From the IMG/VR virus record IMGVR_UViG_3300012007_000009, positions 96,791 through 160,790 of that record: a DNA stretch of 64,000 nucleotides; one strand, 5' to 3'. Positions 1-64,000 of this stretch are shown one piece after another. Numbering within the stretch: the stretch's first letter is position 1; every line of letters begins with the position of its first letter. Both the position numbers and the translations under genes were made by a program. The notes below the pieces were generated by a model that worked only from the letters and a program-made list of their open reading frames with translations, was not told the DNA's origin and searched no databases. The stretch is from a virus (taxonomy: Duplodnaviria; Caudoviricetes).

Positions 1-3000
1 AGGCAGCGTTCCGTACTTTTCCCCGTACACACCGCGCAATATATTCGTTGATGCGGAGTCGATTGCCTTTCCACGCAACCGCATGGAAGCACGCTCTATA
101 ACCTGATACATTGCGGTATTCAGCAATGAATCGTCGATGCATCCGTATAGTACCGATAGTGGCACGAAAAGGAGTCCCGCGGACTTTGTGCAACTTCTTG
201 CCGATACTTTCATCGTCTCTTCGAAATCATTGACAGTATCCGTAAATATCTTGGAATCATGGCCGGCATCCCTATTGCTCAATTCGTGCAAAGCGGCACT
301 GCCTGCAAGTTTTTTAGAAATGATGGATTCCCTTATCTTGCCGGCCACCCCTTCGGGAGTATCGGAATCATCCAGCGATACGCCAATTGCACCACCGATA
401 TCAGAAAGTCCAGCGAACTTGGGAACAGCCTCTTCAAAATGGGCATAATCCCTACGGTCGCTCGCCTGAGCAGAACCGTTATCGTTAAACACCGCCCAGG
501 TAGTCGTGCTCATGTCGATTGGGGACCTGGTATCGGAGTCATCTTCCAAGGAGAGGCCCTGCAATAGATATTTCGGTACCTCTATCCCGGTCTGAACGCC
601 CGTACCTACCAGGTTATTCAGTATGTTACCCAAGCGCCTGTAGGTGTGATTGTCGGAACTATTATCAATCTCATCTTCTACAATGGCGAGGTTCAAAACC
701 GCACCTAGGGCTGTATTCGCTTCTCCACTATACAAAGTCTCGTAGGAGTTCCCGTGTTTGGTGCTGCTCTTATAAACCAAGTCATCGAACGGTATGAGTG
801 CGCCTTCATAGCCAATCGTATAGCCTTTACCCAGGCGCTCGTATATAGCGCTCAGTGTCTTGCTAAATCGTTCGTTGCCACGAAGCATGGCATCCGTACT
901 GTCGCGGAACTTTTCACGTATAGTTTTGTCAAGGGCGGACTTTGATGTCTGGTTCACGGTATCGTCCGTTTCCTTGCCTGGATTACGTGCACCTACCATA
1001 GCTAGACGCTCGGCGGCAGAAGTATTCGCATCATCACTACCGGCCAACCTAGCGCTATCGCCACCATATAGCTCAAGCCCAGACACATTGCCTGCCTTAT
1101 GCTCAGTATTGGCATACGATTCGATAGCAAGCACAATATTCGCAATACCGGTACTTACCGTACTTGCCATTTCGAGCTCTACTAGGTCCGGATTCAGTTC
1201 AGGATTCTCGTCGGCATTTTTCTGCTGGGAGGCAACATCGGCTTTCAGCTGGTTGAACTCAGCCAGCATTCTATCCAGCATGTCTTCTACAGTCGGGTCG
1301 CCACAATCACCGACTTTTGTAGCGAACATGTTTCCGACAGAATCCACTTCTTGCAGAATATCCCGTTTTTCGAGCGGAACTGTAGAAGTCATGAAGTTGT
1401 AGAAGGAATTCATTGCGTCATCCAGAATGCGTACCCGGCGGTTCACATCCTTGCGAATTGCAATATTTTTCCCGCGCACACCCTCCGTCCCGAATGTAAC
1501 GGCGGTCTCGTGGGCCGAATCCAATGCGGCCGCTACTCGGCTCAACTCCGCCGGCGATATGCCGGCTGTTATATCGAACTTTCCGGAGCTGCTTCCCATA
1601 CCCGGGCCGCATTTAATCAACCCAAGCATAGTGGAACTAGTTACGCCTTCGTATGTGTCGGCGGAATCGTTAGTTAAGTCAAACTCCCTCAGTGCGTCAT
1701 AATCTATGGAGTTGGTAAGCACATCGCCCGTGTGGTCGTCACGTTCCCCCAGCGCATCAGGCTGCACTAGGTCATCAACGGATACACCATCAACTTCACC
1801 CGAGCTTACCCTATACGGCTCCGCTTCGGCAGAGTTAGCGTTGTAATCGCGAACGGCGTCCCTGTATTGTGAAATTTCATCGGGAACTTTCGCTGCATAG
1901 TCTATTGCTGTCAATACATCGCAGAACGGTTGCTTCATTATTTCGGGTGACTTTTCAAGTGCCGGCATCACGGTTTCAATGCACTTGCTCAATGCATCGA
2001 GTGACTTATTGGATACGACGGCACTTCGATTCATCGAAATGTTTCCGTCGAGACTCATCTTCCCGTTGCGGCCATACGACTCATCAGCCTTAAAATCCTC
2101 GCTAACCGCCTGCGCATACAAGTTTTCGAGTTTCTTGAATGACATGATTGCCTTGGGTGTCGAAGCTTCCGACACGCTGGCACTCAATTCGTCAACCGCG
2201 TTCTTATATTCCGTATATAGGCCATGGTCATCAAAATACTCATCGGTATTGTACTCGACACCGGTACTGGCAAACTCCACGGCACCATCGGCACCTTCGG
2301 CCATGGTAAATGGCGAATTTATCACATCCAGCAATTGAGTTGCCGCATGCAGTATACTCTGGGGAGTCAGCAGTTTGCTACCGGACCTATCGGCACACAT
2401 GCTGTTCAGCTTACGCAATGCGCCCAATGACGACACGTCGCTATAGAACTGGTCGTTCTTCTTCAGCTTCGTGGCAAAGAACGAATCAAGTATGCCATTC
2501 AAAATATCGGCGGCCGCTTCCCTTGGCTTCTTGGCGGCAATCTGGTTACACGTCAAGGCATTCTTCAGGGTGCTGACCTGCTCGATACCCTTGGTTTGGG
2601 TCAATGCAAGCAGTGTCTCGACATCATACAGATTCCGGTCGTATATCCTGTTAATCGCCTCGCCTGCCTGCAAGACAGCGTCTATTGCCGGTGCGCTCGT
2701 CGTATGCAGTATCTTGGCAAATTGCTGCATGTTCTCGGTTGCATCAAGCGTCCTTTCGCTATTGGCGAGGGAATTCATGTAAGTATCATTGGATATCCCT
2801 ATCATGTTCTCCGGGCGACGGAAAGTGTTCCTGTAGCCTTCGTCGCTCCAAGCAGACACGAAGTTCACGCCAACCCATAGGGCATATTGCGGAGACTTGG
2901 ACTTGGAATCCGGCATCTGGGTCAGTCCCTTCGGCATCCAGTCGGCCATATTGCTGTCGGTAAATTCTCCGGCCGCAAGACCGCTGTTCCTGCCGAATTT

Positions 3001-5244
3001 GACACGGTATATGTGTTCGCCGTTTTCCTCGTTGACGGAAACTACCCGGCCCTGGGTCTTCGCGTAAATGAGTTCGCCGTCGTTCGTTACGGTCCCCTCG
3101 GCACCGCCGCTCAGGCGAAGCCTACCCTTCGACTCTTGATTTATCGGGGACAATGGGAGTACCATCTCCGCCTTCAGGTCGTGGGTCACCGGCATGTTGT
3201 ATGCACCTTCCTTGATATTGAATATGCTACGCTTCACGTACTTGATTGTATCATCCATGACCGTGGGAAGCTGCTGTTGATACTTCTCGGAACCAGTATG
3301 AACCAGTATGTACCTGCCCACCTTATCTTTTAGAGTAGACAGCAAACTGGTGTCATTGATGGTATCTATCCAGGTATTCCTGAGCATCACGGCATTGGTT
3401 GGGTCGGGGCTGCCAGCTACATGGGCAAAGTACCTCTCTATCGTGTCGATAATATCAACATAGTCTATGTCGACTGAATGGTCTATGATATACTGAACAT
3501 CGTCAGAGTCGTCCGACTCGGAGTTGGATTCCTTGGTAAACCATGGCATCTTCGGAATATCGCTACCGCTTGCCGCAATAATTGCGTATGTAAGCATCGG
3601 CACGCTCAATGCATACATGCTGCCCAGATTCTTGTCGTTGGTGCTTGGTACAGTCACGCGCACCGAGAACAGAGGAATGGATACTTTCGGTAATATCATG
3701 GCGTTGGTAACATCGGTACTCGACGGGTCGAGCAACGTAATATACTCATCTGCCACGATACCATCGGATTCCTTGGGAGAACCGGCGTCGCCAACAATCC
3801 GGTCGGCTATATCCATGGGAGGAGTTGCCCTGTTGCGCTTGGCCGCAGCATCCGTCTTGAACTCATCAGTTTTTATGCCAATGTCATCGGCTGCATCCGA
3901 CGGGTTGGCCAGGAGGCCGTTTTCCAGATTATCCTCGACATCGTTCGGGTTGTATTCCTCGGCAATCAAGCCCACTATAACGGCAACAGCGCGATAGAAG
4001 TTGGCCGTACCGGGAGCTATCAACGCACCGAGTTTCCTCACCGAGGTACTTATCTTGTTTTTATGAAGAGCTATCTTCCTGGATAGCTGGTCCGCTGCCG
4101 GGTTTTCCCCATTGCTGGCATTATCGTTTATCAAGGCATGGATTTCGGGTGCCCTCCATTGTGTAAGGGGCGTCTTCAGTGCAACCGGCGCGCGGAGAAC
4201 CGGGCTACCCGCGGAATGCGTATCGATTCGCTCGTTCCAGCCAAACGGTGCATCTGCGAAAGAAACTAGCTTTTCCAGGCCAGCATCATCGTCCATCCCT
4301 TCAAGCAAGCCCTCTACATAGGATTTGAGCGTCTGCTCCCCAGCATCGCCCTGGCCGGCGGATTCCGACTGCTGTACCTTTGCATTTCGGCACATCACAA
4401 GCATGGCGCCTAGCTGGTATATATCGCGGTCCGACTTTAATTCACCTTTGAACGCATCCTGCACCGCCGAAACAGTCTGACCGCACAGCACCTTGTCCAG
4501 GTCAACTAGCATCTTCTGGACGTCAGAATCCATCATGATTTCCCTGAACTTCTTAACGAAGCTGAATACCGATTCACCGAGCTCGGCACCCTTGCTATGC
4601 TGTTCTTCGCCACCATTCTTCACCAGGAAATAGAACCAGCGTTCGATAACCCGCAGGTCTTCCCATTTGTCTTCCCCGACGACATCACGCTTTAGCCCGA
4701 ACAGGCTATCATAATCTATTGCACTTTCAAAATCATCAACTTGACGCAACATGGCGGCATCACCGCTATGGAGTGCACGCGTACTGTTGATTTGGGCTTT
4801 AGTAGTGTAGGATGCGCCCTCGTTGACCTTTTTCTTCAGAGCATCCATTTCACTGATGAACTTCTGGGTGGCGGCCGTCGAGGTACCCTCGGTTTCCCCG
4901 ACACCCATGAATCCGGCACCCCCGGAGAAAGCCAGTACGCCAGCCCGGACCTTGTTTACCAGGTCAATCGTGTCCCTGCCGGCATACGACGATATGATAG
5001 TGTCGTACGTCTCGGAAGCACCGGGTGTTTTTGCCGCTTTAGTCGAAGCGAAATAGAAGTCCTTTACCTCGGGGTGGACGAATGATACTACGTAAAACAA
5101 GTTTGACATCCAGGCGTTCGGCGCTTGCGCCATTCGTCGGGCAATTTTCCGTATTACGTCATTGGCGTTAATGAAGTCGCGAGTAATTTCCTTCATTGCG
5201 GCGGAATCGCCCTCGAACCTGGCTTCAGTAAGAATTTTGTTCAT
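1..5244 (-). CDS. Very large hypothetical late protein (>1748 aa, runs off window start); candidate head-internal/virion protein
   Basis: Manual translation from ATG at 5244 (MNKILTEARFEGDSAAMKEITRDF...) stays open to position 1; absent from the ORF track because no stop lies in the window; plus-strand ORFs here are antisense shadows; TATAAACT on minus strand at 5279-5286; N-terminal ILTE|A motif. Confidence 0.85.
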   Translation of the reverse strand, partial: MNKILTEARFEGDSAAMKEITRDFINANDVIRKIARRMAQAPNAWMSNLFYVVSFVHPEVKDFYFASTKAAKTPGASETYDTIISSYAGRDTIDLVNKVRAGVLAFSGGAGFMGVGETEGTSTAATQKFISEMDALKKKVNEGASYTTKAQINSTRALHSGDAAMLRQVDDFESAIDYDSLFGLKRDVVGEDKWEDLRVIERWFYFLVKNGGEEQHSKGAELGESVFSFVKKFREIMMDSDVQKMLVDLDKVLCGQTVSAVQDAFKGELKSDRDIYQLGAMLVMCRNAKVQQSESAGQGDAGEQTLKSYVEGLLEGMDDDAGLEKLVSFADAPFGWNERIDTHSAGSPVLRAPVALKTPLTQWRAPEIHALINDNASNGENPAADQLSRKIALHKNKISTSVRKLGALIAPGTANFYRAVAVIVGLIAEEYNPNDVEDNLENGLLANPSDAADDIGIKTDEFKTDAAAKRNRATPPMDIADRIVGDAGSPKESDGIVADEYITLLDPSSTDVTNAMILPKVSIPLFSVRVTVPSTNDKNLGSMYALSVPMLTYAIIAASGSDIPKMPWFTKESNSESDDSDDVQYIIDHSVDIDYVDIIDTIERYFAHVAGSPDPTNAVMLRNTWIDTINDTSLLSTLKDKVGRYILVHTGSEKYQQQLPTVMDDTIKYVKRSIFNIKEGAYNMPVTHDLKAEMVLPLSPINQESKGRLRLSGGAEGTVTNDGELIYAKTQGRVVSVNEENGEHIYRVKFGRNSGLAAGEFTDSNMADWMPKGLTQMPDSKSKSPQYALWVGVNFVSAWSDEGYRNTFRRPENMIGISNDTYMNSLANSERTLDATENMQQFAKILHTTSAPAIDAVLQAGEAINRIYDRNLYDVETLLALTQTKGIEQVSTLKNALTCNQIAAKKPREAAADILNGILDSFFATKLKKNDQFYSDVSSLGALRKLNSMCADRSGSKLLTPQSILHAATQLLDVINSPFTMAEGADGAVEFASTGVEYNTDEYFDDHGLYTEYKNAVDELSASVSEASTPKAIMSFKKLENLYAQAVSEDFKADESYGRNGKMSLDGNISMNRSAVVSNKSLDALSKCIETVMPALEKSPEIMKQPFCDVLTAIDYAAKVPDEISQYRDAVRDYNANSAEAEPYRVSSGEVDGVSVDDLVQPDALGERDDHTGDVLTNSIDYDALREFDLTNDSADTYEGVTSSTMLGLIKCGPGMGSSSGKFDITAGISPAELSRVAAALDSAHETAVTFGTEGVRGKNIAIRKDVNRRVRILDDAMNSFYNFMTSTVPLEKRDILQEVDSVGNMFATKVGDCGDPTVEDMLDRMLAEFNQLKADVASQQKNADENPELNPDLVELEMASTVSTGIANIVLAIESYANTEHKAGNVSGLELYGGDSARLAGSDDANTSAAERLAMVGARNPGKETDDTVNQTSKSALDKTIREKFRDSTDAMLRGNERFSKTLSAIYERLGKGYTIGYEGALIPFDDLVYKSSTKHGNSYETLYSGEANTALGAVLNLAIVEDEIDNSSDNHTYRRLGNILNNLVGTGVQTGIEVPKYLLQGLSLEDDSDTRSPIDMSTTTWAVFNDNGSAQASDRRDYAHFEEAVPKFAGLSDIGGAIGVSLDDSDTPEGVAGKIRESIISKKLAGSAALHELSNRDAGHDSKIFTDTVNDFEETMKVSARSCTKSAGLLFVPLSVLYGCIDDSLLNTAMYQVIERASMRLRGKAIDSASTNILRGVYGEKYGTLP

Positions 5245-5278
5245 CCGGTACCCCTAGTCTGGTATCCAATTTGCCGCA

Positions 5279-5347
5279 AGTTTATACGATTCGGGCGCAA
5301 ATATTGCATTCGCCGGCAACCGAAATGCTAGTAACTTCATATAAACT
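5279..5347. promoter_or_regulatory. Divergent pair of putative late promoters (TATAAACT at 5279-5286 minus, 5340-5347 plus)
   Basis: Same octamer on each strand, 20-35 nt upstream of the divergent starts at 5244 and 5369. Confidence 0.7.
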
Positions 5348-5368
5348 GGCCAAGTAGAGGTATTCCCG

Positions 5369-7150
5369 ATGGCAAACGCACCAGAAGCGGCAAATGAGAA
5401 CATTGTAGGGGTGGTAATGAACCTGACCGGCATACAACCCGGCCAAACTCCTTCCATTGAAGCAATCAACCGTGCATTTATTCTTGCATCGTTTGGATAT
5501 ACTATCCTGAAGCTAAACGACTCATGCCAGGCCGATGTTATCAAGAGCATCATTGAAACTATATGGGACATCTTCAAGGCCAGGAGTTGTAACCGAGATG
5601 TAGTAAGCACTCAAATTGAACCGTCCAGCATATCCGTTCAAGCCTACCCTGACTTGCTAGAATTCATACAACGATATAAAATCAATCCATTGTCTGGAGC
5701 GGCCAATCTAATCGGCTCGCTTCTCAATGGAGCAAACAACGGTAATCCACCACGCAATCTTGACTTCATTACGGACGTTCGGCCACATGTATCCGCGGCA
5801 CTCAGTCGAATCCCGGCCCTGGTAGTCAACGCACTGGGATACATTCCGGTCGATGGAAATCAGGGCAGCGGCATAAGTGACACAGAGAATTTACATAAGG
5901 CAGCCGATACGCTATTCCATGGTAGCACCGAACTTACAAATAAGTGCAAAAGCTACCTGTTGAGGGCAAACTTCTGGAACAACCCTTCAGAGGACTACAA
6001 AGTCGATAATGAAAAGGCCAACAAGTTCTTCGAAGGCTTTGCCGCGGACATCAAGGCAAAGGGTCAGGGAGCATTAGATGCATTGACGGCTTATCTGGAA
6101 TCCGATAATTCCAGGCTTGATGCACCTAAGGACCCGGCCTCATTCGGCCAGGTGGCCGAATCAGTGCCAGGCCAACTAGCGGAACAATCGGTGGACGGTG
6201 AACCGTCGGCACGAGCCAACCCGACCGCAGAAAATACCCTTCCACCATTACCGAGGGAATCTGCCGAACTACTCAACGGGATGGCGTACGATGATGAACA
6301 ACTGCAGCAAGCCGCCGATGCCATAATGGGGAACAGTTACTACAACGTACCCCTAATCACCACGTATCACCCGGGAATCACGGAGAAGGCAGTCGCCCAG
6401 CTGCTTGACACGTGCACCGACCGTGGTGAGCACAGGCCTTTCCGGGTGACCGCCGGAGACCCCCGGGAAAGAAAGACCGTGATGATTCCTCCGGCCTTCA
6501 AGGAGGACAAGGTTCCGGCCATCTGGAGCCGCGCGGTCATAGGGAGCCTGGGATTTCCTTTCGTGAACTTCACCTGCCCCCCTATCATGGAAATCATCCG
6601 GGGGACCGACCCCAAATCAATCAAGTCCGCCTACAAGAGCGTGAAGCCCCTGTTCAAGGAGTGCGGACTGAAGAAGCCCATCGAGACGCTGAAGGAGTTT
6701 GCCCACGCCAAGTACCGTAACTGCACTCTGAACGCCGTAACGGTAGACGCCGAGGAGCTCTTCAGGGCCGAACCGGGGTCCACGGTCAGTGCCGGGATTA
6801 TAGACCCGTACAGCAAGGTACTGAAGGTCAAGGGAAGTGCCAGCATTCCATTGGACTTCCTGACAGCATTCTACGGAGTCCTATCGCCAGTGAACGCAGT
6901 GAGCCAATATTGCGAGCTCACGGGAATGGACACCAGGGCATACCTCGACACGCTTGCCACGACAGGGAAACCTCCCATATACATCCTGAACCCGAAGAAG
7001 TGCTCGTTCATGAGGGGACCAAAGGGAAGCCTGTTCCACGAGCTGTTCAGCTCGAAGACCGCCCCCGTCCTCGTTAGGGCCAGGGTTAGTACCCATGATG
7101 GTGGGTTCATCATGCCGGAAAAGCTAGCGGACATGCTGTTCGCCGTATAG
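5369..7150 (+). CDS. Hypothetical late protein, 593 aa; C-terminal domain paralogous to 7244..8851
   Basis: Long ORF, late motif upstream, shared blocks LGFPFVNFTCP, DAEEL, GKPPIYILNPK. Confidence 0.85.
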   Translation: MANAPEAANENIVGVVMNLTGIQPGQTPSIEAINRAFILASFGYTILKLNDSCQADVIKSIIETIWDIFKARSCNRDVVSTQIEPSSISVQAYPDLLEFIQRYKINPLSGAANLIGSLLNGANNGNPPRNLDFITDVRPHVSAALSRIPALVVNALGYIPVDGNQGSGISDTENLHKAADTLFHGSTELTNKCKSYLLRANFWNNPSEDYKVDNEKANKFFEGFAADIKAKGQGALDALTAYLESDNSRLDAPKDPASFGQVAESVPGQLAEQSVDGEPSARANPTAENTLPPLPRESAELLNGMAYDDEQLQQAADAIMGNSYYNVPLITTYHPGITEKAVAQLLDTCTDRGEHRPFRVTAGDPRERKTVMIPPAFKEDKVPAIWSRAVIGSLGFPFVNFTCPPIMEIIRGTDPKSIKSAYKSVKPLFKECGLKKPIETLKEFAHAKYRNCTLNAVTVDAEELFRAEPGSTVSAGIIDPYSKVLKVKGSASIPLDFLTAFYGVLSPVNAVSQYCELTGMDTRAYLDTLATTGKPPIYILNPKKCSFMRGPKGSLFHELFSSKTAPVLVRARVSTHDGGFIMPEKLADMLFAV

Positions 7151-7243
7151 AATACCTGAAATTTCCGAAAAAATACGTGGAATCGACGAAAAAAACACCG
7201 AGAGTGCCGATAAACTACCAATGTTTTAACGGGGATTCTCTCT

Positions 7244-8851
7244 ATGTCCTATATCTGGGAAGACAAAAATCGCGGCAAGTCGCTATACGAGATGGCAATA
7301 ATCAACCAGAAGGCCTTGATGGAAGCAACCACGGGGGCACCAACTGCACCGGATACGGTAAAATTCAAGATTCCCGATGGAAAGGACACGGAAAATAATC
7401 ATAAAAACATAGCCCAGGTGCTGGCGAAGGCCGGAGTAACCCCTAAATTCGATAACGGATTCATCGAGCTCTCCAAGGATGACTTCGCCAAATGTTCAAA
7501 TAATATTCAATTCCTGTGCAAGCAAACCCTTCTTGAACCGAATGATGAAATGAAAGCCGCCATAACGGCATCAGATGAGTCAAAGATGGAGACCACCCGA
7601 GAAGAAGTTGTCAAGAAAGCAATCGAAACATTCAAGAACCAGGATACCCAAAATGAGCTAGCATTAGCCGTTAGATGCTTGATGAACGGTACGTGGTTTG
7701 ATGGGAATGTGCCCAATGCGCAGCAGAAGCAGACAGTGGAACATTGTCAAGCACTATTAAAATCCGGCGATTCGGATAAAATTCTGGCAATGCTAAAAAC
7801 CATCACGGGTCTTGAAAAGCGCGGGATAATTTCCCTTGACGCTAAGAATCCGAAGCTGTATAAAGAAACCAAACCCGAAACCCAATTCAATGGCGACGTC
7901 AAGATGCCGCCAATGTTCGATGCCGAACCAGACGATTCGATGTGGAACGAGATGATTGTAAATGAGTTTGGTATGCCATTAATCAACCTCAGCCACCCGG
8001 CAGTAGCAAAGATTATCAGCAGCGACAATCCGGAAGACGAATGCCCCGCCGAACTAAAGCAATTCAAGAAAGCAATCTATGGCGACAAACGCCTGACCGC
8101 AGTATTCGGCGAAGGCGGAATTGCCCGTATGCTTGGCAAGATGGCCAATCTGCTAACTCTCGGCATTGCCGGTGCAACCCTGGATGCAGGCAAGAGGGCC
8201 GACCGCATAATCAAGGAACTGCATGAAAAGGGCGGGCATATCGCTCATCGCAACCTGCTGTTCATCGGCGCAGATGAACTGATGGATGCCGATGCCGATA
8301 ACGAAGAACTTACTATCCCATCAGCAGTATATAGCAGGTCAAAGAAGAAAGTTCTTGGCAAGCTAGAAGTCCCGGCACCTGCGCTTGCACAGTTATACAG
8401 CGCGGTCGACCCAATCAAGTCCGCAAAAATTTATCTCGAAATTCTTGCATCGGATGATAGGGTTGCCGAAAGCCTCAATGAATCCATTGAAGACGATGAC
8501 GGCGCTCTCCTCGAAGGAAAGGGTGTTTTTGGTAAACTCGCGGGCGCCGCCCGTGCCGTACAGGACAAATTCACCGGTGAAAAAGCGGATTCGCCATCAT
8601 CGGTAAACAAGGATACTGTGTCAGAACTGAAGAAAAAATGGGTATCATATCTAGAAAAGCACGGCCGTCCGCCATTCTATGTACTCAAGCCCAAGTCAAC
8701 CAACAAGGAAGTCGACATCATATCGACAGCCGAAACCGGCAGGGCTGGTACCAGTGGCGGTAAGGTGCACATGGTTACCATGAAGATAGGAGACCACAAG
8801 GGTGCCGCATTCATGTCACCCGAAGACATTAAACTCTACTTCTCTGCCTAA
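7244..8851 (+). CDS. Hypothetical late protein, 535 aa; paralog of 5369..7150
   Basis: GATAAACT at 7209-7216; blocks FGMPLINLSHP, GADEL, GRPPFYVLKPK. Confidence 0.85.
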   Translation: MSYIWEDKNRGKSLYEMAIINQKALMEATTGAPTAPDTVKFKIPDGKDTENNHKNIAQVLAKAGVTPKFDNGFIELSKDDFAKCSNNIQFLCKQTLLEPNDEMKAAITASDESKMETTREEVVKKAIETFKNQDTQNELALAVRCLMNGTWFDGNVPNAQQKQTVEHCQALLKSGDSDKILAMLKTITGLEKRGIISLDAKNPKLYKETKPETQFNGDVKMPPMFDAEPDDSMWNEMIVNEFGMPLINLSHPAVAKIISSDNPEDECPAELKQFKKAIYGDKRLTAVFGEGGIARMLGKMANLLTLGIAGATLDAGKRADRIIKELHEKGGHIAHRNLLFIGADELMDADADNEELTIPSAVYSRSKKKVLGKLEVPAPALAQLYSAVDPIKSAKIYLEILASDDRVAESLNESIEDDDGALLEGKGVFGKLAGAARAVQDKFTGEKADSPSSVNKDTVSELKKKWVSYLEKHGRPPFYVLKPKSTNKEVDIISTAETGRAGTSGGKVHMVTMKIGDHKGAAFMSPEDIKLYFSA

Positions 8852-8857
8852 CGTGAT

Positions 8858-9886
8858 ATGCGGCTAGATACTTTCCTACAGAACGCGAGGGTCATGCTCG
8901 AGAACAACATGGCCTTCTTCTCCAAGAAGGCCGATGGCGGACGCAAGCTGCGTTCAAAGCAGCTCACCCGTTACTTCGAGGGTATCTCCCGGAACCACCG
9001 GGGGCATGCAGTTCTCGAGTGGCGAGTGCCTTCCGCGTCCGACCCGGAGAAGAACTACCAGTGCTACATCTCGGTGGAGCCCAAGCGAGGCACCCTGTTC
9101 GTCCTGGCCTCCACCAAGGGCAGGATAGGGGAGAAGATTCAGCTAATCAAGGATGCGGACGTGCGCTGTTTCTGCACCTGCCCGGACTTCAACTGGTCCG
9201 GTGCCAAGTACAACATGAAGCACCGCTACGACGGGTACGAGGATGGGCACACCTCCGACGAGGGAGTTCCCGACGGTTCCGACATCCGTCCAAGAATCAA
9301 GGACCCGAAGGGGAGGAATACCGTCTGCAAGCATCTCCTTGCCTCCTTCAACGGGATAATGCTCAACGCGTCCACCATCATGAAGGCCGCACGAACGGCC
9401 AAGTTCCCCAAGGATTACACCGAGGAGGAACCACAGCCGAAAGTCCTCGACCATGACAGCGAGCAGGAATACGACGCTACCGGGGAAATCACCGTGCTGA
9501 ATGGCGGCAATACCGAAAACGCACCTACCGGGGAAATAAAGGCGGCTAATTCCGGAAAGGACAAGCCGATAATGGACTATCCCACCGAGGACGAGGCCAT
9601 CAAGATACTGGGTGAATCCTCCCCGGTGAAGGTACCCGAGGCCCAGGAAGCCCTGGATGCGCTCGCGAATACCCTGGGAGAGCCGGAAAATAACGGTGAG
9701 CAGTCAACAGACGGCGACATAACCGCATTCAACTCCGATTCCGATGAGAAAACCAAGGAATCCGGGTCGGAAATCAGCATGTTCAACGGGGACGGGCAGA
9801 AGTTCAACCCCCTTACCGACATCGAGGATGCCGCCAAGCTGCCGATGTTCAATCCCGGGCCGTCAGACGAGGACGAACTGACGTAG
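8858..9886 (+). CDS. SWIM-type zinc-finger protein with acidic low-complexity C-terminus
   Basis: CFCTCPDF...VCKHL SWIM signature. Confidence 0.75.
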   Translation: MRLDTFLQNARVMLENNMAFFSKKADGGRKLRSKQLTRYFEGISRNHRGHAVLEWRVPSASDPEKNYQCYISVEPKRGTLFVLASTKGRIGEKIQLIKDADVRCFCTCPDFNWSGAKYNMKHRYDGYEDGHTSDEGVPDGSDIRPRIKDPKGRNTVCKHLLASFNGIMLNASTIMKAARTAKFPKDYTEEEPQPKVLDHDSEQEYDATGEITVLNGGNTENAPTGEIKAANSGKDKPIMDYPTEDEAIKILGESSPVKVPEAQEALDALANTLGEPENNGEQSTDGDITAFNSDSDEKTKESGSEISMFNGDGQKFNPLTDIEDAAKLPMFNPGPSDEDELT

Positions 9887-9896
9887 TTTCCGGTAC

Positions 9897-10607
9897 ATGA
9901 GCATATACGTAGTAGGCGACACCAAGAAGATGTTCCCCGAACTCGACGAGGGCAGGGAGAAATTTCTCACAGATATGCCCCATGAAGGGGAAAACATAGA
10001 CCGGCTGAACAGGTGGTACTGCGAACTGACAGGATTGTACCATCTATGGAAGAACTCAGATTCATTCTACGTCGGATTGGAACATTACAGAAGGTTCTTC
10101 GAGTCTATAAAGAGTCCAAAACAGCGCATGAAGGTGGACGAAGCCCAGGAAATACTGGAAAAATGCGACATGATTGTCACAGAATATGACCATGGTCCAA
10201 GATATACGGCGCTCCAGTGGTTCAAGGACTCGAAATTTCAGGACGGGAGCAGCTACATACTCTACCTGGACAAGTTCATCGATGTCCTTGACGACAAGGA
10301 CAAGGAAGGATTCAAGGAATACCTCGGGAGGCACCGGCTGGTACAGTGCAACATGTTCATAGGGAAACGCCCTGTAATGGATAGGTGGTGCAAGTTCATC
10401 TTCAGCGTACTGTCCAGGTACGACAAGTTATGCCCGCCGTCGCAGGCGCACGGGCGACTTCAGGGGTACTTCGCCGAGCACATATTCGGATACTGGCTGG
10501 AAAAGGAATCGGTGCCACTGTTCATGGCACCGAAAGTCGAAATGGAATACGTGGAAAGGAACGGGGTGTCCCCAGCCAGAGTAGGCTACTCTACCTCACG
10601 AGCTTGA
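9897..10607 (+). CDS. DUF4422-like glycosyltransferase-related protein
   Basis: YCELTGLYHLWKN, VGLEHYRRFF, CNMFI, RLQGYFAEHIF motifs typical of DUF4422 polysaccharide-synthesis proteins. Confidence 0.75.
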   Translation: MSIYVVGDTKKMFPELDEGREKFLTDMPHEGENIDRLNRWYCELTGLYHLWKNSDSFYVGLEHYRRFFESIKSPKQRMKVDEAQEILEKCDMIVTEYDHGPRYTALQWFKDSKFQDGSSYILYLDKFIDVLDDKDKEGFKEYLGRHRLVQCNMFIGKRPVMDRWCKFIFSVLSRYDKLCPPSQAHGRLQGYFAEHIFGYWLEKESVPLFMAPKVEMEYVERNGVSPARVGYSTSRA

Positions 10608-13600
10608 TTGCGAGCATGTCACCATCTTCGATATCCTCAGCATCGGTGTCGATGACGTTATTGTCAACCGAGTACCCGCACAGGTCACCGTCATCATCGA
10701 CACACCAGGCATAGCATACATATTCCGAGTTAGGCGACATTGACCCGTCTACGTCGGCCTTGCCGGTAGGACTGAACCCGAGCTGCTTGGAAGCGATTGC
10801 TCCGGTATCCTGTCCCAGGTTATTGAGTTCTGTCACCGTAGGAAGGCGCCAACCGGTTGAGCCGAGCTGGGCCATGATGGCTTCGGCATCCTCCATGCTG
10901 TACAGCATCACGTTCCTGGATGATTTCACCCCGGTTGCCCCGTCATAATACCCGGTCATCCACAGCAACCCGTTCGCCTCGTGGTATTCCACTTTCTTCC
11001 CGAGCTCGGCACTGGCCATCGAGCCAGCATTTGCCGAGAATTCGCCACCCCTGCTGAAATACGGGGCCAGCATCTGCTTTACCCGCTCGGCCTCCCCGGA
11101 AGGCAGATTCTCGATAACGGAATTGATTTTTATCTCATGTGCCCTAACGAATTGCGTAGTGAACTCATCCCAACCGCCCATGGCGGCAAGCCGCAGAAGC
11201 AATTCCAGTCCTTCTGGAGTAGTACTCATGTCCCGTACAGTTTCCGGGGTGAAACACTTTTTGCAAACCTCATGGGCGATATTACCCGGCAACATGTTGA
11301 TACAAGACAATAGAACCATAGGCTTGTCCTTCAGAAGCTTTTCGATATCTTCAGTGGATATTACGGCAGGGTCATCTTTGGAAAGGCTCTTATCATATTT
11401 AGCTGATATATCAAACAATGCCTTAGTCACCCTGTCTCCATGCAAGCTCAAGGATTTCCACTCAAAGTCGTCGACGCTCAGCACCAGATGTTGACCGGCT
11501 AAAATAGTCGCCACGACATCATTGAATGAGTTGGACTCGTAATACTCCTTTCCATAATGAGCCAATAGCTCCCACAATTCGTATGCTATGATGCATCGTG
11601 CTAGGACATCGTTCCGCATGGCCATCTTCTTTGAACCAGCCCCATTATCCACCAACGTTTGCTCATTGCAGCTAATTATCCCACCTCGCTTGCTATCCAG
11701 GAATATTTCCCTAGCAAGTCCCGAATCGGATTCATACAGGGACATATAACTGTCAAGCACTTGTTTTATGTATTCACCAACATAGTGAGTATTGTCACTC
11801 ACCCTCGACGTACTAAAAGAAAAATTTCGTTTTAATGGCTTTATGTATGTCCTGAAATACGTTGTCAAGTCATCTGTCACCAACCCATTAATCAGCATAG
11901 AATGCCTTAATGCATCAAACCTCCAGCCACCCGACTGTGGTTCATTTAACTTCAGGAAGGTCGACAATATCCGCTTTCCTAATGGGGAATTGCTCTCAAC
12001 TTCCTTGACAATGGAGCGACCAAGACACAGGTTGAGGAATAGCCTTAATGCATATTCGGTATTATTCGGGTAAGCAGTCAAAAATTCGCGTATTCTCCTG
12101 AGCAGCATGTTACCGGAGACCGAATCACGGTATTTGTTGATATCGTTCTCGTTGTTGTCCGGAACAATGTTACCATATAATTCAGAAGAAAATACCCTGA
12201 AACCAGGCACAACACTCCCGAATCTGAGCAAGCACCGCTTGGCTGGGCCATTATCAATAGCATGGAGGAGTGTTTGCTGCACTCTGGGCGTCATGAATTT
12301 CTTTATATCCGAGAACAAGGCATCCCGTGACGCGGCATTCATGGAATTGGACCTCATTAAGCCATCGAAATAATTCATCAAGCGCAAACAATTATCTATC
12401 GCTCTGGTTCCAGAATCATTTAATGCATATTCAACAGCATCTTCGGATAACGGTATATATTGACCGGAAATGCCTATAGAAACACTCAACGCATCCATTA
12501 ATGCATTGATTCCACGTACTCGGAATATCGCCACCTGTACATTGGGTTCACGTAGCATTTTCGGTGAAAATGTATTGCTGAGGCTGTAGGCATTATCTGC
12601 TATTTCGGGCATTTTCATGAAGTCAGCTACCCGGATGGTGGCATGTCCCGGTGTCCCGGTCAAAGCTTGGATTAGGCCATTGGGGTCATCGAAGGGTCTT
12701 AATATAGACAGTCCGATTATGTAATCAAATTCACCTGGATAGCCGGTGGATATTCCATATTTTTTGGCAATACTCATAATTTCAGGGTCATGTACAATGA
12801 CCTTATTCTCCTTGACTGCCATCTCGACCCACTCGCTCAGGTCGTCGGAATCAACCAAGCCACGGTCGACACATGCAGCAAGAAATTGCAGTTCATTAAA
12901 TCGCCCGAAATACTCAGTACCGCTATAGATTTCATTCCATAAATTAGAAATAAACGTGTCCGGTCTCGACATACTCTTCTTCAGAATACGAACCCTATCA
13001 TCCCAAGTAAGCTTGAACTGTAACTTCGACAAGTCGTCATTGCTTGGTGCGTCTTGCCATAGGCCTAAGCAGAAATCCGCTGTCAGGAAGTTGACAAAAT
13101 CTTCGGCAACCCTGTGACTTATTATTTGGGGGAACATAAAGACAATATCTTGAATGCGGTATGCGCCTTCATCTTCCATCAGGTCCAGTCTCATTATACT
13201 TACCCCGGAACCAGGAACTAGATAGGCTTGTATGCGGTCATTTTCTTCCTTTACCCATTCGGTGCCATCCTCGTTTCTCAGCATCATTTGCATGCCTGCA
13301 GCTTCCCACGCCATTCCTCCTTTGCTATTTTTAACCGCGGTATCTGCGATATCAGATGTTGTAAAATTTTCCGTATCCGCCAATATCGTTTTTTCAAAGC
13401 GGTTGTTGTTTTTTGTCAGTTTCTCTATAAGGTCGTGTTCATTGAACAAAGACTGTATTTCATCGGCAAGAGCAACTCGGTCTATTTTATTCAACCTGGC
13501 GGTAAAGCTCTCGTTATCTGAACATGAGGACAAGTCTTTCAATATGGCCAATTTCAGTGCATTCTTTAGATTCTCTTCAACATTTCTGAAATTTGCGCTG

Positions 13601-13950
13601 TTCTTTACGTCCTGATACACCCATACAGGTTCACCACCATCATCCCTATAACGTAGGCCAAGTTCATCCATCGCCATATCCATGGAAGAATTTACCAGCA
13701 TATCGACCTGCATAAACCTCGGGTCGCTATTCAACTTGCGTGCTATTGATGTGGTAGTGCTGCTCCCTTCACAATCCGTCGTATCTATGCCGAGAAACCT
13801 TGCCGCATCATCGTACCTAAATGGCACCGGGCGTACCGAATTCCCGCTATTTCCCTCGAACAACACCCGGTATGCGCTTTCCACCAGGGTCATAATCCCG
13901 ATATCAATACCGCTCGATACCAATTCCTTGTAGTCTGAATTCGAAAACAT
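10591..13950 (-). CDS. Large late protein (~1119 aa) with C-terminal Fib_succ_major/DUF1566-like domain
   Basis: ORF 10591..13959, likelier ATG at 13950; C-terminus GLLWM...LYSMEDA...GWRLPTVTELNNL...GFSPTG...YAW...LAIKLVR; TATAAACT on minus strand at 13983-13990. Confidence 0.75.
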   Translation of the reverse strand: MFSNSDYKELVSSGIDIGIMTLVESAYRVLFEGNSGNSVRPVPFRYDDAARFLGIDTTDCEGSSTTTSIARKLNSDPRFMQVDMLVNSSMDMAMDELGLRYRDDGGEPVWVYQDVKNSANFRNVEENLKNALKLAILKDLSSCSDNESFTARLNKIDRVALADEIQSLFNEHDLIEKLTKNNNRFEKTILADTENFTTSDIADTAVKNSKGGMAWEAAGMQMMLRNEDGTEWVKEENDRIQAYLVPGSGVSIMRLDLMEDEGAYRIQDIVFMFPQIISHRVAEDFVNFLTADFCLGLWQDAPSNDDLSKLQFKLTWDDRVRILKKSMSRPDTFISNLWNEIYSGTEYFGRFNELQFLAACVDRGLVDSDDLSEWVEMAVKENKVIVHDPEIMSIAKKYGISTGYPGEFDYIIGLSILRPFDDPNGLIQALTGTPGHATIRVADFMKMPEIADNAYSLSNTFSPKMLREPNVQVAIFRVRGINALMDALSVSIGISGQYIPLSEDAVEYALNDSGTRAIDNCLRLMNYFDGLMRSNSMNAASRDALFSDIKKFMTPRVQQTLLHAIDNGPAKRCLLRFGSVVPGFRVFSSELYGNIVPDNNENDINKYRDSVSGNMLLRRIREFLTAYPNNTEYALRLFLNLCLGRSIVKEVESNSPLGKRILSTFLKLNEPQSGGWRFDALRHSMLINGLVTDDLTTYFRTYIKPLKRNFSFSTSRVSDNTHYVGEYIKQVLDSYMSLYESDSGLAREIFLDSKRGGIISCNEQTLVDNGAGSKKMAMRNDVLARCIIAYELWELLAHYGKEYYESNSFNDVVATILAGQHLVLSVDDFEWKSLSLHGDRVTKALFDISAKYDKSLSKDDPAVISTEDIEKLLKDKPMVLLSCINMLPGNIAHEVCKKCFTPETVRDMSTTPEGLELLLRLAAMGGWDEFTTQFVRAHEIKINSVIENLPSGEAERVKQMLAPYFSRGGEFSANAGSMASAELGKKVEYHEANGLLWMTGYYDGATGVKSSRNVMLYSMEDAEAIMAQLGSTGWRLPTVTELNNLGQDTGAIASKQLGFSPTGKADVDGSMSPNSEYVCYAWCVDDDGDLCGYSVDNNVIDTDAEDIEDGDMLAIKLVR

Positions 13951-13982
13951 CGGCAACACCGTACAATTGTGTGATTAACCAC

Positions 13983-14020
13983 AGTTTATACCTTCAGGGC
14001 ATATCCTTGGTATATAAACT
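13983..14020. promoter_or_regulatory. Divergent putative late promoters (AGTTTATA...TATAAACT)
   Basis: Inverted octamer pair between the divergent genes starting at 13950(-) and 14053(+). Confidence 0.7.
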
Positions 14021-14052
14021 CTCTGATAACGGACTAAAACCACAGGTTCAAG

Positions 14053-15198
14053 ATGAAGGGTCTAAGCATACCGGCAACCATGATGGAGTCAATCTCCAGG
14101 GCATACTCAACGATTTTCGGCGAACCGCTCACGGAATCGGCACTTTTTGAATCCCAGCGGGAAATTGAGGAACTTACCAGGAAGGCAGTGTACAAGACCA
14201 TAGTATCCAACATCATCGGCCATATTCCCGAGAACTGGGATGACCCCCGCGTGACCGACCTGTACCAGAGAGTGCACGACGACCACATGAAGCCAGTCTC
14301 ACAGTTCCTTCATGAGTTCCAGGCATCCCCGGCCGGACAAAACATAAGCATTCCCGAATTCAACGAGCAGTCATTCACCAACCGGCGCGGTAACGAGCTT
14401 ACCCTGATGCAGAGCATCCTCAACAACATCAGGCAAACGTTCTTCAACTTCAACGGTGCGAATACCGACTACATGCCGGGCGTAACCAGGATAGCGCTGC
14501 TCCGCAACGGAATGGGCGGTTGCGGCTTCGGTAGTCCCGAGCAGGACCCCGGTGAAGTGAAACTACTGAAGACCTTTGTCAAGTACGTATGCGAGATATG
14601 CCCTGACCCACAGGCCGATGGCGCGGAATTCGACATCGACCTCAACGGCATGACGCTCCGGGATATCCGCAACAACTTCGGCAACACCCTGCATGGCGAC
14701 ATTACGAGTCGCCGTGATGCAATACGCGGATACTCATCGGAGGCAACACCCGGAAACTACCGTATTGTCCACATACCCGACTTCCAGACTGCCCAACAGT
14801 ACCGACAGTACTTCACGGTATCCCCCTGGTGCATCACCACCTCCCAGATGATGTGGGACTCCTACACCCTGGAAGGGAAAAACACGGTATATTTCTGCCT
14901 GCGGGACGGTTTCGAGGATGTCCCGGCCGAGCCCGGGGAGAATTGCCCGCTCGACGACTACGGGACCAGCATGATAGCCGTGATTGTCGATACCGACGGG
15001 GACCTGTCGACGGCAACCCCCCGATGGAACGATGCCAACGGCAGTTCCGACTACCTTCTCAAAGAAGAAGATGTGGTCGACCTTATCGGACGTCCGTTCT
15101 ACGACGCGTTCCCCCCAGTGGAGACCGAGGACCCCGAATACGTCCAGCAGGCCAGGAGACTCGGCGGGCCAATGGGAGGGCCGGACGGCCGTCCATAA
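14053..15198 (+). CDS. Hypothetical late protein, 381 aa, with WC-x-T...D-x-YG-x-S domain (PcfJ-like, tentative)
   Basis: SPWCITT...VYFCLR...LDDYGTSMIAVIVD...RWN; N-terminal LTE|S and LFE|S motifs. Confidence 0.75.
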   Translation: MKGLSIPATMMESISRAYSTIFGEPLTESALFESQREIEELTRKAVYKTIVSNIIGHIPENWDDPRVTDLYQRVHDDHMKPVSQFLHEFQASPAGQNISIPEFNEQSFTNRRGNELTLMQSILNNIRQTFFNFNGANTDYMPGVTRIALLRNGMGGCGFGSPEQDPGEVKLLKTFVKYVCEICPDPQADGAEFDIDLNGMTLRDIRNNFGNTLHGDITSRRDAIRGYSSEATPGNYRIVHIPDFQTAQQYRQYFTVSPWCITTSQMMWDSYTLEGKNTVYFCLRDGFEDVPAEPGENCPLDDYGTSMIAVIVDTDGDLSTATPRWNDANGSSDYLLKEEDVVDLIGRPFYDAFPPVETEDPEYVQQARRLGGPMGGPDGRP

Positions 15199-15232
15199 GT
15201 TACCGGGAATATCTAGAAAGGATTAATGACCA

Positions 15233-18229
15233 ATGAGTTATGCACTTCTCGATAGTCTGTCCATCCTGCTTGAGGCGTCATCGGCCGATAGTTCGATGGC
15301 AAAACGCATAGAGGCCGACATATGCCGTCGGTTCGGAATAACGGAGGACGCCCGGTACAGCGATTCGCGTTACTCGAACCTTGCGCATTTTATCCGGCTG
15401 TATGCCGGAGCGCAGATTCTGCACCCGCAGTACATGGGTATCGGTTCTTCCGAAGAAGTGGTAGCCTGGTTCGGGTGGAACGACGGACCGCACGGTGAAC
15501 AGTCAGCAGACGGGTCGACCGGGCAACAAGAAAACGCCGACGTCCAGGATGACGGTGAAGAACAGGATAACGAAGTTACGCCGCACGATGCGCCGATATC
15601 GGTGCAGGACCTGGCCGATGTCGATTCCTGGCCGCAGAACTTAAAGAACTATGTCGCGTTGCTGTCCGGACGTTACATCGAAGGCATATTAAGGATATGT
15701 TTCGATGAATGCGGAATGAAGTCATACCTCATACACCGGGAACCGGGGTTATTGAACGCCCTCGCGGAATACTTTGCCCAGAAAACCGGAAAGAGCATAC
15801 AGGCTGCAAAATCCGAGATTCTCCGCGACAACCCACCCGCATGGAACTACAACAAAATGCGCCATCTTGCCAGGGTCATCCTGCCGGAACTCGTACTTTG
15901 TACTCTTATCGCGCCCATGTCCAATACGCCGAACTGCGGAAAAACCGATATCAGCCAAAATATCGAGTACCTGGGAGTGGATAACGTAGAACTGATTCAG
16001 GACATGACCACCCCGGTTGACGTCAAGATTACAAGTAACCTGGAAATTGCAGGAAAGACGGCCCCGTTGAATTATTCCCAGTTGCTCAAGCTAGTGAATA
16101 AGTGGACCTATGACCTAACGGCAATAGATAGGAAATCGAGCATAAACGGGGCCAGTGGAGAAACAACCTATTACGAGCCGCCCAAGGTCAATAGCGATGA
16201 TGATGACAGCGAGGCCATCGCGCCCCAGTCGGAAGGACTGAATGCGACCTACAGCGATGAAGTCGCCCCCGAGCCAATTATGGTAGAGCACGAGGAAAGT
16301 ACTACGGTGCAGTTCCCGACAAGAAAGTTGAACGGGTGGTATGTAGTAGACATCGACCAGGACCAGGACAACGCCAAGGACAACCAGACAAGGATAAGAC
16401 GCGGCGTCATAGCATTCAACGAACCTGCCGCACCAACCGGAAAATTCTATTTCCGGGGAGGAAGCGTATACAACCCCAGCGGTGAACACGCTAAATGCAC
16501 GAACGGTGTATCTTCGTGGTGCTGGACATGGGATGGATACTATAACGATTACAGGAACATGGGCAACGGTGACCGCGGGTTCATGCTAATAAGCGAGCAT
16601 GCGCTCGACAAGGACGTACTGGATTCATATGTTGAATACCGCGACGACACCCGCCTCGGGGATAAGTATGACTCGTCAGCATTCGGCATAGTCATTGCAG
16701 GACCCGGGGAAAGCAGGTACAGCATTCCGGGCCTAGTTAAATACGACGACGACCGGGGGATATGTTTCGAGGCACGCCGCGACGTATCGAAGTCTTCAAA
16801 GGCACCAGGTACAAGTCACCCGGTACATTACGATGAATCACTTGTGCCGAGCGGGGGGAATATCCCGGGTATGCTGAAGGTATCCGACTTCGGCAGCGAT
16901 TACGCCCCGAAGATAATCCTAATCAACTACTCGATTTTCTCCCTGGCCTTGATAGGGAAATGGGATAACAGCATCAGACTCGTCGACCCCGACGGACATC
17001 TCCAGACGGATGACCTGGTCGCCCTGATGCAGAAGTGGTTCCCCGTACCCCTGGATGGCAATGCCGCACCGCAGCTATCGGGGCCAAAGATTGTCGAACA
17101 CAAGGTGGATGACATATCCGTCATAGGCGACCTGCTGAACCTCGACATGGTAGGAGATGAACCGGATGACGTATTGCGGGAAAAGGTGTACAGGTGGAAC
17201 GGGACCCCGTGGCGGACATACCAATCCTACCAGCCTAACGTAGGCGACTACAAGCTGGTATACATGGCGGACGCGGATGCATTGTACAGGTATGAACATG
17301 ACCGTTCCGGCAATATGCCGGTATCCGAAATTCCCGCACTGGTATTCCTGCATTTTCCCGAGCGCAAAATTACTGTCCCGGTATTTTCCACCCCGAAACC
17401 CCTGGATGAACTGCTCTCCCTGGATTATTCCGACGGCATAGCACCCAGGATAGAGAAGATTCTTGACGGCGCGGATGGCACGGACAGGGAAACTGGCAAG
17501 ACCGGCAACGACGGCGACAGCGGTTTCGATACGGACGAGTCCGGGATTTCCTGGGCATTCCCGGTATCGTCATCCAGGAAGAATCGCCGCATCGGGTTCA
17601 ACGCCGACGGCGAAGTGTTCGTTTCCGGGCCGGAGACGGAAGGAAAACCCGAGAGTATCGCAACTTCGAGGGGCGACTGCCCGTTCCCCCCGGGAAGCCG
17701 CGGCACGTACGTAACGACACCGGAAGGGAACTACAACCTGTGGGTCGTGTATGACGGGGCCGACAGGCAGCGCATGCTCGTCTACTATGCCAGGGAAAAC
17801 CGCATCCGCAGGTACGAGATTCTAGGCGAATTCCTCGATGCGGAAAAAATGACTGCCCTCCTCAGCTACGATGTGAACGGCGATACCAGGTATACGCTCG
17901 GATGTATCACCGGGGATAGGGCAAGACTGCAGAGTCCGAACGACCCGTATACCAACTACATAGTACTAATGGGCGGAATAGTGGTAGACAACATAGGCCT
18001 GACGGAGAGCGCAGTAGATAAGTTCATTAACGAGTACGTGGGCCGGGATGTTGGATTGGCCACCATGATTGGCTTCAACCCGGGAAGGAACGATTCCCCC
18101 GAGGATGTGAAAGTCGGAACGATTCACTGGTATGACCGCCATACGATGGAATTCACCGGGCTAGACTACATAACGCTCGACGAGCTCAGCAGGAACGGCA
18201 GTAACCTGCCGATAATCCATCGCATCTAG
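15233..18229 (+). CDS. Hypothetical protein, 998 aa; central segment related to 14053..15198
   Basis: Long ORF; SSWCWT...GFMLI...DKYDSSAFGIVI; N-terminal LLE|A. Confidence 0.8.
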   Translation: MSYALLDSLSILLEASSADSSMAKRIEADICRRFGITEDARYSDSRYSNLAHFIRLYAGAQILHPQYMGIGSSEEVVAWFGWNDGPHGEQSADGSTGQQENADVQDDGEEQDNEVTPHDAPISVQDLADVDSWPQNLKNYVALLSGRYIEGILRICFDECGMKSYLIHREPGLLNALAEYFAQKTGKSIQAAKSEILRDNPPAWNYNKMRHLARVILPELVLCTLIAPMSNTPNCGKTDISQNIEYLGVDNVELIQDMTTPVDVKITSNLEIAGKTAPLNYSQLLKLVNKWTYDLTAIDRKSSINGASGETTYYEPPKVNSDDDDSEAIAPQSEGLNATYSDEVAPEPIMVEHEESTTVQFPTRKLNGWYVVDIDQDQDNAKDNQTRIRRGVIAFNEPAAPTGKFYFRGGSVYNPSGEHAKCTNGVSSWCWTWDGYYNDYRNMGNGDRGFMLISEHALDKDVLDSYVEYRDDTRLGDKYDSSAFGIVIAGPGESRYSIPGLVKYDDDRGICFEARRDVSKSSKAPGTSHPVHYDESLVPSGGNIPGMLKVSDFGSDYAPKIILINYSIFSLALIGKWDNSIRLVDPDGHLQTDDLVALMQKWFPVPLDGNAAPQLSGPKIVEHKVDDISVIGDLLNLDMVGDEPDDVLREKVYRWNGTPWRTYQSYQPNVGDYKLVYMADADALYRYEHDRSGNMPVSEIPALVFLHFPERKITVPVFSTPKPLDELLSLDYSDGIAPRIEKILDGADGTDRETGKTGNDGDSGFDTDESGISWAFPVSSSRKNRRIGFNADGEVFVSGPETEGKPESIATSRGDCPFPPGSRGTYVTTPEGNYNLWVVYDGADRQRMLVYYARENRIRRYEILGEFLDAEKMTALLSYDVNGDTRYTLGCITGDRARLQSPNDPYTNYIVLMGGIVVDNIGLTESAVDKFINEYVGRDVGLATMIGFNPGRNDSPEDVKVGTIHWYDRHTMEFTGLDYITLDELSRNGSNLPIIHRI

Positions 18230-19170
18230 TGTTTTGGGGACAGGTCGAACGGGACGAACGGCTCGCCGGATTCGTCCTCTTCCGGCCCGTCATATACTTC
18301 CCGGATTTCACCGGCATCCTTGCCGATGAATCCTTTCAGGAACTTCGGACTCAGACCGGCGATTACGGACTCCAGGGACACTACTTCTACTTCCCCATCG
18401 GTCTCATCCCCGATGAAACCACCCATGGCCTCGGCATAGTCGGCATTGTAGACGACGTTTGACGACCCGTCATACTCCATCACCCCGGGGTTCATCCCGG
18501 TGACCTCGGAAACCGTCCTGTATTTCCTGGGATTCTCGACCCCGGCCTTCTCCAGAATCTCGTAGTCATCGTCATCGAGCTTTCTCTCGAAGTCGAGCCC
18601 GCGCCTGCTGACAATCTCCCCGGCAGCCCTGGCAAGCCGGTCGGCCTGCTCATCGGCCTTCATGTCGGATTCGTACTTTTCCGGGGCGAATTTCCTGTAC
18701 ACGTCGCCCATGCTGATGGAAGTCGCCTCGGTAACCCCGAACAGGTCGAGGAACAGCGGGTACTTCGGCATCGTGCCCATCTTCTCCTTCCCGTCACGGA
18801 AGGACTTGTACCAGAAGGGTATCACGGAAGTGTATTCGGCCAGCTTTTCCGGGTCAATCCCGGAATCTCCCACCACGTCGTCAAAGTCGGCATAGTCAGC
18901 CATGACGAGTTCCTTCGCCTGCTCCCTCGTCAACTTGCCGGACGGCTCCGTTTTCGCCGCGGTCCTTACATCGACCCGGATTTCGGTAGCCGGCCTTTCG
19001 TCAGCGGAATCCCCCGTGCCATCATCCGAATCAGAATTGGACTTACCTTCGGAAGTAACTGTCTCGTCGTCATCCTTCTTGACATCGGCCTCCCATTCGG
19101 AAAGCGAGTTTTCCTGTTCGTCGAACGCCCTGTCGGCTTCATCTATAGTTTTCTGGTCGAGCATGCCCAT
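18226..19170 (-). CDS. Acidic hypothetical protein, 314 aa
   Basis: ORF with phage-like codon usage; stop overlaps the convergent stop of 15233..18229. Confidence 0.75.
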   Translation of the reverse strand: MGMLDQKTIDEADRAFDEQENSLSEWEADVKKDDDETVTSEGKSNSDSDDGTGDSADERPATEIRVDVRTAAKTEPSGKLTREQAKELVMADYADFDDVVGDSGIDPEKLAEYTSVIPFWYKSFRDGKEKMGTMPKYPLFLDLFGVTEATSISMGDVYRKFAPEKYESDMKADEQADRLARAAGEIVSRRGLDFERKLDDDDYEILEKAGVENPRKYRTVSEVTGMNPGVMEYDGSSNVVYNADYAEAMGGFIGDETDGEVEVVSLESVIAGLSPKFLKGFIGKDAGEIREVYDGPEEDESGEPFVPFDLSPKH

Positions 19171-19210
19171 CTGTCTGTTCCCATATGTCTCTTTTCCCAG
19201 AAACTACAAC

Positions 19211-19240
19211 AAAAGGCGTCCGGGAGTGCCGGACGCCTTC
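19211..19240 (-). terminator. Rho-independent terminator
   Basis: AAGGCGTCCGG / CCGGACGCCTT stem followed by TTTT on the minus strand, after gene 19262..20200. Confidence 0.7.
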
Positions 19241-19261
19241 TCGGAATGTTCGCCTGCCGCA

Positions 19262-20200
19262 CTAGCGGAAGAACTTCTGGTTCCTGGGGGCGACCCCGCC
19301 GTTGCGGGTGGACATGTTCCCGTACCCGGCGTTGTTCAGGAGTTCGTCGGCAAGGGCGTCATAGTCGACGTCGGCATCGTTGGCCTCCGTCCCGGGACGG
19401 CCTTCGTCCGCGCCGTCGTTACGGTAATCCTTCAGCTCGTCGGAATTCCAGAGGGAGATGTAGTCGTCGAGGTTCCTGTCCGCTTCATCGTCATCCAGCT
19501 CGCGACGGCGCTGCTCGTCGAACGCGCTGTCGTACTCGGCGTCGATGTCGCGTGCCGGGTGGTCGAAGTCGATGTCGCGTTCGCCGTTGTCGTCGTACGG
19601 GCGGAGCAGGTCGGACTCGCCCTCGTCAGCGTTGCCGAAGAGGTTGCTGGAACGGCTCTCGGTCAGCTCGTTCCCCTTCCCTTTCTTGCCCTTGCCCGCT
19701 TTCTGGCACTGGGTATCGGCAGGCGCCGCGTTGGGTTCGCCGCAGTCGCATTCCTCTTCTACCGGTACGCATTCCCCGTCGACGCACTTCGTGCCGGCGG
19801 GGCACTCGTCGTCACCGTCGCATTCGCCGTCGTCATCGCCGGCCTCCTCGGCACCGCACTCGTCATCTTCCCCCGACGAGAACGGGTTCTCGCCGGCATT
19901 CACCTTGTCGTCGAAGTTCTTGAGGAAGCCCTCGAGAACGGTCTGCTCCTCGGAGTCCAGGTGCGGGAGGAACGCCTGCAGGAGGCCGCTGACGGCATCC
20001 TTGATTTTGTCGGCGGTCAGCGGGCCGTCGGCAGCCTCGAACTGTGGCTTCCTGGCGGGCCTGATGTACCCTTCCTTGACTGCGAAGTTGTACTTGAAAC
20101 GGTCGATTGCGTCGTCGTTGCTGCCGTTCTTCAGGGAATCGGCGAAATCCATGTACGCCTCGAATGCCGCGGGGCCGAGCGTGCGATGTGTCCTGGCCAT
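19262..20200 (-). CDS. Very acidic late protein with Cys-rich module, 312 aa
   Basis: TATAAACT on minus strand at 20234-20241; GAGG RBS; DDECPAGTKCVDGECVP module. Confidence 0.8.
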   Translation of the reverse strand: MARTHRTLGPAAFEAYMDFADSLKNGSNDDAIDRFKYNFAVKEGYIRPARKPQFEAADGPLTADKIKDAVSGLLQAFLPHLDSEEQTVLEGFLKNFDDKVNAGENPFSSGEDDECGAEEAGDDDGECDGDDECPAGTKCVDGECVPVEEECDCGEPNAAPADTQCQKAGKGKKGKGNELTESRSSNLFGNADEGESDLLRPYDDNGERDIDFDHPARDIDAEYDSAFDEQRRRELDDDEADRNLDDYISLWNSDELKDYRNDGADEGRPGTEANDADVDYDALADELLNNAGYGNMSTRNGGVAPRNQKFFR

Positions 20201-20253
20201 AAAATCTACCTCGTATTGGTATGCTTTACGCCAAGTTTATATCATGTCCGTTT

Positions 20254-21768
20254 TTATGCGCTTGCGGCAGGCTCGTACACCCCGAGCATCTCCAGTTCGA
20301 CATCGCGGTCGAACTCCATCTCGTCCCCGGTCTTCCAGGCCATCCCGAACTCCTCCGACGTCATGGTCGGGACGCCCACCTTCCCCAGCTCGTCCTCCAC
20401 CAGCTCCCTGACCCGGTCGGCAAGCCCGGCCTCCACGATAATCTCGTCGTGCACCGTGCAGTACGGGCACCCGACTTCCCGGGTAATCCGCGGTATGGCC
20501 CTGTCGAACACGAAGCTGCTCTCGACCCGCTGCATCTCCCGGGCGAGCGCCGCGTAATTCCCCGCCTTCATCCGCTCGATGGCGAGCAGCATGCACGGGA
20601 AGTGCTCGGACCACACCCTACGCACCGCGCCCTTCATCGGGTCGCCGCCCTCCGTGAACACCGGCCCGAACAGGGTGACGAAGAACGCGTGCTTCGCCTC
20701 TTCCCTGCCGACCTCGCGGTCGAGGTCGAAGTCCTGGGACATCTCCGACGCGAAGAACTCGTAGAGCCGGCCTTCCCTGACGAGCCCCTCGTACCTCCCG
20801 CATTCCTCCAGGTACGCCCCGCGGTCGCGTATCTCGGCCCTCGCCCTCAGCTCCCTCAGCGACGGCGACTCGGTCAGGTCCAGCGCGGCGCACTCGTCGG
20901 CCAGGCTCCGCATTATCGTTCCCAGGAAGGCCCCCTGGCTGGACTTGATGTCCACGCCGGCGGTCGGCTTCCCGTCGCAGTACAGGCACTCGGCCCGTAC
21001 CTCCTTCTTGAGCTGTGTCACGTTTGTGTGTATTCGCCCGAACCTGTCCTTCTTCACGAACAGCGCCCCGGGGTCCTCGTTCACGGAGTTGAACCTGTCG
21101 ACCTTCGCCAATTCGCGGCGCTTCCGCTTGGCGGTCATGGACTTGTCCGCGACAAGCCTGTCCAGCACCTTGACCGCCCGCTTCCTGTCCAGGGAGAAAT
21201 GGGACAGGCCGTCGTGGCAGGCGCCCACCCTCGGGTCCAGCATCTGCCTGGCCTTCACGTCGGCCGCGCACAGCGCGAGCCTCTTCAGGAACGGCCTGGA
21301 CTTGACGGGGATTCCCCTCGTCCTCCCGTACTTCCTGGTCTCGCCCGTGACGTCGCCCATCCGCCTCTCGCGGCTGTAGCAGTACTCCTTCCAGTAGTTC
21401 ACGTAGGGCCACCCGAACCAGAAGGCCTTGCTCCGCCCCCTGGTCTTGCCGTCACCCGGGAGGTACGAGAAGCTCCTCCCGATGAAGCCCCAGTTGATGA
21501 GGTCCTCGAGCACGGATTTGTAGTCGTTCCCTATGGCCGCGTGCAGGTAGACCGCCTGCAGGTTGCAGTGCCAGGTCCTGGTATCCACCTTGCCGCCCAG
21601 TATCCTGGCGTCGTGGTAGGCCCTCTTCAGCTGCCTTGCCACGAGGTGCAAGACAAAGAGGTACTTCTCCCTGCGCCTTGCGCACCCCGGGAACTCCTCA
21701 AGCTTCTGCCTGAGGGGGGCGAGGAAAACCTCGGGTACTCTCATCTTGTACTCGAACCTGGGTGTCAT
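20254..21768 (-). CDS. Family-A (PolA/T7-RNAP superfamily) polymerase-fold protein lacking exonuclease domains; candidate primase/replication initiator
   Basis: FGRIHT, motif A GVDIKSSQ, motif B REEAKHAFFVTLFG, motif C TVHDEIIV; ATG at 21768 lies 7 nt after a TTGACG-17-TAATTT promoter (the track start at 21894 is likely too long). Confidence 0.75.
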   Translation of the reverse strand: MTPRFEYKMRVPEVFLAPLRQKLEEFPGCARRREKYLFVLHLVARQLKRAYHDARILGGKVDTRTWHCNLQAVYLHAAIGNDYKSVLEDLINWGFIGRSFSYLPGDGKTRGRSKAFWFGWPYVNYWKEYCYSRERRMGDVTGETRKYGRTRGIPVKSRPFLKRLALCAADVKARQMLDPRVGACHDGLSHFSLDRKRAVKVLDRLVADKSMTAKRKRRELAKVDRFNSVNEDPGALFVKKDRFGRIHTNVTQLKKEVRAECLYCDGKPTAGVDIKSSQGAFLGTIMRSLADECAALDLTESPSLRELRARAEIRDRGAYLEECGRYEGLVREGRLYEFFASEMSQDFDLDREVGREEAKHAFFVTLFGPVFTEGGDPMKGAVRRVWSEHFPCMLLAIERMKAGNYAALAREMQRVESSFVFDRAIPRITREVGCPYCTVHDEIIVEAGLADRVRELVEDELGKVGVPTMTSEEFGMAWKTGDEMEFDRDVELEMLGVYEPAASA

Positions 21769-21874
21769 CGGTCCAAAATTATTCAAAATCCGCCATTCCG
21801 TCAAGGAGTTTATCCGGGTTTCGCCACCCCTTCCCGGGATTCCCCCGTCTTCCCCCGGGCCCCTACGGGGTCCA

Positions 21875-22011
21875 CGCTCCGCCAGGTCACACAAGTCCTA
21901 TAGATATGTTTAACGTTTTGAACCCGGTTTCCCGGAAAACCCGGTGGTGGAGGGAGGACCATGAGGGTCGCTCCGCCCAGTTACCTACAAGTCCTATAGA
22001 TATGTTTAACG
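21875..22011. repeat. Two direct repeats: identical 25-bp core ACAAGTCCTATAGATATGTTTAACG (21891-21915, 21987-22011), each preceded by CGCTCCGCC
   Basis: Read directly; 96-bp period; intergenic between divergent genes. Confidence 0.92.
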
Positions 22012-22049
22012 AATCGGACAGGTTTCCCGGGGTTTTCCGGGAATTCCCG

Positions 22050-22078
22050 TTGACTTCCCGGGGGAATCTTGCTATATT
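22050..22078 (+). promoter_or_regulatory. sigma70-type early promoter TTGACT-17-TATATT with extended -10
   Basis: Consensus spacing; ATG at 22085 is 6 nt after the -10. Confidence 0.7.
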
Positions 22079-22084
22079 CTCGGT

Positions 22085-22528
22085 ATGGATTCTACAGATT
22101 ACAAGAAGCTCAGCGCGGCCAGGCTGGTGCTGTGTCCCGCGACGGACGTTTCCGCCGGGGTCACCTCCGGTTCCATGGGCTACCTGCTGAACACGAACAT
22201 GCGTGGCGGTGTCGAAATGGCCAGGGACGGCGAGGCGCCGGAGCTGGATGGCGACGCGGTCGAGTCCGGGAAGTTCCTGGACGCCCTGGACCGGGCCGTC
22301 AGGTCCTATCTCGACGACTGCGTCAGGCTGCTCTATCTCAAGAAATCATCCAACGCCTTCGCCGAGACTGGCTTCAAGTTCATGCCGCAGCACCCGTACA
22401 GGGTGGTACTCTGGACTGGCAAGACGGACGGCGGGTACGAGTTCTCGTTCATGCCGCTGAGGGATGCGGGGAAGGTATCTTCCGACACCGTGTCTCCCGG
22501 TGCTTACCGGTGCACCCAGGCCGTGTAG
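22085..22528 (+). CDS. Hypothetical protein, 147 aa
   Basis: ORF directly after the promoter, same codon bias as neighbours. Confidence 0.7.
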   Translation: MDSTDYKKLSAARLVLCPATDVSAGVTSGSMGYLLNTNMRGGVEMARDGEAPELDGDAVESGKFLDALDRAVRSYLDDCVRLLYLKKSSNAFAETGFKFMPQHPYRVVLWTGKTDGGYEFSFMPLRDAGKVSSDTVSPGAYRCTQAV

Positions 22529-22540
22529 GCCGGAGGCTGA

Positions 22541-24397
22541 TTGCGTATGGAACAGCAGTTCGGGGTAACGGTCACATTCGACAACTATGACGGCGTGCTC
22601 GCCAAGATGCACGTTACCGGGGAGAATCCCAACGCGAACCGGGAGGTCCTCCGCTATACCCTGGCAACGCTGACGTACTACGACAAGTCGAGGAAGTACA
22701 CCTGGGCCGCCAAGCACGGCTACGACGACTGCCTGGTCAAGTTCTTCGACGGGAGGAACCGGACGCTGCCCATCGGTCTCATCCCGAGGCTGTCGCACTA
22801 CCTGCGCGACGCCTTCCAGGGCCAGGTGTCCGTGAAGATAACCAGGGCGATACGGGAGATGTTCACTCCCCCGTTCGGGCCGGTGCCGATAGAGACCGTG
22901 CGCGAGTTCGAGAAGACGCTCAACATGTACGACCGAGGGAAGTTCCTGGAGAAGTCCGCGGAGAATCCCGCCCTGCAGAAGGAGGACTTCTCGCTGAAGA
23001 TGTTCGAGCACCAGGAGAAGATTGTGCTCGAGGCGCTGAACAGGCGCAGGGTCTCCATTCTCGCATGCACCAGCTCCGGCAAGAGCATGTCCATGATGGT
23101 GATAGCCCGATACCTGATGGAGCGGGAGAACAAGAAGGTGCTCGTCATAGTTCCCAACGCGGCGCTGGTGAAGCAGCTGTTCCGCAACTTCCGTGACGAC
23201 TACGGCTGGGAGGAGGCGGGAGACTACTGCACGCAGATTTACGGCGGGTCAGCCGACAAGATTTCCAAGAAGAAGCTGGAGGAGCTGAAGCGCCTGTCCA
23301 TAGGCGAGGAGGCTACCCTCAAGCAGATTACCATATCGACCTGGCAGTCGCTCCGCCTGAAGGACGACTCGTACTTCAAGGTGTTTACCGCGGTGCTGGT
23401 GGACGAGGCGCATTCGGCGAAGGGCGAGGAGCTGCGCAACATCCTGGCGAAGTGCGTCAACGCCAACAACTTCAAGGTCGGGTTCTCCGGGACGCTCCCG
23501 GATGCCGAACTGGCGAACGATAACGTCTCCAACCACATCGATGCCGGGTACATCGAGGGCGGCCTCGGCCCGAAGCTGGACGTTGTCCGGCTGAAGGAGC
23601 TGATTGCCAAGGGGATACTCACGCCGCTGGAGGTGAAGGCAATATTCGTCCCGTACCCGATGCCGCTCCGGCCGGCCATCTGTGCCGACAAGACCCGGTA
23701 CGAGGATGAGCGGGCCATCGTGTGCGAGAACAGTTCCCGCAAGGACGTGGTCGACATGCTGTTCACGGGGGGCAGGATTACCGGCGAGCAGAACACCGTC
23801 ATCCTATTCAACTACAAGGAACACTTGCACGAGTTCTGCGACTTCATGAAGGAGAAGCACCCGGGATACACCTACCATGTCGTCGAGGGCGATGTCGGAA
23901 TCGACGACCGGGACGACATAAGCCTTGCCATGGAGAAGTGTACCGGGAACGTGCTGATAGCGACCTACGGCTGCATGAAGCAGGGCGTCAACATCAAGCT
24001 GCTGCACAACCTGATACTGGCGGAACCGATGAAATCCGCATACACCATCGTGCAGTCGCTCGGCCGAATCGTCCGCAGGCACCCGGACAAGAAACTGGCG
24101 ACGACGTACGACATTGTGGACGATGCCGCCTACTATACGAACCCGCGCAACGGGGGACCGGGAACGCGCAAGTACAACTACATGATGAAGCACTACTACG
24201 AACGGGTCAAGTACTACGCCAACGAGGAGCTCCCCATAGAGGAGATTCATCTCGACGGGCTGTACGAGGCCCAGGTGACCCCCGACGACATCAAGAAGCG
24301 CAGGGAAAAGGCAGCGGCCACGGCCGCCAAGCAGCAGGCCAAGGGCCAGGGGAGGACATCCCGGGCAACCTGGCAGAGAACAATGTTCACACGATAG
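22541..24397 (+). CDS. uvsW: UvsW-like SF2 DNA helicase
   Basis: HQ...CTSSGKS Walker A, VIVP, VDEAH, GFSGT, QSLGRIVR, YDIVDD. Confidence 0.9.
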   Translation: MRMEQQFGVTVTFDNYDGVLAKMHVTGENPNANREVLRYTLATLTYYDKSRKYTWAAKHGYDDCLVKFFDGRNRTLPIGLIPRLSHYLRDAFQGQVSVKITRAIREMFTPPFGPVPIETVREFEKTLNMYDRGKFLEKSAENPALQKEDFSLKMFEHQEKIVLEALNRRRVSILACTSSGKSMSMMVIARYLMERENKKVLVIVPNAALVKQLFRNFRDDYGWEEAGDYCTQIYGGSADKISKKKLEELKRLSIGEEATLKQITISTWQSLRLKDDSYFKVFTAVLVDEAHSAKGEELRNILAKCVNANNFKVGFSGTLPDAELANDNVSNHIDAGYIEGGLGPKLDVVRLKELIAKGILTPLEVKAIFVPYPMPLRPAICADKTRYEDERAIVCENSSRKDVVDMLFTGGRITGEQNTVILFNYKEHLHEFCDFMKEKHPGYTYHVVEGDVGIDDRDDISLAMEKCTGNVLIATYGCMKQGVNIKLLHNLILAEPMKSAYTIVQSLGRIVRRHPDKKLATTYDIVDDAAYYTNPRNGGPGTRKYNYMMKHYYERVKYYANEELPIEEIHLDGLYEAQVTPDDIKKRREKAAATAAKQQAKGQGRTSRATWQRTMFTR

Positions 24398-24406
24398 GAG
24401 AAATGT

Positions 24407-24832
24407 ATGGAAATCAAGGTACAGTATCTGGACGAAACGGTAAGACGCCTGGAAGTAAACGCCAAGGGCGACTGGATTGACCTGTACGCGGCGGAACGGA
24501 CCGAGCTGAAACAGGGCGAACATGCACTGGTGCACCTGGGCGTGGCGATGAAGCTGCCTGACGGGTACGAGGCGCACCTGGTCCCCCGCTCTTCTACCTA
24601 CAAGAAGTGGGGGATTATCCAGGCCAACCATGTCGGCATCATAGACAACTCGTATTCCGGCCCGAACGACTGGTGGAAGATGTCCGTCATAGCCATGAGG
24701 GATACCGTAATCGAGAAGGGTGACAAGATTTGCCAGTTCAGGATTGTCGAGCGGCAGCCGGAAGTCACATTCGTCGAAGGCAGGATGGACGGGGAGGACC
24801 GGGGAGGGTTCGGTTCCACCGGTTCCAATTAA
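24407..24832 (+). CDS. dut: Trimeric dUTPase
   Basis: IDL, PRSS, GIIDNSYSG, KICQF, RGGFGSTG motifs. Confidence 0.95.
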   Translation: MEIKVQYLDETVRRLEVNAKGDWIDLYAAERTELKQGEHALVHLGVAMKLPDGYEAHLVPRSSTYKKWGIIQANHVGIIDNSYSGPNDWWKMSVIAMRDTVIEKGDKICQFRIVERQPEVTFVEGRMDGEDRGGFGSTGSN

Positions 24833-24852
24833 GTTTACCTCCTGAGAGAAAC

Positions 24853-24881
24853 AAGGGCGGACCGGTAACGGCCCGCCCTTT
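24853..24881 (+). terminator. Hairpin terminator followed by late motif TATAAACT (24885-24892)
   Basis: AAGGGCGG...CCGCCCTT stem. Confidence 0.6.
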
Positions 24882-24899
24882 CCGTATAAACTGGGAAAT

Positions 24900-27800
24900 A
24901 TGAAAGACTTTGCCCGCATAATCATGGAAACTCACCTCGACGACAACTTCGCCAGGGTGCTGTACGAATCCCTCGCCATATTCGAGGCTACGAACATCAA
25001 CAAGGCATTCCTCCTGAAGGAGGCCGGGTCCCCGGAAGCGCTGAAGGCGGCCAAGGACAGGGTGAACAATGCATGGGAATCCGCCCACATGGATGGCGTC
25101 ATCAAGGGGGGCAATCTCCTACAGAAACTGTTCAACTTCCTTTTCCTGATGGAAATCCGCAAGCCGGGGTTCACCAACGAGGAAATGCTTCATAAGATTC
25201 ATGACCTGGCAATACACGGGTCCCTCGAACAGAGATTCCTCTCCAAAGTCACATCGGACACGGTCCCGGATGAGGCCAGCGCGATACTCGACGATGCCAG
25301 TGTCGGGGCGGAGCAGGCGGCGAAGCCGTATCCGTCACTGACCAAGGAAGAGGAGAAGGTGTGGAACCGCGTCAAGGTGTATCACGAGTTCCCCGACGGG
25401 TTCAAGTGGGTGTATGCGGTGGACGCCGGCGGCAGGATTGCCCCGAACATGCCGTCTTCAATCACCAGCAAGACCATGCACCATTGCGGGAACTCCCCGC
25501 GTGCCGGTTCCGACGACCAGTACTGGGAGCTTCGCGATGCCAGCGGCAAGGCATACCTGACCGTAATATTGACACCCACAGGGAAGATAGAGGAGTCAAA
25601 ATCCTGGGGAAACCAGGAAAACAAGTACCGCAGGCAGATACAGCCTTACGTGAAGTGGTTCCTGAAGGACCAGAAGGTAACCGGCGTTGGGCACAGGTAC
25701 GACTATGGCTATGCCCCGCAGATGAACTTCGGCGTCAAGGATTTTATCGGCGATGACCCGGAATTTATCGATTACGTGATTGAGAACAAGTCCGAACTCC
25801 TGGGAAATACCGAATCCAGGATTCTGTTCTGGCAGGATGCAATCAAGGAAGGCGTCCTTACTACGGAAGACCTGAAGAATGCATACTTCGAGCGGGCATC
25901 GGTACGCGAGCTGATGGAGAAGGTGCCACAACTGAAGGAATACGCCGAGCGGGCCAGGTTCCACCTATCGGCGGACCGGTTCTCCAGCGAGGACTCGATT
26001 TTCGGGCGGAACCCGTTTGTGGTCATTTGCGCGGCGTGTTCCGGAAACCCGTTCACGCCGGAGGAAATAGATAGGCTAGTTAGTGAAGGCACCCTGTCAC
26101 TCGAGGAATTTGCCAACTATGATGTCCACCTTCTCACTCCCGAGATACAGCGAGTTTTCGTCAAGCACGACGCAAGAAATTTCGACACCCTATGTAGGAT
26201 AGGCGAACAGGTTGCGGCCTTCAAAGTTTCCCCCGAATTGTGGATGAGCCTTCTACCCGACAATGACGAGCCATTATCGTCGGATATGCTTGGCAGGTCA
26301 ATGAGGCTGCTGGACTACGTGTATTCAGCCAATCCGCCCAGCAAGGTAAAGACTGAAGCCGAGGCCATGATAAGCAACAGCAAGTTCATTGATATGGCTG
26401 CTGACATTGTACGGGGTGGCGCACCCGAAACGAGGGAAAAGTATGGGTGGGGGGCGCCGCGGCCGTTGACACTGTTGGAGAAACTTTCGGTTGTTTTCGA
26501 GAGGTTCCCTGAAATGGCCATCCCGGAAAAACTGATGGATTGCACGTGCGACTTGATACAAGATACACACAGGTCAACTGACCCGAGAGAAGAGCTTTCG
26601 AACAACATGAGTATCCTGCGCGATGTGGAACGGATAGGACAACCGAGAAACGAGCGTCTCCTTGCTCTATATACGGATGACCGCATTGCCGAGAAGTTCT
26701 TTGGCACATCGGATATAAGCGGGAGGGAACGCATCGACTATGCCGATATGAAGGAGTGCTTGTATACCCTAATAAAAGTATTCGGGAAGACCCGGATTTT
26801 GAACATCGCGTCCAGGATTCCCGATTTTGAAATGCTGCAGGGGGCTTTATTTGTCCTGACCGGTTCCGCCAACCAAATAACGGAATCCATGCTCGGTATG
26901 GTAACTGAGTGCATTGAAGAGTGGGATTTGCATGAATGGTTGTCCTTAGCGACCTTGCCGAAAGCCATGATGGTAAGCGACCTGGTGGTAAACTTTCCAA
27001 GTACACTGAACGCACTTGACTGGGACAAGCCGGACACCTACAATGGTATATCTCAAGTAGCCAGCAAGATATGCTCACCCATATTTGCCGAAACTGGATT
27101 GAGCGCGGATAAGGTTAACGTATTCATTGACCGGGTATGCAACGAGGCAATTGACCACATCGATGTATCGTACATTGGATGGTTGATGGGGCGGTATTCG
27201 GGCGGGTTGAATAAGACACTCATGACCTTAATGACAAGTTATTCGGTAAAGCCGGATGGAGCAGAACGTCTATATCGGGCGATGGGCGACTTGATGCTGG
27301 GGAATTTCGGGCAGACCGAGATGGGGTATGATACGTCATGGTTCAGTATACCGGGTGCTTGGAGCATATTCACTATCGGATACGACGAATGGGAGGAGTA
27401 TTACGGGCGATATGGCTTCAGGTTCGTCAACGCGTATGTTTTGAGCGCACCGTCCGACCGGTTCGTTGAGGACGACTTCATACTGAACTTCGTATGCAAG
27501 AAACTGCAGGATAATGTACCCGAGACTGATATAAGGGCATTTACCCATATAATGGATGGCTACGAAAACCGAGCAAAGAAAGCAAAACTGGGTGCAGTCA
27601 TATCGGATGCGGTCGTCGACGGGAACTTCGATGCGACAGAAACCGTATTCATGCATCTGTACAAGGACCGGTTTATCAACGCCAAGGCATATCGTACCTA
27701 CCTCTCGAGGCGTGACGACCAGGGGGCTATGGAGGTAAAGGACCTCTCTATGGCCGCCGGGGTTGTGCAGTCCATGCGAAGCATCGCAAAGCTTCATACC

Positions 27801-28217
27801 CTTCCGCAGTTGGTCGCGTCGACTGTGCGGTACCTGGTGGGCAGGTTGTATGACAACATGGGTGACGGAAGCGGAATGTACATGAAAGTTGATAGCAACT
27901 GCATTGACGATTGTGATGTGCTGGAACAGCTGATTGACCAGTTGACCCGAAAGGCGACAGTCGGTTACATTCCGGCCGCAATAATGGCTCTGTACAGTGA
28001 AGGCCTGGTCGATAAGATGCGGGTCTTCGAACAGGCGAACCTGCAGGCATGTGACGTTCCCGGGAAACCCAAGGCACCGCTGAAATGCATAGTCAGCCAG
28101 AAGCTCAAATCGATGGTCGGCATGCTTGAGCGTGTCAAGGACCGGGCACAGGATGCCGCTGCCAAGATTGTCGATAAAAAGCCGAGGAAGCCGCGCAAGG
28201 CGGCAGCTCGGGCATAG
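24900..28217 (+). CDS. Large late protein, 1105 aa, with PcfJ-like segment (tentative)
   Basis: MHHCGN...YWELRDASGKAYLTV; N-terminal LYE|S and IFE|A; basic C-terminal tail. Confidence 0.8.
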   Translation: MKDFARIIMETHLDDNFARVLYESLAIFEATNINKAFLLKEAGSPEALKAAKDRVNNAWESAHMDGVIKGGNLLQKLFNFLFLMEIRKPGFTNEEMLHKIHDLAIHGSLEQRFLSKVTSDTVPDEASAILDDASVGAEQAAKPYPSLTKEEEKVWNRVKVYHEFPDGFKWVYAVDAGGRIAPNMPSSITSKTMHHCGNSPRAGSDDQYWELRDASGKAYLTVILTPTGKIEESKSWGNQENKYRRQIQPYVKWFLKDQKVTGVGHRYDYGYAPQMNFGVKDFIGDDPEFIDYVIENKSELLGNTESRILFWQDAIKEGVLTTEDLKNAYFERASVRELMEKVPQLKEYAERARFHLSADRFSSEDSIFGRNPFVVICAACSGNPFTPEEIDRLVSEGTLSLEEFANYDVHLLTPEIQRVFVKHDARNFDTLCRIGEQVAAFKVSPELWMSLLPDNDEPLSSDMLGRSMRLLDYVYSANPPSKVKTEAEAMISNSKFIDMAADIVRGGAPETREKYGWGAPRPLTLLEKLSVVFERFPEMAIPEKLMDCTCDLIQDTHRSTDPREELSNNMSILRDVERIGQPRNERLLALYTDDRIAEKFFGTSDISGRERIDYADMKECLYTLIKVFGKTRILNIASRIPDFEMLQGALFVLTGSANQITESMLGMVTECIEEWDLHEWLSLATLPKAMMVSDLVVNFPSTLNALDWDKPDTYNGISQVASKICSPIFAETGLSADKVNVFIDRVCNEAIDHIDVSYIGWLMGRYSGGLNKTLMTLMTSYSVKPDGAERLYRAMGDLMLGNFGQTEMGYDTSWFSIPGAWSIFTIGYDEWEEYYGRYGFRFVNAYVLSAPSDRFVEDDFILNFVCKKLQDNVPETDIRAFTHIMDGYENRAKKAKLGAVISDAVVDGNFDATETVFMHLYKDRFINAKAYRTYLSRRDDQGAMEVKDLSMAAGVVQSMRSIAKLHTLPQLVASTVRYLVGRLYDNMGDGSGMYMKVDSNCIDDCDVLEQLIDQLTRKATVGYIPAAIMALYSEGLVDKMRVFEQANLQACDVPGKPKAPLKCIVSQKLKSMVGMLERVKDRAQDAAAKIVDKKPRKPRKAAARA

Positions 28218-28238
28218 CGCAATTGCTATATTTGGTGC

Positions 28239-29615
28239 ATGGCTAAGAAGAAATCAGGAGCGGCAGCACTTTTCAGCGAGCCGCCGGTAACGAGTTATCC
28301 CTTTGTAGACAACCGCCTGGTCGTCGTAGACTGGGCTTCACTGTCGTACCATATGTTCTATTCCATAGCGTCGGACAAGAACAGGGCCAAGTACGGCCTG
28401 GTTGACGCCGAGGGGGAGCTGGAGCTGTGGCGTACCAAGATGATAACCCGCATAATGGACTACGTGGCACTGTTCAACCCGAGGCACCTTGTATTCGCCC
28501 TGGAAGGGAAGGCCGCGTGGCGCAAGAAGTTCGTCGAGGACTACTATTCCGACAAGGCGGAAATATACTGGAACAAGGTCGAGTATTACGTGGCGTCGGA
28601 CAATTTCCTGTACATGGTGCAGAAGGCCAATGGTGGAGGATATGCCGTTACCAAGCTGAAGGCAGCCGACAGGGCCAAGCTGAGCGAACTGAAGCACAAG
28701 AAGCTGAATGAGATGCCCCCTGACCGTCAGAAGATGTTCTGGAGTATACGTACGGCGACCGGGAAGCCGATTCTTCCGTCATACAAGGGACACCGTGCCG
28801 CCAAGGAATGGACATTCTTCACGGACAAGAAGGTATGGGCGGCCTATCGTGAGCAGTTCGCCATGGAACTCGCCCCGCTGTTCAGGGCGAGGGCGATACA
28901 GTGCTTCCACGCCGAGGGTGACGACGTAATCTACTCCACCGTACAGAAGTATGCCGGTGAATGTGACGACGTTATTGTCATTACCCGAGACTCCGACATG
29001 GCGCAGATTAAGACCAGGAACGTGAGGATTTTCAACCACCAGACTGATACGTTCATAGTCAAGGACGACCCGGTGAAGTACCTGGACCACAAGGTCCTTA
29101 CCGGGGACGATTCCGACAACATTCAGGGAATGGCTTTCGTCGACCCCAAGACAGGAAAGTTCAAGGAAGGCAAGGAGACCCAGCTTTCCGATGTCGGCGC
29201 CACCACTTTGCTGGAGTCCTGCCCGAATGTATACGAAGCTGCCAAGAACAATGGTTGGGATGACCAGTACATGAGGAACCGTACCCTCATCGACCTGTCC
29301 AGGGTTCCCGATGATGTCAAGAAGGAAATCGACCACTGCATGGACATGGCCCCGGAACCTGAGAATGTAGCCGGGTTTGAACGTCTGGATTTCTGGGATG
29401 TGCCTGACATGATACGGTCCAACTATCTCAGGCTGCAGTCCACCGGGTTCTATTGCGTGAATTCAACGAATTCGGGCGTCGCCTTCAACGCGGGCATGTT
29501 CACCAAGTACAAGGCGGCTGCTGAAAAGCCGAAAATCGAGCTCGGGGATGATGTGGTGACGGCCGACAACATCGGCCTGGACGCCGAATTATCGGACATA
29601 GACGTGATTTTCTAG
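28239..29615 (+). CDS. rnh: T4 RNase H-like 5'-3' exonuclease (FEN family)
   Basis: VVVDW, WRKK, YKGHR, EGDDVI, TRDSDMAQ, GDDSDNI, RNRTLIDL; TTGCTATATT promoter at 28223-28232. Confidence 0.9.
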   Translation: MAKKKSGAAALFSEPPVTSYPFVDNRLVVVDWASLSYHMFYSIASDKNRAKYGLVDAEGELELWRTKMITRIMDYVALFNPRHLVFALEGKAAWRKKFVEDYYSDKAEIYWNKVEYYVASDNFLYMVQKANGGGYAVTKLKAADRAKLSELKHKKLNEMPPDRQKMFWSIRTATGKPILPSYKGHRAAKEWTFFTDKKVWAAYREQFAMELAPLFRARAIQCFHAEGDDVIYSTVQKYAGECDDVIVITRDSDMAQIKTRNVRIFNHQTDTFIVKDDPVKYLDHKVLTGDDSDNIQGMAFVDPKTGKFKEGKETQLSDVGATTLLESCPNVYEAAKNNGWDDQYMRNRTLIDLSRVPDDVKKEIDHCMDMAPEPENVAGFERLDFWDVPDMIRSNYLRLQSTGFYCVNSTNSGVAFNAGMFTKYKAAAEKPKIELGDDVVTADNIGLDAELSDIDVIF

Positions 29616-29654
29616 TCCATATGGTATAGTTTACCTCTCAAAGAGGTATACATT

Positions 29655-31292
29655 ATGCGAAATCAACGACTAGCGGTCAACTGCCTTGTCCAGGTGAATT
29701 CGGACAACCGCCTCGACTTCGAGGAATGGCTCAACTACCATATCGCGCTCGGCTTCGACACGATTTTTGTCTGTGACAACGGCAACCACTCCTGGCTCGA
29801 CGAGGTGTGCGAGAAGCGCCGCGAGCATGTCACGCTCGCTCCCCGTGACGAAAGGTGGGCGTTCAAGAGCGAGATTATACAGGATTACGTGTCCCGCCGG
29901 GAATTCGAGGAATGGTGCATCTGCATGGACGAGCACGACTTCCTGTGGATTTCTCCGGCAAGGGCCAAGAGCATCACCGAGTATGCCGATACCATACCCG
30001 GTACCGTGGCGGCAGTGACGTTCTACGTCAAGCACATGTCCTCCAAGGAACCTACCAGGTACCGCGTGGGAACCCAGATGGACTGCTTCACCCATACCAG
30101 GAGGGAACCGGAAGGATTCCTCCCCATGTACAAGGCCCTACCCAACACGGGTATTACAATGTTCAGGGTATCCAGCCAGAACATGCCGCTGCGAGACCCG
30201 GTGACCCCGGTATACATCAACAACTGGGTCGATTCGGAATTCCGCCAGATGACGCCCGATAGGTTCAAGTCCGAGACTACTTCTCGCAGGTTCTACCCGA
30301 CCGCTTACTCCGTCCGCTGTTACCGGTATGCAATCCGCTCGGGCGTCGAGATGGGGTTCGACGACAAGATGGTTCCCGTCGGCTTCGATGTGCAGGACCT
30401 CAACATGCAGAAGGCCAGGGAGATGTACATGCATATCCCGGTGAATCCGGAAACCGAGACACTGTTCGCGAAGGCCGAACCGCCCGAGGCCGTGCAGGAA
30501 CCGGGAAGCCCGAAATCCGTGTCGGTCGTGGCTGCCGAGTCAGGTCTTCCCATCACTCGTGCCAGGATTGACAAGCTCATATTCAAGGGACAGTTCCTCG
30601 AGGACATAATGAAGTATGTCGAGGAGAAGGACCCGAATTACGACAGGGCCCTGCTCGAAAGCATGTTCGAGGATGAGCGCAAGAATATCGTGGCCACGTC
30701 GAGCCTCTATACGGAGATGCAGGAGATGCTGGACCAGGGCAAGGACGATGCCGAAATCCGGCGTACGCTGGTGCTCACCGAGACCACCTACAATCGTATG
30801 AAGGCTGCCTTGCCTGTTCTCGACATCAAGACCAAGTATGCCGACATGGTCGAGGAATCGGCTGGTGGCGACACTTCAATCCAGGTGAAGGTGGGTGCCG
30901 CCGTTCCCGTACAGGAACACGGGGATTCCGAGATTGAGAGCCTGGTTGACACATTCGAGGCGGACCAGGAGGTCAACGCTCCGACTGCCGAGGAACTGGC
31001 TACCAGGGAGGAAGCGGTCGCCATGCTGGCAGTCAAGGAAAAGCCGAAGGGCAAGGGCAGGACGTCCAAGAAGGAGACACCCAAGAAGGACACCGCCAAG
31101 AAGAAGGTCAAGGCTGCGGTGGTTGCAGGTACCGCAAAGAAGGTCGGCGGGAAAACCGGCAAGGCGGAAACGCCCGAAATGGCCAAGGATGCCGCAACCG
31201 AGGAGCTGGAATCCCTTGGGGAAGACCTGACCGGGGATATCGACCTGGATTCCATAGTGGCTGACAGGCAAACCGCCCCGCAGGACGAATAG
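29655..31292 (+). CDS. GT-A (GT2/GT92-like) glycosyltransferase domain fused to a long charged low-complexity C-terminus
   Basis: EEWLNYHIALGFDTIFVCDN...WCICMDEHDFLW. Confidence 0.65.
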   Translation: MRNQRLAVNCLVQVNSDNRLDFEEWLNYHIALGFDTIFVCDNGNHSWLDEVCEKRREHVTLAPRDERWAFKSEIIQDYVSRREFEEWCICMDEHDFLWISPARAKSITEYADTIPGTVAAVTFYVKHMSSKEPTRYRVGTQMDCFTHTRREPEGFLPMYKALPNTGITMFRVSSQNMPLRDPVTPVYINNWVDSEFRQMTPDRFKSETTSRRFYPTAYSVRCYRYAIRSGVEMGFDDKMVPVGFDVQDLNMQKAREMYMHIPVNPETETLFAKAEPPEAVQEPGSPKSVSVVAAESGLPITRARIDKLIFKGQFLEDIMKYVEEKDPNYDRALLESMFEDERKNIVATSSLYTEMQEMLDQGKDDAEIRRTLVLTETTYNRMKAALPVLDIKTKYADMVEESAGGDTSIQVKVGAAVPVQEHGDSEIESLVDTFEADQEVNAPTAEELATREEAVAMLAVKEKPKGKGRTSKKETPKKDTAKKKVKAAVVAGTAKKVGGKTGKAETPEMAKDAATEELESLGEDLTGDIDLDSIVADRQTAPQDE

Positions 31293-31321
31293 CCTCGCGC
31301 ATTCATATACATGTGGTTGCA

Positions 31322-31358
31322 CGGTCGGCCGGCTTTCCGTCCGGCCGTTTCCGTTTTT
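31322..31358 (+). terminator. Rho-independent terminator
   Basis: CGGCCGG/CCGGCCG stem plus T-rich tail. Confidence 0.55.
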
Positions 31359-31383
31359 CCGGATATTTTGCTATATTTGTGGC

Positions 31384-33621
31384 ATGAATATACTTACACT
31401 GAAGAGCTGCGTGTTCAATAACTTCATGTCGTACGGCAACAACGCGAACGAATTCACGTTTCCGAACGGCCTGGTGTGGATGACCGCCGACAACGGGAGT
31501 GGCAAGTCCACTCTGGTAGAAGCCATAAATTTTGCCTTGTTCGGCACGTCATACCGTGGAGGGAATAAGTCCGAGCTCCGCAACACGAGGAATGTCGACG
31601 GTACTCTGCGTGTACTGCTGGAATTCGACTGCGAGAAGGTAGCCGACGTGGTCGAGACCTACCGTGTAACGCGGACAATTTCCCCGAAGGGGACATCCAA
31701 GTTCGAAGTGGAGAAGTACGAGGGGGACCGCTGGGTAGCGCAGAGCAAGCGGGCGGGATATTCCCAGAAGGACTTTGAGGAAACCGTCCTGGGGTTCAAC
31801 GAGATTCTGTTCAAGAATACTATTGCCATGAATACCCAGGAGTCCATCCCGTTCATCGAGATGGCAGCCAAGCAGCGCCGCGACTTGCTGGAGTCCATCA
31901 TCATGGTGACCTGGGAGCCCTGGAAGAAGGAGACTGCAAGGCGTCTTTCCGCCGCATCGACATCGTTCGACATCGCGGAGAGCGATATCAACCGAATAAA
32001 CGCCGAGATAGCAAAGCTGAGTGCCATATGCGAGCAGCTGAAACAGGAAAAGAAGCAGAATATTGCCCTACTGGAACAGCAGCTCGCCGGATACCAGCAG
32101 CAGTTGCAGCCAGTTACCGAGAAACTGACTGGCCTGAATTCCCAGGCGACAGCCAAGAAGACTGAAATTGACGGGCTGGCTGCCGAGGCAGCCAAGGAAG
32201 CTGGTGTGGACCAGGCAATAGCAAAAATCCAGGCGGCCGGGCTGGAGATTGGCGTGCTTTCTAGGTACAGAGATGAGCTTTCCGGTGCCGAAGCCACACT
32301 GGAAAGGGTACTGGCACAGTACAATGAGATGCCTCTTGGTACGGTCAGTGCCAAAATGTCCGAACTTTCAGCTCAGATTGCCGACATTGACTCGCAAATA
32401 ACCACAAATACAGTGGACCAGCGAACTGCTGATAGTGAAATCAAGCGACTTTCAACTGAACAGAGCGATGTTGAGACTATGGGAAAGAACCTGAAGCCAG
32501 GAACACCCTGTCCGACCTGTGGAAAACCATCAACCGAGGCCGATATCGAGCCTCACAAGGCCGAACTTCGCAAGAAATACATAGAACTTCGCGACAAGAT
32601 TGCTGCGAAGAAGCAAGAAGTTGCCACTTTGGTGGCAAACATGACAGCATTGAACACAAGCAAGGAAAACTTGACTGCCGAACTTGAGCAAGTTAAGTCC
32701 GAAGCGGCCAAGATAACCGAGTTCTACAACGCATCTGTGGTTCCGGCCCAAGGTGCCGTACAGAGATTGAAGGCTTCCGTGGCCACGTCCGAGGCCACTG
32801 TCGCCGCTGCAGGGATGGACCCGGCCCAGTTCGCGGCAGAACTGGAACGTCTGACCGCCGAAAAGCAGAAATTCCCCGAAATCCGCCAGAAATGGCAGGC
32901 CGCATACGACGAGTGGACCGCACTGAGCACCTCGATATCGGCAGCCCAGTCGGAATACGACCTGGTCAACGGGAATATCAGCCGTTTGACTACTGAAATC
33001 GAGAATGCCAAGGCCAAGGCGGAGAATGATTCCCTGGCGATTACCGAAAAGCAGCTGGAAGATGCAAAGAATGACCTTGCAGATGCGGAACTCCGCCTGC
33101 ACACGGCGAGCGACGACCGCCTGGCCTACGACTACATCGGGAAGAACATGTGTGCAGATGACGGACTGAAGAAGATGATATTCAGCCAGTTCGTGCCGGC
33201 GTTCAACAAGAGTGTCGAGCGCAACATCAGGCGGCTGAACCTCCCGTTCAGTCTCGAGTTCGACGATACTATGTCATTCACCTTCCATTCGGAACCGGGC
33301 CTGGCCCCGTCCTACACCATGCTGTCTCAGGGACAGCGCAGGAAGCTCGGGTTCGCCATATCCATGGCCTTCCGCGACTTCGTGTCAATGGTCGGCAATT
33401 TCAAGATTAATTTCCTCTCGATGGACGAGGTGCTCGACGTATCCACTGACGACAGCGGCATGCGGGAAATGCTGGATATTGTCCGCGACATGACCGAGGA
33501 GATAGGCTGTGCCCTGGTGATAACCCACCGCGGTCCTGTCGTTGCTGACAAGTTCGACTACAGGATTGCAGTAGAATACGATGGAAATTATTCCACACTA
33601 GGAGAAATAGAGAAACTATGA
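31384..33621 (+). CDS. gp46: gp46-like recombination ATPase (Rad50/SbcC)
   Basis: NFMSYGN, NGSGKST, coiled coil with CPTC zinc hook, LSQGQ, MDEVLD, ITH; TTGCTATATT at 31368-31377. Confidence 0.92.
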   Translation: MNILTLKSCVFNNFMSYGNNANEFTFPNGLVWMTADNGSGKSTLVEAINFALFGTSYRGGNKSELRNTRNVDGTLRVLLEFDCEKVADVVETYRVTRTISPKGTSKFEVEKYEGDRWVAQSKRAGYSQKDFEETVLGFNEILFKNTIAMNTQESIPFIEMAAKQRRDLLESIIMVTWEPWKKETARRLSAASTSFDIAESDINRINAEIAKLSAICEQLKQEKKQNIALLEQQLAGYQQQLQPVTEKLTGLNSQATAKKTEIDGLAAEAAKEAGVDQAIAKIQAAGLEIGVLSRYRDELSGAEATLERVLAQYNEMPLGTVSAKMSELSAQIADIDSQITTNTVDQRTADSEIKRLSTEQSDVETMGKNLKPGTPCPTCGKPSTEADIEPHKAELRKKYIELRDKIAAKKQEVATLVANMTALNTSKENLTAELEQVKSEAAKITEFYNASVVPAQGAVQRLKASVATSEATVAAAGMDPAQFAAELERLTAEKQKFPEIRQKWQAAYDEWTALSTSISAAQSEYDLVNGNISRLTTEIENAKAKAENDSLAITEKQLEDAKNDLADAELRLHTASDDRLAYDYIGKNMCADDGLKKMIFSQFVPAFNKSVERNIRRLNLPFSLEFDDTMSFTFHSEPGLAPSYTMLSQGQRRKLGFAISMAFRDFVSMVGNFKINFLSMDEVLDVSTDDSGMREMLDIVRDMTEEIGCALVITHRGPVVADKFDYRIAVEYDGNYSTLGEIEKL

Positions 33622-34736
33622 GCGCTATAGTTGAAATCAACCCGCTGGCCATGTCCGGCCTGTACGTCATATACGGTAACGCGGGAGCCATCTACGAGAA
33701 ACCGGGAGAATACGGGACTTCCCACCTGATGGAGCATCTTGTTGCCCACACGTGGGATGACATGCGTGATATGTTCCAAGAGAACGCAATTTCGTCCAAC
33801 GCATACACGGCCAGTGATGTCGTGGTGTTCCATATCACGGGACTGACATCCCGGGTTGAACCTGTGGCGAAGGACTTCGTGGCCCATGTGACCGGCGGTG
33901 TTGACCGCGTGACGGAGGAGAAGTTCGATAATGAGAAGCAGACCGTGCTGCAGGAGTACGGCGACACCTTCGCCGACCCGATGAGTGCCGCACTCAACAG
34001 CGGAATGCGCAAGGTGTACGGCACCTACGGGCCAATAGGCGAGCGTTCGTGCGTAGAGAAGTTCACCTTCGATGACATGAAGCGCGTATACGCCGAAAAG
34101 TTCGCCCGTCCGAGCATGATAGTGTACATCGGGCCGTCAGGGGTGAACTTTACGGGAATCGAGTATACGCCGGGTGTACCGGAGGCTACCTGCCTACCAG
34201 AGTATTCCGAGAACAGGCAGATTGAACTCGAGCCTTTCCCGGGGATTGACCGGGTGATGGTGAACTGCTTCAGCAAGAAAATATGTGATGCCGGCGATTC
34301 GATGGCTCTGAAGATTGCTTGCCGCATGCTCAGCGGCGGGCTGAACTCCCCGCTGTACCAGGAAATCCGGGAGAAACGCGGGCTATCCTACTACAGTGTG
34401 GGTGACGTGGAGCGTTGCGGAAGCGTTGTCGTTCCCATGTTCTTCTCTGCAACGGAGAAGGAACGTGCCGGTGAGTTGATAGGCGTGTATGACCAGGTGT
34501 TCGGTGACCTGGACAGGTACATGACCAGGGAACGGTTCGATATCTGCATGAACTTTGCAAAAATCAACCGCGAGAAGAGCATGGTTCTCCGCTACGAGTA
34601 TTACGAGGACTTCATCGTGAAGGAACTCGGGTATGCCCTGGATGAGAACGAACTTGACACCATGACATATGAGCGGGCCATGGAAGTAGCGCACAAGTAC
34701 CTGTCGGTGGACAATATCTGCAAGTATACCGCGTGA
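33618..34736 (+). CDS. M16 family zinc peptidase
   Basis: GTSHLMEH (HxxEH), SNAYT, EKQTVLQE, SPLYQEIREKRGLSY; ATGA overlap with gp46. Confidence 0.9.
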   Translation: MSAIVEINPLAMSGLYVIYGNAGAIYEKPGEYGTSHLMEHLVAHTWDDMRDMFQENAISSNAYTASDVVVFHITGLTSRVEPVAKDFVAHVTGGVDRVTEEKFDNEKQTVLQEYGDTFADPMSAALNSGMRKVYGTYGPIGERSCVEKFTFDDMKRVYAEKFARPSMIVYIGPSGVNFTGIEYTPGVPEATCLPEYSENRQIELEPFPGIDRVMVNCFSKKICDAGDSMALKIACRMLSGGLNSPLYQEIREKRGLSYYSVGDVERCGSVVVPMFFSATEKERAGELIGVYDQVFGDLDRYMTRERFDICMNFAKINREKSMVLRYEYYEDFIVKELGYALDENELDTMTYERAMEVAHKYLSVDNICKYTA

Positions 34737-34761
34737 GATGGCTTTGACCTATGGAAAGCCG

Positions 34762-34792
34762 GGCCGGGACAGCAATGCCCCGGCCATTTTTT
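34762..34792 (+). terminator. Rho-independent terminator
   Basis: GGCCGGG/CCCGGCC stem plus T6. Confidence 0.7.
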
Positions 34793-34851
34793 GTCCATAG
34801 GCAATAGTTTTCAAGGAGAAAGTAGATAAACTCCCGGTTTGCGAGGATTTT

Positions 34852-37800
34852 ATGGCCGAAGGGTTCGATTTCGAGGAATTTTACATAAACGAGAAGGTCA
34901 AGACCGAGGCGGCAATAGACCGCAGCGGTGTCATTGTACAGAACCCTACCGAATCGGCTGAAATTGTGACAAATAACGTGCTGTACTATGCAGGCACTGT
35001 CCAGTATAGGACCACTGCCGGTTCTGCCTGGGCCGAAGTGACTGACGGGTGCCGCATATGTATCGAGGATGTTTCCGCTTCTTCCCCCAATTACTATTTC
35101 GTCAGGCCGTGGCATTTGCTTGGCGAGGCTGCCGACTTGGGCATCGCTACGGCATGGAAACCCGGGGCGAGCCGGGAAACCGTGTTTGAGCCGGATGCCG
35201 ATGCGGATGATATGCGGTATCACTTCATAGATGACAATAACGGCACGCATTACAGCATACATTCTTTCCGTGCCTACATTTTTCCGCGTCACACCGCCGA
35301 GGCTAACCAGAATATAAGGCCGTCTTCGAACATAGAGTTCGGGATGAACCAGTACCCCATTGACCAGAACGTAGTGCGTTATGCTGCGCTGATGAAGGTG
35401 CTGTATGGTGCCCTCGGACTATATGGGGGCCGCTGGAAAAGCCTGAAGTGGCTTTCCAACGTTTGGGACAAGAAGCAGGCCGATGCCATAAAGGACAATG
35501 CCGTCATATCGTACGACAGGTTCAAGCGGGCGATGGACAACCTTGCCGACGTATGCAAGGACAACGATGTCGGCTTTAGCGTGACATACTATGACCAGAG
35601 CTTTGCACGGGAGGTGACCGCGGAGGATGCAACTCCGGATGACTACAGGATAAACCGGTCCGCCGCGAAGAAAAAACATAGACAGTACATCGCTGCGCTG
35701 GCAGCGGCCGACATCACCAAGACCGACATGGGCAAGTTCACGTCGTTCAGTGACGCGTACGGTTCTGAGCTCGCCAGTTTCATCAGTCGCACCGGACTGG
35801 TGGATAATATCGGTAGTGCATACCACAACGAGACCGCCCTGCTTCCTCCGATAAAGACCGCAATCAAGGCGTATTTCTACCAGGCTGACGAACTCGAGGA
35901 CGAGTTCTGTAATTTGTTCCATAAGGTGCTGTCGGAGATTTCCAAGGTACCTATCGTATGGAAGTTCGTTTCCGCAACGACGAAGAATACCATCAACAAT
36001 GCAAAGCGGAACTATATATCGCAGCCAAGCGGCTCGACTCGTATGGCGTTTGACCTTGATGTATACCAGGCCATATTGCTGAATGAATGGGGAAAGTCAT
36101 ATTGGCAGCAGCATGCGGTTCCCCGGGTAATACAGGTAGGTGGATGGACTACGGGAAGCGGGGCCGGCAATACCGATATTGTCGGTCCAAACGCGGGGCA
36201 GGGTAACTGGAACATAGGATGGTGGTCGGCCGACACCGACGCGAATACCCCATTGTACATGTCGTTCAGCGGTGCATCCAGCAAGAGTGTACGGGACAAG
36301 GAATATGTATCGATGAGCGCCCAAGAGGTCCTGAATGAGCTCATAGACAGATACAATGCTGTCGTGGCCGCAGTAACCAAGCAGGCTTCCGCAGAGGATG
36401 ACCAACAGTATATCAGCAATGAAGTTCGCTCGGAGATTACCGAACATGTAATAAGCCATCCGGAGACTTTCGGGAGCTGGGCATTTGGGGAGGGCGGATT
36501 CCTGAATAAGCCAGGGGTGGGACAGTTCGGCTGGATATTGACGAACGTTAGCTGCTGGATGAACTACGTCAGGCTGAATGGGCAGGTTACCAATTCGGAA
36601 GGCACCTACATAGACGCCGGGAAACTTGTTACTTATATGGTGAACAACTGGCCCGCAAATACGTTGTTCGATTTTGGACAGCTGTCCGCTGCGGGGATGG
36701 GCTTCGACCCGGTACTGTCCGGTACATATGACGTGATTGCCTGGGAAGAAGGAATGAACGAGAGTGACCGGGAGGCCAGTACAGGTTATAAGTTCGTCCC
36801 GAAGTATACCGAGGAGTGGCTAAACCTGTCCGAATTGCCGTTTGAGAGTTTTGGTACTGCATTGAAGATTGTCAACGCTATGCGGGATGCATACAAGGAG
36901 ATGTATCGAGCCGCGGTAGTCCAGGCAATGACAATAGGGGCGGCCAGCGCAGCCAAGGCGCTCGTCAAGCTCGATGATATCGAGGATGACTTGAATGATA
37001 TCCGGGACGTATGCAATAAGTTGACCTGGTATCAGCGTCTGGTTGACGAATCGCCGTTCATCAACCTATCCACCATACCGGATGCGGGTAACTCATTGAA
37101 TACATCGGCATTCCCGGCTCACTTGATGTTCCCCGTAAGCATGTACAAGAAAGTGAGGGTAAAGTACAAGCGTTGGGGACGTACCAGGCACAAGATGGTC
37201 AAGCGCTCAATCGGGGTTCGCTGGGCAGAAGTTACCTTTACCGACGCGGCAGTATTCGGCGAATATCCGGTCGTCGAGGAAGAAGCAGGGAATACGGTGA
37301 ACTATACCAGTACGTACGAGATTGACGGAAGCGACGAGGCCCCGGTCCTGTTGCTGGACCGGTCCCTGCCGGACGAGGTGGTTGAAGCCGGACGTGGCCT
37401 GGTTCGGTTTGCGAACGAAAGCGTATCGTTCACCGTGGAAAGCGATGTCAGGCTGGCACTCGACGGTGTCGTATCGGCAAATCCCGGGAGCATCCTCTCG
37501 TTGAAGATTCCTCTCGCCCCGTCACAGCACGACGGTTCCAGGGAACCCGTCAACATACTTTATAAGATGCCGGGATTGCCGTATGATTCCGAAATCAGGA
37601 AGCGCGCGTTCGTTGAGTTTGGGTCGCTAAGCCAGGCACCTGGATTCGAGGTGGTAAGGAACCAGGGGCCCATCGACGACATGGTACCCGGCTGGAGAAT
37701 ATTCCATGCATCATCGGATAGCATAGCCGACCTGCGCGACGGTCTAGGCATTCACGATAAGGTCGCCATGCTTCTAAGCATATTGAAGCACGAATTTGGC

Positions 37801-39363
37801 GATTCCCGTGTACAGCTGGTGGAGACGTATCGTTCAATGGATGACCAGGCCGGAATGTGTTCCGGTGGACCGGAGAGCGCTTTCCTGTCGTGGCACAATT
37901 ACGGTCTTGCGGCCAAGATACTCATAATGAAGCCGGACGGGAAGACTCCCCTTGAAAAAGACGATGCGGACATGAAACGGCTATGCAAGGTTGCGAGGGC
38001 ATTTACCGAATGCTGCGAGTCGGGACGTATAGGACCGGCATGCAATGTCATCTGGTGCGCAAGGCTGGTGGTGGGCCCGTCGCTATTCGACTGGGAGTTC
38101 CTCCCCGTAGGCGTCGGGCACAAGGATGCGCCGAAGTTCCGCGATGCGCTCATTTCCCAGACTGACCCCGTGCATGAACTCGGCTACGTGGACGTTACCG
38201 CTAACCAGTACATCGTCAAGTCGCCACCATCAACGGATAAGCCGTATGTCCTGTCCACATCGGCCGCACTGGCAAACGCCGAGGACCGTGGCGGGCATAA
38301 GTTCATGAATCCGGATAACATACGGAATTACCCGCACGTGGACGACATTGTGCTGTATGACGCCAAGGAATTCGTCAACCTGATTAGGTTGAAGATGAAT
38401 GCAAACGGGACAGCGATGCCGAAATCAGGAAGCATATATGACTGGAAGGCGTTGAACCCGCATTCATGCGAGCAGTTAATCAGGTACTATGCTATGGTCG
38501 GCAGCATATCGGGAGCGAAGGCCCTGATTGCAGGCGACTACGTCGAACGATACCTTCCGGTCGAAGAACAGTACTATAACACTTCCGCAATAGATTACGT
38601 CAAAGGTATGCTGGGGAACCATTACAAGGACGTGAGAATATGCGTTGCCAGGGATGGCGAGTCCGCATACATTACGCTGCATGACGGGATATTCCACGTG
38701 AAGGCATTGGACGCGTACCCGAACAACGAACCGACCAGGTTTGACGTGCATAAGCAACAGAAGGTTGACAAGGAGCATATGTTATGGGGTACATGGCATG
38801 ACGGCGTGTTCTACACCGAGGATGAATGGCCGGTACCATACATCGATTCCGACAGGCCGGTCCTGTCTGGATATGTTGACGGGGAGGCTGTTGATGGCGA
38901 GGCGCTGATGCTGCACTATGTTCTTGCCGCCAAGATACACAAGAAGTTTACCGAGATACGGAAGTTGTTCGAGGAATTCCGGGGCTCCCTGATGTATGAC
39001 CACGTAGAGGACGGGCCGAACGCCGGGATGGCCGATATGCTCGAAAATGAGTTCGGCCTCATCAAGGCGCAGGACCTTCTCGATTTTGATGAACTGGATA
39101 CCATCGTGTCGGGTATACTGGACAATGCGGCCCTGGATGACCGCGGCACCGGCATGAACTTCGGGCTTGGGAAGGAGAGGGTGAAGCTGGATGGCTCCAT
39201 CTACGAGAAGGTGGTGAACAATGCCCAGGTCGCCGGCATTCGCAGGGCGTCCTTGAACAAGGAGCACATCCACATAAAGGACAACCCGACCCCGAGCGCG
39301 GTAAAGACCCTATATGACCTCATGGCTAAGGGTAACGGGTATATGGCCAACGACATCATATGA
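34852..39363 (+). CDS. 1503-aa late virion-type protein with M15 peptidase-like segment (tail/baseplate candidate)
   Basis: ETYRSMDDQ...SWHNYGLAA resembles M15 L-Ala-D-Glu peptidases; GATAAACT at 34825-34832. Confidence 0.65.
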   Translation: MAEGFDFEEFYINEKVKTEAAIDRSGVIVQNPTESAEIVTNNVLYYAGTVQYRTTAGSAWAEVTDGCRICIEDVSASSPNYYFVRPWHLLGEAADLGIATAWKPGASRETVFEPDADADDMRYHFIDDNNGTHYSIHSFRAYIFPRHTAEANQNIRPSSNIEFGMNQYPIDQNVVRYAALMKVLYGALGLYGGRWKSLKWLSNVWDKKQADAIKDNAVISYDRFKRAMDNLADVCKDNDVGFSVTYYDQSFAREVTAEDATPDDYRINRSAAKKKHRQYIAALAAADITKTDMGKFTSFSDAYGSELASFISRTGLVDNIGSAYHNETALLPPIKTAIKAYFYQADELEDEFCNLFHKVLSEISKVPIVWKFVSATTKNTINNAKRNYISQPSGSTRMAFDLDVYQAILLNEWGKSYWQQHAVPRVIQVGGWTTGSGAGNTDIVGPNAGQGNWNIGWWSADTDANTPLYMSFSGASSKSVRDKEYVSMSAQEVLNELIDRYNAVVAAVTKQASAEDDQQYISNEVRSEITEHVISHPETFGSWAFGEGGFLNKPGVGQFGWILTNVSCWMNYVRLNGQVTNSEGTYIDAGKLVTYMVNNWPANTLFDFGQLSAAGMGFDPVLSGTYDVIAWEEGMNESDREASTGYKFVPKYTEEWLNLSELPFESFGTALKIVNAMRDAYKEMYRAAVVQAMTIGAASAAKALVKLDDIEDDLNDIRDVCNKLTWYQRLVDESPFINLSTIPDAGNSLNTSAFPAHLMFPVSMYKKVRVKYKRWGRTRHKMVKRSIGVRWAEVTFTDAAVFGEYPVVEEEAGNTVNYTSTYEIDGSDEAPVLLLDRSLPDEVVEAGRGLVRFANESVSFTVESDVRLALDGVVSANPGSILSLKIPLAPSQHDGSREPVNILYKMPGLPYDSEIRKRAFVEFGSLSQAPGFEVVRNQGPIDDMVPGWRIFHASSDSIADLRDGLGIHDKVAMLLSILKHEFGDSRVQLVETYRSMDDQAGMCSGGPESAFLSWHNYGLAAKILIMKPDGKTPLEKDDADMKRLCKVARAFTECCESGRIGPACNVIWCARLVVGPSLFDWEFLPVGVGHKDAPKFRDALISQTDPVHELGYVDVTANQYIVKSPPSTDKPYVLSTSAALANAEDRGGHKFMNPDNIRNYPHVDDIVLYDAKEFVNLIRLKMNANGTAMPKSGSIYDWKALNPHSCEQLIRYYAMVGSISGAKALIAGDYVERYLPVEEQYYNTSAIDYVKGMLGNHYKDVRICVARDGESAYITLHDGIFHVKALDAYPNNEPTRFDVHKQQKVDKEHMLWGTWHDGVFYTEDEWPVPYIDSDRPVLSGYVDGEAVDGEALMLHYVLAAKIHKKFTEIRKLFEEFRGSLMYDHVEDGPNAGMADMLENEFGLIKAQDLLDFDELDTIVSGILDNAALDDRGTGMNFGLGKERVKLDGSIYEKVVNNAQVAGIRRASLNKEHIHIKDNPTPSAVKTLYDLMAKGNGYMANDII

Positions 39364-39433
39364 GCGATTGCCGGGGATTCCCGGGACTTATCAACCGGTA
39401 TAAACTACGGAAAACGACTGACGGAGGGTACGG

Positions 39434-40987
39434 ATGTCCGCCCAGGTGATTCTCAAGAAATATACCGGTCTTGACTCGGAGTTCGGTACCGTGGTCAAGA
39501 GTCTCGGCATTAAGCGAGTGGACACCGCGGTTCCTTCGGTCTATAGCTCCAACAATCTAGGCGGGAAAGTGATACCGGCGGACGACGCCAGCGAGGCCAA
39601 GTTCTACTCGGTATACCGGCCGGACGAGCCGGACTGCTGGAACTACTCCATGGAATGCGTTTTCAAGGTACACTTAATCAAGCCTCCTTCCGTACAGCTG
39701 AGCAACCTGTGCGTGTATCCCGTCGGGAAGCCGCCGGAGAACAGGGAAACTGCGCCCCGTCTTATGATAGGTAACTCGATAACCTATTCCAAGCCGACAA
39801 CCGCGAAAAGCACCAAGGCCATCCATGACATATGGGACTACAGCAAGGAACATCCGTTCTACCTGAGCGTATCCGGACTGTACGGGCAGGTTGTCGACCC
39901 TTCTTACGGGAAGACCGAGTACTCGGTAGAATACAAGGACTGCGGGTACGGCAATGTGGTATACCTGGACGGTGAACGCCAGCCGGCGGTTCCCGTGGCA
40001 ATCAGGAGCGACGCATCCGACGTCACCCTGCGGTTCAAGGACAGGACTTTCATGGCCAGTACGGAGAAAAGTAACCGTCGTCTTCTTGACTTTGTCGACC
40101 CGGCAACGGGGAAAAGCATCGACTCGAAGTACATACATGTCGTCAAGCAGGCCGATGCGCATGGTGACGGAGGGGCGCTGGAGCTGCTGGTGAAACATAC
40201 CGGGGAATCGGAGGAAGATACCTGGAACCTGATGGACATGTTCCCGTCCGGACTCATCTACAAGATTCAGACCGACCGCGAATACGACTACGAAGGTAGC
40301 GGGTATATGGTTTACTGGTTGAACCTGTATGCCCAGAACGCCGGATGGAATCCGGTATGCGACACTACGCAGGAAACCGACGTCAGCTACGTGCCGAACC
40401 GCTGGTTCAAGAGCATATACGACTTCACCGATGCATCTATATCGGAAACTCCCGCACCCAGGCCGTTCGACAAGCAGGTGGTGTACTATGAAGTTGATGC
40501 CAGGGAGGAGCCTGATGGCAGGATGGCGTTCTACATCAACGGGCGGAGGCGCCCGACGCTGGTGTTTGACCTGAACAAGACATATCATTTCCTAAACCGG
40601 ACCGGCTCCAGGTTCCCCATGCGGTTCATAGCCAGCAGGCACGCCCCGTTGTGCAACGATGTCGACGGGGTGATTACGTCGGGCGTGGTGGTGCTTCACG
40701 GGAATACCGACCTGGAGGAGATTTTCGTAAATCCGGAACTTGTCCTGAAGTCCGGGAGGTGCATCGGGGCGTACCAGAGCACCTGCCAGCCGTACATGGG
40801 AAACGTGGCGTTTACCCACCCGATGGACATGTGCGGTAACTACAATATGTGCCGTGTCGGTGGTGGGATATACAACCCGCTGCTGGCCGGGGAATCGGAC
40901 TATGTATATCTACAGTTACAGGTAAGCGGAAAATGCGAGCCGGGTTCGGCGGTGCCGACCCTGGAAATAGGGTATGACGAAACATAG
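39434..40987 (+). CDS. Hypothetical late (structural?) protein, 517 aa
   Basis: TATAAACT at 39399-39406, GGAGG RBS, beta-rich sequence. Confidence 0.8.
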   Translation: MSAQVILKKYTGLDSEFGTVVKSLGIKRVDTAVPSVYSSNNLGGKVIPADDASEAKFYSVYRPDEPDCWNYSMECVFKVHLIKPPSVQLSNLCVYPVGKPPENRETAPRLMIGNSITYSKPTTAKSTKAIHDIWDYSKEHPFYLSVSGLYGQVVDPSYGKTEYSVEYKDCGYGNVVYLDGERQPAVPVAIRSDASDVTLRFKDRTFMASTEKSNRRLLDFVDPATGKSIDSKYIHVVKQADAHGDGGALELLVKHTGESEEDTWNLMDMFPSGLIYKIQTDREYDYEGSGYMVYWLNLYAQNAGWNPVCDTTQETDVSYVPNRWFKSIYDFTDASISETPAPRPFDKQVVYYEVDAREEPDGRMAFYINGRRRPTLVFDLNKTYHFLNRTGSRFPMRFIASRHAPLCNDVDGVITSGVVVLHGNTDLEEIFVNPELVLKSGRCIGAYQSTCQPYMGNVAFTHPMDMCGNYNMCRVGGGIYNPLLAGESDYVYLQLQVSGKCEPGSAVPTLEIGYDET

Positions 40988-41065
40988 CCGCAAGAAAAAA
41001 TAAGCCACAGTATAAACTTGCAGACAAATCACCCCGATGGCGGGAACAAAAAGGATATGAAAACC

Positions 41066-42646
41066 ATGACACAGGCAGAACTCAACAAGAAGGCGATGGC
41101 CGATATCTTCGCCCTTGAGGATTCAAAGGACCTATTTGAGGCCATCGGCGGTCTTAACGACGAACAGGCTTTCAGCGCGGACCCGGCCGACACAGAATAC
41201 GGGGTTGATGACATGCTTACCGTAATCCCCGGTAGCACCGACCCGTTCGCCGGACAATCAATCATGTCTCAGGAACAACAGGAACCGTCCGCCGAGGACA
41301 AGAAGTTCGTAATCGACCGGTTCAGCGAACTTATGGCCAAGGACCACAAGGATGTGGTCAGCCCGACCGAGATTGACTCCTATACACCGATTATCCAGAA
41401 GGAAGTCGGCATGAGGATGAATGTCAACCAGTTCCTCACTGATATCATGAACTCAGCCACCCAGCGTCTGAGCGCACAGAACGTCTCCGAGGCACAGCCT
41501 ACCGGAGCTGCGACTGACGAAATCGCCCCTCAAGGCACCGCACCGGAAGCCCCGGTCGACCCTGCCGCCATGGGTACTCCTGCAATGGAGCCTGCACCCG
41601 GTGGCGTGGTTGCCGAGCCTTCTCTCGATGCCAACGTTGGCACCGAACCGGCACCCGAGGATGACCTCGGTCTTGGCGAACTCGATGGCGGTGACGCCGG
41701 TCTTGACGACTTTGGTGCAGAACCGGCATCCGAAGGCGATGACCTCGGACTCGGCGATATCTCCGACGATGCCGGACTGGACACCCCGGTTGAAGGCGGA
41801 GACGACCTCGGTCTCGGTGATGCCGATACCGAACCTTCCACTGAAGGCGGGGATGACCTCGGCCTTGGCGAAGAAGGCGGTGCCGAAGGTGCCGAAGGCG
41901 GTGCCGAAGGCGGTGAAGAAGGCGCCGCGACACCCGGCGACGACGATGAACTCTTTGGTGGAAGCAACCTCGACAGTATGTCCGACGACGAGTTTGGCGG
42001 GGACGATGAAGGAAATTCCGATTCCGGAGATGTTCCTTCCGAGAACGACGATGCCGAATTCGAAGCCGAGATGGCAAAGAACAAGGCTATCCTGGAATCC
42101 ATTCACGCTAAGTATGTCGAGGATTCCGCTCGCGAGCATGTTCGAACGCTAGTCGAATCTTACGTTCGTACAAAGAAGGCTGAGAAGCAGGCGCAACTTG
42201 AAGCGGCTGAAGCCGAACGGTCTCAGTTCGAAGCCAAAGCTGACAAGATGCGCAATGAGTTGGGCGACAAGGTTGCCACGCTCGTCGAGGCCGAAAGCAA
42301 GAAGAAGACCGCTGTCATTCTGGAGAATGCCGCCAGGGCATTTGACGGTGCGATGAAGCGCAAGACCGAAGCGGCGAAGGCAAAGAAGGATGCTTCCCGC
42401 AAGCTCGCAGCCAAGCTGGAAGCAATCTCTGCCAACTTCCACAAGGTTTCCGCCAAGGAAGCCGCTGTAAAGAAGTTGAACGCCAAGCTGGAATCCATCT
42501 CGGCCAAGTACGCCAAGAAGGGTTCTAAGGCTCCTAAGGCCGATGCAGCCAAGGAAGACGTCAAGCCCATGACCGAATCGGTCAAGGATTCGGTGACGGA
42601 TACACTGACCAAGAAGCTGAAGGACATCGTTGACTCTATCAACTAA
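41066..42646 (+). CDS. Acidic, repeat-containing late protein; candidate prohead core/scaffold
   Basis: ORF 41018..42646, likely ATG at 41066 after AAGGA; TATAAACT at 41011-41018; DDLGLG repeats; many LE|S/A motifs; capsid-gene-like codon bias. Confidence 0.75.
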   Translation: MTQAELNKKAMADIFALEDSKDLFEAIGGLNDEQAFSADPADTEYGVDDMLTVIPGSTDPFAGQSIMSQEQQEPSAEDKKFVIDRFSELMAKDHKDVVSPTEIDSYTPIIQKEVGMRMNVNQFLTDIMNSATQRLSAQNVSEAQPTGAATDEIAPQGTAPEAPVDPAAMGTPAMEPAPGGVVAEPSLDANVGTEPAPEDDLGLGELDGGDAGLDDFGAEPASEGDDLGLGDISDDAGLDTPVEGGDDLGLGDADTEPSTEGGDDLGLGEEGGAEGAEGGAEGGEEGAATPGDDDELFGGSNLDSMSDDEFGGDDEGNSDSGDVPSENDDAEFEAEMAKNKAILESIHAKYVEDSAREHVRTLVESYVRTKKAEKQAQLEAAEAERSQFEAKADKMRNELGDKVATLVEAESKKKTAVILENAARAFDGAMKRKTEAAKAKKDASRKLAAKLEAISANFHKVSAKEAAVKKLNAKLESISAKYAKKGSKAPKADAAKEDVKPMTESVKDSVTDTLTKKLKDIVDSIN

Positions 42647-42665
42647 AGGACTGTAAACGGAAACT

Positions 42666-42693
42666 AAAAGGAAGGGCACGAGTCCTTCCTTTT
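42666..42693 (+). terminator. Rho-independent terminator
   Basis: AAAAGGAAGG/CCTTCCTTTT stem. Confidence 0.75.
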
Positions 42694-42758
42694 CTGTTTC
42701 CAATATAGTTTCCCTACTGCGGAGCCTAGATAAACTACGGAATAACCGGGAAAAACGA

Positions 42759-44957
42759 ATGGGACACTTTGACGGAAGACTGAAGCAGGCGTTAACCGAT
42801 GCCGTTGCAAAGGCCAAGGACAAGGCTTTCTACGACTGTCTGAAGTCGCACGGCTTTTACGATGTCGCTGACCAGGACAACGGTCTGAAGGACTGGGAGC
42901 GGGCATCTGTCCCGGAATACAATCAGCACAGGATGACTGCGTTGGCCGAATCAGTTGCCGACATGTGTATGGACCTGCTCGGTAACGATGAATACGGCGT
43001 GCTTACCGTCGCACTCGAGGAGATAATCAATAAGATAGACCTCCGCTGCTCAATGACGGCCAGTGAAATGGATGTTGTCGGCGGTGCGCTGGGTGGATTG
43101 ACCAGTGGAGTTAGCGAAAGTGCGCGTCAAGCAATATCTTCGGCCGTTGCCGCTGCCATGGCGGGAAACAAGTTCGACCCGGATGTGATACCACCTATTT
43201 CGCTCGGACTGAGCGGTCTTCCGTTTTCCATATCAAACTGTTACAAGCCAGGCATGCTCGCGCCCAACTACGAGTTCCTCTATGAATGGGAAGCCAACAA
43301 GCAGCACGGTTTTTATGCAGTCGGCAATGACCTGTATCTCGGGCCGGGTATACCAATGAACATAGGCGGTGCAGTGAAAATACTGGTTCTCCGCACTATA
43401 TTTGGGGTGCCAAACGTCGACAAGAATGCCCAGCCGGAAGGAGACCTGGAAGGGGGTCTTACGCTGGAGGATTTCCAGACGATACAGAAAGTGATGGACA
43501 TGGGTGCCGCCGAGGCGCTAGCGCTTGACGAGACGAAGAATTTTGTACTTAACGATAAGCAGATGAGGGCCTCGTTCTTCAGATATATCCATTTCATCCT
43601 GTGGAACCCGATATCGGTCCCGAATAACTGGGGTTTTTTGCACTGGGGCGTACTGGCGAACAACGCGTGCCCGGAACCGATTCGGACGGCGGTATGCAGT
43701 TACTTGCGGACGGAGGGTCTCGCCATTGACCCGGCCGTCAATCCGGAAGCGTTCGCCATATGCCACTGCCTCAATGCCGGCATGGCGTATTACGTAGGCC
43801 GTGACACGCCGGTCACCCTTGTCGGGCTTGACGGCCAGAACGTTACCGCGTACGATAAGCAGAACAAGGTGTCGATAAATTGCGTCCAGCACACTGCGGC
43901 GCAGTATCCGGGTGTCAAGAAGGACCAGAGGCTGGCCAACCTGCATTTCACCTTGATAGCCGACATCCTCGCCCACCTCACCAAGGGCTCGTCGGAAAAC
44001 GATACGTGGTTACGCCAGAGACGGGTAGCAGAGGCGAATCTCATCTACAACATGGTCGGCATGCCCACCATAACGTATGGGGCGCCCACCGGGAAATATA
44101 GCCAGGAACACACGGGAAAGGCTGCAGCCAGGCGAGGATTGGTCAGCCTGATGACATCAACCCTGTACGCGTTCAAGAACGAGACATCCAACCTGGTGGC
44201 CGGCGATGACGTGAAGATAATTTTCCAGAACAACAAAATCGACCCCGACGGCACCATACTCCAGGAGCGCTCCAAGGAAGCGTTGAAGTACGCGGGCGCG
44301 GTGGCCGGGGTCAAGGTAATGCCGATAGCCTCCCTGTACAGGCCCCCCGAGCGGCAGGGCGCGACGATGGCGGAGAACTGGCACCGCGGGGACAGAATCA
44401 AGTACGGCCCCGTCGGACGGCAGGTCAACGACATATATGTATCCGATGCGGCGAAGCATCCCGGGAGCAAGCCGGCATCTGTCGAGGATGGCTATTTCCG
44501 CTCGACGACAAAACCGAACATGGTGAAGAAATGCATCGAATTGTGCGAATCCGGCCAGGTAGTATCCAGACACTGCTGGGACTACAGGAAGATTCAGGCA
44601 ATAGACATATCGGCCAAGCAGCTGGCCAGGGAGTTCAAGTATTCGGATGACGCGATTGTCAGGCTCGGCCAGACATTCTTCCAGATGAAGAAGGACGGAA
44701 TCCTCCGCTCGTACATAGCGCCGGACGGATTGGGGTCTCCCGGGGCAAAGACGGGAGAACCCGCATTCCACATAGAGGTCTACATAACGGGTCCCGGGTC
44801 GGAAATAAGTCTTCCGCTGGCGAAGGCGGACCCGTCAGCCATGTCACCCAAGGACAGTGACCAGGTTGCCCTCATGTCGAACCCGAACTTTGCAAGCGTC
44901 CCTGCACTCGACGCAGTATTCGTCAAGGACAATGTAGACAAGGAAAAGGGAGGTTAA
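42759..44957 (+). CDS. Putative virion-associated lysin: lysozyme-like region plus M15-type peptidase domain
   Basis: LYEWE...LYLGPG and LRQRRVAEANL (GH24-like ends); SLYRPPERQ...SRH...AIDIS...EPAFHIEV (M15 Zn ligands); GATAAACT at 42729-42736. Confidence 0.6.
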   Translation: MGHFDGRLKQALTDAVAKAKDKAFYDCLKSHGFYDVADQDNGLKDWERASVPEYNQHRMTALAESVADMCMDLLGNDEYGVLTVALEEIINKIDLRCSMTASEMDVVGGALGGLTSGVSESARQAISSAVAAAMAGNKFDPDVIPPISLGLSGLPFSISNCYKPGMLAPNYEFLYEWEANKQHGFYAVGNDLYLGPGIPMNIGGAVKILVLRTIFGVPNVDKNAQPEGDLEGGLTLEDFQTIQKVMDMGAAEALALDETKNFVLNDKQMRASFFRYIHFILWNPISVPNNWGFLHWGVLANNACPEPIRTAVCSYLRTEGLAIDPAVNPEAFAICHCLNAGMAYYVGRDTPVTLVGLDGQNVTAYDKQNKVSINCVQHTAAQYPGVKKDQRLANLHFTLIADILAHLTKGSSENDTWLRQRRVAEANLIYNMVGMPTITYGAPTGKYSQEHTGKAAARRGLVSLMTSTLYAFKNETSNLVAGDDVKIIFQNNKIDPDGTILQERSKEALKYAGAVAGVKVMPIASLYRPPERQGATMAENWHRGDRIKYGPVGRQVNDIYVSDAAKHPGSKPASVEDGYFRSTTKPNMVKKCIELCESGQVVSRHCWDYRKIQAIDISAKQLAREFKYSDDAIVRLGQTFFQMKKDGILRSYIAPDGLGSPGAKTGEPAFHIEVYITGPGSEISLPLAKADPSAMSPKDSDQVALMSNPNFASVPALDAVFVKDNVDKEKGG

Positions 44958-44961
44958 CCGG

Positions 44962-45699
44962 ATGTCCCAGCTATACAAGGAATCCAAGCAGCGTTTCGAC
45001 GACACGGTATACGGATACCTCGTGAAGAGGCTTACCCAGCCGTATGATGACACCGATGCGTTTGGCATGGGACACATAGACGAGCACGGGAACGAGACCA
45101 ACCCGGCTACCGACTGGTCTTATACCAAGCTGGACAAGCTGGTGTTCGACCTCCGGGCGGCACTGGGCGACAACCTGAAGAAGCTGGTCCACGATTCGTA
45201 CGACGGGGTGGACCCGCTTTCCCTCATGAACGCCCCGGTCGACCCGAAGAAATATGCGGCCAAGTACGGCGGCGTGGTGAAACTGATAGAGGAGACGGCG
45301 TACCTCCCGGAGCAGTTCAGGGGGCAGCCAGGAATCGGCGGGAACACGACCAGCGAATCCGACTTGAGCGCCGAACAGAGGGTGTCGTTCGCCCTTACCG
45401 TGGCGACCGCCATAATGACCAGCATGCTAAAGGACAGGCTGGTCACCGATACCGAGTTCAACGACGAGGTCCTACTGGACACCGAGGCGACTTTCGGGGT
45501 GCGTTCCCTGGGGGATTCCCGGGAGGTTCTCGGGTTCCTGCGGAACGCGGGGCTGTCCAACGGCAGGGAGATTACCTCGGAGGGACTGAGGCTCGCATAC
45601 CGGATTTCCCGGGAACTGGTGGAGAAGAAGCTGGTCCGTGCCGAGGGTGGCGGAATGAACAACCAGGGGATGAGCTGGGTGGAGGTGTCGCGTGCGTAG
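44962..45699 (+). CDS. Conserved T4-like phage hypothetical protein
   Basis: Y.LVKRLTQPYDDTDAFGMGHIDEHGN resembles a conserved unknown family of T4-like phages (from recall). Confidence 0.7.
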   Translation: MSQLYKESKQRFDDTVYGYLVKRLTQPYDDTDAFGMGHIDEHGNETNPATDWSYTKLDKLVFDLRAALGDNLKKLVHDSYDGVDPLSLMNAPVDPKKYAAKYGGVVKLIEETAYLPEQFRGQPGIGGNTTSESDLSAEQRVSFALTVATAIMTSMLKDRLVTDTEFNDEVLLDTEATFGVRSLGDSREVLGFLRNAGLSNGREITSEGLRLAYRISRELVEKKLVRAEGGGMNNQGMSWVEVSRA

Positions 45700-45898
45700 C
45701 GAGTACAACGGCCGTCCGCTGTTTACCGTGGGACTGTCCGACTTCATAACGGTGACCGAGTGCGTGCACTCGAACAAGAGGCTCCTTTCCAGGAATATCC
45801 AGGATGATGAGCTGAGGGACTACTTCGTCAATACCAGGAAACCATTTTTTGCCGTCACGTACGATGATGTAATAGTTTTGTACGGCGGAAGGAACTGA
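45692..45898 (+). CDS. Small hypothetical protein, 68 aa
   Basis: GGAGG RBS and GTG start; fills the gap before the portal gene. Confidence 0.65.
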   Translation: MRSEYNGRPLFTVGLSDFITVTECVHSNKRLLSRNIQDDELRDYFVNTRKPFFAVTYDDVIVLYGGRN

Positions 45899-45902
45899 CA
45901 AT

Positions 45903-47606
45903 ATGCTGTGGAGACCGAATAAGCATCCAGAAACTGTGGGCGGGAGGATACTGACCCATCCTAGGAAATACGGCGTGGCCAACCCCAAGGGGGCGTATTT
46001 CGACCGTATTTTCAACAGGCAGGAGACCGAGCGGCAGGTTGACCTGTCCAGGAACCTTGTCGGCCAGGGCGTGAACCAGATGATGTTCCCGAACGGGATT
46101 TCCCCGGACGGGTACAGCACCTTCACCCCCGTCATGGGGATTTCCGACAAGAACTACGACCCTGACACCGTACACAACTCGATTGCCGAGAACCAGGCCA
46201 ACCTGTACTGGAAGAAGAACGTCGAGCGCGCAATGAAGTACAATACCGTTGCCGGGCGTTCCGAGGTGAACGAGTCCCTCATCCAGATTTGCAACGAGGC
46301 CGTGTACGAGGACGAGAACGACGAGATTTGCGTCCTCCAGATATCCCGGGACGCCGGGATAGGCGAGGGCACCCAGATTCGCATGCACCGTACCTTCCGC
46401 AGGACTGTGCTCACCGAGTTCCTGAACTTCTACGACGATGGCGACAAGTACATGCACTACCTGCTCGTGCACGGCCGCGTGTTCTTCGAGGTATCCTACG
46501 ACGAGAACACGGGCCTCATCAAGGGTGTACAGATGCTCCCGGAAGAGAACATGATTATCGTGGTGCAGGACAACCTCATCATAGGCTACCGCCAGATGCT
46601 CACCGGTGCAATATCGATGAAGACGGGCGGCAAGAACTATATCGACTACTCGCCCAACCAGATTCTCTATGCCTCGCTGGGAATGAACGGGCCGGGAGGC
46701 CTGAACGACCCGCGTTCAATCCTCGAGCCGGCCATCAAGCCATACAACCAGCTCAACACCATCGAGGATTCCGTCGTCATGTACCGTATCCTGTGGGGTT
46801 CCGAGAAGCTCGTCCTCAAGGTCGACACTTCCGGTATGCCCAAGGACAAGGCCGAGAAGTTCATGAAGGACCAGGCCAAGATATTCTCCAGGAAGATTGA
46901 CTACAACTCCCTCACCGGCGAGGTGACCAACTTCGGTAAGGTGGTGGGTCTTTCGGAACACTTCATCATCGGTCTTTCCCAGGGACGTACCGGCTCCTCC
47001 ATCGAGCGCATGCAGGGCGGCGACCAGCTGGGCAACATAGACGACCTCAAGTTCTTCAAGAGGAACCTGGTCAACTCCCTGATGGTGCCTCCCGGGAGAA
47101 TAACCTGCCTGGCGGGGGATTCCCAGAGTTACTCACAGGGCAAGATTGGCGAAGTCACCGTGGCCGAGATTTCGTTCGCCCGCCTGATTCAGAAGTACCA
47201 GCGGCCGATGCGTTCAATCCTCCTAAGGCTCTTCCTCATGGTGCTCGACACCGACAGGAAGATTGCCGACAAGTACAAGGTGCCCATGAACTTCCGAATC
47301 AAGTTCAAGAAGGCCAACGGGTTCAACGACTTCATCGGGGCCGAGGTATGGAGCACCAGGCTCAACATTTTCAACCAGATGATGCAGCAGACCGCATCCA
47401 AGGAGAACCCGGGAGGCGTGCTCGCCAAGGAATTCGCCCTGCGCAGGGGCCTCGGTCTTAACGACGCGGACTACCTGGAGAACCAGGAGATGCTCAAGAG
47501 GGAAAAGGCTGCCGAGATGGGCGAGGCCACACCTGATGAAGGTGGCGGTGGCGATGCCGATGGCGGTGGAGATATGGGCGGAGGTGGCGGATTCCCCGGC
47601 TTCTAG
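45903..47606 (+). CDS. gp20: Portal vertex protein
   Basis: SILEPAIKPYNQLNTIEDSVVMYRI, KVDTSGMPKDKAEKFM, GGDQLGNIDDLKFFKRNL, EISFARLI. Confidence 0.95.
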   Translation: MLWRPNKHPETVGGRILTHPRKYGVANPKGAYFDRIFNRQETERQVDLSRNLVGQGVNQMMFPNGISPDGYSTFTPVMGISDKNYDPDTVHNSIAENQANLYWKKNVERAMKYNTVAGRSEVNESLIQICNEAVYEDENDEICVLQISRDAGIGEGTQIRMHRTFRRTVLTEFLNFYDDGDKYMHYLLVHGRVFFEVSYDENTGLIKGVQMLPEENMIIVVQDNLIIGYRQMLTGAISMKTGGKNYIDYSPNQILYASLGMNGPGGLNDPRSILEPAIKPYNQLNTIEDSVVMYRILWGSEKLVLKVDTSGMPKDKAEKFMKDQAKIFSRKIDYNSLTGEVTNFGKVVGLSEHFIIGLSQGRTGSSIERMQGGDQLGNIDDLKFFKRNLVNSLMVPPGRITCLAGDSQSYSQGKIGEVTVAEISFARLIQKYQRPMRSILLRLFLMVLDTDRKIADKYKVPMNFRIKFKKANGFNDFIGAEVWSTRLNIFNQMMQQTASKENPGGVLAKEFALRRGLGLNDADYLENQEMLKREKAAEMGEATPDEGGGGDADGGGDMGGGGGFPGF

Positions 47607-47613
47607 CCCGGAA

Positions 47614-47625
47614 TTTGCTATATTT
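47614..47625 (+). promoter_or_regulatory. Extended -10 promoter (TTTGCTATATTT) for the tmRNA
   Basis: Same motif as before 22085, rnh and gp46. Confidence 0.65.
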
Positions 47626-47635
47626 CCGACAGCAC

Positions 47636-47991
47636 GGGGGTGCCTTGGTTTCGACAGGGTCGCTGAAGTGCAAGTTGCAAGCCGAGGTCTCAGACGGGGG
47701 TTCTCGTTAAAAAGTCTGAAAACAATAAGTGCTGAAGAAAGCTACGCACTCGCTGCCTAATTAGCGGCAACGCCGGGCCCCACCCAGCTCCCATCAGGAT
47801 GGAAGTCCGGACGCAATATGGGATAGGACTCCCGCATGCCCGGGGTTGGAGTCCGAGATTCACTGGGCTGGCTGAAGTCCGCGCCGACCTCCTCGGGCGT
47901 TGATGAGGCGAGAGCTCAAGTACGGAGGGAATGCTTGTAGGAGCGAGCGTGGACGCGGTTTTGGACAGGGGTTCGACTCCCCTCACCTCCA
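47636..47991 (+). ncRNA. ssrA: tmRNA; tag (A)AEESYALAA*
   Basis: 5' GGGGGTG pairs with 3' CACCTCC-A with G3:U; GGTTTCGAC 5' motif; T-arm GGGGTTCGACTCCCC; ATAAGT-GCT resume context; tag ends YALAA-TAA at 47760; CCA not encoded. Confidence 0.95.
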
Positions 47992-48000
47992 TATTAACAG

Positions 48001-48030
48001 GAAAATCCCGGGAGATTCCCGGGATTTTTC
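48001..48030 (+). terminator. Terminator after tmRNA
   Basis: AAAATCCCGGGA/TCCCGGGATTTT stem. Confidence 0.75.
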
Positions 48031-48231
48031 TTGTTTTAGCGGTCCAATTTTAATGAAAAAGTATCATTTTGGACTCAAAACGTATTTCAATGCACGTTTT
48101 TGGCACTTTTTCAAAGGTCATTTTTCACTGTTTATAAACAGTACGTCAGAAGTCTAAGGGAGTTTAATTCTCCCCCTGGCGGTAGGGTTACCGTCTAGGT
48201 AAGACGGAAAACCCTAAAAAGGAAAAGAAAA

Positions 48232-49725
48232 ATGACCAATACACAGCCTACATCGTACACACGCAAGTGGAACGCCGTGCTTAACAGCAACCTCGGCCGC
48301 CAAGTGCGTTCTCGTACTGAAGCTTCTGTCCTGGCTACCTTGATGGAAACCCAGAACAAGCTGAACCATGGGCAGCTCCTGGAATCCGCCAACGTCTCTT
48401 CTGACGTTGCTCAGTATCAGCAGTATGCTCTTCCCCTCATTCGCCGTCAGTTCCCCGAACTGTTGGCCATGAACACCGTCGCAGTCATTCCTACCACGAC
48501 CCCGCACGGCATCTACTTCGCTCTCCGTTACCTCTATGATAACGAGCCGTTGAAGTCCACTGCCTTCCGTTTCGGTCAGAAGCAGGAAATCGGCTATGAC
48601 CTCGTTGCCGACCATACCGGCTTTGCCACCACGTTCAACCCCTGGCGCACCGGCGCTGGCGAAATGCTGAGCAACTTTGACGAAGGTACTCAGGAACGTA
48701 CTGGCCTTGCCTACCCCTATGGCGCCTCCTACGGTCAGCTGTACAACAACTTCGGTGGTGACACCCTCGATGGTTCCGATGAACTCGGTGCCTATGCCTA
48801 CAACATCAAGAAGGCCTCCATCAAGGTCATCTCTGGTGCTATCCGCGTCGGTACTCGAGCCATCAAGTCTCACTACACCCTCGAACTTCAACAGGACATG
48901 GCCGCAGCACACGGCCAGGATGTTGAAGCCCTGCTCCTCGAAGGCCTCCAGTTCGAAATCCAGCAGGAAATCGACCGTGAAATCCTCATGGCCATGGTGA
49001 TGGTCGCCCAGAACGAAAAGCTCGGTGGCGAAAAGGTCATCACTGTTGACCTCTCCAAGACTGAAGCTGGTCCTGCCAAGGGTCGCTGGTCTGCTGAAAG
49101 CATCGCTTCCGGCATCGTGAACACTCTTATCGCTGTCTCTCGTAAGATTTCTCTTACGACTCGTATGGGCTCCGGTAACTTCGCGATTGTCAGCCCCGAT
49201 GTCGCAGCTGCCATCGCCACTCTGAACACTGGCATCTACAACCCCGGTGGCTATCTCGGCACTAACGCCGACTTCCAGCCTGCTGGTGGTGTCGCCGATG
49301 CTGGCGCTCTCTTGAACGGCCAGATTAAGCTCTATCAGGACATCTACGCCAACGCCTCCTACGCCCTCGTGGGCTTCAAGGGTGGTCGTCAGGGCGAGAG
49401 CGGAATCATCTTCATGCCTTACATTCCGTACATCTTCACGAAGACTGCGGGTCAGGAAGACGGTTCTCCTCGTCTCATCGTCAAGTCTCGTTATGCCATC
49501 GTGGCTAACCTGCTCGGCGCTGGCCAGTTCTACCGTCTTGTCCAGTTCCTCCATGTCAACAATCTAATAACAGGCATAGACCTTCAGTCGGAGAGCGTGC
49601 CTTGGCAGAGCAATGGTTCATTCTCTGGTGACTCTCTCGAACCGGGTCTGGAATACGTTGTTGACCAGAACGACGAAATGGTTAATGCTCCTGGTGGCAT
49701 GAGCTTCGAAAACAAGCGCTGGTAA
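48232..49725 (+). CDS. gp23: Major capsid protein
   Basis: LIRRQFPELLA, PHGIYFALRYLY, RAIKSHYTLELQQDMAAAHGQDVE, EIDREI, FMPYIP, PRLIVKSRY. Confidence 0.97.
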   Translation: MTNTQPTSYTRKWNAVLNSNLGRQVRSRTEASVLATLMETQNKLNHGQLLESANVSSDVAQYQQYALPLIRRQFPELLAMNTVAVIPTTTPHGIYFALRYLYDNEPLKSTAFRFGQKQEIGYDLVADHTGFATTFNPWRTGAGEMLSNFDEGTQERTGLAYPYGASYGQLYNNFGGDTLDGSDELGAYAYNIKKASIKVISGAIRVGTRAIKSHYTLELQQDMAAAHGQDVEALLLEGLQFEIQQEIDREILMAMVMVAQNEKLGGEKVITVDLSKTEAGPAKGRWSAESIASGIVNTLIAVSRKISLTTRMGSGNFAIVSPDVAAAIATLNTGIYNPGGYLGTNADFQPAGGVADAGALLNGQIKLYQDIYANASYALVGFKGGRQGESGIIFMPYIPYIFTKTAGQEDGSPRLIVKSRYAIVANLLGAGQFYRLVQFLHVNNLITGIDLQSESVPWQSNGSFSGDSLEPGLEYVVDQNDEMVNAPGGMSFENKRW

Positions 49726-49758
49726 TCAACCCAGTCTTGACTAGGACTCAAACTTATT

Positions 49759-49788
49759 AGGAGGTCGGTGCAAGCCGACCTCCTTTTG
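49759..49788 (+). terminator. Terminator after gp23
   Basis: AGGAGGTCGG/CCGACCTCCT stem plus TTT. Confidence 0.8.
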
Positions 49789-49829
49789 TGTATGAAAAAT
49801 AATGTAAGATTTATTTTACAATAACGATA

Positions 49830-49858
49830 TTGACCTTTATTCATAATTTATGTATATT
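49830..49858 (+). promoter_or_regulatory. sigma70-type promoter TTGACC-17-TATATT
   Basis: Consensus spacing; precedes a 13-codon uORF and the endonuclease. Confidence 0.65.
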
Positions 49859-49902
49859 AAGAATATGAATACTATAGCCATTGGGTGGCAAAGGATAATC
49901 AT

Positions 49903-51204
49903 ATGACTGAGGAACTTGTAAAGACTAAGAATAAAGGCGGTCGTCCTAAGCCGGACAAGGAACAGTGCCGTTTGGCAGCAAGTAAATACCAGTACATTTC
50001 GGATTTTCGTGCTAGCGAACCCCGGATGTATTCAAAGGCGTATGGTCAACATTGGCTAAATGAATTTTTCCCGAATAAGAAGCCAAGAACACCAAAATAC
50101 ACTAAGGAGTACTGCCAAAAGCTTGCTGCCACGTGTAACACTCGACGTGAATTTCGCATTAATTACGTAACGGCTTATAATGTTTCGTACAAACGTGGCT
50201 GGCTGGATGATTTGGGTTTACCAGATAGAAAGACGACGAATCGAATGGCGCATTTACTCATACCAGATGAAGATGTCATTGCGTGTGCAAGAAAATATGA
50301 TACAATAAGCCAGTTCCGGCATCAAGCAGGTAACATGTATGAGATAGCGGTCAAGCGTAAAATGCTATCTATGTTTACTTGGCTTGACTATAATCCTGAG
50401 ATTACGAACGGTTTTTATGATAATGTATATGTATATGAATTTCCTGAATTTAGAGTGGCTTATGTCGGTCGCACGGTGAACCCAAATATGCGAGATTGGA
50501 GTCATCGGAAGCCTGGTGATGTCGTGTATGAGTATGCTACTGCGGCCGGGGTTGATGTGCCTTCACCAAAGTACATTCATCGGAATATTACACTTAATGA
50601 TGGACGAATTGAGGAAGGAAACGTGATGGTGCAGTATAGGAATAACGGTTGGACATTATTGAACCGTCAGTGTGCCGGTGGCATTGGAAATTTACGTAAA
50701 GTGAGTAAGAAGCGATTACTTGAAACGGCTAGACAGTATAATTATGTAAGTGACCTAAGACGAGAAAAGTCCGGAGTATACAGAGCATTATGTAAATATG
50801 GCTGGCTGAGTGAGTGCACCTGGTTGAAACGAAAACCTGGAGGGCGAAAATTAGGAATCTCTAAGAGCGATTATGTATCCAAATGGGCTGATTATGATAA
50901 ATGTAAATCTGAAGCATTGAAATACAAGTCCCGCGATGCATTTCGTGTCGGTTCTGGTGGTGCGTTCGAATATGCTTGGAAACAAGGATGGGTTCATGAG
51001 TGGTTTCCGTCTAAATTGAATGACCCTCGCCCGGTTGGAAAATATGACAAGCGTACCGGAGAGCTTCTTCACACATATGACTCAGTGAAACTAGCTGCTA
51101 AAGATGCTGGTGTATGCAATGAAGCGGTTAGAGCGGTGTGTCTCGGTAAGAACAAGACTTGCAAGGGGTACGTGTACAAGTATATGGAACGAGAGCATAA
51201 ATAA
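49903..51204 (+). CDS. Free-standing GIY-YIG homing endonuclease with internal repeats and NUMOD1-like C-terminus
   Basis: VYVYEF...AYVGRT...R...H...E...LLN core; C-terminal YDSVKLAAKDAGV...VCLGKNKTCKGYVYKY; clearly more AT-rich than flanks. Confidence 0.8.
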   Translation: MTEELVKTKNKGGRPKPDKEQCRLAASKYQYISDFRASEPRMYSKAYGQHWLNEFFPNKKPRTPKYTKEYCQKLAATCNTRREFRINYVTAYNVSYKRGWLDDLGLPDRKTTNRMAHLLIPDEDVIACARKYDTISQFRHQAGNMYEIAVKRKMLSMFTWLDYNPEITNGFYDNVYVYEFPEFRVAYVGRTVNPNMRDWSHRKPGDVVYEYATAAGVDVPSPKYIHRNITLNDGRIEEGNVMVQYRNNGWTLLNRQCAGGIGNLRKVSKKRLLETARQYNYVSDLRREKSGVYRALCKYGWLSECTWLKRKPGGRKLGISKSDYVSKWADYDKCKSEALKYKSRDAFRVGSGGAFEYAWKQGWVHEWFPSKLNDPRPVGKYDKRTGELLHTYDSVKLAAKDAGVCNEAVRAVCLGKNKTCKGYVYKYMEREHK

Positions 51205-51223
51205 TATCCCCGAAAAGCATTTT

Positions 51224-51256
51224 AGACCCGGATTCTCCCAGGAATCCGGGTCTTTT
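51224..51256 (+). terminator. Rho-independent terminator
   Basis: AGACCCGGATTC/GAATCCGGGTCT stem plus TTT. Confidence 0.75.
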
Positions 51257-51324
51257 CCGTTTTTGGACTAGTTTTTCGCCTACAGGAGCATATAAACTAC
51301 AGACGTATTTTTCCGGGGAGCCCC

Positions 51325-51501
51325 ATGATAGACCGCAAGAGCGTGAAGGCACTGGTGACTGGAGTATTGAACGACGACGATGCCGAAGTGAACCGCATCA
51401 TCGAGGCGTGTCTCGAGTCGGTGTTCAGCTCCAGGCTGGAGGACACGACCAAGGCCGTGTTCGAGAGTGTCGGCAGCAGGCAGAAGCCGGTCATGGGATA
51501 A
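51325..51501 (+). CDS. gp67-like small prohead core protein (58 aa, not in the ORF track)
   Basis: MIDRKSVKALVTGVLNDDDAEVNRIIEACLESVFSSRLEDTTKAVFESVGSRQKPVMG; GGGGAG RBS; TATAAACT at 51291-51298; sits just before gp21 as in T4. Confidence 0.65.
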   Translation: MIDRKSVKALVTGVLNDDDAEVNRIIEACLESVFSSRLEDTTKAVFESVGSRQKPVMG

Positions 51502-51517
51502 CGGGGGAGAGGGACTT

Positions 51518-52237
51518 ATGGTTCTGGTCGAAGAGATGAATCCGGCGTCTGGCGAGTCCAGCGTCCGTATAGAGGAAAGGGTCGGGCTTGACGGCAAGCC
51601 GGTCAGGCGCCTTATCATCGAGGGTTATGCAATCGTATGCGACGTGTCCGGTATCAACGGCCGTGAATACCCCAGGACAATCATCGCCCGCGAGGTCGAC
51701 AGGCTGAACCGCGAGGCGGTTCCGTACGGCAGGCTCGCTGCCGAGCTGAACCATCCCAGGCTTGACCCGGAAGGCAACTCCCGCGACTACCCGATTTGCG
51801 AGATGGACCTTTCCAAGCTCTGTGCCGTGGTGGAGGAACTCCGCATGGAGGGGAACAAGGTGTTCTGCCGCATGGTGGTGGCAGAGGACACCGACGCTGG
51901 CCGCAACCTGGCGGGAGCAATCAAGGCGGGGTACCGTCCCGGGTATTCCATCCGCGGGGCCGGCGACACGGTCCCGAAGGGAGACCACGAGGTGGTTACC
52001 GACAACTATACGCTGATTACCATCGACGTTGTGGGCAACCCGAGCTTCGGCAAGGCTGCCATCGTGACATCCCACGTGGAGTCAGCCGGCCAGAAGGCGG
52101 CCCGCGTGAAGGCCATCACCGAGTCAATCAACACACTGGGACGCGAGGTCGCCCATAACAGGCAGCTCCGCGACCTCGGGTACAGGAAGTATGACCTGGA
52201 TGCGTTTGTCCAGTTTGCACACGGGCAGGTAAAATAA
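51518..52237 (+). CDS. gp21: Prohead protease
   Basis: LIIEG, INGREYP, ELNHP, GYSIRGAG, IDVVGNPS; in-frame ATG at 51518. Confidence 0.93.
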   Translation: MVLVEEMNPASGESSVRIEERVGLDGKPVRRLIIEGYAIVCDVSGINGREYPRTIIAREVDRLNREAVPYGRLAAELNHPRLDPEGNSRDYPICEMDLSKLCAVVEELRMEGNKVFCRMVVAEDTDAGRNLAGAIKAGYRPGYSIRGAGDTVPKGDHEVVTDNYTLITIDVVGNPSFGKAAIVTSHVESAGQKAARVKAITESINTLGREVAHNRQLRDLGYRKYDLDAFVQFAHGQVK

Positions 52238-52238
52238 G

Positions 52239-53138
52239 ATGGACTTGAGCAAGATTCTTACTGAAGAGGAGATGAAGGGCATAGACAGTTCCGTGCTCGC
52301 CAAGCTGGAGTCGGCATACCGGTCCGACCTTGCCAGTGCGATGCAGGAGGAGAACCGCAAGACCAACGCGAAGTTCGAATCCCTTATGCAGCTTGTCGGC
52401 AAGAAGGTAGACGAGAAGATTGACCAGGCCGTCAATGCCGGCATGGACAAGATGAAGACGGACGCCATCAACGGGAAGATGTTCGAGGCTCTGGAGAAGA
52501 TTACCGGAATCGTCGAGTCGCTCGGAATCCCGGCGACGGAGAAGACGAAGGAACTGAAGCAGCAACTCGAACAGACCGACAGCAAGCTGCAGGACGTGTA
52601 CGCCGAGCGGCAGAACATCCTGAAGAAGCTGAACTACCAGGCGAAGTTGAACCGCATATACGAACTGACCAAGGGTTCCAGTCCGGACATCGTGAACGCC
52701 GTGATAGAGCGCTTCAAGAACGAGGACATCAGGGCCATCGACAAGAACGCCATTGCCGATTTCATCGACAACAACGACAGCGGCGACGGACTGACCATGA
52801 ACATCGATGTCGACGTGAGCGGCGTCCAGCCAGGAGACAAGGCCATGCCCGGAATCGTCGACAAGGTCGAGATGGCTCTCAGCGAAATCAAGGACGACAT
52901 GGACATGGACATGCCCGGCTTCCTGTCCACTCCGGAAGAGGAGGAAGCCCCGGCTCCAAAGAAGCGCCGCGTCTTCGGCGAGGCGGCCAACAAGGCGTTC
53001 AAGCCGGAGCGGGTACGCATCCCGGCTACCGGTTCGGCGATTGTCGAATCCCAGGGCGAGCAGATGTCCCCGGACGTCTCCGCCGCCATGGAACAGATGC
53101 AGGCATTCCAGGACCTCGGCTTCGGCCGTTTCTCCTAG
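52239..53138 (+). CDS. gp22: Prohead core/scaffold protein (gp22-like)
   Basis: Follows gp21; coiled-coil and acidic; KMFEALEKITGIVES. Confidence 0.65.
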   Translation: MDLSKILTEEEMKGIDSSVLAKLESAYRSDLASAMQEENRKTNAKFESLMQLVGKKVDEKIDQAVNAGMDKMKTDAINGKMFEALEKITGIVESLGIPATEKTKELKQQLEQTDSKLQDVYAERQNILKKLNYQAKLNRIYELTKGSSPDIVNAVIERFKNEDIRAIDKNAIADFIDNNDSGDGLTMNIDVDVSGVQPGDKAMPGIVDKVEMALSEIKDDMDMDMPGFLSTPEEEEAPAPKKRRVFGEAANKAFKPERVRIPATGSAIVESQGEQMSPDVSAAMEQMQAFQDLGFGRFS

Positions 53139-53175
53139 GGATATTCCCGGGAATTTCGTCTCCTTGGTTCCCGGG

Positions 53176-53208
53176 AGCGGCGCGGCACTCGATGCTGCGC
53201 CGCTTTTT
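53176..53208 (+). terminator. Rho-independent terminator
   Basis: AGCGGCGCGGCA/TGCTGCGCCGCT stem plus T tract. Confidence 0.75.
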
Positions 53209-53256
53209 GATGTAGTTTCTGGGTAGATAAACTAGGCTATAACGGAGAACTTCCCG

Positions 53257-53880
53257 ATGAAGCAACAGGATTACAACAGACGGCCACAAAATTTCAGCCG
53301 CATGCCCGGCCCGATGATGCAGCCCGGAATGGGCCAGCCGATGATGCAGCAGCGTCCCATGATGCAGCAGCCGATGATGCAGCAGCCGATGATGCAGCCC
53401 GGCATGGGTCCGCAGAGAATGCCGATGCAGCCAGCTCCCGTGATGAACGGAGGTAACTTCGCTCCCCGGCCGGCAAACCCGCAAATGCAAATGAACAACG
53501 GGATGTTCGGGGCAGGCAACTACCAGCAGCAGGATACCATGCCCGGCTTCGAGGGCTCATACAACGGGGAAGACTGGAACAACATCAAGCTGGGCGATGT
53601 CCGCGACAAGATGAGCCAGGAGCAGGCCCAGGCCGAAGTCGACAAGATGGATGAGTTCATTCAGCAGATGCAGGGCACTGTTGACCTGGGTGTTGCAAGC
53701 ACGGGCAATATCGACCAGGTGATTTCGGCAATCAATATGCTCGTCGGCCTGCTGCAGAATCCGAGGGGTTGGCTGCCAACGACGACTAGCCAGCACCACT
53801 TCGAGCTAATTACCACCCACGGTGGCAGCATAGCAAAGAACTTGACCAAATTCGCGAAAGCAATCGCACAGTTGAAATAA
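53257..53880 (+). CDS. Late protein with Q/P/M-rich low-complexity N-terminus, 207 aa
   Basis: PMMQQ repeats (CCGATGATGCAG units at ~53311-53430); GATAAACT at 53226-53233; GGAG RBS. Confidence 0.8.
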   Translation: MKQQDYNRRPQNFSRMPGPMMQPGMGQPMMQQRPMMQQPMMQQPMMQPGMGPQRMPMQPAPVMNGGNFAPRPANPQMQMNNGMFGAGNYQQQDTMPGFEGSYNGEDWNNIKLGDVRDKMSQEQAQAEVDKMDEFIQQMQGTVDLGVASTGNIDQVISAINMLVGLLQNPRGWLPTTTSQHHFELITTHGGSIAKNLTKFAKAIAQLK

Positions 53881-53881
53881 G

Positions 53882-56800
53882 ATGAACTTCCTTAGCCTAG
53901 TCCACCGCAAGTACAGGGAAACCTCGGTTCCCGGGTTCTCCCAGGAAACCGGGCGTGCCGTATGGTGCAAGTGGGTACCCGATTCCGGTACGCCCGCATG
54001 TCCCGAGATTTACTCGTGGGATTATTCCAAGTTTCCTACCGGAAGCGTAAGGGAGCTCGACGATGCGGTCTACGTCGCGACACTGTCCGTCGGCGCATCG
54101 TACCCGTATGCGGTGCAATACGTATGGGCGATGCCGGAATCACGCGAGGGCGCGGCCGTGCCCGAGGGATATTCCCCGGAACTCCCCGACGTATCGAACA
54201 CCGACCTGTACTTCGTGCATGCGGAATCCGGCGACTGGGAACTGTATTCGGTTTCCGGGAAGTATCCTTCGTCCGTCGCGGTCACCGTGGCCGCGTACAC
54301 CGAGAAGGGCGACGGGGTGGTGCAGGACTACGTACTGCCGGTGTCGTATCCGGAAAGGGCCGGTGCGGACCCCGGCTTCGAGGTGATGCCGTCCACGTTC
54401 ACTTACGGCGGGACCGGGATGGACTGTATCGCGATAGGCGACCTGGTGTACGATAGCGATGCGGTCGCTTCGGTCGTGGATGCCCGGTACGACGCGGATT
54501 GTGAAGATGACGACTGCCTGTTCTTCATGCAGCGCGACGGAAACTCGTATACACTGTACACGAGGTTCGTGCAGTCTGACTACGAGCACATGGAATTCAA
54601 TGTACCCGTGTACATAAGGTATGTCGACGCGGTATCCGGCCTGGAGACCGAGGTCAGGCGAGAGTTCGTCGTTCACGGCACCAGCTCCAACATATCGGCG
54701 GAACCTTACGTCAAGTATGTGAGGCACATGGCGAGCCGCGTGGGCTCGTACGAAAAAATCGAGATACTCGGCGGAAACTTCACGTCGGAAATGGGGATAC
54801 GTCTCGGATATGGTTCCGACTGGTCGGTAGTGATACCCCGCGACGAGACAGTGCTCGACACGGAGGACAGGTGGGACAGGCTGAGTTTCATCATGGGTCC
54901 GAAATACGCGATGCATGGACCGGATGGCGAGGAAGTATGCGCTGTGTACGACCTCGGCATCGGTTATGGCGGGAACAGCGGGTTCGTTGCTCTCGCCGGT
55001 ACCGGGGATGCCAAGATGGCGCTCGAGAACAACGTGGGCATAATCAGGTACAAGTACGACGAGGGAACTGCCGTCGAACAGAGGAAGGCATCGGCGGGGA
55101 CCGTGGTGACGACGAACAGCTCATGCTTCTACACGACCGACATCGAGATGGTATACGATTCCACCGACGGCGCGGGCAATGCCCAGATGAAGGGCGGTGC
55201 TGCCGGGAAGTACGGGAAGACCATATACTGGAAGGTCGACCCGACCGTCGACTGCGAAAACGTGCGCTACGTCAAGGTCAAGCTTAAATACAACAGGAGG
55301 CTCGACTACCGCAGGGGCGAGATGACACTCGACGGCGTGCAACTGACTGACGGCGACATCGTATGGCTTGCCGGACAGATGGATGGGACCGACGGATTGT
55401 GGGTCGTCAGGGCCGGCGGTGACTGGGAAGGCCTGAAGGATATCGTGGACCCCGGCGAGGGCGGAAGGAATCCATGCGGGATTTCTCCGGGAAATCCGCT
55501 TCCCGTGGACAGTTCCGTCTTCGTCGACCTGGGTGCAAGAGTGACGGACGAGGTAAAGGCCCGCTGTTCGGAGGATGTTCCCGAGAAGTACGGCAGGCGC
55601 GTCATTTGCGGAAGGGAAGTGAACCCGGGGGACATAGTGCTGCTCGCCGGCCAGGCCGACGGAATGGATGGGCTGTGGGAAGTCACATGTGCCGACTGGA
55701 TATACCGTGGGCCGGTAAACGACTCGGGCGACGTAAAGTTCGACGCTTCTGACTCGATTCTCTACCAGAACAACATAGACTTCTGCGCTTGCCGCGACAA
55801 GAAACTTAACCCGATATACGGGATAGAATATTACTACCTGAATGCGGGTTGCTACCTGGCCACGGCGACCCGGAAAGTGAAGATGATTTGTTCGTCCGCG
55901 GGCGGGCTGTTCCCCAACAACCGGGCCATCGTCACCGACTATTCGATTACGGCGGGTGCCGAGAAGTCACTGGTAGTCGACACCGGGCTTACGGCAGGTG
56001 ACGGGGTAGACGAGGACTGCAAGAAACCGGATGACGATTTCGACCTGCAGAACGGGGTCGGTACCGAGGAAGCCACTACCGGATGCCCCGAGCATTCCGG
56101 CATCCTGAAGGCGCCCAACTGTTCCGAAATATGCGACTGTCCCAGGTTCTACACGCTGCCTGCCACGTTCGACGGGACGACGGTGAAGAACGGGTTCAGC
56201 ATGGTGTTCTGGCAGTTCGGTGATGGAGGGTGGCACCTGTACGCATACATCGCACAGAAGGGTGTCGCCTCGTCGGTGTCGTACTATGTGTACCATCTTA
56301 GGATATGCGGCATCGCGCTGCCCAGGATGGTGGACGAGAACACGGACGTGTTCGTTCTTGGTGAAGACGGGCTGCCTACCAGCCGGAGGACAAAGGATGC
56401 ATGGTTCGTGTCGCATACCGGCCCGGTGGCTGACGGATTCGGCATGTATGACCCGCAATGGGCATTCAAGACGGACGACGGGGAAGGCGGTTACGTCATA
56501 ACTCACGAGCTCGGCCCGGGAACACTGTACCAGAACTGGTCGCTTCACGGGGTCACGACGAAGATGCTGGCCCACCTGGCTAAGATTGGGATAGGGGAAG
56601 TTCCGGCCGGTATGGACCGCGTGTACGGATTCAAGTTCTACCACTCCGTAATTACCAAGGAGCGGTTCTGCAGCATATACAACGAGTCCAAGGCCGGGTG
56701 CATCTGCCAGGATACATGGACCGGACTGGTAACCGACCAGTGCTATGACGAGGAAGGCCGCCTGGTGGACTGCGACGAGGCGGCATCCAGGGGAAACGCG

Positions 56801-56887
56801 TTCATCACTACCGATGACGGCGAGCCGATAGCCGTGGAGAAGTCCTGTTTCGACGATACCGGCCGGAAAATCGATTGCGACCGGTAA
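53882..56887 (+). CDS. Cys-rich tail/fibre-associated structural protein, 1001 aa
   Basis: Two copies of the tail-fibre-type motif (LDGVQLTDGDIVWLAGQMDGTDGLWVV; NPGDIVLLAGQADGMDGLWEV); Ig/IPT-like segment. Confidence 0.65.
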   Translation: MNFLSLVHRKYRETSVPGFSQETGRAVWCKWVPDSGTPACPEIYSWDYSKFPTGSVRELDDAVYVATLSVGASYPYAVQYVWAMPESREGAAVPEGYSPELPDVSNTDLYFVHAESGDWELYSVSGKYPSSVAVTVAAYTEKGDGVVQDYVLPVSYPERAGADPGFEVMPSTFTYGGTGMDCIAIGDLVYDSDAVASVVDARYDADCEDDDCLFFMQRDGNSYTLYTRFVQSDYEHMEFNVPVYIRYVDAVSGLETEVRREFVVHGTSSNISAEPYVKYVRHMASRVGSYEKIEILGGNFTSEMGIRLGYGSDWSVVIPRDETVLDTEDRWDRLSFIMGPKYAMHGPDGEEVCAVYDLGIGYGGNSGFVALAGTGDAKMALENNVGIIRYKYDEGTAVEQRKASAGTVVTTNSSCFYTTDIEMVYDSTDGAGNAQMKGGAAGKYGKTIYWKVDPTVDCENVRYVKVKLKYNRRLDYRRGEMTLDGVQLTDGDIVWLAGQMDGTDGLWVVRAGGDWEGLKDIVDPGEGGRNPCGISPGNPLPVDSSVFVDLGARVTDEVKARCSEDVPEKYGRRVICGREVNPGDIVLLAGQADGMDGLWEVTCADWIYRGPVNDSGDVKFDASDSILYQNNIDFCACRDKKLNPIYGIEYYYLNAGCYLATATRKVKMICSSAGGLFPNNRAIVTDYSITAGAEKSLVVDTGLTAGDGVDEDCKKPDDDFDLQNGVGTEEATTGCPEHSGILKAPNCSEICDCPRFYTLPATFDGTTVKNGFSMVFWQFGDGGWHLYAYIAQKGVASSVSYYVYHLRICGIALPRMVDENTDVFVLGEDGLPTSRRTKDAWFVSHTGPVADGFGMYDPQWAFKTDDGEGGYVITHELGPGTLYQNWSLHGVTTKMLAHLAKIGIGEVPAGMDRVYGFKFYHSVITKERFCSIYNESKAGCICQDTWTGLVTDQCYDEEGRLVDCDEAASRGNAFITTDDGEPIAVEKSCFDDTGRKIDCDR

Positions 56888-56929
56888 GGAAAGCCGATAA
56901 ACTACCGGAAAACGGAAAACGGATAGTTT

Positions 56930-57691
56930 ATGGCCGACACAACCAGCAACGGAATCCAGAAGAAAATCTACGAACTCGACCCGTTCGAGGCCGAGGTCAC
57001 CACGGGTGAATCCGGGAGCAGCGCTTCTTTTTCACCGGATGATGACCCGTCCCCCTCTGCCGCGTGGGTGGCGGCCTCGGTAGGTTCGTCTGATACCGGA
57101 AGGTATACGGTCAGGCTCCCGTTGCCTGTGGCCGGTCCCGGCCTCGAGGCGGCAAAGGATGGCGTGGTCGGCGTGAAGTACGACCCGGACACTATGGAAA
57201 TCAACCCGGACGGCTCTCTCAGGGCCAAGGCGGGAACGCCTGCCGGTGTCCAGTTCGTTGTCGGGAACGTATCCCTGGTGGAGGGGAGGAACATGCTCGA
57301 ATTCACCAAGGCCACCAGTACGGGTTCCGGGGTCTACGTGTCGCCGGACAAGTATGCCGGGAAGACACTGGAGCCGGGAACCGTGGTTGTCCCGGGGAAG
57401 TACCGCTGGATTAAGGTCGACTCCATCCTGGCATTCACCGTGGCCCTGTCCGCCAACAGTACCTGGGAGTACAGGTGCAGGTTCACCGTGGAGGAATCTT
57501 CCGGCGCTTCACATGATTTCAGTTTCGTCCTCGACACTACCGAGCAGATATCGGTAGTCCCCGTCTCGATATCCATATACAACGGTAGCGGGAGCCCCGT
57601 AACGCTGAATACGGGAGTAACCTGGGACAAGTCCGGCGAAGCCGATGTCGGGGTAAAGTACAACGCCACCGTGACGCTTACCGCCATTTAG
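56930..57691 (+). CDS. Late structural (fibre-like) protein, 253 aa
   Basis: KKIYELD, AGPGL...VKYDPDTMEINPDGSL; GATAAACT at 56896-56903. Confidence 0.65.
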   Translation: MADTTSNGIQKKIYELDPFEAEVTTGESGSSASFSPDDDPSPSAAWVAASVGSSDTGRYTVRLPLPVAGPGLEAAKDGVVGVKYDPDTMEINPDGSLRAKAGTPAGVQFVVGNVSLVEGRNMLEFTKATSTGSGVYVSPDKYAGKTLEPGTVVVPGKYRWIKVDSILAFTVALSANSTWEYRCRFTVEESSGASHDFSFVLDTTEQISVVPVSISIYNGSGSPVTLNTGVTWDKSGEADVGVKYNATVTLTAI

Positions 57692-57741
57692 CCGAGAAAG
57701 GGTGTAGTTTAGGCATAGGAAGACACCCAGGTGATTTTGAT

Positions 57742-58524
57742 ATGGCATCAAGTGAAAAGGAGAAGAAATACCGCGGCCCGCGCCAGAAGCGCGTTCCCGT
57801 GATGGCGCCCGAGTTCGACGAGAAGGGCAACCAGACGAAGACGTCCATGATGTATGGCAGGATAGACCCGACGTACCTCACCAGGCTAATCATGGAATAC
57901 AAGCGCGAAATGGACCCGTTCGTCGTGGAGCGGGATGCCGTCGCCAAGGTGGACAAGGAGAAGGCGGCCAAGATGGTGCCCCCGCAGATGAGCGAGGCGC
58001 TCGGGCTGTGCGTGGACATCATCATCAAGAAGACACTCGGCCTTCCCAGGTGGAGGGACTACACGCCGGCATGGCACGAGGAAATGTACGCCCACGCCCT
58101 GATGCTCATCCTGAGATACATCCACCGGTTCAACCCGAACAAGGTCAAGAGTGACCCGTACTTCTACGTAGGCATGATTGCATGGAACGCGTGCAACCAG
58201 GTGTGGAACGTCCTCGACAGGCAGAACCAGAGGGTCAAGTTCATTCCGCTGGTCGACGGAATCTATCACTCGGTAATCTCCATGGACCAGTATGCCGGGG
58301 TGCTGGAGAAGGAGGAGAAGAAGAAGGCCGAGAAGAAGAAGGCCGACCTGGTGAACGAGACCAGCGTGACCGTGGATGATGCCGTCGACATGATTAAGGA
58401 AATCGACGAAGCGGCAGGTATCCACATCGAGGAAGACTGGCTCGCACAGCTGAACATGAAGCGTGCCATGAAAAAGGTGGCCGGGGAACAATCCCAGGAC
58501 CCCCCGGAACCAGAAGAAAAGTAA
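57742..58524 (+). CDS. gp55: Late-transcription sigma factor (gp55-like)
   Basis: LGLCVDIIIKKTLGLPRWRDYTPAWHEEMYAHALMLILRYIHRFNPNKVKSDPYFYVGMIAWNACNQ aligns by eye with T4 gp55 [29 protein letters not shown]...HNFD...NPHAYITQACFNAFVQ. Confidence 0.82.
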   Translation: MASSEKEKKYRGPRQKRVPVMAPEFDEKGNQTKTSMMYGRIDPTYLTRLIMEYKREMDPFVVERDAVAKVDKEKAAKMVPPQMSEALGLCVDIIIKKTLGLPRWRDYTPAWHEEMYAHALMLILRYIHRFNPNKVKSDPYFYVGMIAWNACNQVWNVLDRQNQRVKFIPLVDGIYHSVISMDQYAGVLEKEEKKKAEKKKADLVNETSVTVDDAVDMIKEIDEAAGIHIEEDWLAQLNMKRAMKKVAGEQSQDPPEPEEK

Positions 58525-58530
58525 CATGTG

Positions 58531-58560
58531 GCCTCCCGGGAGTTCCCGGGAGGTTTTTAT
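58531..58560 (+). terminator. Rho-independent terminator
   Basis: CCTCCCGGGA/TCCCGGGAGG stem plus T5. Confidence 0.75.
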
Positions 58561-58609
58561 TTGTGTCCGGTATATAAACTTGGTTTGTTGATTTGACGGG
58601 GTATCGTCT

Positions 58610-59089
58610 ATGGGAATCGAGCTTGGCGCAGTTGGCATGTACGGGGGTCTTGGAAGCAATTTCGACACCCATCCCGACTATAGGCACGACATGTTCTACG
58701 TTGTCCAGAATGCCGCACGCGGCATCGGTGACATCAGGAGCGGGAAGGCTTCCGACTTCCTCGACCGCGCATACGAGCAGAACTGGTGGCATACCGAGGA
58801 CAAGCTCGCCGAGCTCCAGGACAAGTTCCTCGAGGACGACATGATTAACAACACTCCGGGCCGCGGCCACAGGAACTATCGCCGAATGGAGTATGACATC
58901 GAGAAGAACCCGAACGGGAAGGGTGCAGCGGAGGACAGGGAGCTGGCCGAGGAACGCAAGGTTCTCACGGTAGACAAGCTGAAGGAACTGGCCGAACAGC
59001 ACCAGTGGGCGATGTGCACTACCGCTTCGGCTTACGGGGCGAAGCCTATCACGCAGAAGGACTATACCGACCAGATTAAGCTTCGGTAA
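58610..59089 (+). CDS. Hypothetical late protein, 159 aa
   Basis: TATAAACT at 58573-58580; phage-like codon usage. Confidence 0.75.
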   Translation: MGIELGAVGMYGGLGSNFDTHPDYRHDMFYVVQNAARGIGDIRSGKASDFLDRAYEQNWWHTEDKLAELQDKFLEDDMINNTPGRGHRNYRRMEYDIEKNPNGKGAAEDRELAEERKVLTVDKLKELAEQHQWAMCTTASAYGAKPITQKDYTDQIKLR

Positions 59090-59112
59090 ATAGCAAAAAA
59101 TGAAACTATAGA

Positions 59113-59148
59113 TGACCGGTCCTGCAACATTGGGCCGGTTATTTTTTT
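59113..59148 (+). terminator. Rho-independent terminator
   Basis: TGACCGGTC/GGCCGGTTA stem plus T7. Confidence 0.65.
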
Positions 59149-59157
59149 ATACCAAAA

Positions 59158-59244
59158 AATATGCAACATATTGCATATTTCCGAGTTGACACGTTTTTTT
59201 CACGCCAAAATGAGCAATATATTGCATATTTCCGAGTTGGCACG
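59158..59244. repeat. 51-bp-period tandem duplication containing palindromic GCAA-N4-TTGC operators
   Basis: ATATTGCATATTTCCGAGTTG(A/G)CACG at 59168-59193 and 59219-59244; dyad AATATGCAA-CATA-TTGCATATT. Confidence 0.85.
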
Positions 59245-59253
59245 GTTTTTGCT
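59237..59253 (+). promoter_or_regulatory. sigma54 (-24/-12) promoter TTGGCACGGTTTTTGCT
   Basis: Full match to YTGGCACG-N4-TTGCW, about 40 nt upstream of the Hsp20 start. Confidence 0.8.
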
Positions 59254-59293
59254 TATATGCCGGTGAAACACAATAAGCATAAGGAGCTTAACT

Positions 59294-59695
59294 ATGTCTA
59301 ATTCAATGAGTGTATTCAATCCTGGCTTCGGCCTCTTGTTCGACGATAACGCGTTCGACCGTTTCTTCAGCCTGTTCTCTCCCAGGAAACAGGAGGCGAA
59401 GACGGGTGAACCCAGCAGACCCAACTACTATACCAACGAGGCTGGTTCCGAGCTCTCTGTGGAGCTCCCGGGATGCAAGAAAGAGAACGTCTCGGTCGAG
59501 GTCGACCCAGAAGCAGGTGTGGTAGTGAAGGCAACAAGGGAAGTGGCTGGCAAGAAGGACAGCTATCGTATTTCCTTCAAGGCTGACCGTGGCGGTTTGG
59601 ATGCGGATTCCATGAAGCCAGTGTTCGTCGATGGTCTACTGACTATTCCCGTGAAGGAAAAGACGAAGGAAACAAGGAGATTGACTATTGAATAA
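59294..59695 (+). CDS. Small heat-shock protein (Hsp20/alpha-crystallin)
   Basis: FDRFF N-terminal arm, VELPGCKKENVSV, DGLLTI, C-terminal LTIE; AAGGAG RBS. Confidence 0.88.
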   Translation: MSNSMSVFNPGFGLLFDDNAFDRFFSLFSPRKQEAKTGEPSRPNYYTNEAGSELSVELPGCKKENVSVEVDPEAGVVVKATREVAGKKDSYRISFKADRGGLDADSMKPVFVDGLLTIPVKEKTKETRRLTIE

Positions 59696-59711
59696 ATAAA
59701 CCCTACCAAAT

Positions 59712-59745
59712 AAAAACGGGGACTTGTTGGTCCCCGTTTTGTTTT
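59712..59745. terminator. Bidirectional terminator between convergent genes
   Basis: AAAACGGGGAC/GTCCCCGTTTT stem. Confidence 0.8.
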
Positions 59746-59777
59746 ATAATGTTTTAACTCTGAGCACTGTTTTGAGC

Positions 59778-61007
59778 TTATTTTTGTGCGAAGGCTCGAT
59801 TGGCGTAGTCATCGGAAAGTTGCTTCCTTATTTTGTCTAGTTTTCTCCACATCTGTCCGATAGCAATATAAGATTTAACATCCGGCGTCATGTTGAAATT
59901 GCTTGTTACTTTTTCCGTCTGGCCGGGCATTTGATACATAAATGTAAGAACGGGTTTTGGGTTATCGCCATCAGCGGTATTTTTTAATACGAAGCTGAAT
60001 GGCACAGTTATTACCGTGTCAAGGTCAGCGGTGACTTTCCCCTTCACTTCGTTCCCGCTTACTTTTTCTGCCATGAAATCGTACTTCTTACTAAATTTGT
60101 TATAACCAACTTTATTTATTGTTTTGACCAATTCATCAATAAATTTTTCTTGTACCTCTGGCTCGTCGTAGTATGTTTTTCCGCAACATGATGTCCCAAA
60201 TGAGCGGCCATATGTTTTGCATTTATCCTTAATCCATGAGCCGAGGCCTTCCAGCAAGTCCTGCTTAGTTTGATATGAATAATCTGATTTGATGATGGCA
60301 TTGCCAACACTTTCGGTAAAATCCTTCACATTCATTTCTGGTTTATTTTGCACTACATATGATGTATCGGCATAGTGCCAAAGTAATGGCTTATACTTCG
60401 TGGGATTATACTCATTTACTATAACGAATAGCTTTTCGTGGTCAGTATCGATTAATTTACGGGTTACCAAGAAAGATGCTTGGATATTACAGTCGCCAGT
60501 TGAAAGAGGCTTGCCGCTGCTTAGTATATCAGTCCAGCGCTTATACGCTATGGCATCATAATTATAAAGCCGGCTATCATGCGGTAGTACAACTGCGTGC
60601 AGGAGACCATTTATATCGTTATTTGCTAGATATTCTTTAGCGATGTCATTGACCTGCACTTTACAAAATCTGCAGGCGGGTTCCACCGAAGATTCAGTGA
60701 GATACTTGGTATACTTATCCAGGCTTTCCATCAGCTTGGTTTTGACGTCATCCGGCTGGTTGGACTTGATGATTGTCTTTCCAACGCCTTCGACGAATGC
60801 CTTGTTGGAAAGACCGGAGTCGATTCGGTGCTGGTCGAGCTTCTTGAAGCCCTCGGCTTCCAGCCGGGCCTTCTCTTCCTTGGCCTTGCGCTTGCGATAT
60901 TCGCTTGCAATCAGGTTGGTGCCTTCGATGAGGGCGTCGATTTTCTTGGTATTCTGGGGTGTACGCAGCTTTTCTACGCCTTCAAGAAACTTTTCTAACT
61001 TCGTCAT
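59778..61007 (-). CDS. Mosaic late protein, 409 aa, with an internal repeat
   Basis: GGAG RBS, late motif on minus strand at 61044-61051; FVEGVGKTIIKS...LMESL repeated as FTESVGNAIIKS...LLEGL. Confidence 0.8.
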   Translation of the reverse strand: MTKLEKFLEGVEKLRTPQNTKKIDALIEGTNLIASEYRKRKAKEEKARLEAEGFKKLDQHRIDSGLSNKAFVEGVGKTIIKSNQPDDVKTKLMESLDKYTKYLTESSVEPACRFCKVQVNDIAKEYLANNDINGLLHAVVLPHDSRLYNYDAIAYKRWTDILSSGKPLSTGDCNIQASFLVTRKLIDTDHEKLFVIVNEYNPTKYKPLLWHYADTSYVVQNKPEMNVKDFTESVGNAIIKSDYSYQTKQDLLEGLGSWIKDKCKTYGRSFGTSCCGKTYYDEPEVQEKFIDELVKTINKVGYNKFSKKYDFMAEKVSGNEVKGKVTADLDTVITVPFSFVLKNTADGDNPKPVLTFMYQMPGQTEKVTSNFNMTPDVKSYIAIGQMWRKLDKIRKQLSDDYANRAFAQK

Positions 61008-61041
61008 GGTGGGAATCTCCCGGTAAAACCTTCTTTGTTCC

Positions 61042-61083
61042 GTAGTTTATGCTTGTTGCCATCGGCCTGATGACATAAACTAC
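61042..61083. promoter_or_regulatory. Divergent late promoters forming a perfect 10-bp inverted repeat GTAGTTTATG...CATAAACTAC
   Basis: Read directly between the starts at 61007(-) and 61089(+). Confidence 0.72.
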
Positions 61084-61088
61084 TCGAT

Positions 61089-62762
61089 ATGCAGCGCTAT
61101 TACTACGTCAGGGAAGTCGAGAAGATTCTCATCGGACTGTACGACATGTTCGACAACATACGGGTGAACAAGTATCTCGACCCGCAGAGGAAGGTAATAG
61201 ACAAGACCGTGAAGGTTCCGCTGGTCACCCACTATTCTAAGGATTTCGCCAACTACCTGTCCTCGACGACATCTAAACAGATACTGTCGGTTCTCCCGGT
61301 AGCCGGTCTCAGGTGGACCGGGGATGCCCGCGATGACGCCAACATGACCCAGCCGACCTACGCCAGGGAGATTTACTGCAGGGACCAGGACTTCTGGATT
61401 AGGGACATACAGCCCAGGGCGTACGTGTTCAGGTTCGAGCTTACCCTGCTTTCGGGGAACACGTCGGACATGTGGCAGATGAAGGAGAATATCCAGCCGT
61501 ACTACCAGACATACAGGACCTTGCGGCTGAAGGAGTTCGACTTCTGCCCGGAGATTGAACGGGAGGTGCCCGTATGCATTGCGTCCTGGTCCGATGAGAT
61601 TAAGGACGAGACCGACCTCAACGCGAACGAGGGCCAGGTGTACCAGACGACGTACCAGATAGAGGCGCACGGCGTCATGCACTGCCCGTACATGCTCCCC
61701 GCCGAAATCAGGTATGCCCAGATGGACTTCAACGTCGGCAAGAAGATGATAGACAGCGAGCAGATTCTGGTCTACCCGGACGAGATAGCGAAACAGAAAC
61801 GGCGCCTGTGGGAGACTGTTTCCCCGTCCATCCGCGACGGGTTTTCCCTGCTGAAGACCCTGACCAGGACCCTGGTAAGGCGTTCGACGGTCGACGGGGA
61901 GGAGTACTGGAGCGACGAGACGCTTCGCTACGCGATGCTCACGTATAACGAGATTACCGGGCACGACGCCAACGGGGAGCCTACCGGGTTCAACCCGGTC
62001 GCATACGACGGCGCCGAGGAGATAACGCAGTACGTCAGGAACCCGGACGGCTCCTATGCAAGGAACGAGGACGGCACCATCAAGACAGAGAAGGTTCCCG
62101 CGTACAGCTGGGAGCAGGTTGTCGTGGATGACGTGGAGAGGCCCGCGGAGGTCCCGTCATTCGACCTGCTGCACCTGACGTTTGACGAGGACAGCCCGTT
62201 CGCCAGGGACTTCAGCGGACTGGGCAGGGATTTCATAGCAATCAACGACGAGAACCGGAAGTTCGTCCCCGACGTCCCTCCCGGGAACGGTACGGACGCG
62301 CCGGAGGGATACGAGTCCACCGGTCTCGAGCTGGATTCCGATTCCACCGACGGCGTCAAGGCGTGGTCCCAGATTCTGGAATGGTTCGGCGACAACAAGG
62401 AAGGCAAGATTGGCAGTCCGTATACCTTCAAAGCGACACTGCAGTTCAAGGAGTCGACCCCGGGAGATACCGTGTTCCAGTACCTGTACAACCCGGAGGA
62501 TGTGACCCTGTCGGACGGCACCGTCATTCCTGCCGGCGAGGTATGGTTCGACTGGGGTGTCATGGATTCCAGGCTGTACTTTACGTACAAGACGACTACC
62601 CAGTTCAGGACCTTCCAGACAGACACTTTCGAGTTCGACAACAAGGCGATATACTCTTTCTACTTCGTCCTGTACAACGGAGGGGAGAGCGGGGCGTTCG
62701 GGGTGAAGACGAACCTGAACGACACGATGATTGCGCTTGCCACCCACGAGGTAGAGGAATAG
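61089..62762 (+). CDS. gp15: Tail sheath terminator gp15-like protein with ~300-aa C-terminal extension
   Basis: YYY...MFDNIRV...VKVPL...LP...FELTL...DMWQMKENIQPYY...REVPV...IEAHGVMHCP matches the T4 gp15 pattern. Confidence 0.8.
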   Translation: MQRYYYVREVEKILIGLYDMFDNIRVNKYLDPQRKVIDKTVKVPLVTHYSKDFANYLSSTTSKQILSVLPVAGLRWTGDARDDANMTQPTYAREIYCRDQDFWIRDIQPRAYVFRFELTLLSGNTSDMWQMKENIQPYYQTYRTLRLKEFDFCPEIEREVPVCIASWSDEIKDETDLNANEGQVYQTTYQIEAHGVMHCPYMLPAEIRYAQMDFNVGKKMIDSEQILVYPDEIAKQKRRLWETVSPSIRDGFSLLKTLTRTLVRRSTVDGEEYWSDETLRYAMLTYNEITGHDANGEPTGFNPVAYDGAEEITQYVRNPDGSYARNEDGTIKTEKVPAYSWEQVVVDDVERPAEVPSFDLLHLTFDEDSPFARDFSGLGRDFIAINDENRKFVPDVPPGNGTDAPEGYESTGLELDSDSTDGVKAWSQILEWFGDNKEGKIGSPYTFKATLQFKESTPGDTVFQYLYNPEDVTLSDGTVIPAGEVWFDWGVMDSRLYFTYKTTTQFRTFQTDTFEFDNKAIYSFYFVLYNGGESGAFGVKTNLNDTMIALATHEVEE

Positions 62763-62763
62763 C

Positions 62764-63468
62764 ATGGACATCAAGGAGAGGATAGCCAGGCAGATGAGGA
62801 TGGCCGCGGGAGATGCGCCGGCCATGAAGGCGCCTGCCGAGAAGAAACCCGCGGTCAACGACCGCATCGCGAAGCAGATTCACCGGGCGAAGGTGGATTC
62901 CGCCGTGGCTTCGATGAAGACACCCCCGCCCGACTACGTGTACAGGGAGCCGCGGATGCCGAGAATGAAGCCGTCCGAGGCCGACGTTGTGAAGCGGTTC
63001 ATCGAGGACAGGACGTACGATGACATTCCGCCGGAGAAGGGCGGGCTGGACAAGTCCAGGGTAAACGGGCTGTCCGATATCCGGGCGGCCATAATCGCCG
63101 AACAGCCGCGCGAGTTCGTGGTTGGGCCGATTGACCAGGGAATCAAGGGAGGGAAGACCTTCGGCACAATAGGAATGGAGAACCTGGAAGGGCCGGGATA
63201 TTCGGAGCTGCACAAGGACGAGGGCAAGGATGAGGAACGCATAATTACCGAGCCGGAATCTACGTCCGCTCCGAGGGTAGCCGGTATAAAGATTGACCTG
63301 AGCGGCGCGTTCGCGGCCCAGCAGAATCCGGTACGGCAACCGGTCAAGACCCCTCCCCCGCCGATAGAGGAGGAGTCCGGGAAGGGTGACAACCCGATTG
63401 AAATGAACTCGGCTCAGAAACAGATGCTGGCTGCCATGAGGGCACAGCGAAATGCGAAACAATTCTAA
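62764..63468 (+). CDS. Hypothetical protein, 234 aa
   Basis: GAGG RBS; starts 1 nt after the gp15 stop. Confidence 0.75.
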   Translation: MDIKERIARQMRMAAGDAPAMKAPAEKKPAVNDRIAKQIHRAKVDSAVASMKTPPPDYVYREPRMPRMKPSEADVVKRFIEDRTYDDIPPEKGGLDKSRVNGLSDIRAAIIAEQPREFVVGPIDQGIKGGKTFGTIGMENLEGPGYSELHKDEGKDEERIITEPESTSAPRVAGIKIDLSGAFAAQQNPVRQPVKTPPPPIEEESGKGDNPIEMNSAQKQMLAAMRAQRNAKQF

Positions 63469-63687
63469 AAGGAGATAGTATCTAGTAGCCGAAACAATAT
63501 ATGAATGTATTGAATTGTAAGCAAAAAATAATATTCTTTTTATGAACATAGACGTCATTCAAGTTATGAATGATATAAACTTCATTATAGAATAAGTTAG
63601 TGGTATTTCTTGTTCTGATATAAGAGTTTTCGGTGCTCCGGTAACGTTAAATACCACAATAGGCGTTACCGGGGCATTTTTGTGTAT

Positions 63688-64000
63688 ATGATAAGTACAG
63701 CCCAGAAGATAATGTTGATAGTCGATGGCAAGACGGCAAGCGCGTTGAACCGCGCATGCGGTTGCGCTCGCTACGCATACAACTGGGCTAGGGACACCTG
63801 GTTCGTAAAGAAGAAAGCTGGACAGAAATCGGTGACGTGCGCGGAACTCCGCAAGGAGTTCAACGAGCAGAAGACCGACTGGATGTACGAGAGCCCTAAG
63901 GGCGCGATGGACCAGGCAATCAAGAACTTCGTACTTGCCAAGAACCGGCATTACGAGAATCCGGAACTGTTCGGGTTTCCCAAGCGAAAGAAATACAAGG
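63688..64000 (+). mobile_element. tnpB: IS200/IS605-family TnpB, 5' part (runs off the window)
   Basis: Manual translation MISTAQKIML...LNRACGCARYAYNWARD...ELRKEFN...WMYESPK...QAIKN...FGFPKRKKYK; hairpin at 63634-63676 upstream; not in the ORF track. Confidence 0.82.

Follow-up and report, generated by a model that had tools for sequence, protein, structure and literature searches.

To our knowledge, the origins of replication and the proteins that act at them have been identified in hardly any jumbo phage. The window analyzed here, a stretch of 64,000 nucleotides from the IMG/VR contig IMGVR_UViG_3300012007_000009, contains a gene for a polymerase of family A that stands back to back with the operon of a UvsW-like helicase, and the intergenic region holds a pair of direct repeats. 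This raises the question of whether the phage begins replication at this locus and, if it does, whether the polymerase is the protein that initiates it.

A Family A Polymerase Without Nuclease Domains

The polymerase gene lies opposite a plus-strand open reading frame (20221-21903) with the codon-position GC pattern of a shadow frame; the minus frame was therefore taken as the coding one. According to the initial annotation, the 504-aa product has all three catalytic motifs of PolA enzymes and no recognizable exonuclease. The translation showed the motifs to be intact, namely VDIKSSQ (D273-Q278), R355-x3-K359-x7-F367-G and H440-D441-E442, and no exonuclease domain was detected in P0001 by Pfam and sequence or by fold. 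The protein had no Pfam match at E ≤ 1 and no NCBIfam match. The DNA_pol_A profile (PF00476) found nothing in the whole contig, P0001 being below the family threshold, and the sole profile match was phrog_17 “DNA polymerase” (E 0.004), which spans motif C. A total of 1658 representative homologues were found at E < 1e-3. In 142 homologues, R245, D273, Y336, K359, Q413, E416, H440, and D441 are invariant, and R355 is invariant or nearly so. The hhalign comparison placed R355, K359, F363, F367, Q413, and H440-D441 of P0001 at R754, K758, F762, Y766, Q849, and H881-D882 of Pol I.

It had also been suggested that Gln occupies the position of the steric-gate Glu of Pol I. By simple counting this holds, because position D+5 is Q278; the equivalence of the two positions is, however, not established, and an alternative alignment on the SQ dipeptides puts A280, also not Glu, at the gate position.

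The AlphaFold (AF2) model of P0001 was built with an alignment and had a pLDDT of 92.7 (a single-sequence fold with a pLDDT of 37 was set aside). Its core consists of thumb helices, a hairpin with R245, a palm with D273 and D441, and fingers with R355 and K359. In accordance with the PolA-type fold expected from the motifs, the top Foldseek matches were PolA enzymes only (probability 1.0), and VIA-align superposed model residues 174-478 (approximately) on Klenow with Z 15.5 and an rmsd of 3.6 Å over 256 residues. The values for single-subunit RNA polymerases were Z 13.8 and 8.6 Å for the mitochondrial enzyme, Z 11.3 and 10.3 Å for T7 RNAP, and Z 9.3 for N4 RNAPII, the last also being the best PDB match by sequence, at only E 0.029. 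The position of T7 RNAP Y639 and Pol I Y766 is occupied by F367.

The N-terminal domain is a putative sequence-specific DNA-binding head that resembles a winged helix, with residues 83-92 as its putative recognition helix. For residues 10-160 of the model, VIA-align matched Fur (Z 6.3), the winged helix of ORC/Cdc6 (Z 5.0-5.8), the “MDR initiator” RepA (Z 5.6), and MarR; such weak scores (Z 5-6) are a lead, not proof. A protein-atlas search with residues 1-172 returned unnamed clusters only, all below 0.9. PolB is also encoded by these phages, together with a helicase of the DnaB kind and what is probably a Toprim primase; a polymerase of the P0001 type is therefore an extra, specialized enzyme.

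The Intergenic Region and Its Repeats

As the initial annotation had described, the 25-bp sequence ACAAGTCCTATAGATATGTTTAACG is present in exactly two copies at a distance of 96 bp (Table 1), an arrangement that none of 100 shuffles matched. No third copy was found in the 160,790-bp contig with up to 7 mismatches allowed, and the position weight matrix (PWM) of the motif gave 12.6 bits or less in this contig outside the two copies. A degenerate tandem duplication of approximately 96 bp surrounds the two copies, which form its perfect cores. The copies are accompanied by GC-rich palindromic elements, and similar GGTTTCCGGG elements recur in the relative L149. A search of positions 21500-22400 against Rfam found nothing.

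Table 1. Features of the polymerase locus (positions in the window).
Feature	Position	Strand	Basis
TV-Pol-like family A polymerase gene without exonuclease, P0001, 504 aa	20254-21768	-	translation, motifs
Polymerase core, residues ~174-478	20335-21249	-	Klenow match, invariant residues, hhalign
Winged-helix-like N-terminal domain (putative), residues ~1-170	21259-21768	-	weak VIA-align matches
Putative sigma70-like promoter of the polymerase gene	21778-21804 (about)	-	read from sequence; not called by promoter scan
GC-rich palindromic elements of TTCCCGG/CCGGGAA type, at least 4, between and around the motif copies	21831-22048		repeat families D2, I1-I7
Proximal 25-bp motif copy, CGTTAAACATATCTATAGGACTTGT in gene direction	21891-21915	-	exact repeat; PWM 28.4 bits
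Distal 25-bp motif copy	21987-22011	-	exact repeat; PWM 26.2 bits
Sigma70-like promoter of the rightward operon	22050-22078	+	scan: TTGACT-17-TATATT, 10/12, TG-extended
147-aa protein without family match, first gene of the helicase operon	22085-22528	+	ORF
UvsW-like SF2 helicase, divergent from the polymerase gene	22541-24397	+	T4 UvsW 2oca, E 2e-43

The region had been described as bracketed by divergent sigma70 promoters. The rightward one was called by the scan and ends 6 nt ahead of the ATG at 22085. The scan did not call the leftward one; the relatives L148 and L149 nevertheless keep its -35 block, GGATAAACTC(C)TTGAC. This putative promoter ends approximately 9 nt ahead of the ATG, and the polymerase mRNA, as read from the sequence, may be leaderless or near-leaderless.

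Conservation in Related Jumbo Phages

The helicase, which has ResIII, DEAD, and Helicase_C domains, was recognized from the start as a UvsW next door, and the match to the T4 protein (Table 1) agrees with this. Its operon also includes a FEN/RNase H-like gene. The divergent pair of polymerase gene and UvsW-like helicase was present in 30 of 33 informative jumbo-phage loci of IMG/VR and persists at polymerase identities as low as 33%. At the position of the 147-aa gene, most relatives have a gene of 147-206 aa, with homology detectable only inside three separate groups.

The intergenic region of the relatives contains the motif AAACAT-N4-WTRG in one or two copies, always oriented towards the polymerase gene; adjacent repeats with a shared motif, which the initial annotation proposed to look for beside homologues, are thus present. 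In the whole genomes G000, G005, G003, and G004, the motif upstream of the polymerase gene scored 22-35 bits versus at most 17 bits elsewhere, and the most distant clade has one related copy, unique in its genome. In L148 the helicase does not adjoin, yet the motif remains with the polymerase gene. We rejected a role of the motif as a general promoter of the phage, since each genome has only one or two copies.

Like iteron origins, the locus has direct repeats that occur nowhere else in the genome and lie at a switch of strand composition, but several copies at a fixed, helically phased spacing are absent, with only one or two being present. The spacing between copies is 63, 96, 99, 126-186, or 822 bp, depending on the phage, and in L010, L018, and L034 an endonuclease-V-like gene is inserted between them. 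Cooperative binding of the iteron kind is therefore unlikely.

The same comparison bears on the idea that the gene and the motif form a selfish TV-Pol mobile element, with the motif as its own origin or recombination site. Distant relatives of P0001 do occur in integrative or transposable elements, and TV-Pol elements have been reported inside one phage genome (PMC2579912). However, no integrase, resolvase, or transposase was found beside the polymerase gene in any jumbo-phage locus, the synteny with the helicase operon is held down to the identity given above, and the skew switch at the locus is genome-wide (see below). We consider a selfish element highly improbable.

Strand Composition and the Position of the Candidate Origin

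The cumulative GC skew of the whole contig, which is only about 44% complete, has its minimum at about 21-23 kb of the window. The mean GC skew of plus-strand genes is +0.009 to the left and +0.069 to the right; the direction of the trend noticed initially was therefore right, while the left side is about zero and not, as had been stated, richer in C than in G.

The best breakpoint was determined by regression controlling for gene strand in the contig of the window and four near-complete relatives (among them G001, IMGVR_UViG_3300028914_000001, and G005, IMGVR_UViG_3300031993_000006). In all five genomes it fell within about 3 kb of the locus: at 118,538 in G000 (the 5' end of the polymerase gene), at 91,822 in G005 (inside the intergenic region), at 153,806 in G003, at 86,916 in G004, and at 210,900 in G001, where 207,650 was nearly tied. 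The effect of the side on skew does not depend on the strand of the genes (G005, t = 13.1; G001, t = 9.1; G000, t = 3.6) and is greater at third codon positions; gene directions also diverge from the locus. The predicted inflection is thus found at the locus in the contig and its four relatives regardless of gene strand, and the presence of an origin at this locus is well supported. Of the outcomes that the initial annotation had named as refuting, the two computational ones, a missing skew inflection and homologues lacking adjacent repeats, were both looked for and neither was observed.

The mid-genome position of the locus in G001 was also considered as a reflection of real genome ends and rejected, the terminal repeat being a 110-bp assembly overlap. 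In LR756504, a huge phage (636 kb, 26% GC) that is related only very distantly, skew tracks gene strand, and the member of the polymerase family is not at the skew minimum; therefore, we claim the link to an origin only for the UvsW-paired clade.

Both motif copies are followed downstream by a sigma70 promoter, and a purely regulatory role of the motif is therefore possible. The copies would then be operators or activator sites of divergent early promoters, possibly with autoregulation through the winged-helix domain, and the skew switch would have another cause. The location of both copies upstream of a conserved sigma70-like promoter is consistent with this, as is their flexible spacing, which is common among regulator sites; winged-helix domains are also typical of repressors. 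Nevertheless, the strand-independent breakpoint in five genomes argues against such a role, and the copies all point one way, whereas the sites of dimeric regulators are usually palindromic. Moreover, a regulator needs no intact polymerase active site, yet this site is invariant in the 142 homologues. Taken as a whole, this explanation is very unlikely.

How Replication May Be Initiated

The explanation that we favor, although with only about even confidence, is that the intergenic region (21769-22084) is a bidirectional origin and the 504-aa TV-Pol-type polymerase is its origin-specific initiator acting on the motif. The winged-helix-like N-terminal domain would recognize the unique AT-rich motif, present here as two direct copies, and the polymerase core, with its catalytic residues intact, would begin de novo synthesis of a primer there. 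The primer would be extended by the PolB replisome (PolB, the DnaB-like helicase, and the Toprim primase), and the divergently encoded UvsW-like helicase may help to open or remodel the initiation intermediate. We infer both the binding of P0001 to the motif and priming there, and the nucleotide that it would use could give either an RNA or a DNA product.

An origin at this locus could also start in the manner of T4, where a sigma70 transcript of the host RNA polymerase would form an R-loop that primes PolB and is resolved by UvsW. Some other factor would then bind the motif, and the PolA-like enzyme would act in gap filling, in primer removal together with FEN, or in lesion bypass. The divergent sigma70-like promoters on both sides of the region, the UvsW-like neighbor, and the FEN/RNase H-like gene of the same operon all fit such a start, and the skew evidence for an origin is silent on the initiating protein. 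However, the motif of L148 goes with the polymerase gene and not with the helicase, the extra DNA-binding-like N-terminal domain predicted by the model would be needless for a gap-filling polymerase, and the distant relatives of P0001 are replicases of small mobile elements. We therefore regard a T4-like start as possible, though rather unlikely.

Initiation by P0001 itself may also be conceived in a more specific form, in which the enzyme is a promoter-specific de novo single-subunit polymerase between the DNA polymerases of the Pol I type and the RNA polymerases of the T7 type. It would recognize the oriented motif of approximately 20 bp in the way that T7 RNA polymerase recognizes a promoter; after melting the AT-rich core, it would synthesize an origin primer (RNA or DNA) for the T4-like PolB replisome. 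This form is unlikely in our estimation; if true, it would represent a new class of phage origin common to a large clade of uncultivated jumbo phages.

Overall, our analysis provides one sequence-defined candidate site on which three independent lines of evidence converge in five genomes, namely the conserved divergent gene pair, the conserved motif found only there, and the skew switch that does not depend on gene strand. It also provides a candidate initiator whose expression and assay require no phage culture. Should the enzyme prime at the motif, the idea of a TV-Pol/PolA-type primase would apply not only to small mobile elements but also to the chromosomes of large T4-like viruses, and P0001 would be a natural intermediate in the evolution of promoter-specific single-subunit polymerases.

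Comparison With Known Systems

The TV-Pol family was described by Iyer, Abhiman and Aravind (2008; PMC2579912), who predicted its members to be primase-polymerases in the context of resolvases, integrases, and transposases. The initial annotation had pointed to primase-polymerases of this type in mobile elements, and the minimal core of P0001 without a nuclease fits the TV-Pol criteria. The likeness comprises a minimal family A core with thumb helices (coiled coil), an Arg hairpin, two catalytic Asp and RxxxK, the absence of a nuclease domain, an extra N-terminal domain, a length of 400-600 aa, and linkage to a helicase gene. A mobile-element context, in small bacterial elements, was seen in 5 of the 5 distant members examined: integrases adjoin P0042 and P0050, a resolvase adjoins P0046, and an IS110 transposase adjoins P0029, while the island of P0053 has, at 6-7 kb from the gene, both a resolvase and a transposase of the DDE type. 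In contrast, the closer kin of P0001 reside in T4-like jumbo phages of 160-420 kb with a complete PolB replisome, the partner is an SF2 UvsW-like helicase and not one of the D5 type, and the gene stands at the genome skew switch beside a conserved motif. Microcystis phage Ma-LMM01 is among the named hosts of TV-Pol, but the family profile matched nothing in it; thus, the sequence link of P0001 to the named TV-Pol members is unproven.

The PolA-SSB primase CcPol-MP of SCCmec elements has been demonstrated to prime (PMC10061031). Similarly, P0001 would be a primer-independent starter with an A-family polymerase domain, encoded on a genetic element with a helicase gene alongside. Here, however, a small gene stands across the intergenic region from the polymerase gene, outside its operon.

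The phages studied here resemble T4, with its oriF/oriG and UvsW, in having a T4-like PolB, a gp41-like helicase, UvsW, a gp46/47-like nuclease, and RNase H/FEN, and the candidate origin likewise adjoins promoters. T4 has several origins, in contrast to the one skew-defined site of these phages, and we know of no family A polymerase in T4 and no dedicated initiator at its origins.

Replication from the primary origin of T7 and from mitochondrial origins begins with a single-subunit enzyme of the PolA/T7-RNAP superfamily, which starts at short promoter-like elements of defined orientation, arranged as a tandem pair in T7, and whose product primes the replicative polymerase. The motif described here resembles T7-type promoters (CTATAGG) in some clades only. 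Compared with the T7 and mitochondrial RNA polymerases (Z 11-14, rmsd 8-10 Å), the core of P0001 appears structurally nearer to the DNA polymerases (Z 15.5).

Strand composition around the polymerase locus

The window forms the final 64 kb of a 160,790-bp IMG/VR viral contig, which at this length has an estimated completeness of 44% (CheckV) and therefore belongs to a jumbo phage. The initial annotation had noticed an apparent GC-skew switch beside the gene of P0001, a TV-Pol-like family-A polymerase, and this was borne out by the cumulative skew of the contig, whose minimum lies at about window 21–23 kb. Because the minimum coincides with a change from mainly minus-strand to mainly plus-strand genes, per-gene skew was regressed on both gene strand and side of the locus. 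Independently of strand, the side term was significant in the window's contig (G000; effect 0.029, t = 3.6) and in two relatives, G005 (260 kb, 91% complete; 0.072, t = 13.1) and G001 (422 kb, circular assembly; 0.038, t = 9.1), and the effect was greater at third codon positions. An unbiased scan of every gene boundary placed the best breakpoint near the polymerase gene in all five genomes scanned. In G001 the skew maximum lies ~46% of the circle from the minimum, which fits bidirectional replication. As a rule, the leading strand is G-rich and the skew minimum marks the origin; genes diverging from the minimum would thus run co-oriented with the forks. In LR756504, a huge phage that is only very distantly related, the skew minimum does not coincide with the family member, and the link to an origin is therefore claimed for the UvsW-paired clade only. 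For this clade, we consider it probable that the intergenic region between the polymerase gene and the UvsW-like helicase operon is a bidirectional replication origin.

Elsewhere in the window, three very large ORFs were observed, two of them without a family match. Low-GC islands (44–46% vs. 55–60% elsewhere) were also present; some carry minus-strand genes within the plus-strand block, a sign that they may be later insertions.

Positions of the features discussed (window coordinates unless a locus, contig or genome is named)
Feature	Position	Strand	Remark
P0001 gene	20254-21768	-	504 aa
25-mer copies	21891-21915; 21987-22011		
Sigma70-like promoter	22050-22078	+	rightward operon; promoter scan
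Leaderless layout, both genes (putative)	21766-21804; 22050-22087		-10-like hexamer ends 6-9 nt before ATG; no Shine-Dalgarno
GC-rich palindromic elements	21831-22048		TTCCCGG/CCGGGAA
2507-aa ORF	1-5244	-	extends upstream; genome 94514-102034
1105-aa ORF	24900-28217		no family match
1503-aa ORF	34852-39363		no family match
Low-GC islands	10000-14000; 48000-51000; 59000-61000		
Genes in a low-GC island	59778-61007	-	within plus-strand block
Breakpoint, G000	118,538		5' end of polymerase gene (117,044-118,558)
Breakpoint, G005	91,822		within intergenic region; polymerase gene 90,147-91,643
Breakpoint, G001	210,900		207,650 almost tied; polymerase gene 207,823-209,232
Breakpoint, G003	153,806		polymerase gene 153,976-155,424
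Breakpoint, G004	86,916		polymerase gene 87,032-88,366
Inserted ~227-aa gene	L010:5027-5710; L018:5046-5732		also in L034
Fib_succ_major-domain genes	L148:1-2763		divergent from polymerase gene
122-147-aa ORF	L147:5558-6001		ahead of TV-Pol-like gene

Repeats and promoters of the intergenic region

The 25-mer ACAAGTCCTATAGATATGTTTAACG occurs in exactly two copies, a result matched by 0 of 100 shuffles, and the 160,790-bp contig holds no third copy at up to seven mismatches. Each copy is the perfectly preserved core of one unit of a ~96-bp duplication that has otherwise diverged and in which TTCCCGG-type palindromes also occur. Several such GC-rich palindromic elements are interspersed among the AT-rich copies of the motif; comparable elements (GGTTTCCGGG) reappear in the locus L149, and a second, dimeric factor could bind at these sites.

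Repeats had been expected beside homologues as well, and significant direct repeats of 16–25 bp were indeed found 5' of the polymerase gene in relatives. They share the motif AAACAT-N4-WTRG, read along the polymerase gene, within a ~20-nt block (in the window, CGTTAAACATATCTATAGGAC). All copies have one orientation and score 22–35 bits with a weight matrix, whereas the next-best site genome-wide reaches 12.6 bits in G000, 17.4 in G005, 13.3 in G003 and 14.7 in G004; the motif is therefore unique to the locus in each genome, and a role as a general promoter was ruled out. The most distant clade (G001 type) has a single related element, TGAGAACATATAGTG, unique in the genome and preceded by an A/T run. 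The spacing of the copies ranges between 63 and 186 bp, and reaches 822 bp in three loci of one sub-clade (L010, L018 and L034), where a gene lies between two intact copies; judging by an N-terminal DxAYW-type sequence alone, its product looks like endonuclease V.

Visual inspection revealed the leftward promoter of the polymerase gene, whose -35 block is kept in relatives. A purely regulatory role of the motif appears quite improbable to us. Because both divergent promoters stop 6–9 nt short of the respective ATG, leaderless mRNAs are suggested for both genes; the same layout is kept 5' of the polymerase gene in L148, L149 and the distant G001 clade.

Gene neighborhood and replisome

Scanning IMG/VR yielded 35 polymerase-gene loci; their contigs measure 5.7–422 kb, many of them >200 kb. 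Upstream sequence was sufficient in 33 of these loci, and in 30 a divergently oriented homologue of the 618-aa helicase, which is UvsW-like (match to T4 UvsW 2oca, E = 2e-43), lies upstream of the polymerase gene; the pairing is kept down to 33% polymerase identity. Usually, the helicase gene is separated from the intergenic region by a gene for a 147–206-aa protein; homology among these proteins is detectable solely inside three separate groups. In L148, a 69%-identical relative, the motif remains beside the polymerase gene although the helicase is no longer its neighbor. There the helicase operon is replaced by genes for Fib_succ_major-domain proteins, which may hint at Fibrobacter-like or Bacteroidota-like gut or rumen hosts.

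These phages also encode PolB (a family-B polymerase), a DnaB-like helicase, SbcC-like and FEN-like nucleases and a dUTPase, as well as a probable Toprim primase (sub-threshold match, syntenic position); an AEP prim-pol was sought in them and was absent. The family-A enzyme thus adds to a complete T4-like replisome. A rival reading is a T4-like R-loop origin at which the polymerase-like enzyme does another job; with the motif kept at the polymerase gene even in L148, we regard this as rather unlikely.

Features and predicted structure of P0001

P0001 carries the motifs VDIKSSQ, R355-x3-K359-x7-F367-G and H440-D441-E442; in the plus-strand ORF overlapping its gene, the codon-position GC pattern is that of an antisense shadow. 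Searches of Pfam and NCBIfam gave no match, and PHROGs a single marginal one, "DNA polymerase," across motif C. Among 1.84 billion representatives, phmmer found 1658 relatives at E<1e-3, mostly of 375–550 aa, none of which carries a name. R245, D273, Y336, K359, Q413, E416, H440 and D441 are invariant in the 142 homologues compared, and profile alignment equates R355/K359/F363/F367/Q413/H440-D441 with Pol I R754/K758/F762/Y766/Q849/H881-D882. Among PDB sequences, the family profile matched N4 RNAPII best (E = 0.029). The steric-gate region has no Glu: by counting, Q278 stands at D+5, and alignment on the SQ dipeptides would put A280 at the gate instead.

The AlphaFold2 model, built from the homologue alignment, was confident (pLDDT 92.7, pTM 0.88), and its top Foldseek hits were family-A DNA polymerases only. 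In an exhaustive structural scan, residues 174–478 aligned best with Klenow (Z 15.5, rmsd 3.6 A over 256 residues), as against yeast mitochondrial RNA polymerase (Z 13.8, 8.6 A), T7 RNA polymerase (Z 11.3, 10.3 A) and N4 RNAPII (Z 9.3, 5.0 A); Z values of 13.4–14.6 were obtained for Pol theta, Pol nu, T7 DNA polymerase and the apicoplast polymerase. The scan revealed no exonuclease fold. Residues 10–160 matched winged-helix proteins only (Z 5–6), namely Fur, the winged-helix domains of ORC and Cdc6, the staphylococcal RepA initiator and MarR; a winged-helix N-terminal domain is thereby suggested, not proven. That the intergenic region is an origin and the TV-Pol-like protein its initiator/primase acting on the motif is, as a full statement, an even proposition in our estimate.

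Comparison with known systems

Oriented, flexibly spaced and AT-rich, the motif bears a closer resemblance to a promoter-type start site than to a phased array of iterons, and in some clades it terminates in CTATAGG, like T7-type promoters. These traits keep alive the reading of the enzyme as a promoter-specific de novo polymerase, which we hold to be unlikely.

Distant family members (22–26% identity), from Planctomycetota and metagenomes, are located in small elements, next to a phage-type integrase (P0042, P0050), a resolvase (P0046) or an IS110 transposase (P0029), or within an island holding a resolvase, transposases and ArdC (P0053). In the phages, the polymerase gene and motif might by analogy be a resident selfish element; given the conserved pairing with the helicase, we find this very improbable. 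The mobile-element setting agrees with what has been described for those TV-Pols that have an N-terminal domain. The family profile did not match the TV-Pol host phage Ma-LMM01, and assignment to TV-Pols therefore rests on features and context. In bacterial mobile elements (L147 and the P0042 and P0029 loci), a 122–147-aa ORF immediately precedes the TV-Pol-like gene, recalling the stand-alone N-terminal-domain genes of TV-Pols and the small partner of CcPol. TV-Pols have been predicted to be primase-polymerases (PMC2579912), and for CcPol-MP, an enzyme of this group, primer-free start of DNA chains has been demonstrated (PMC10061031).
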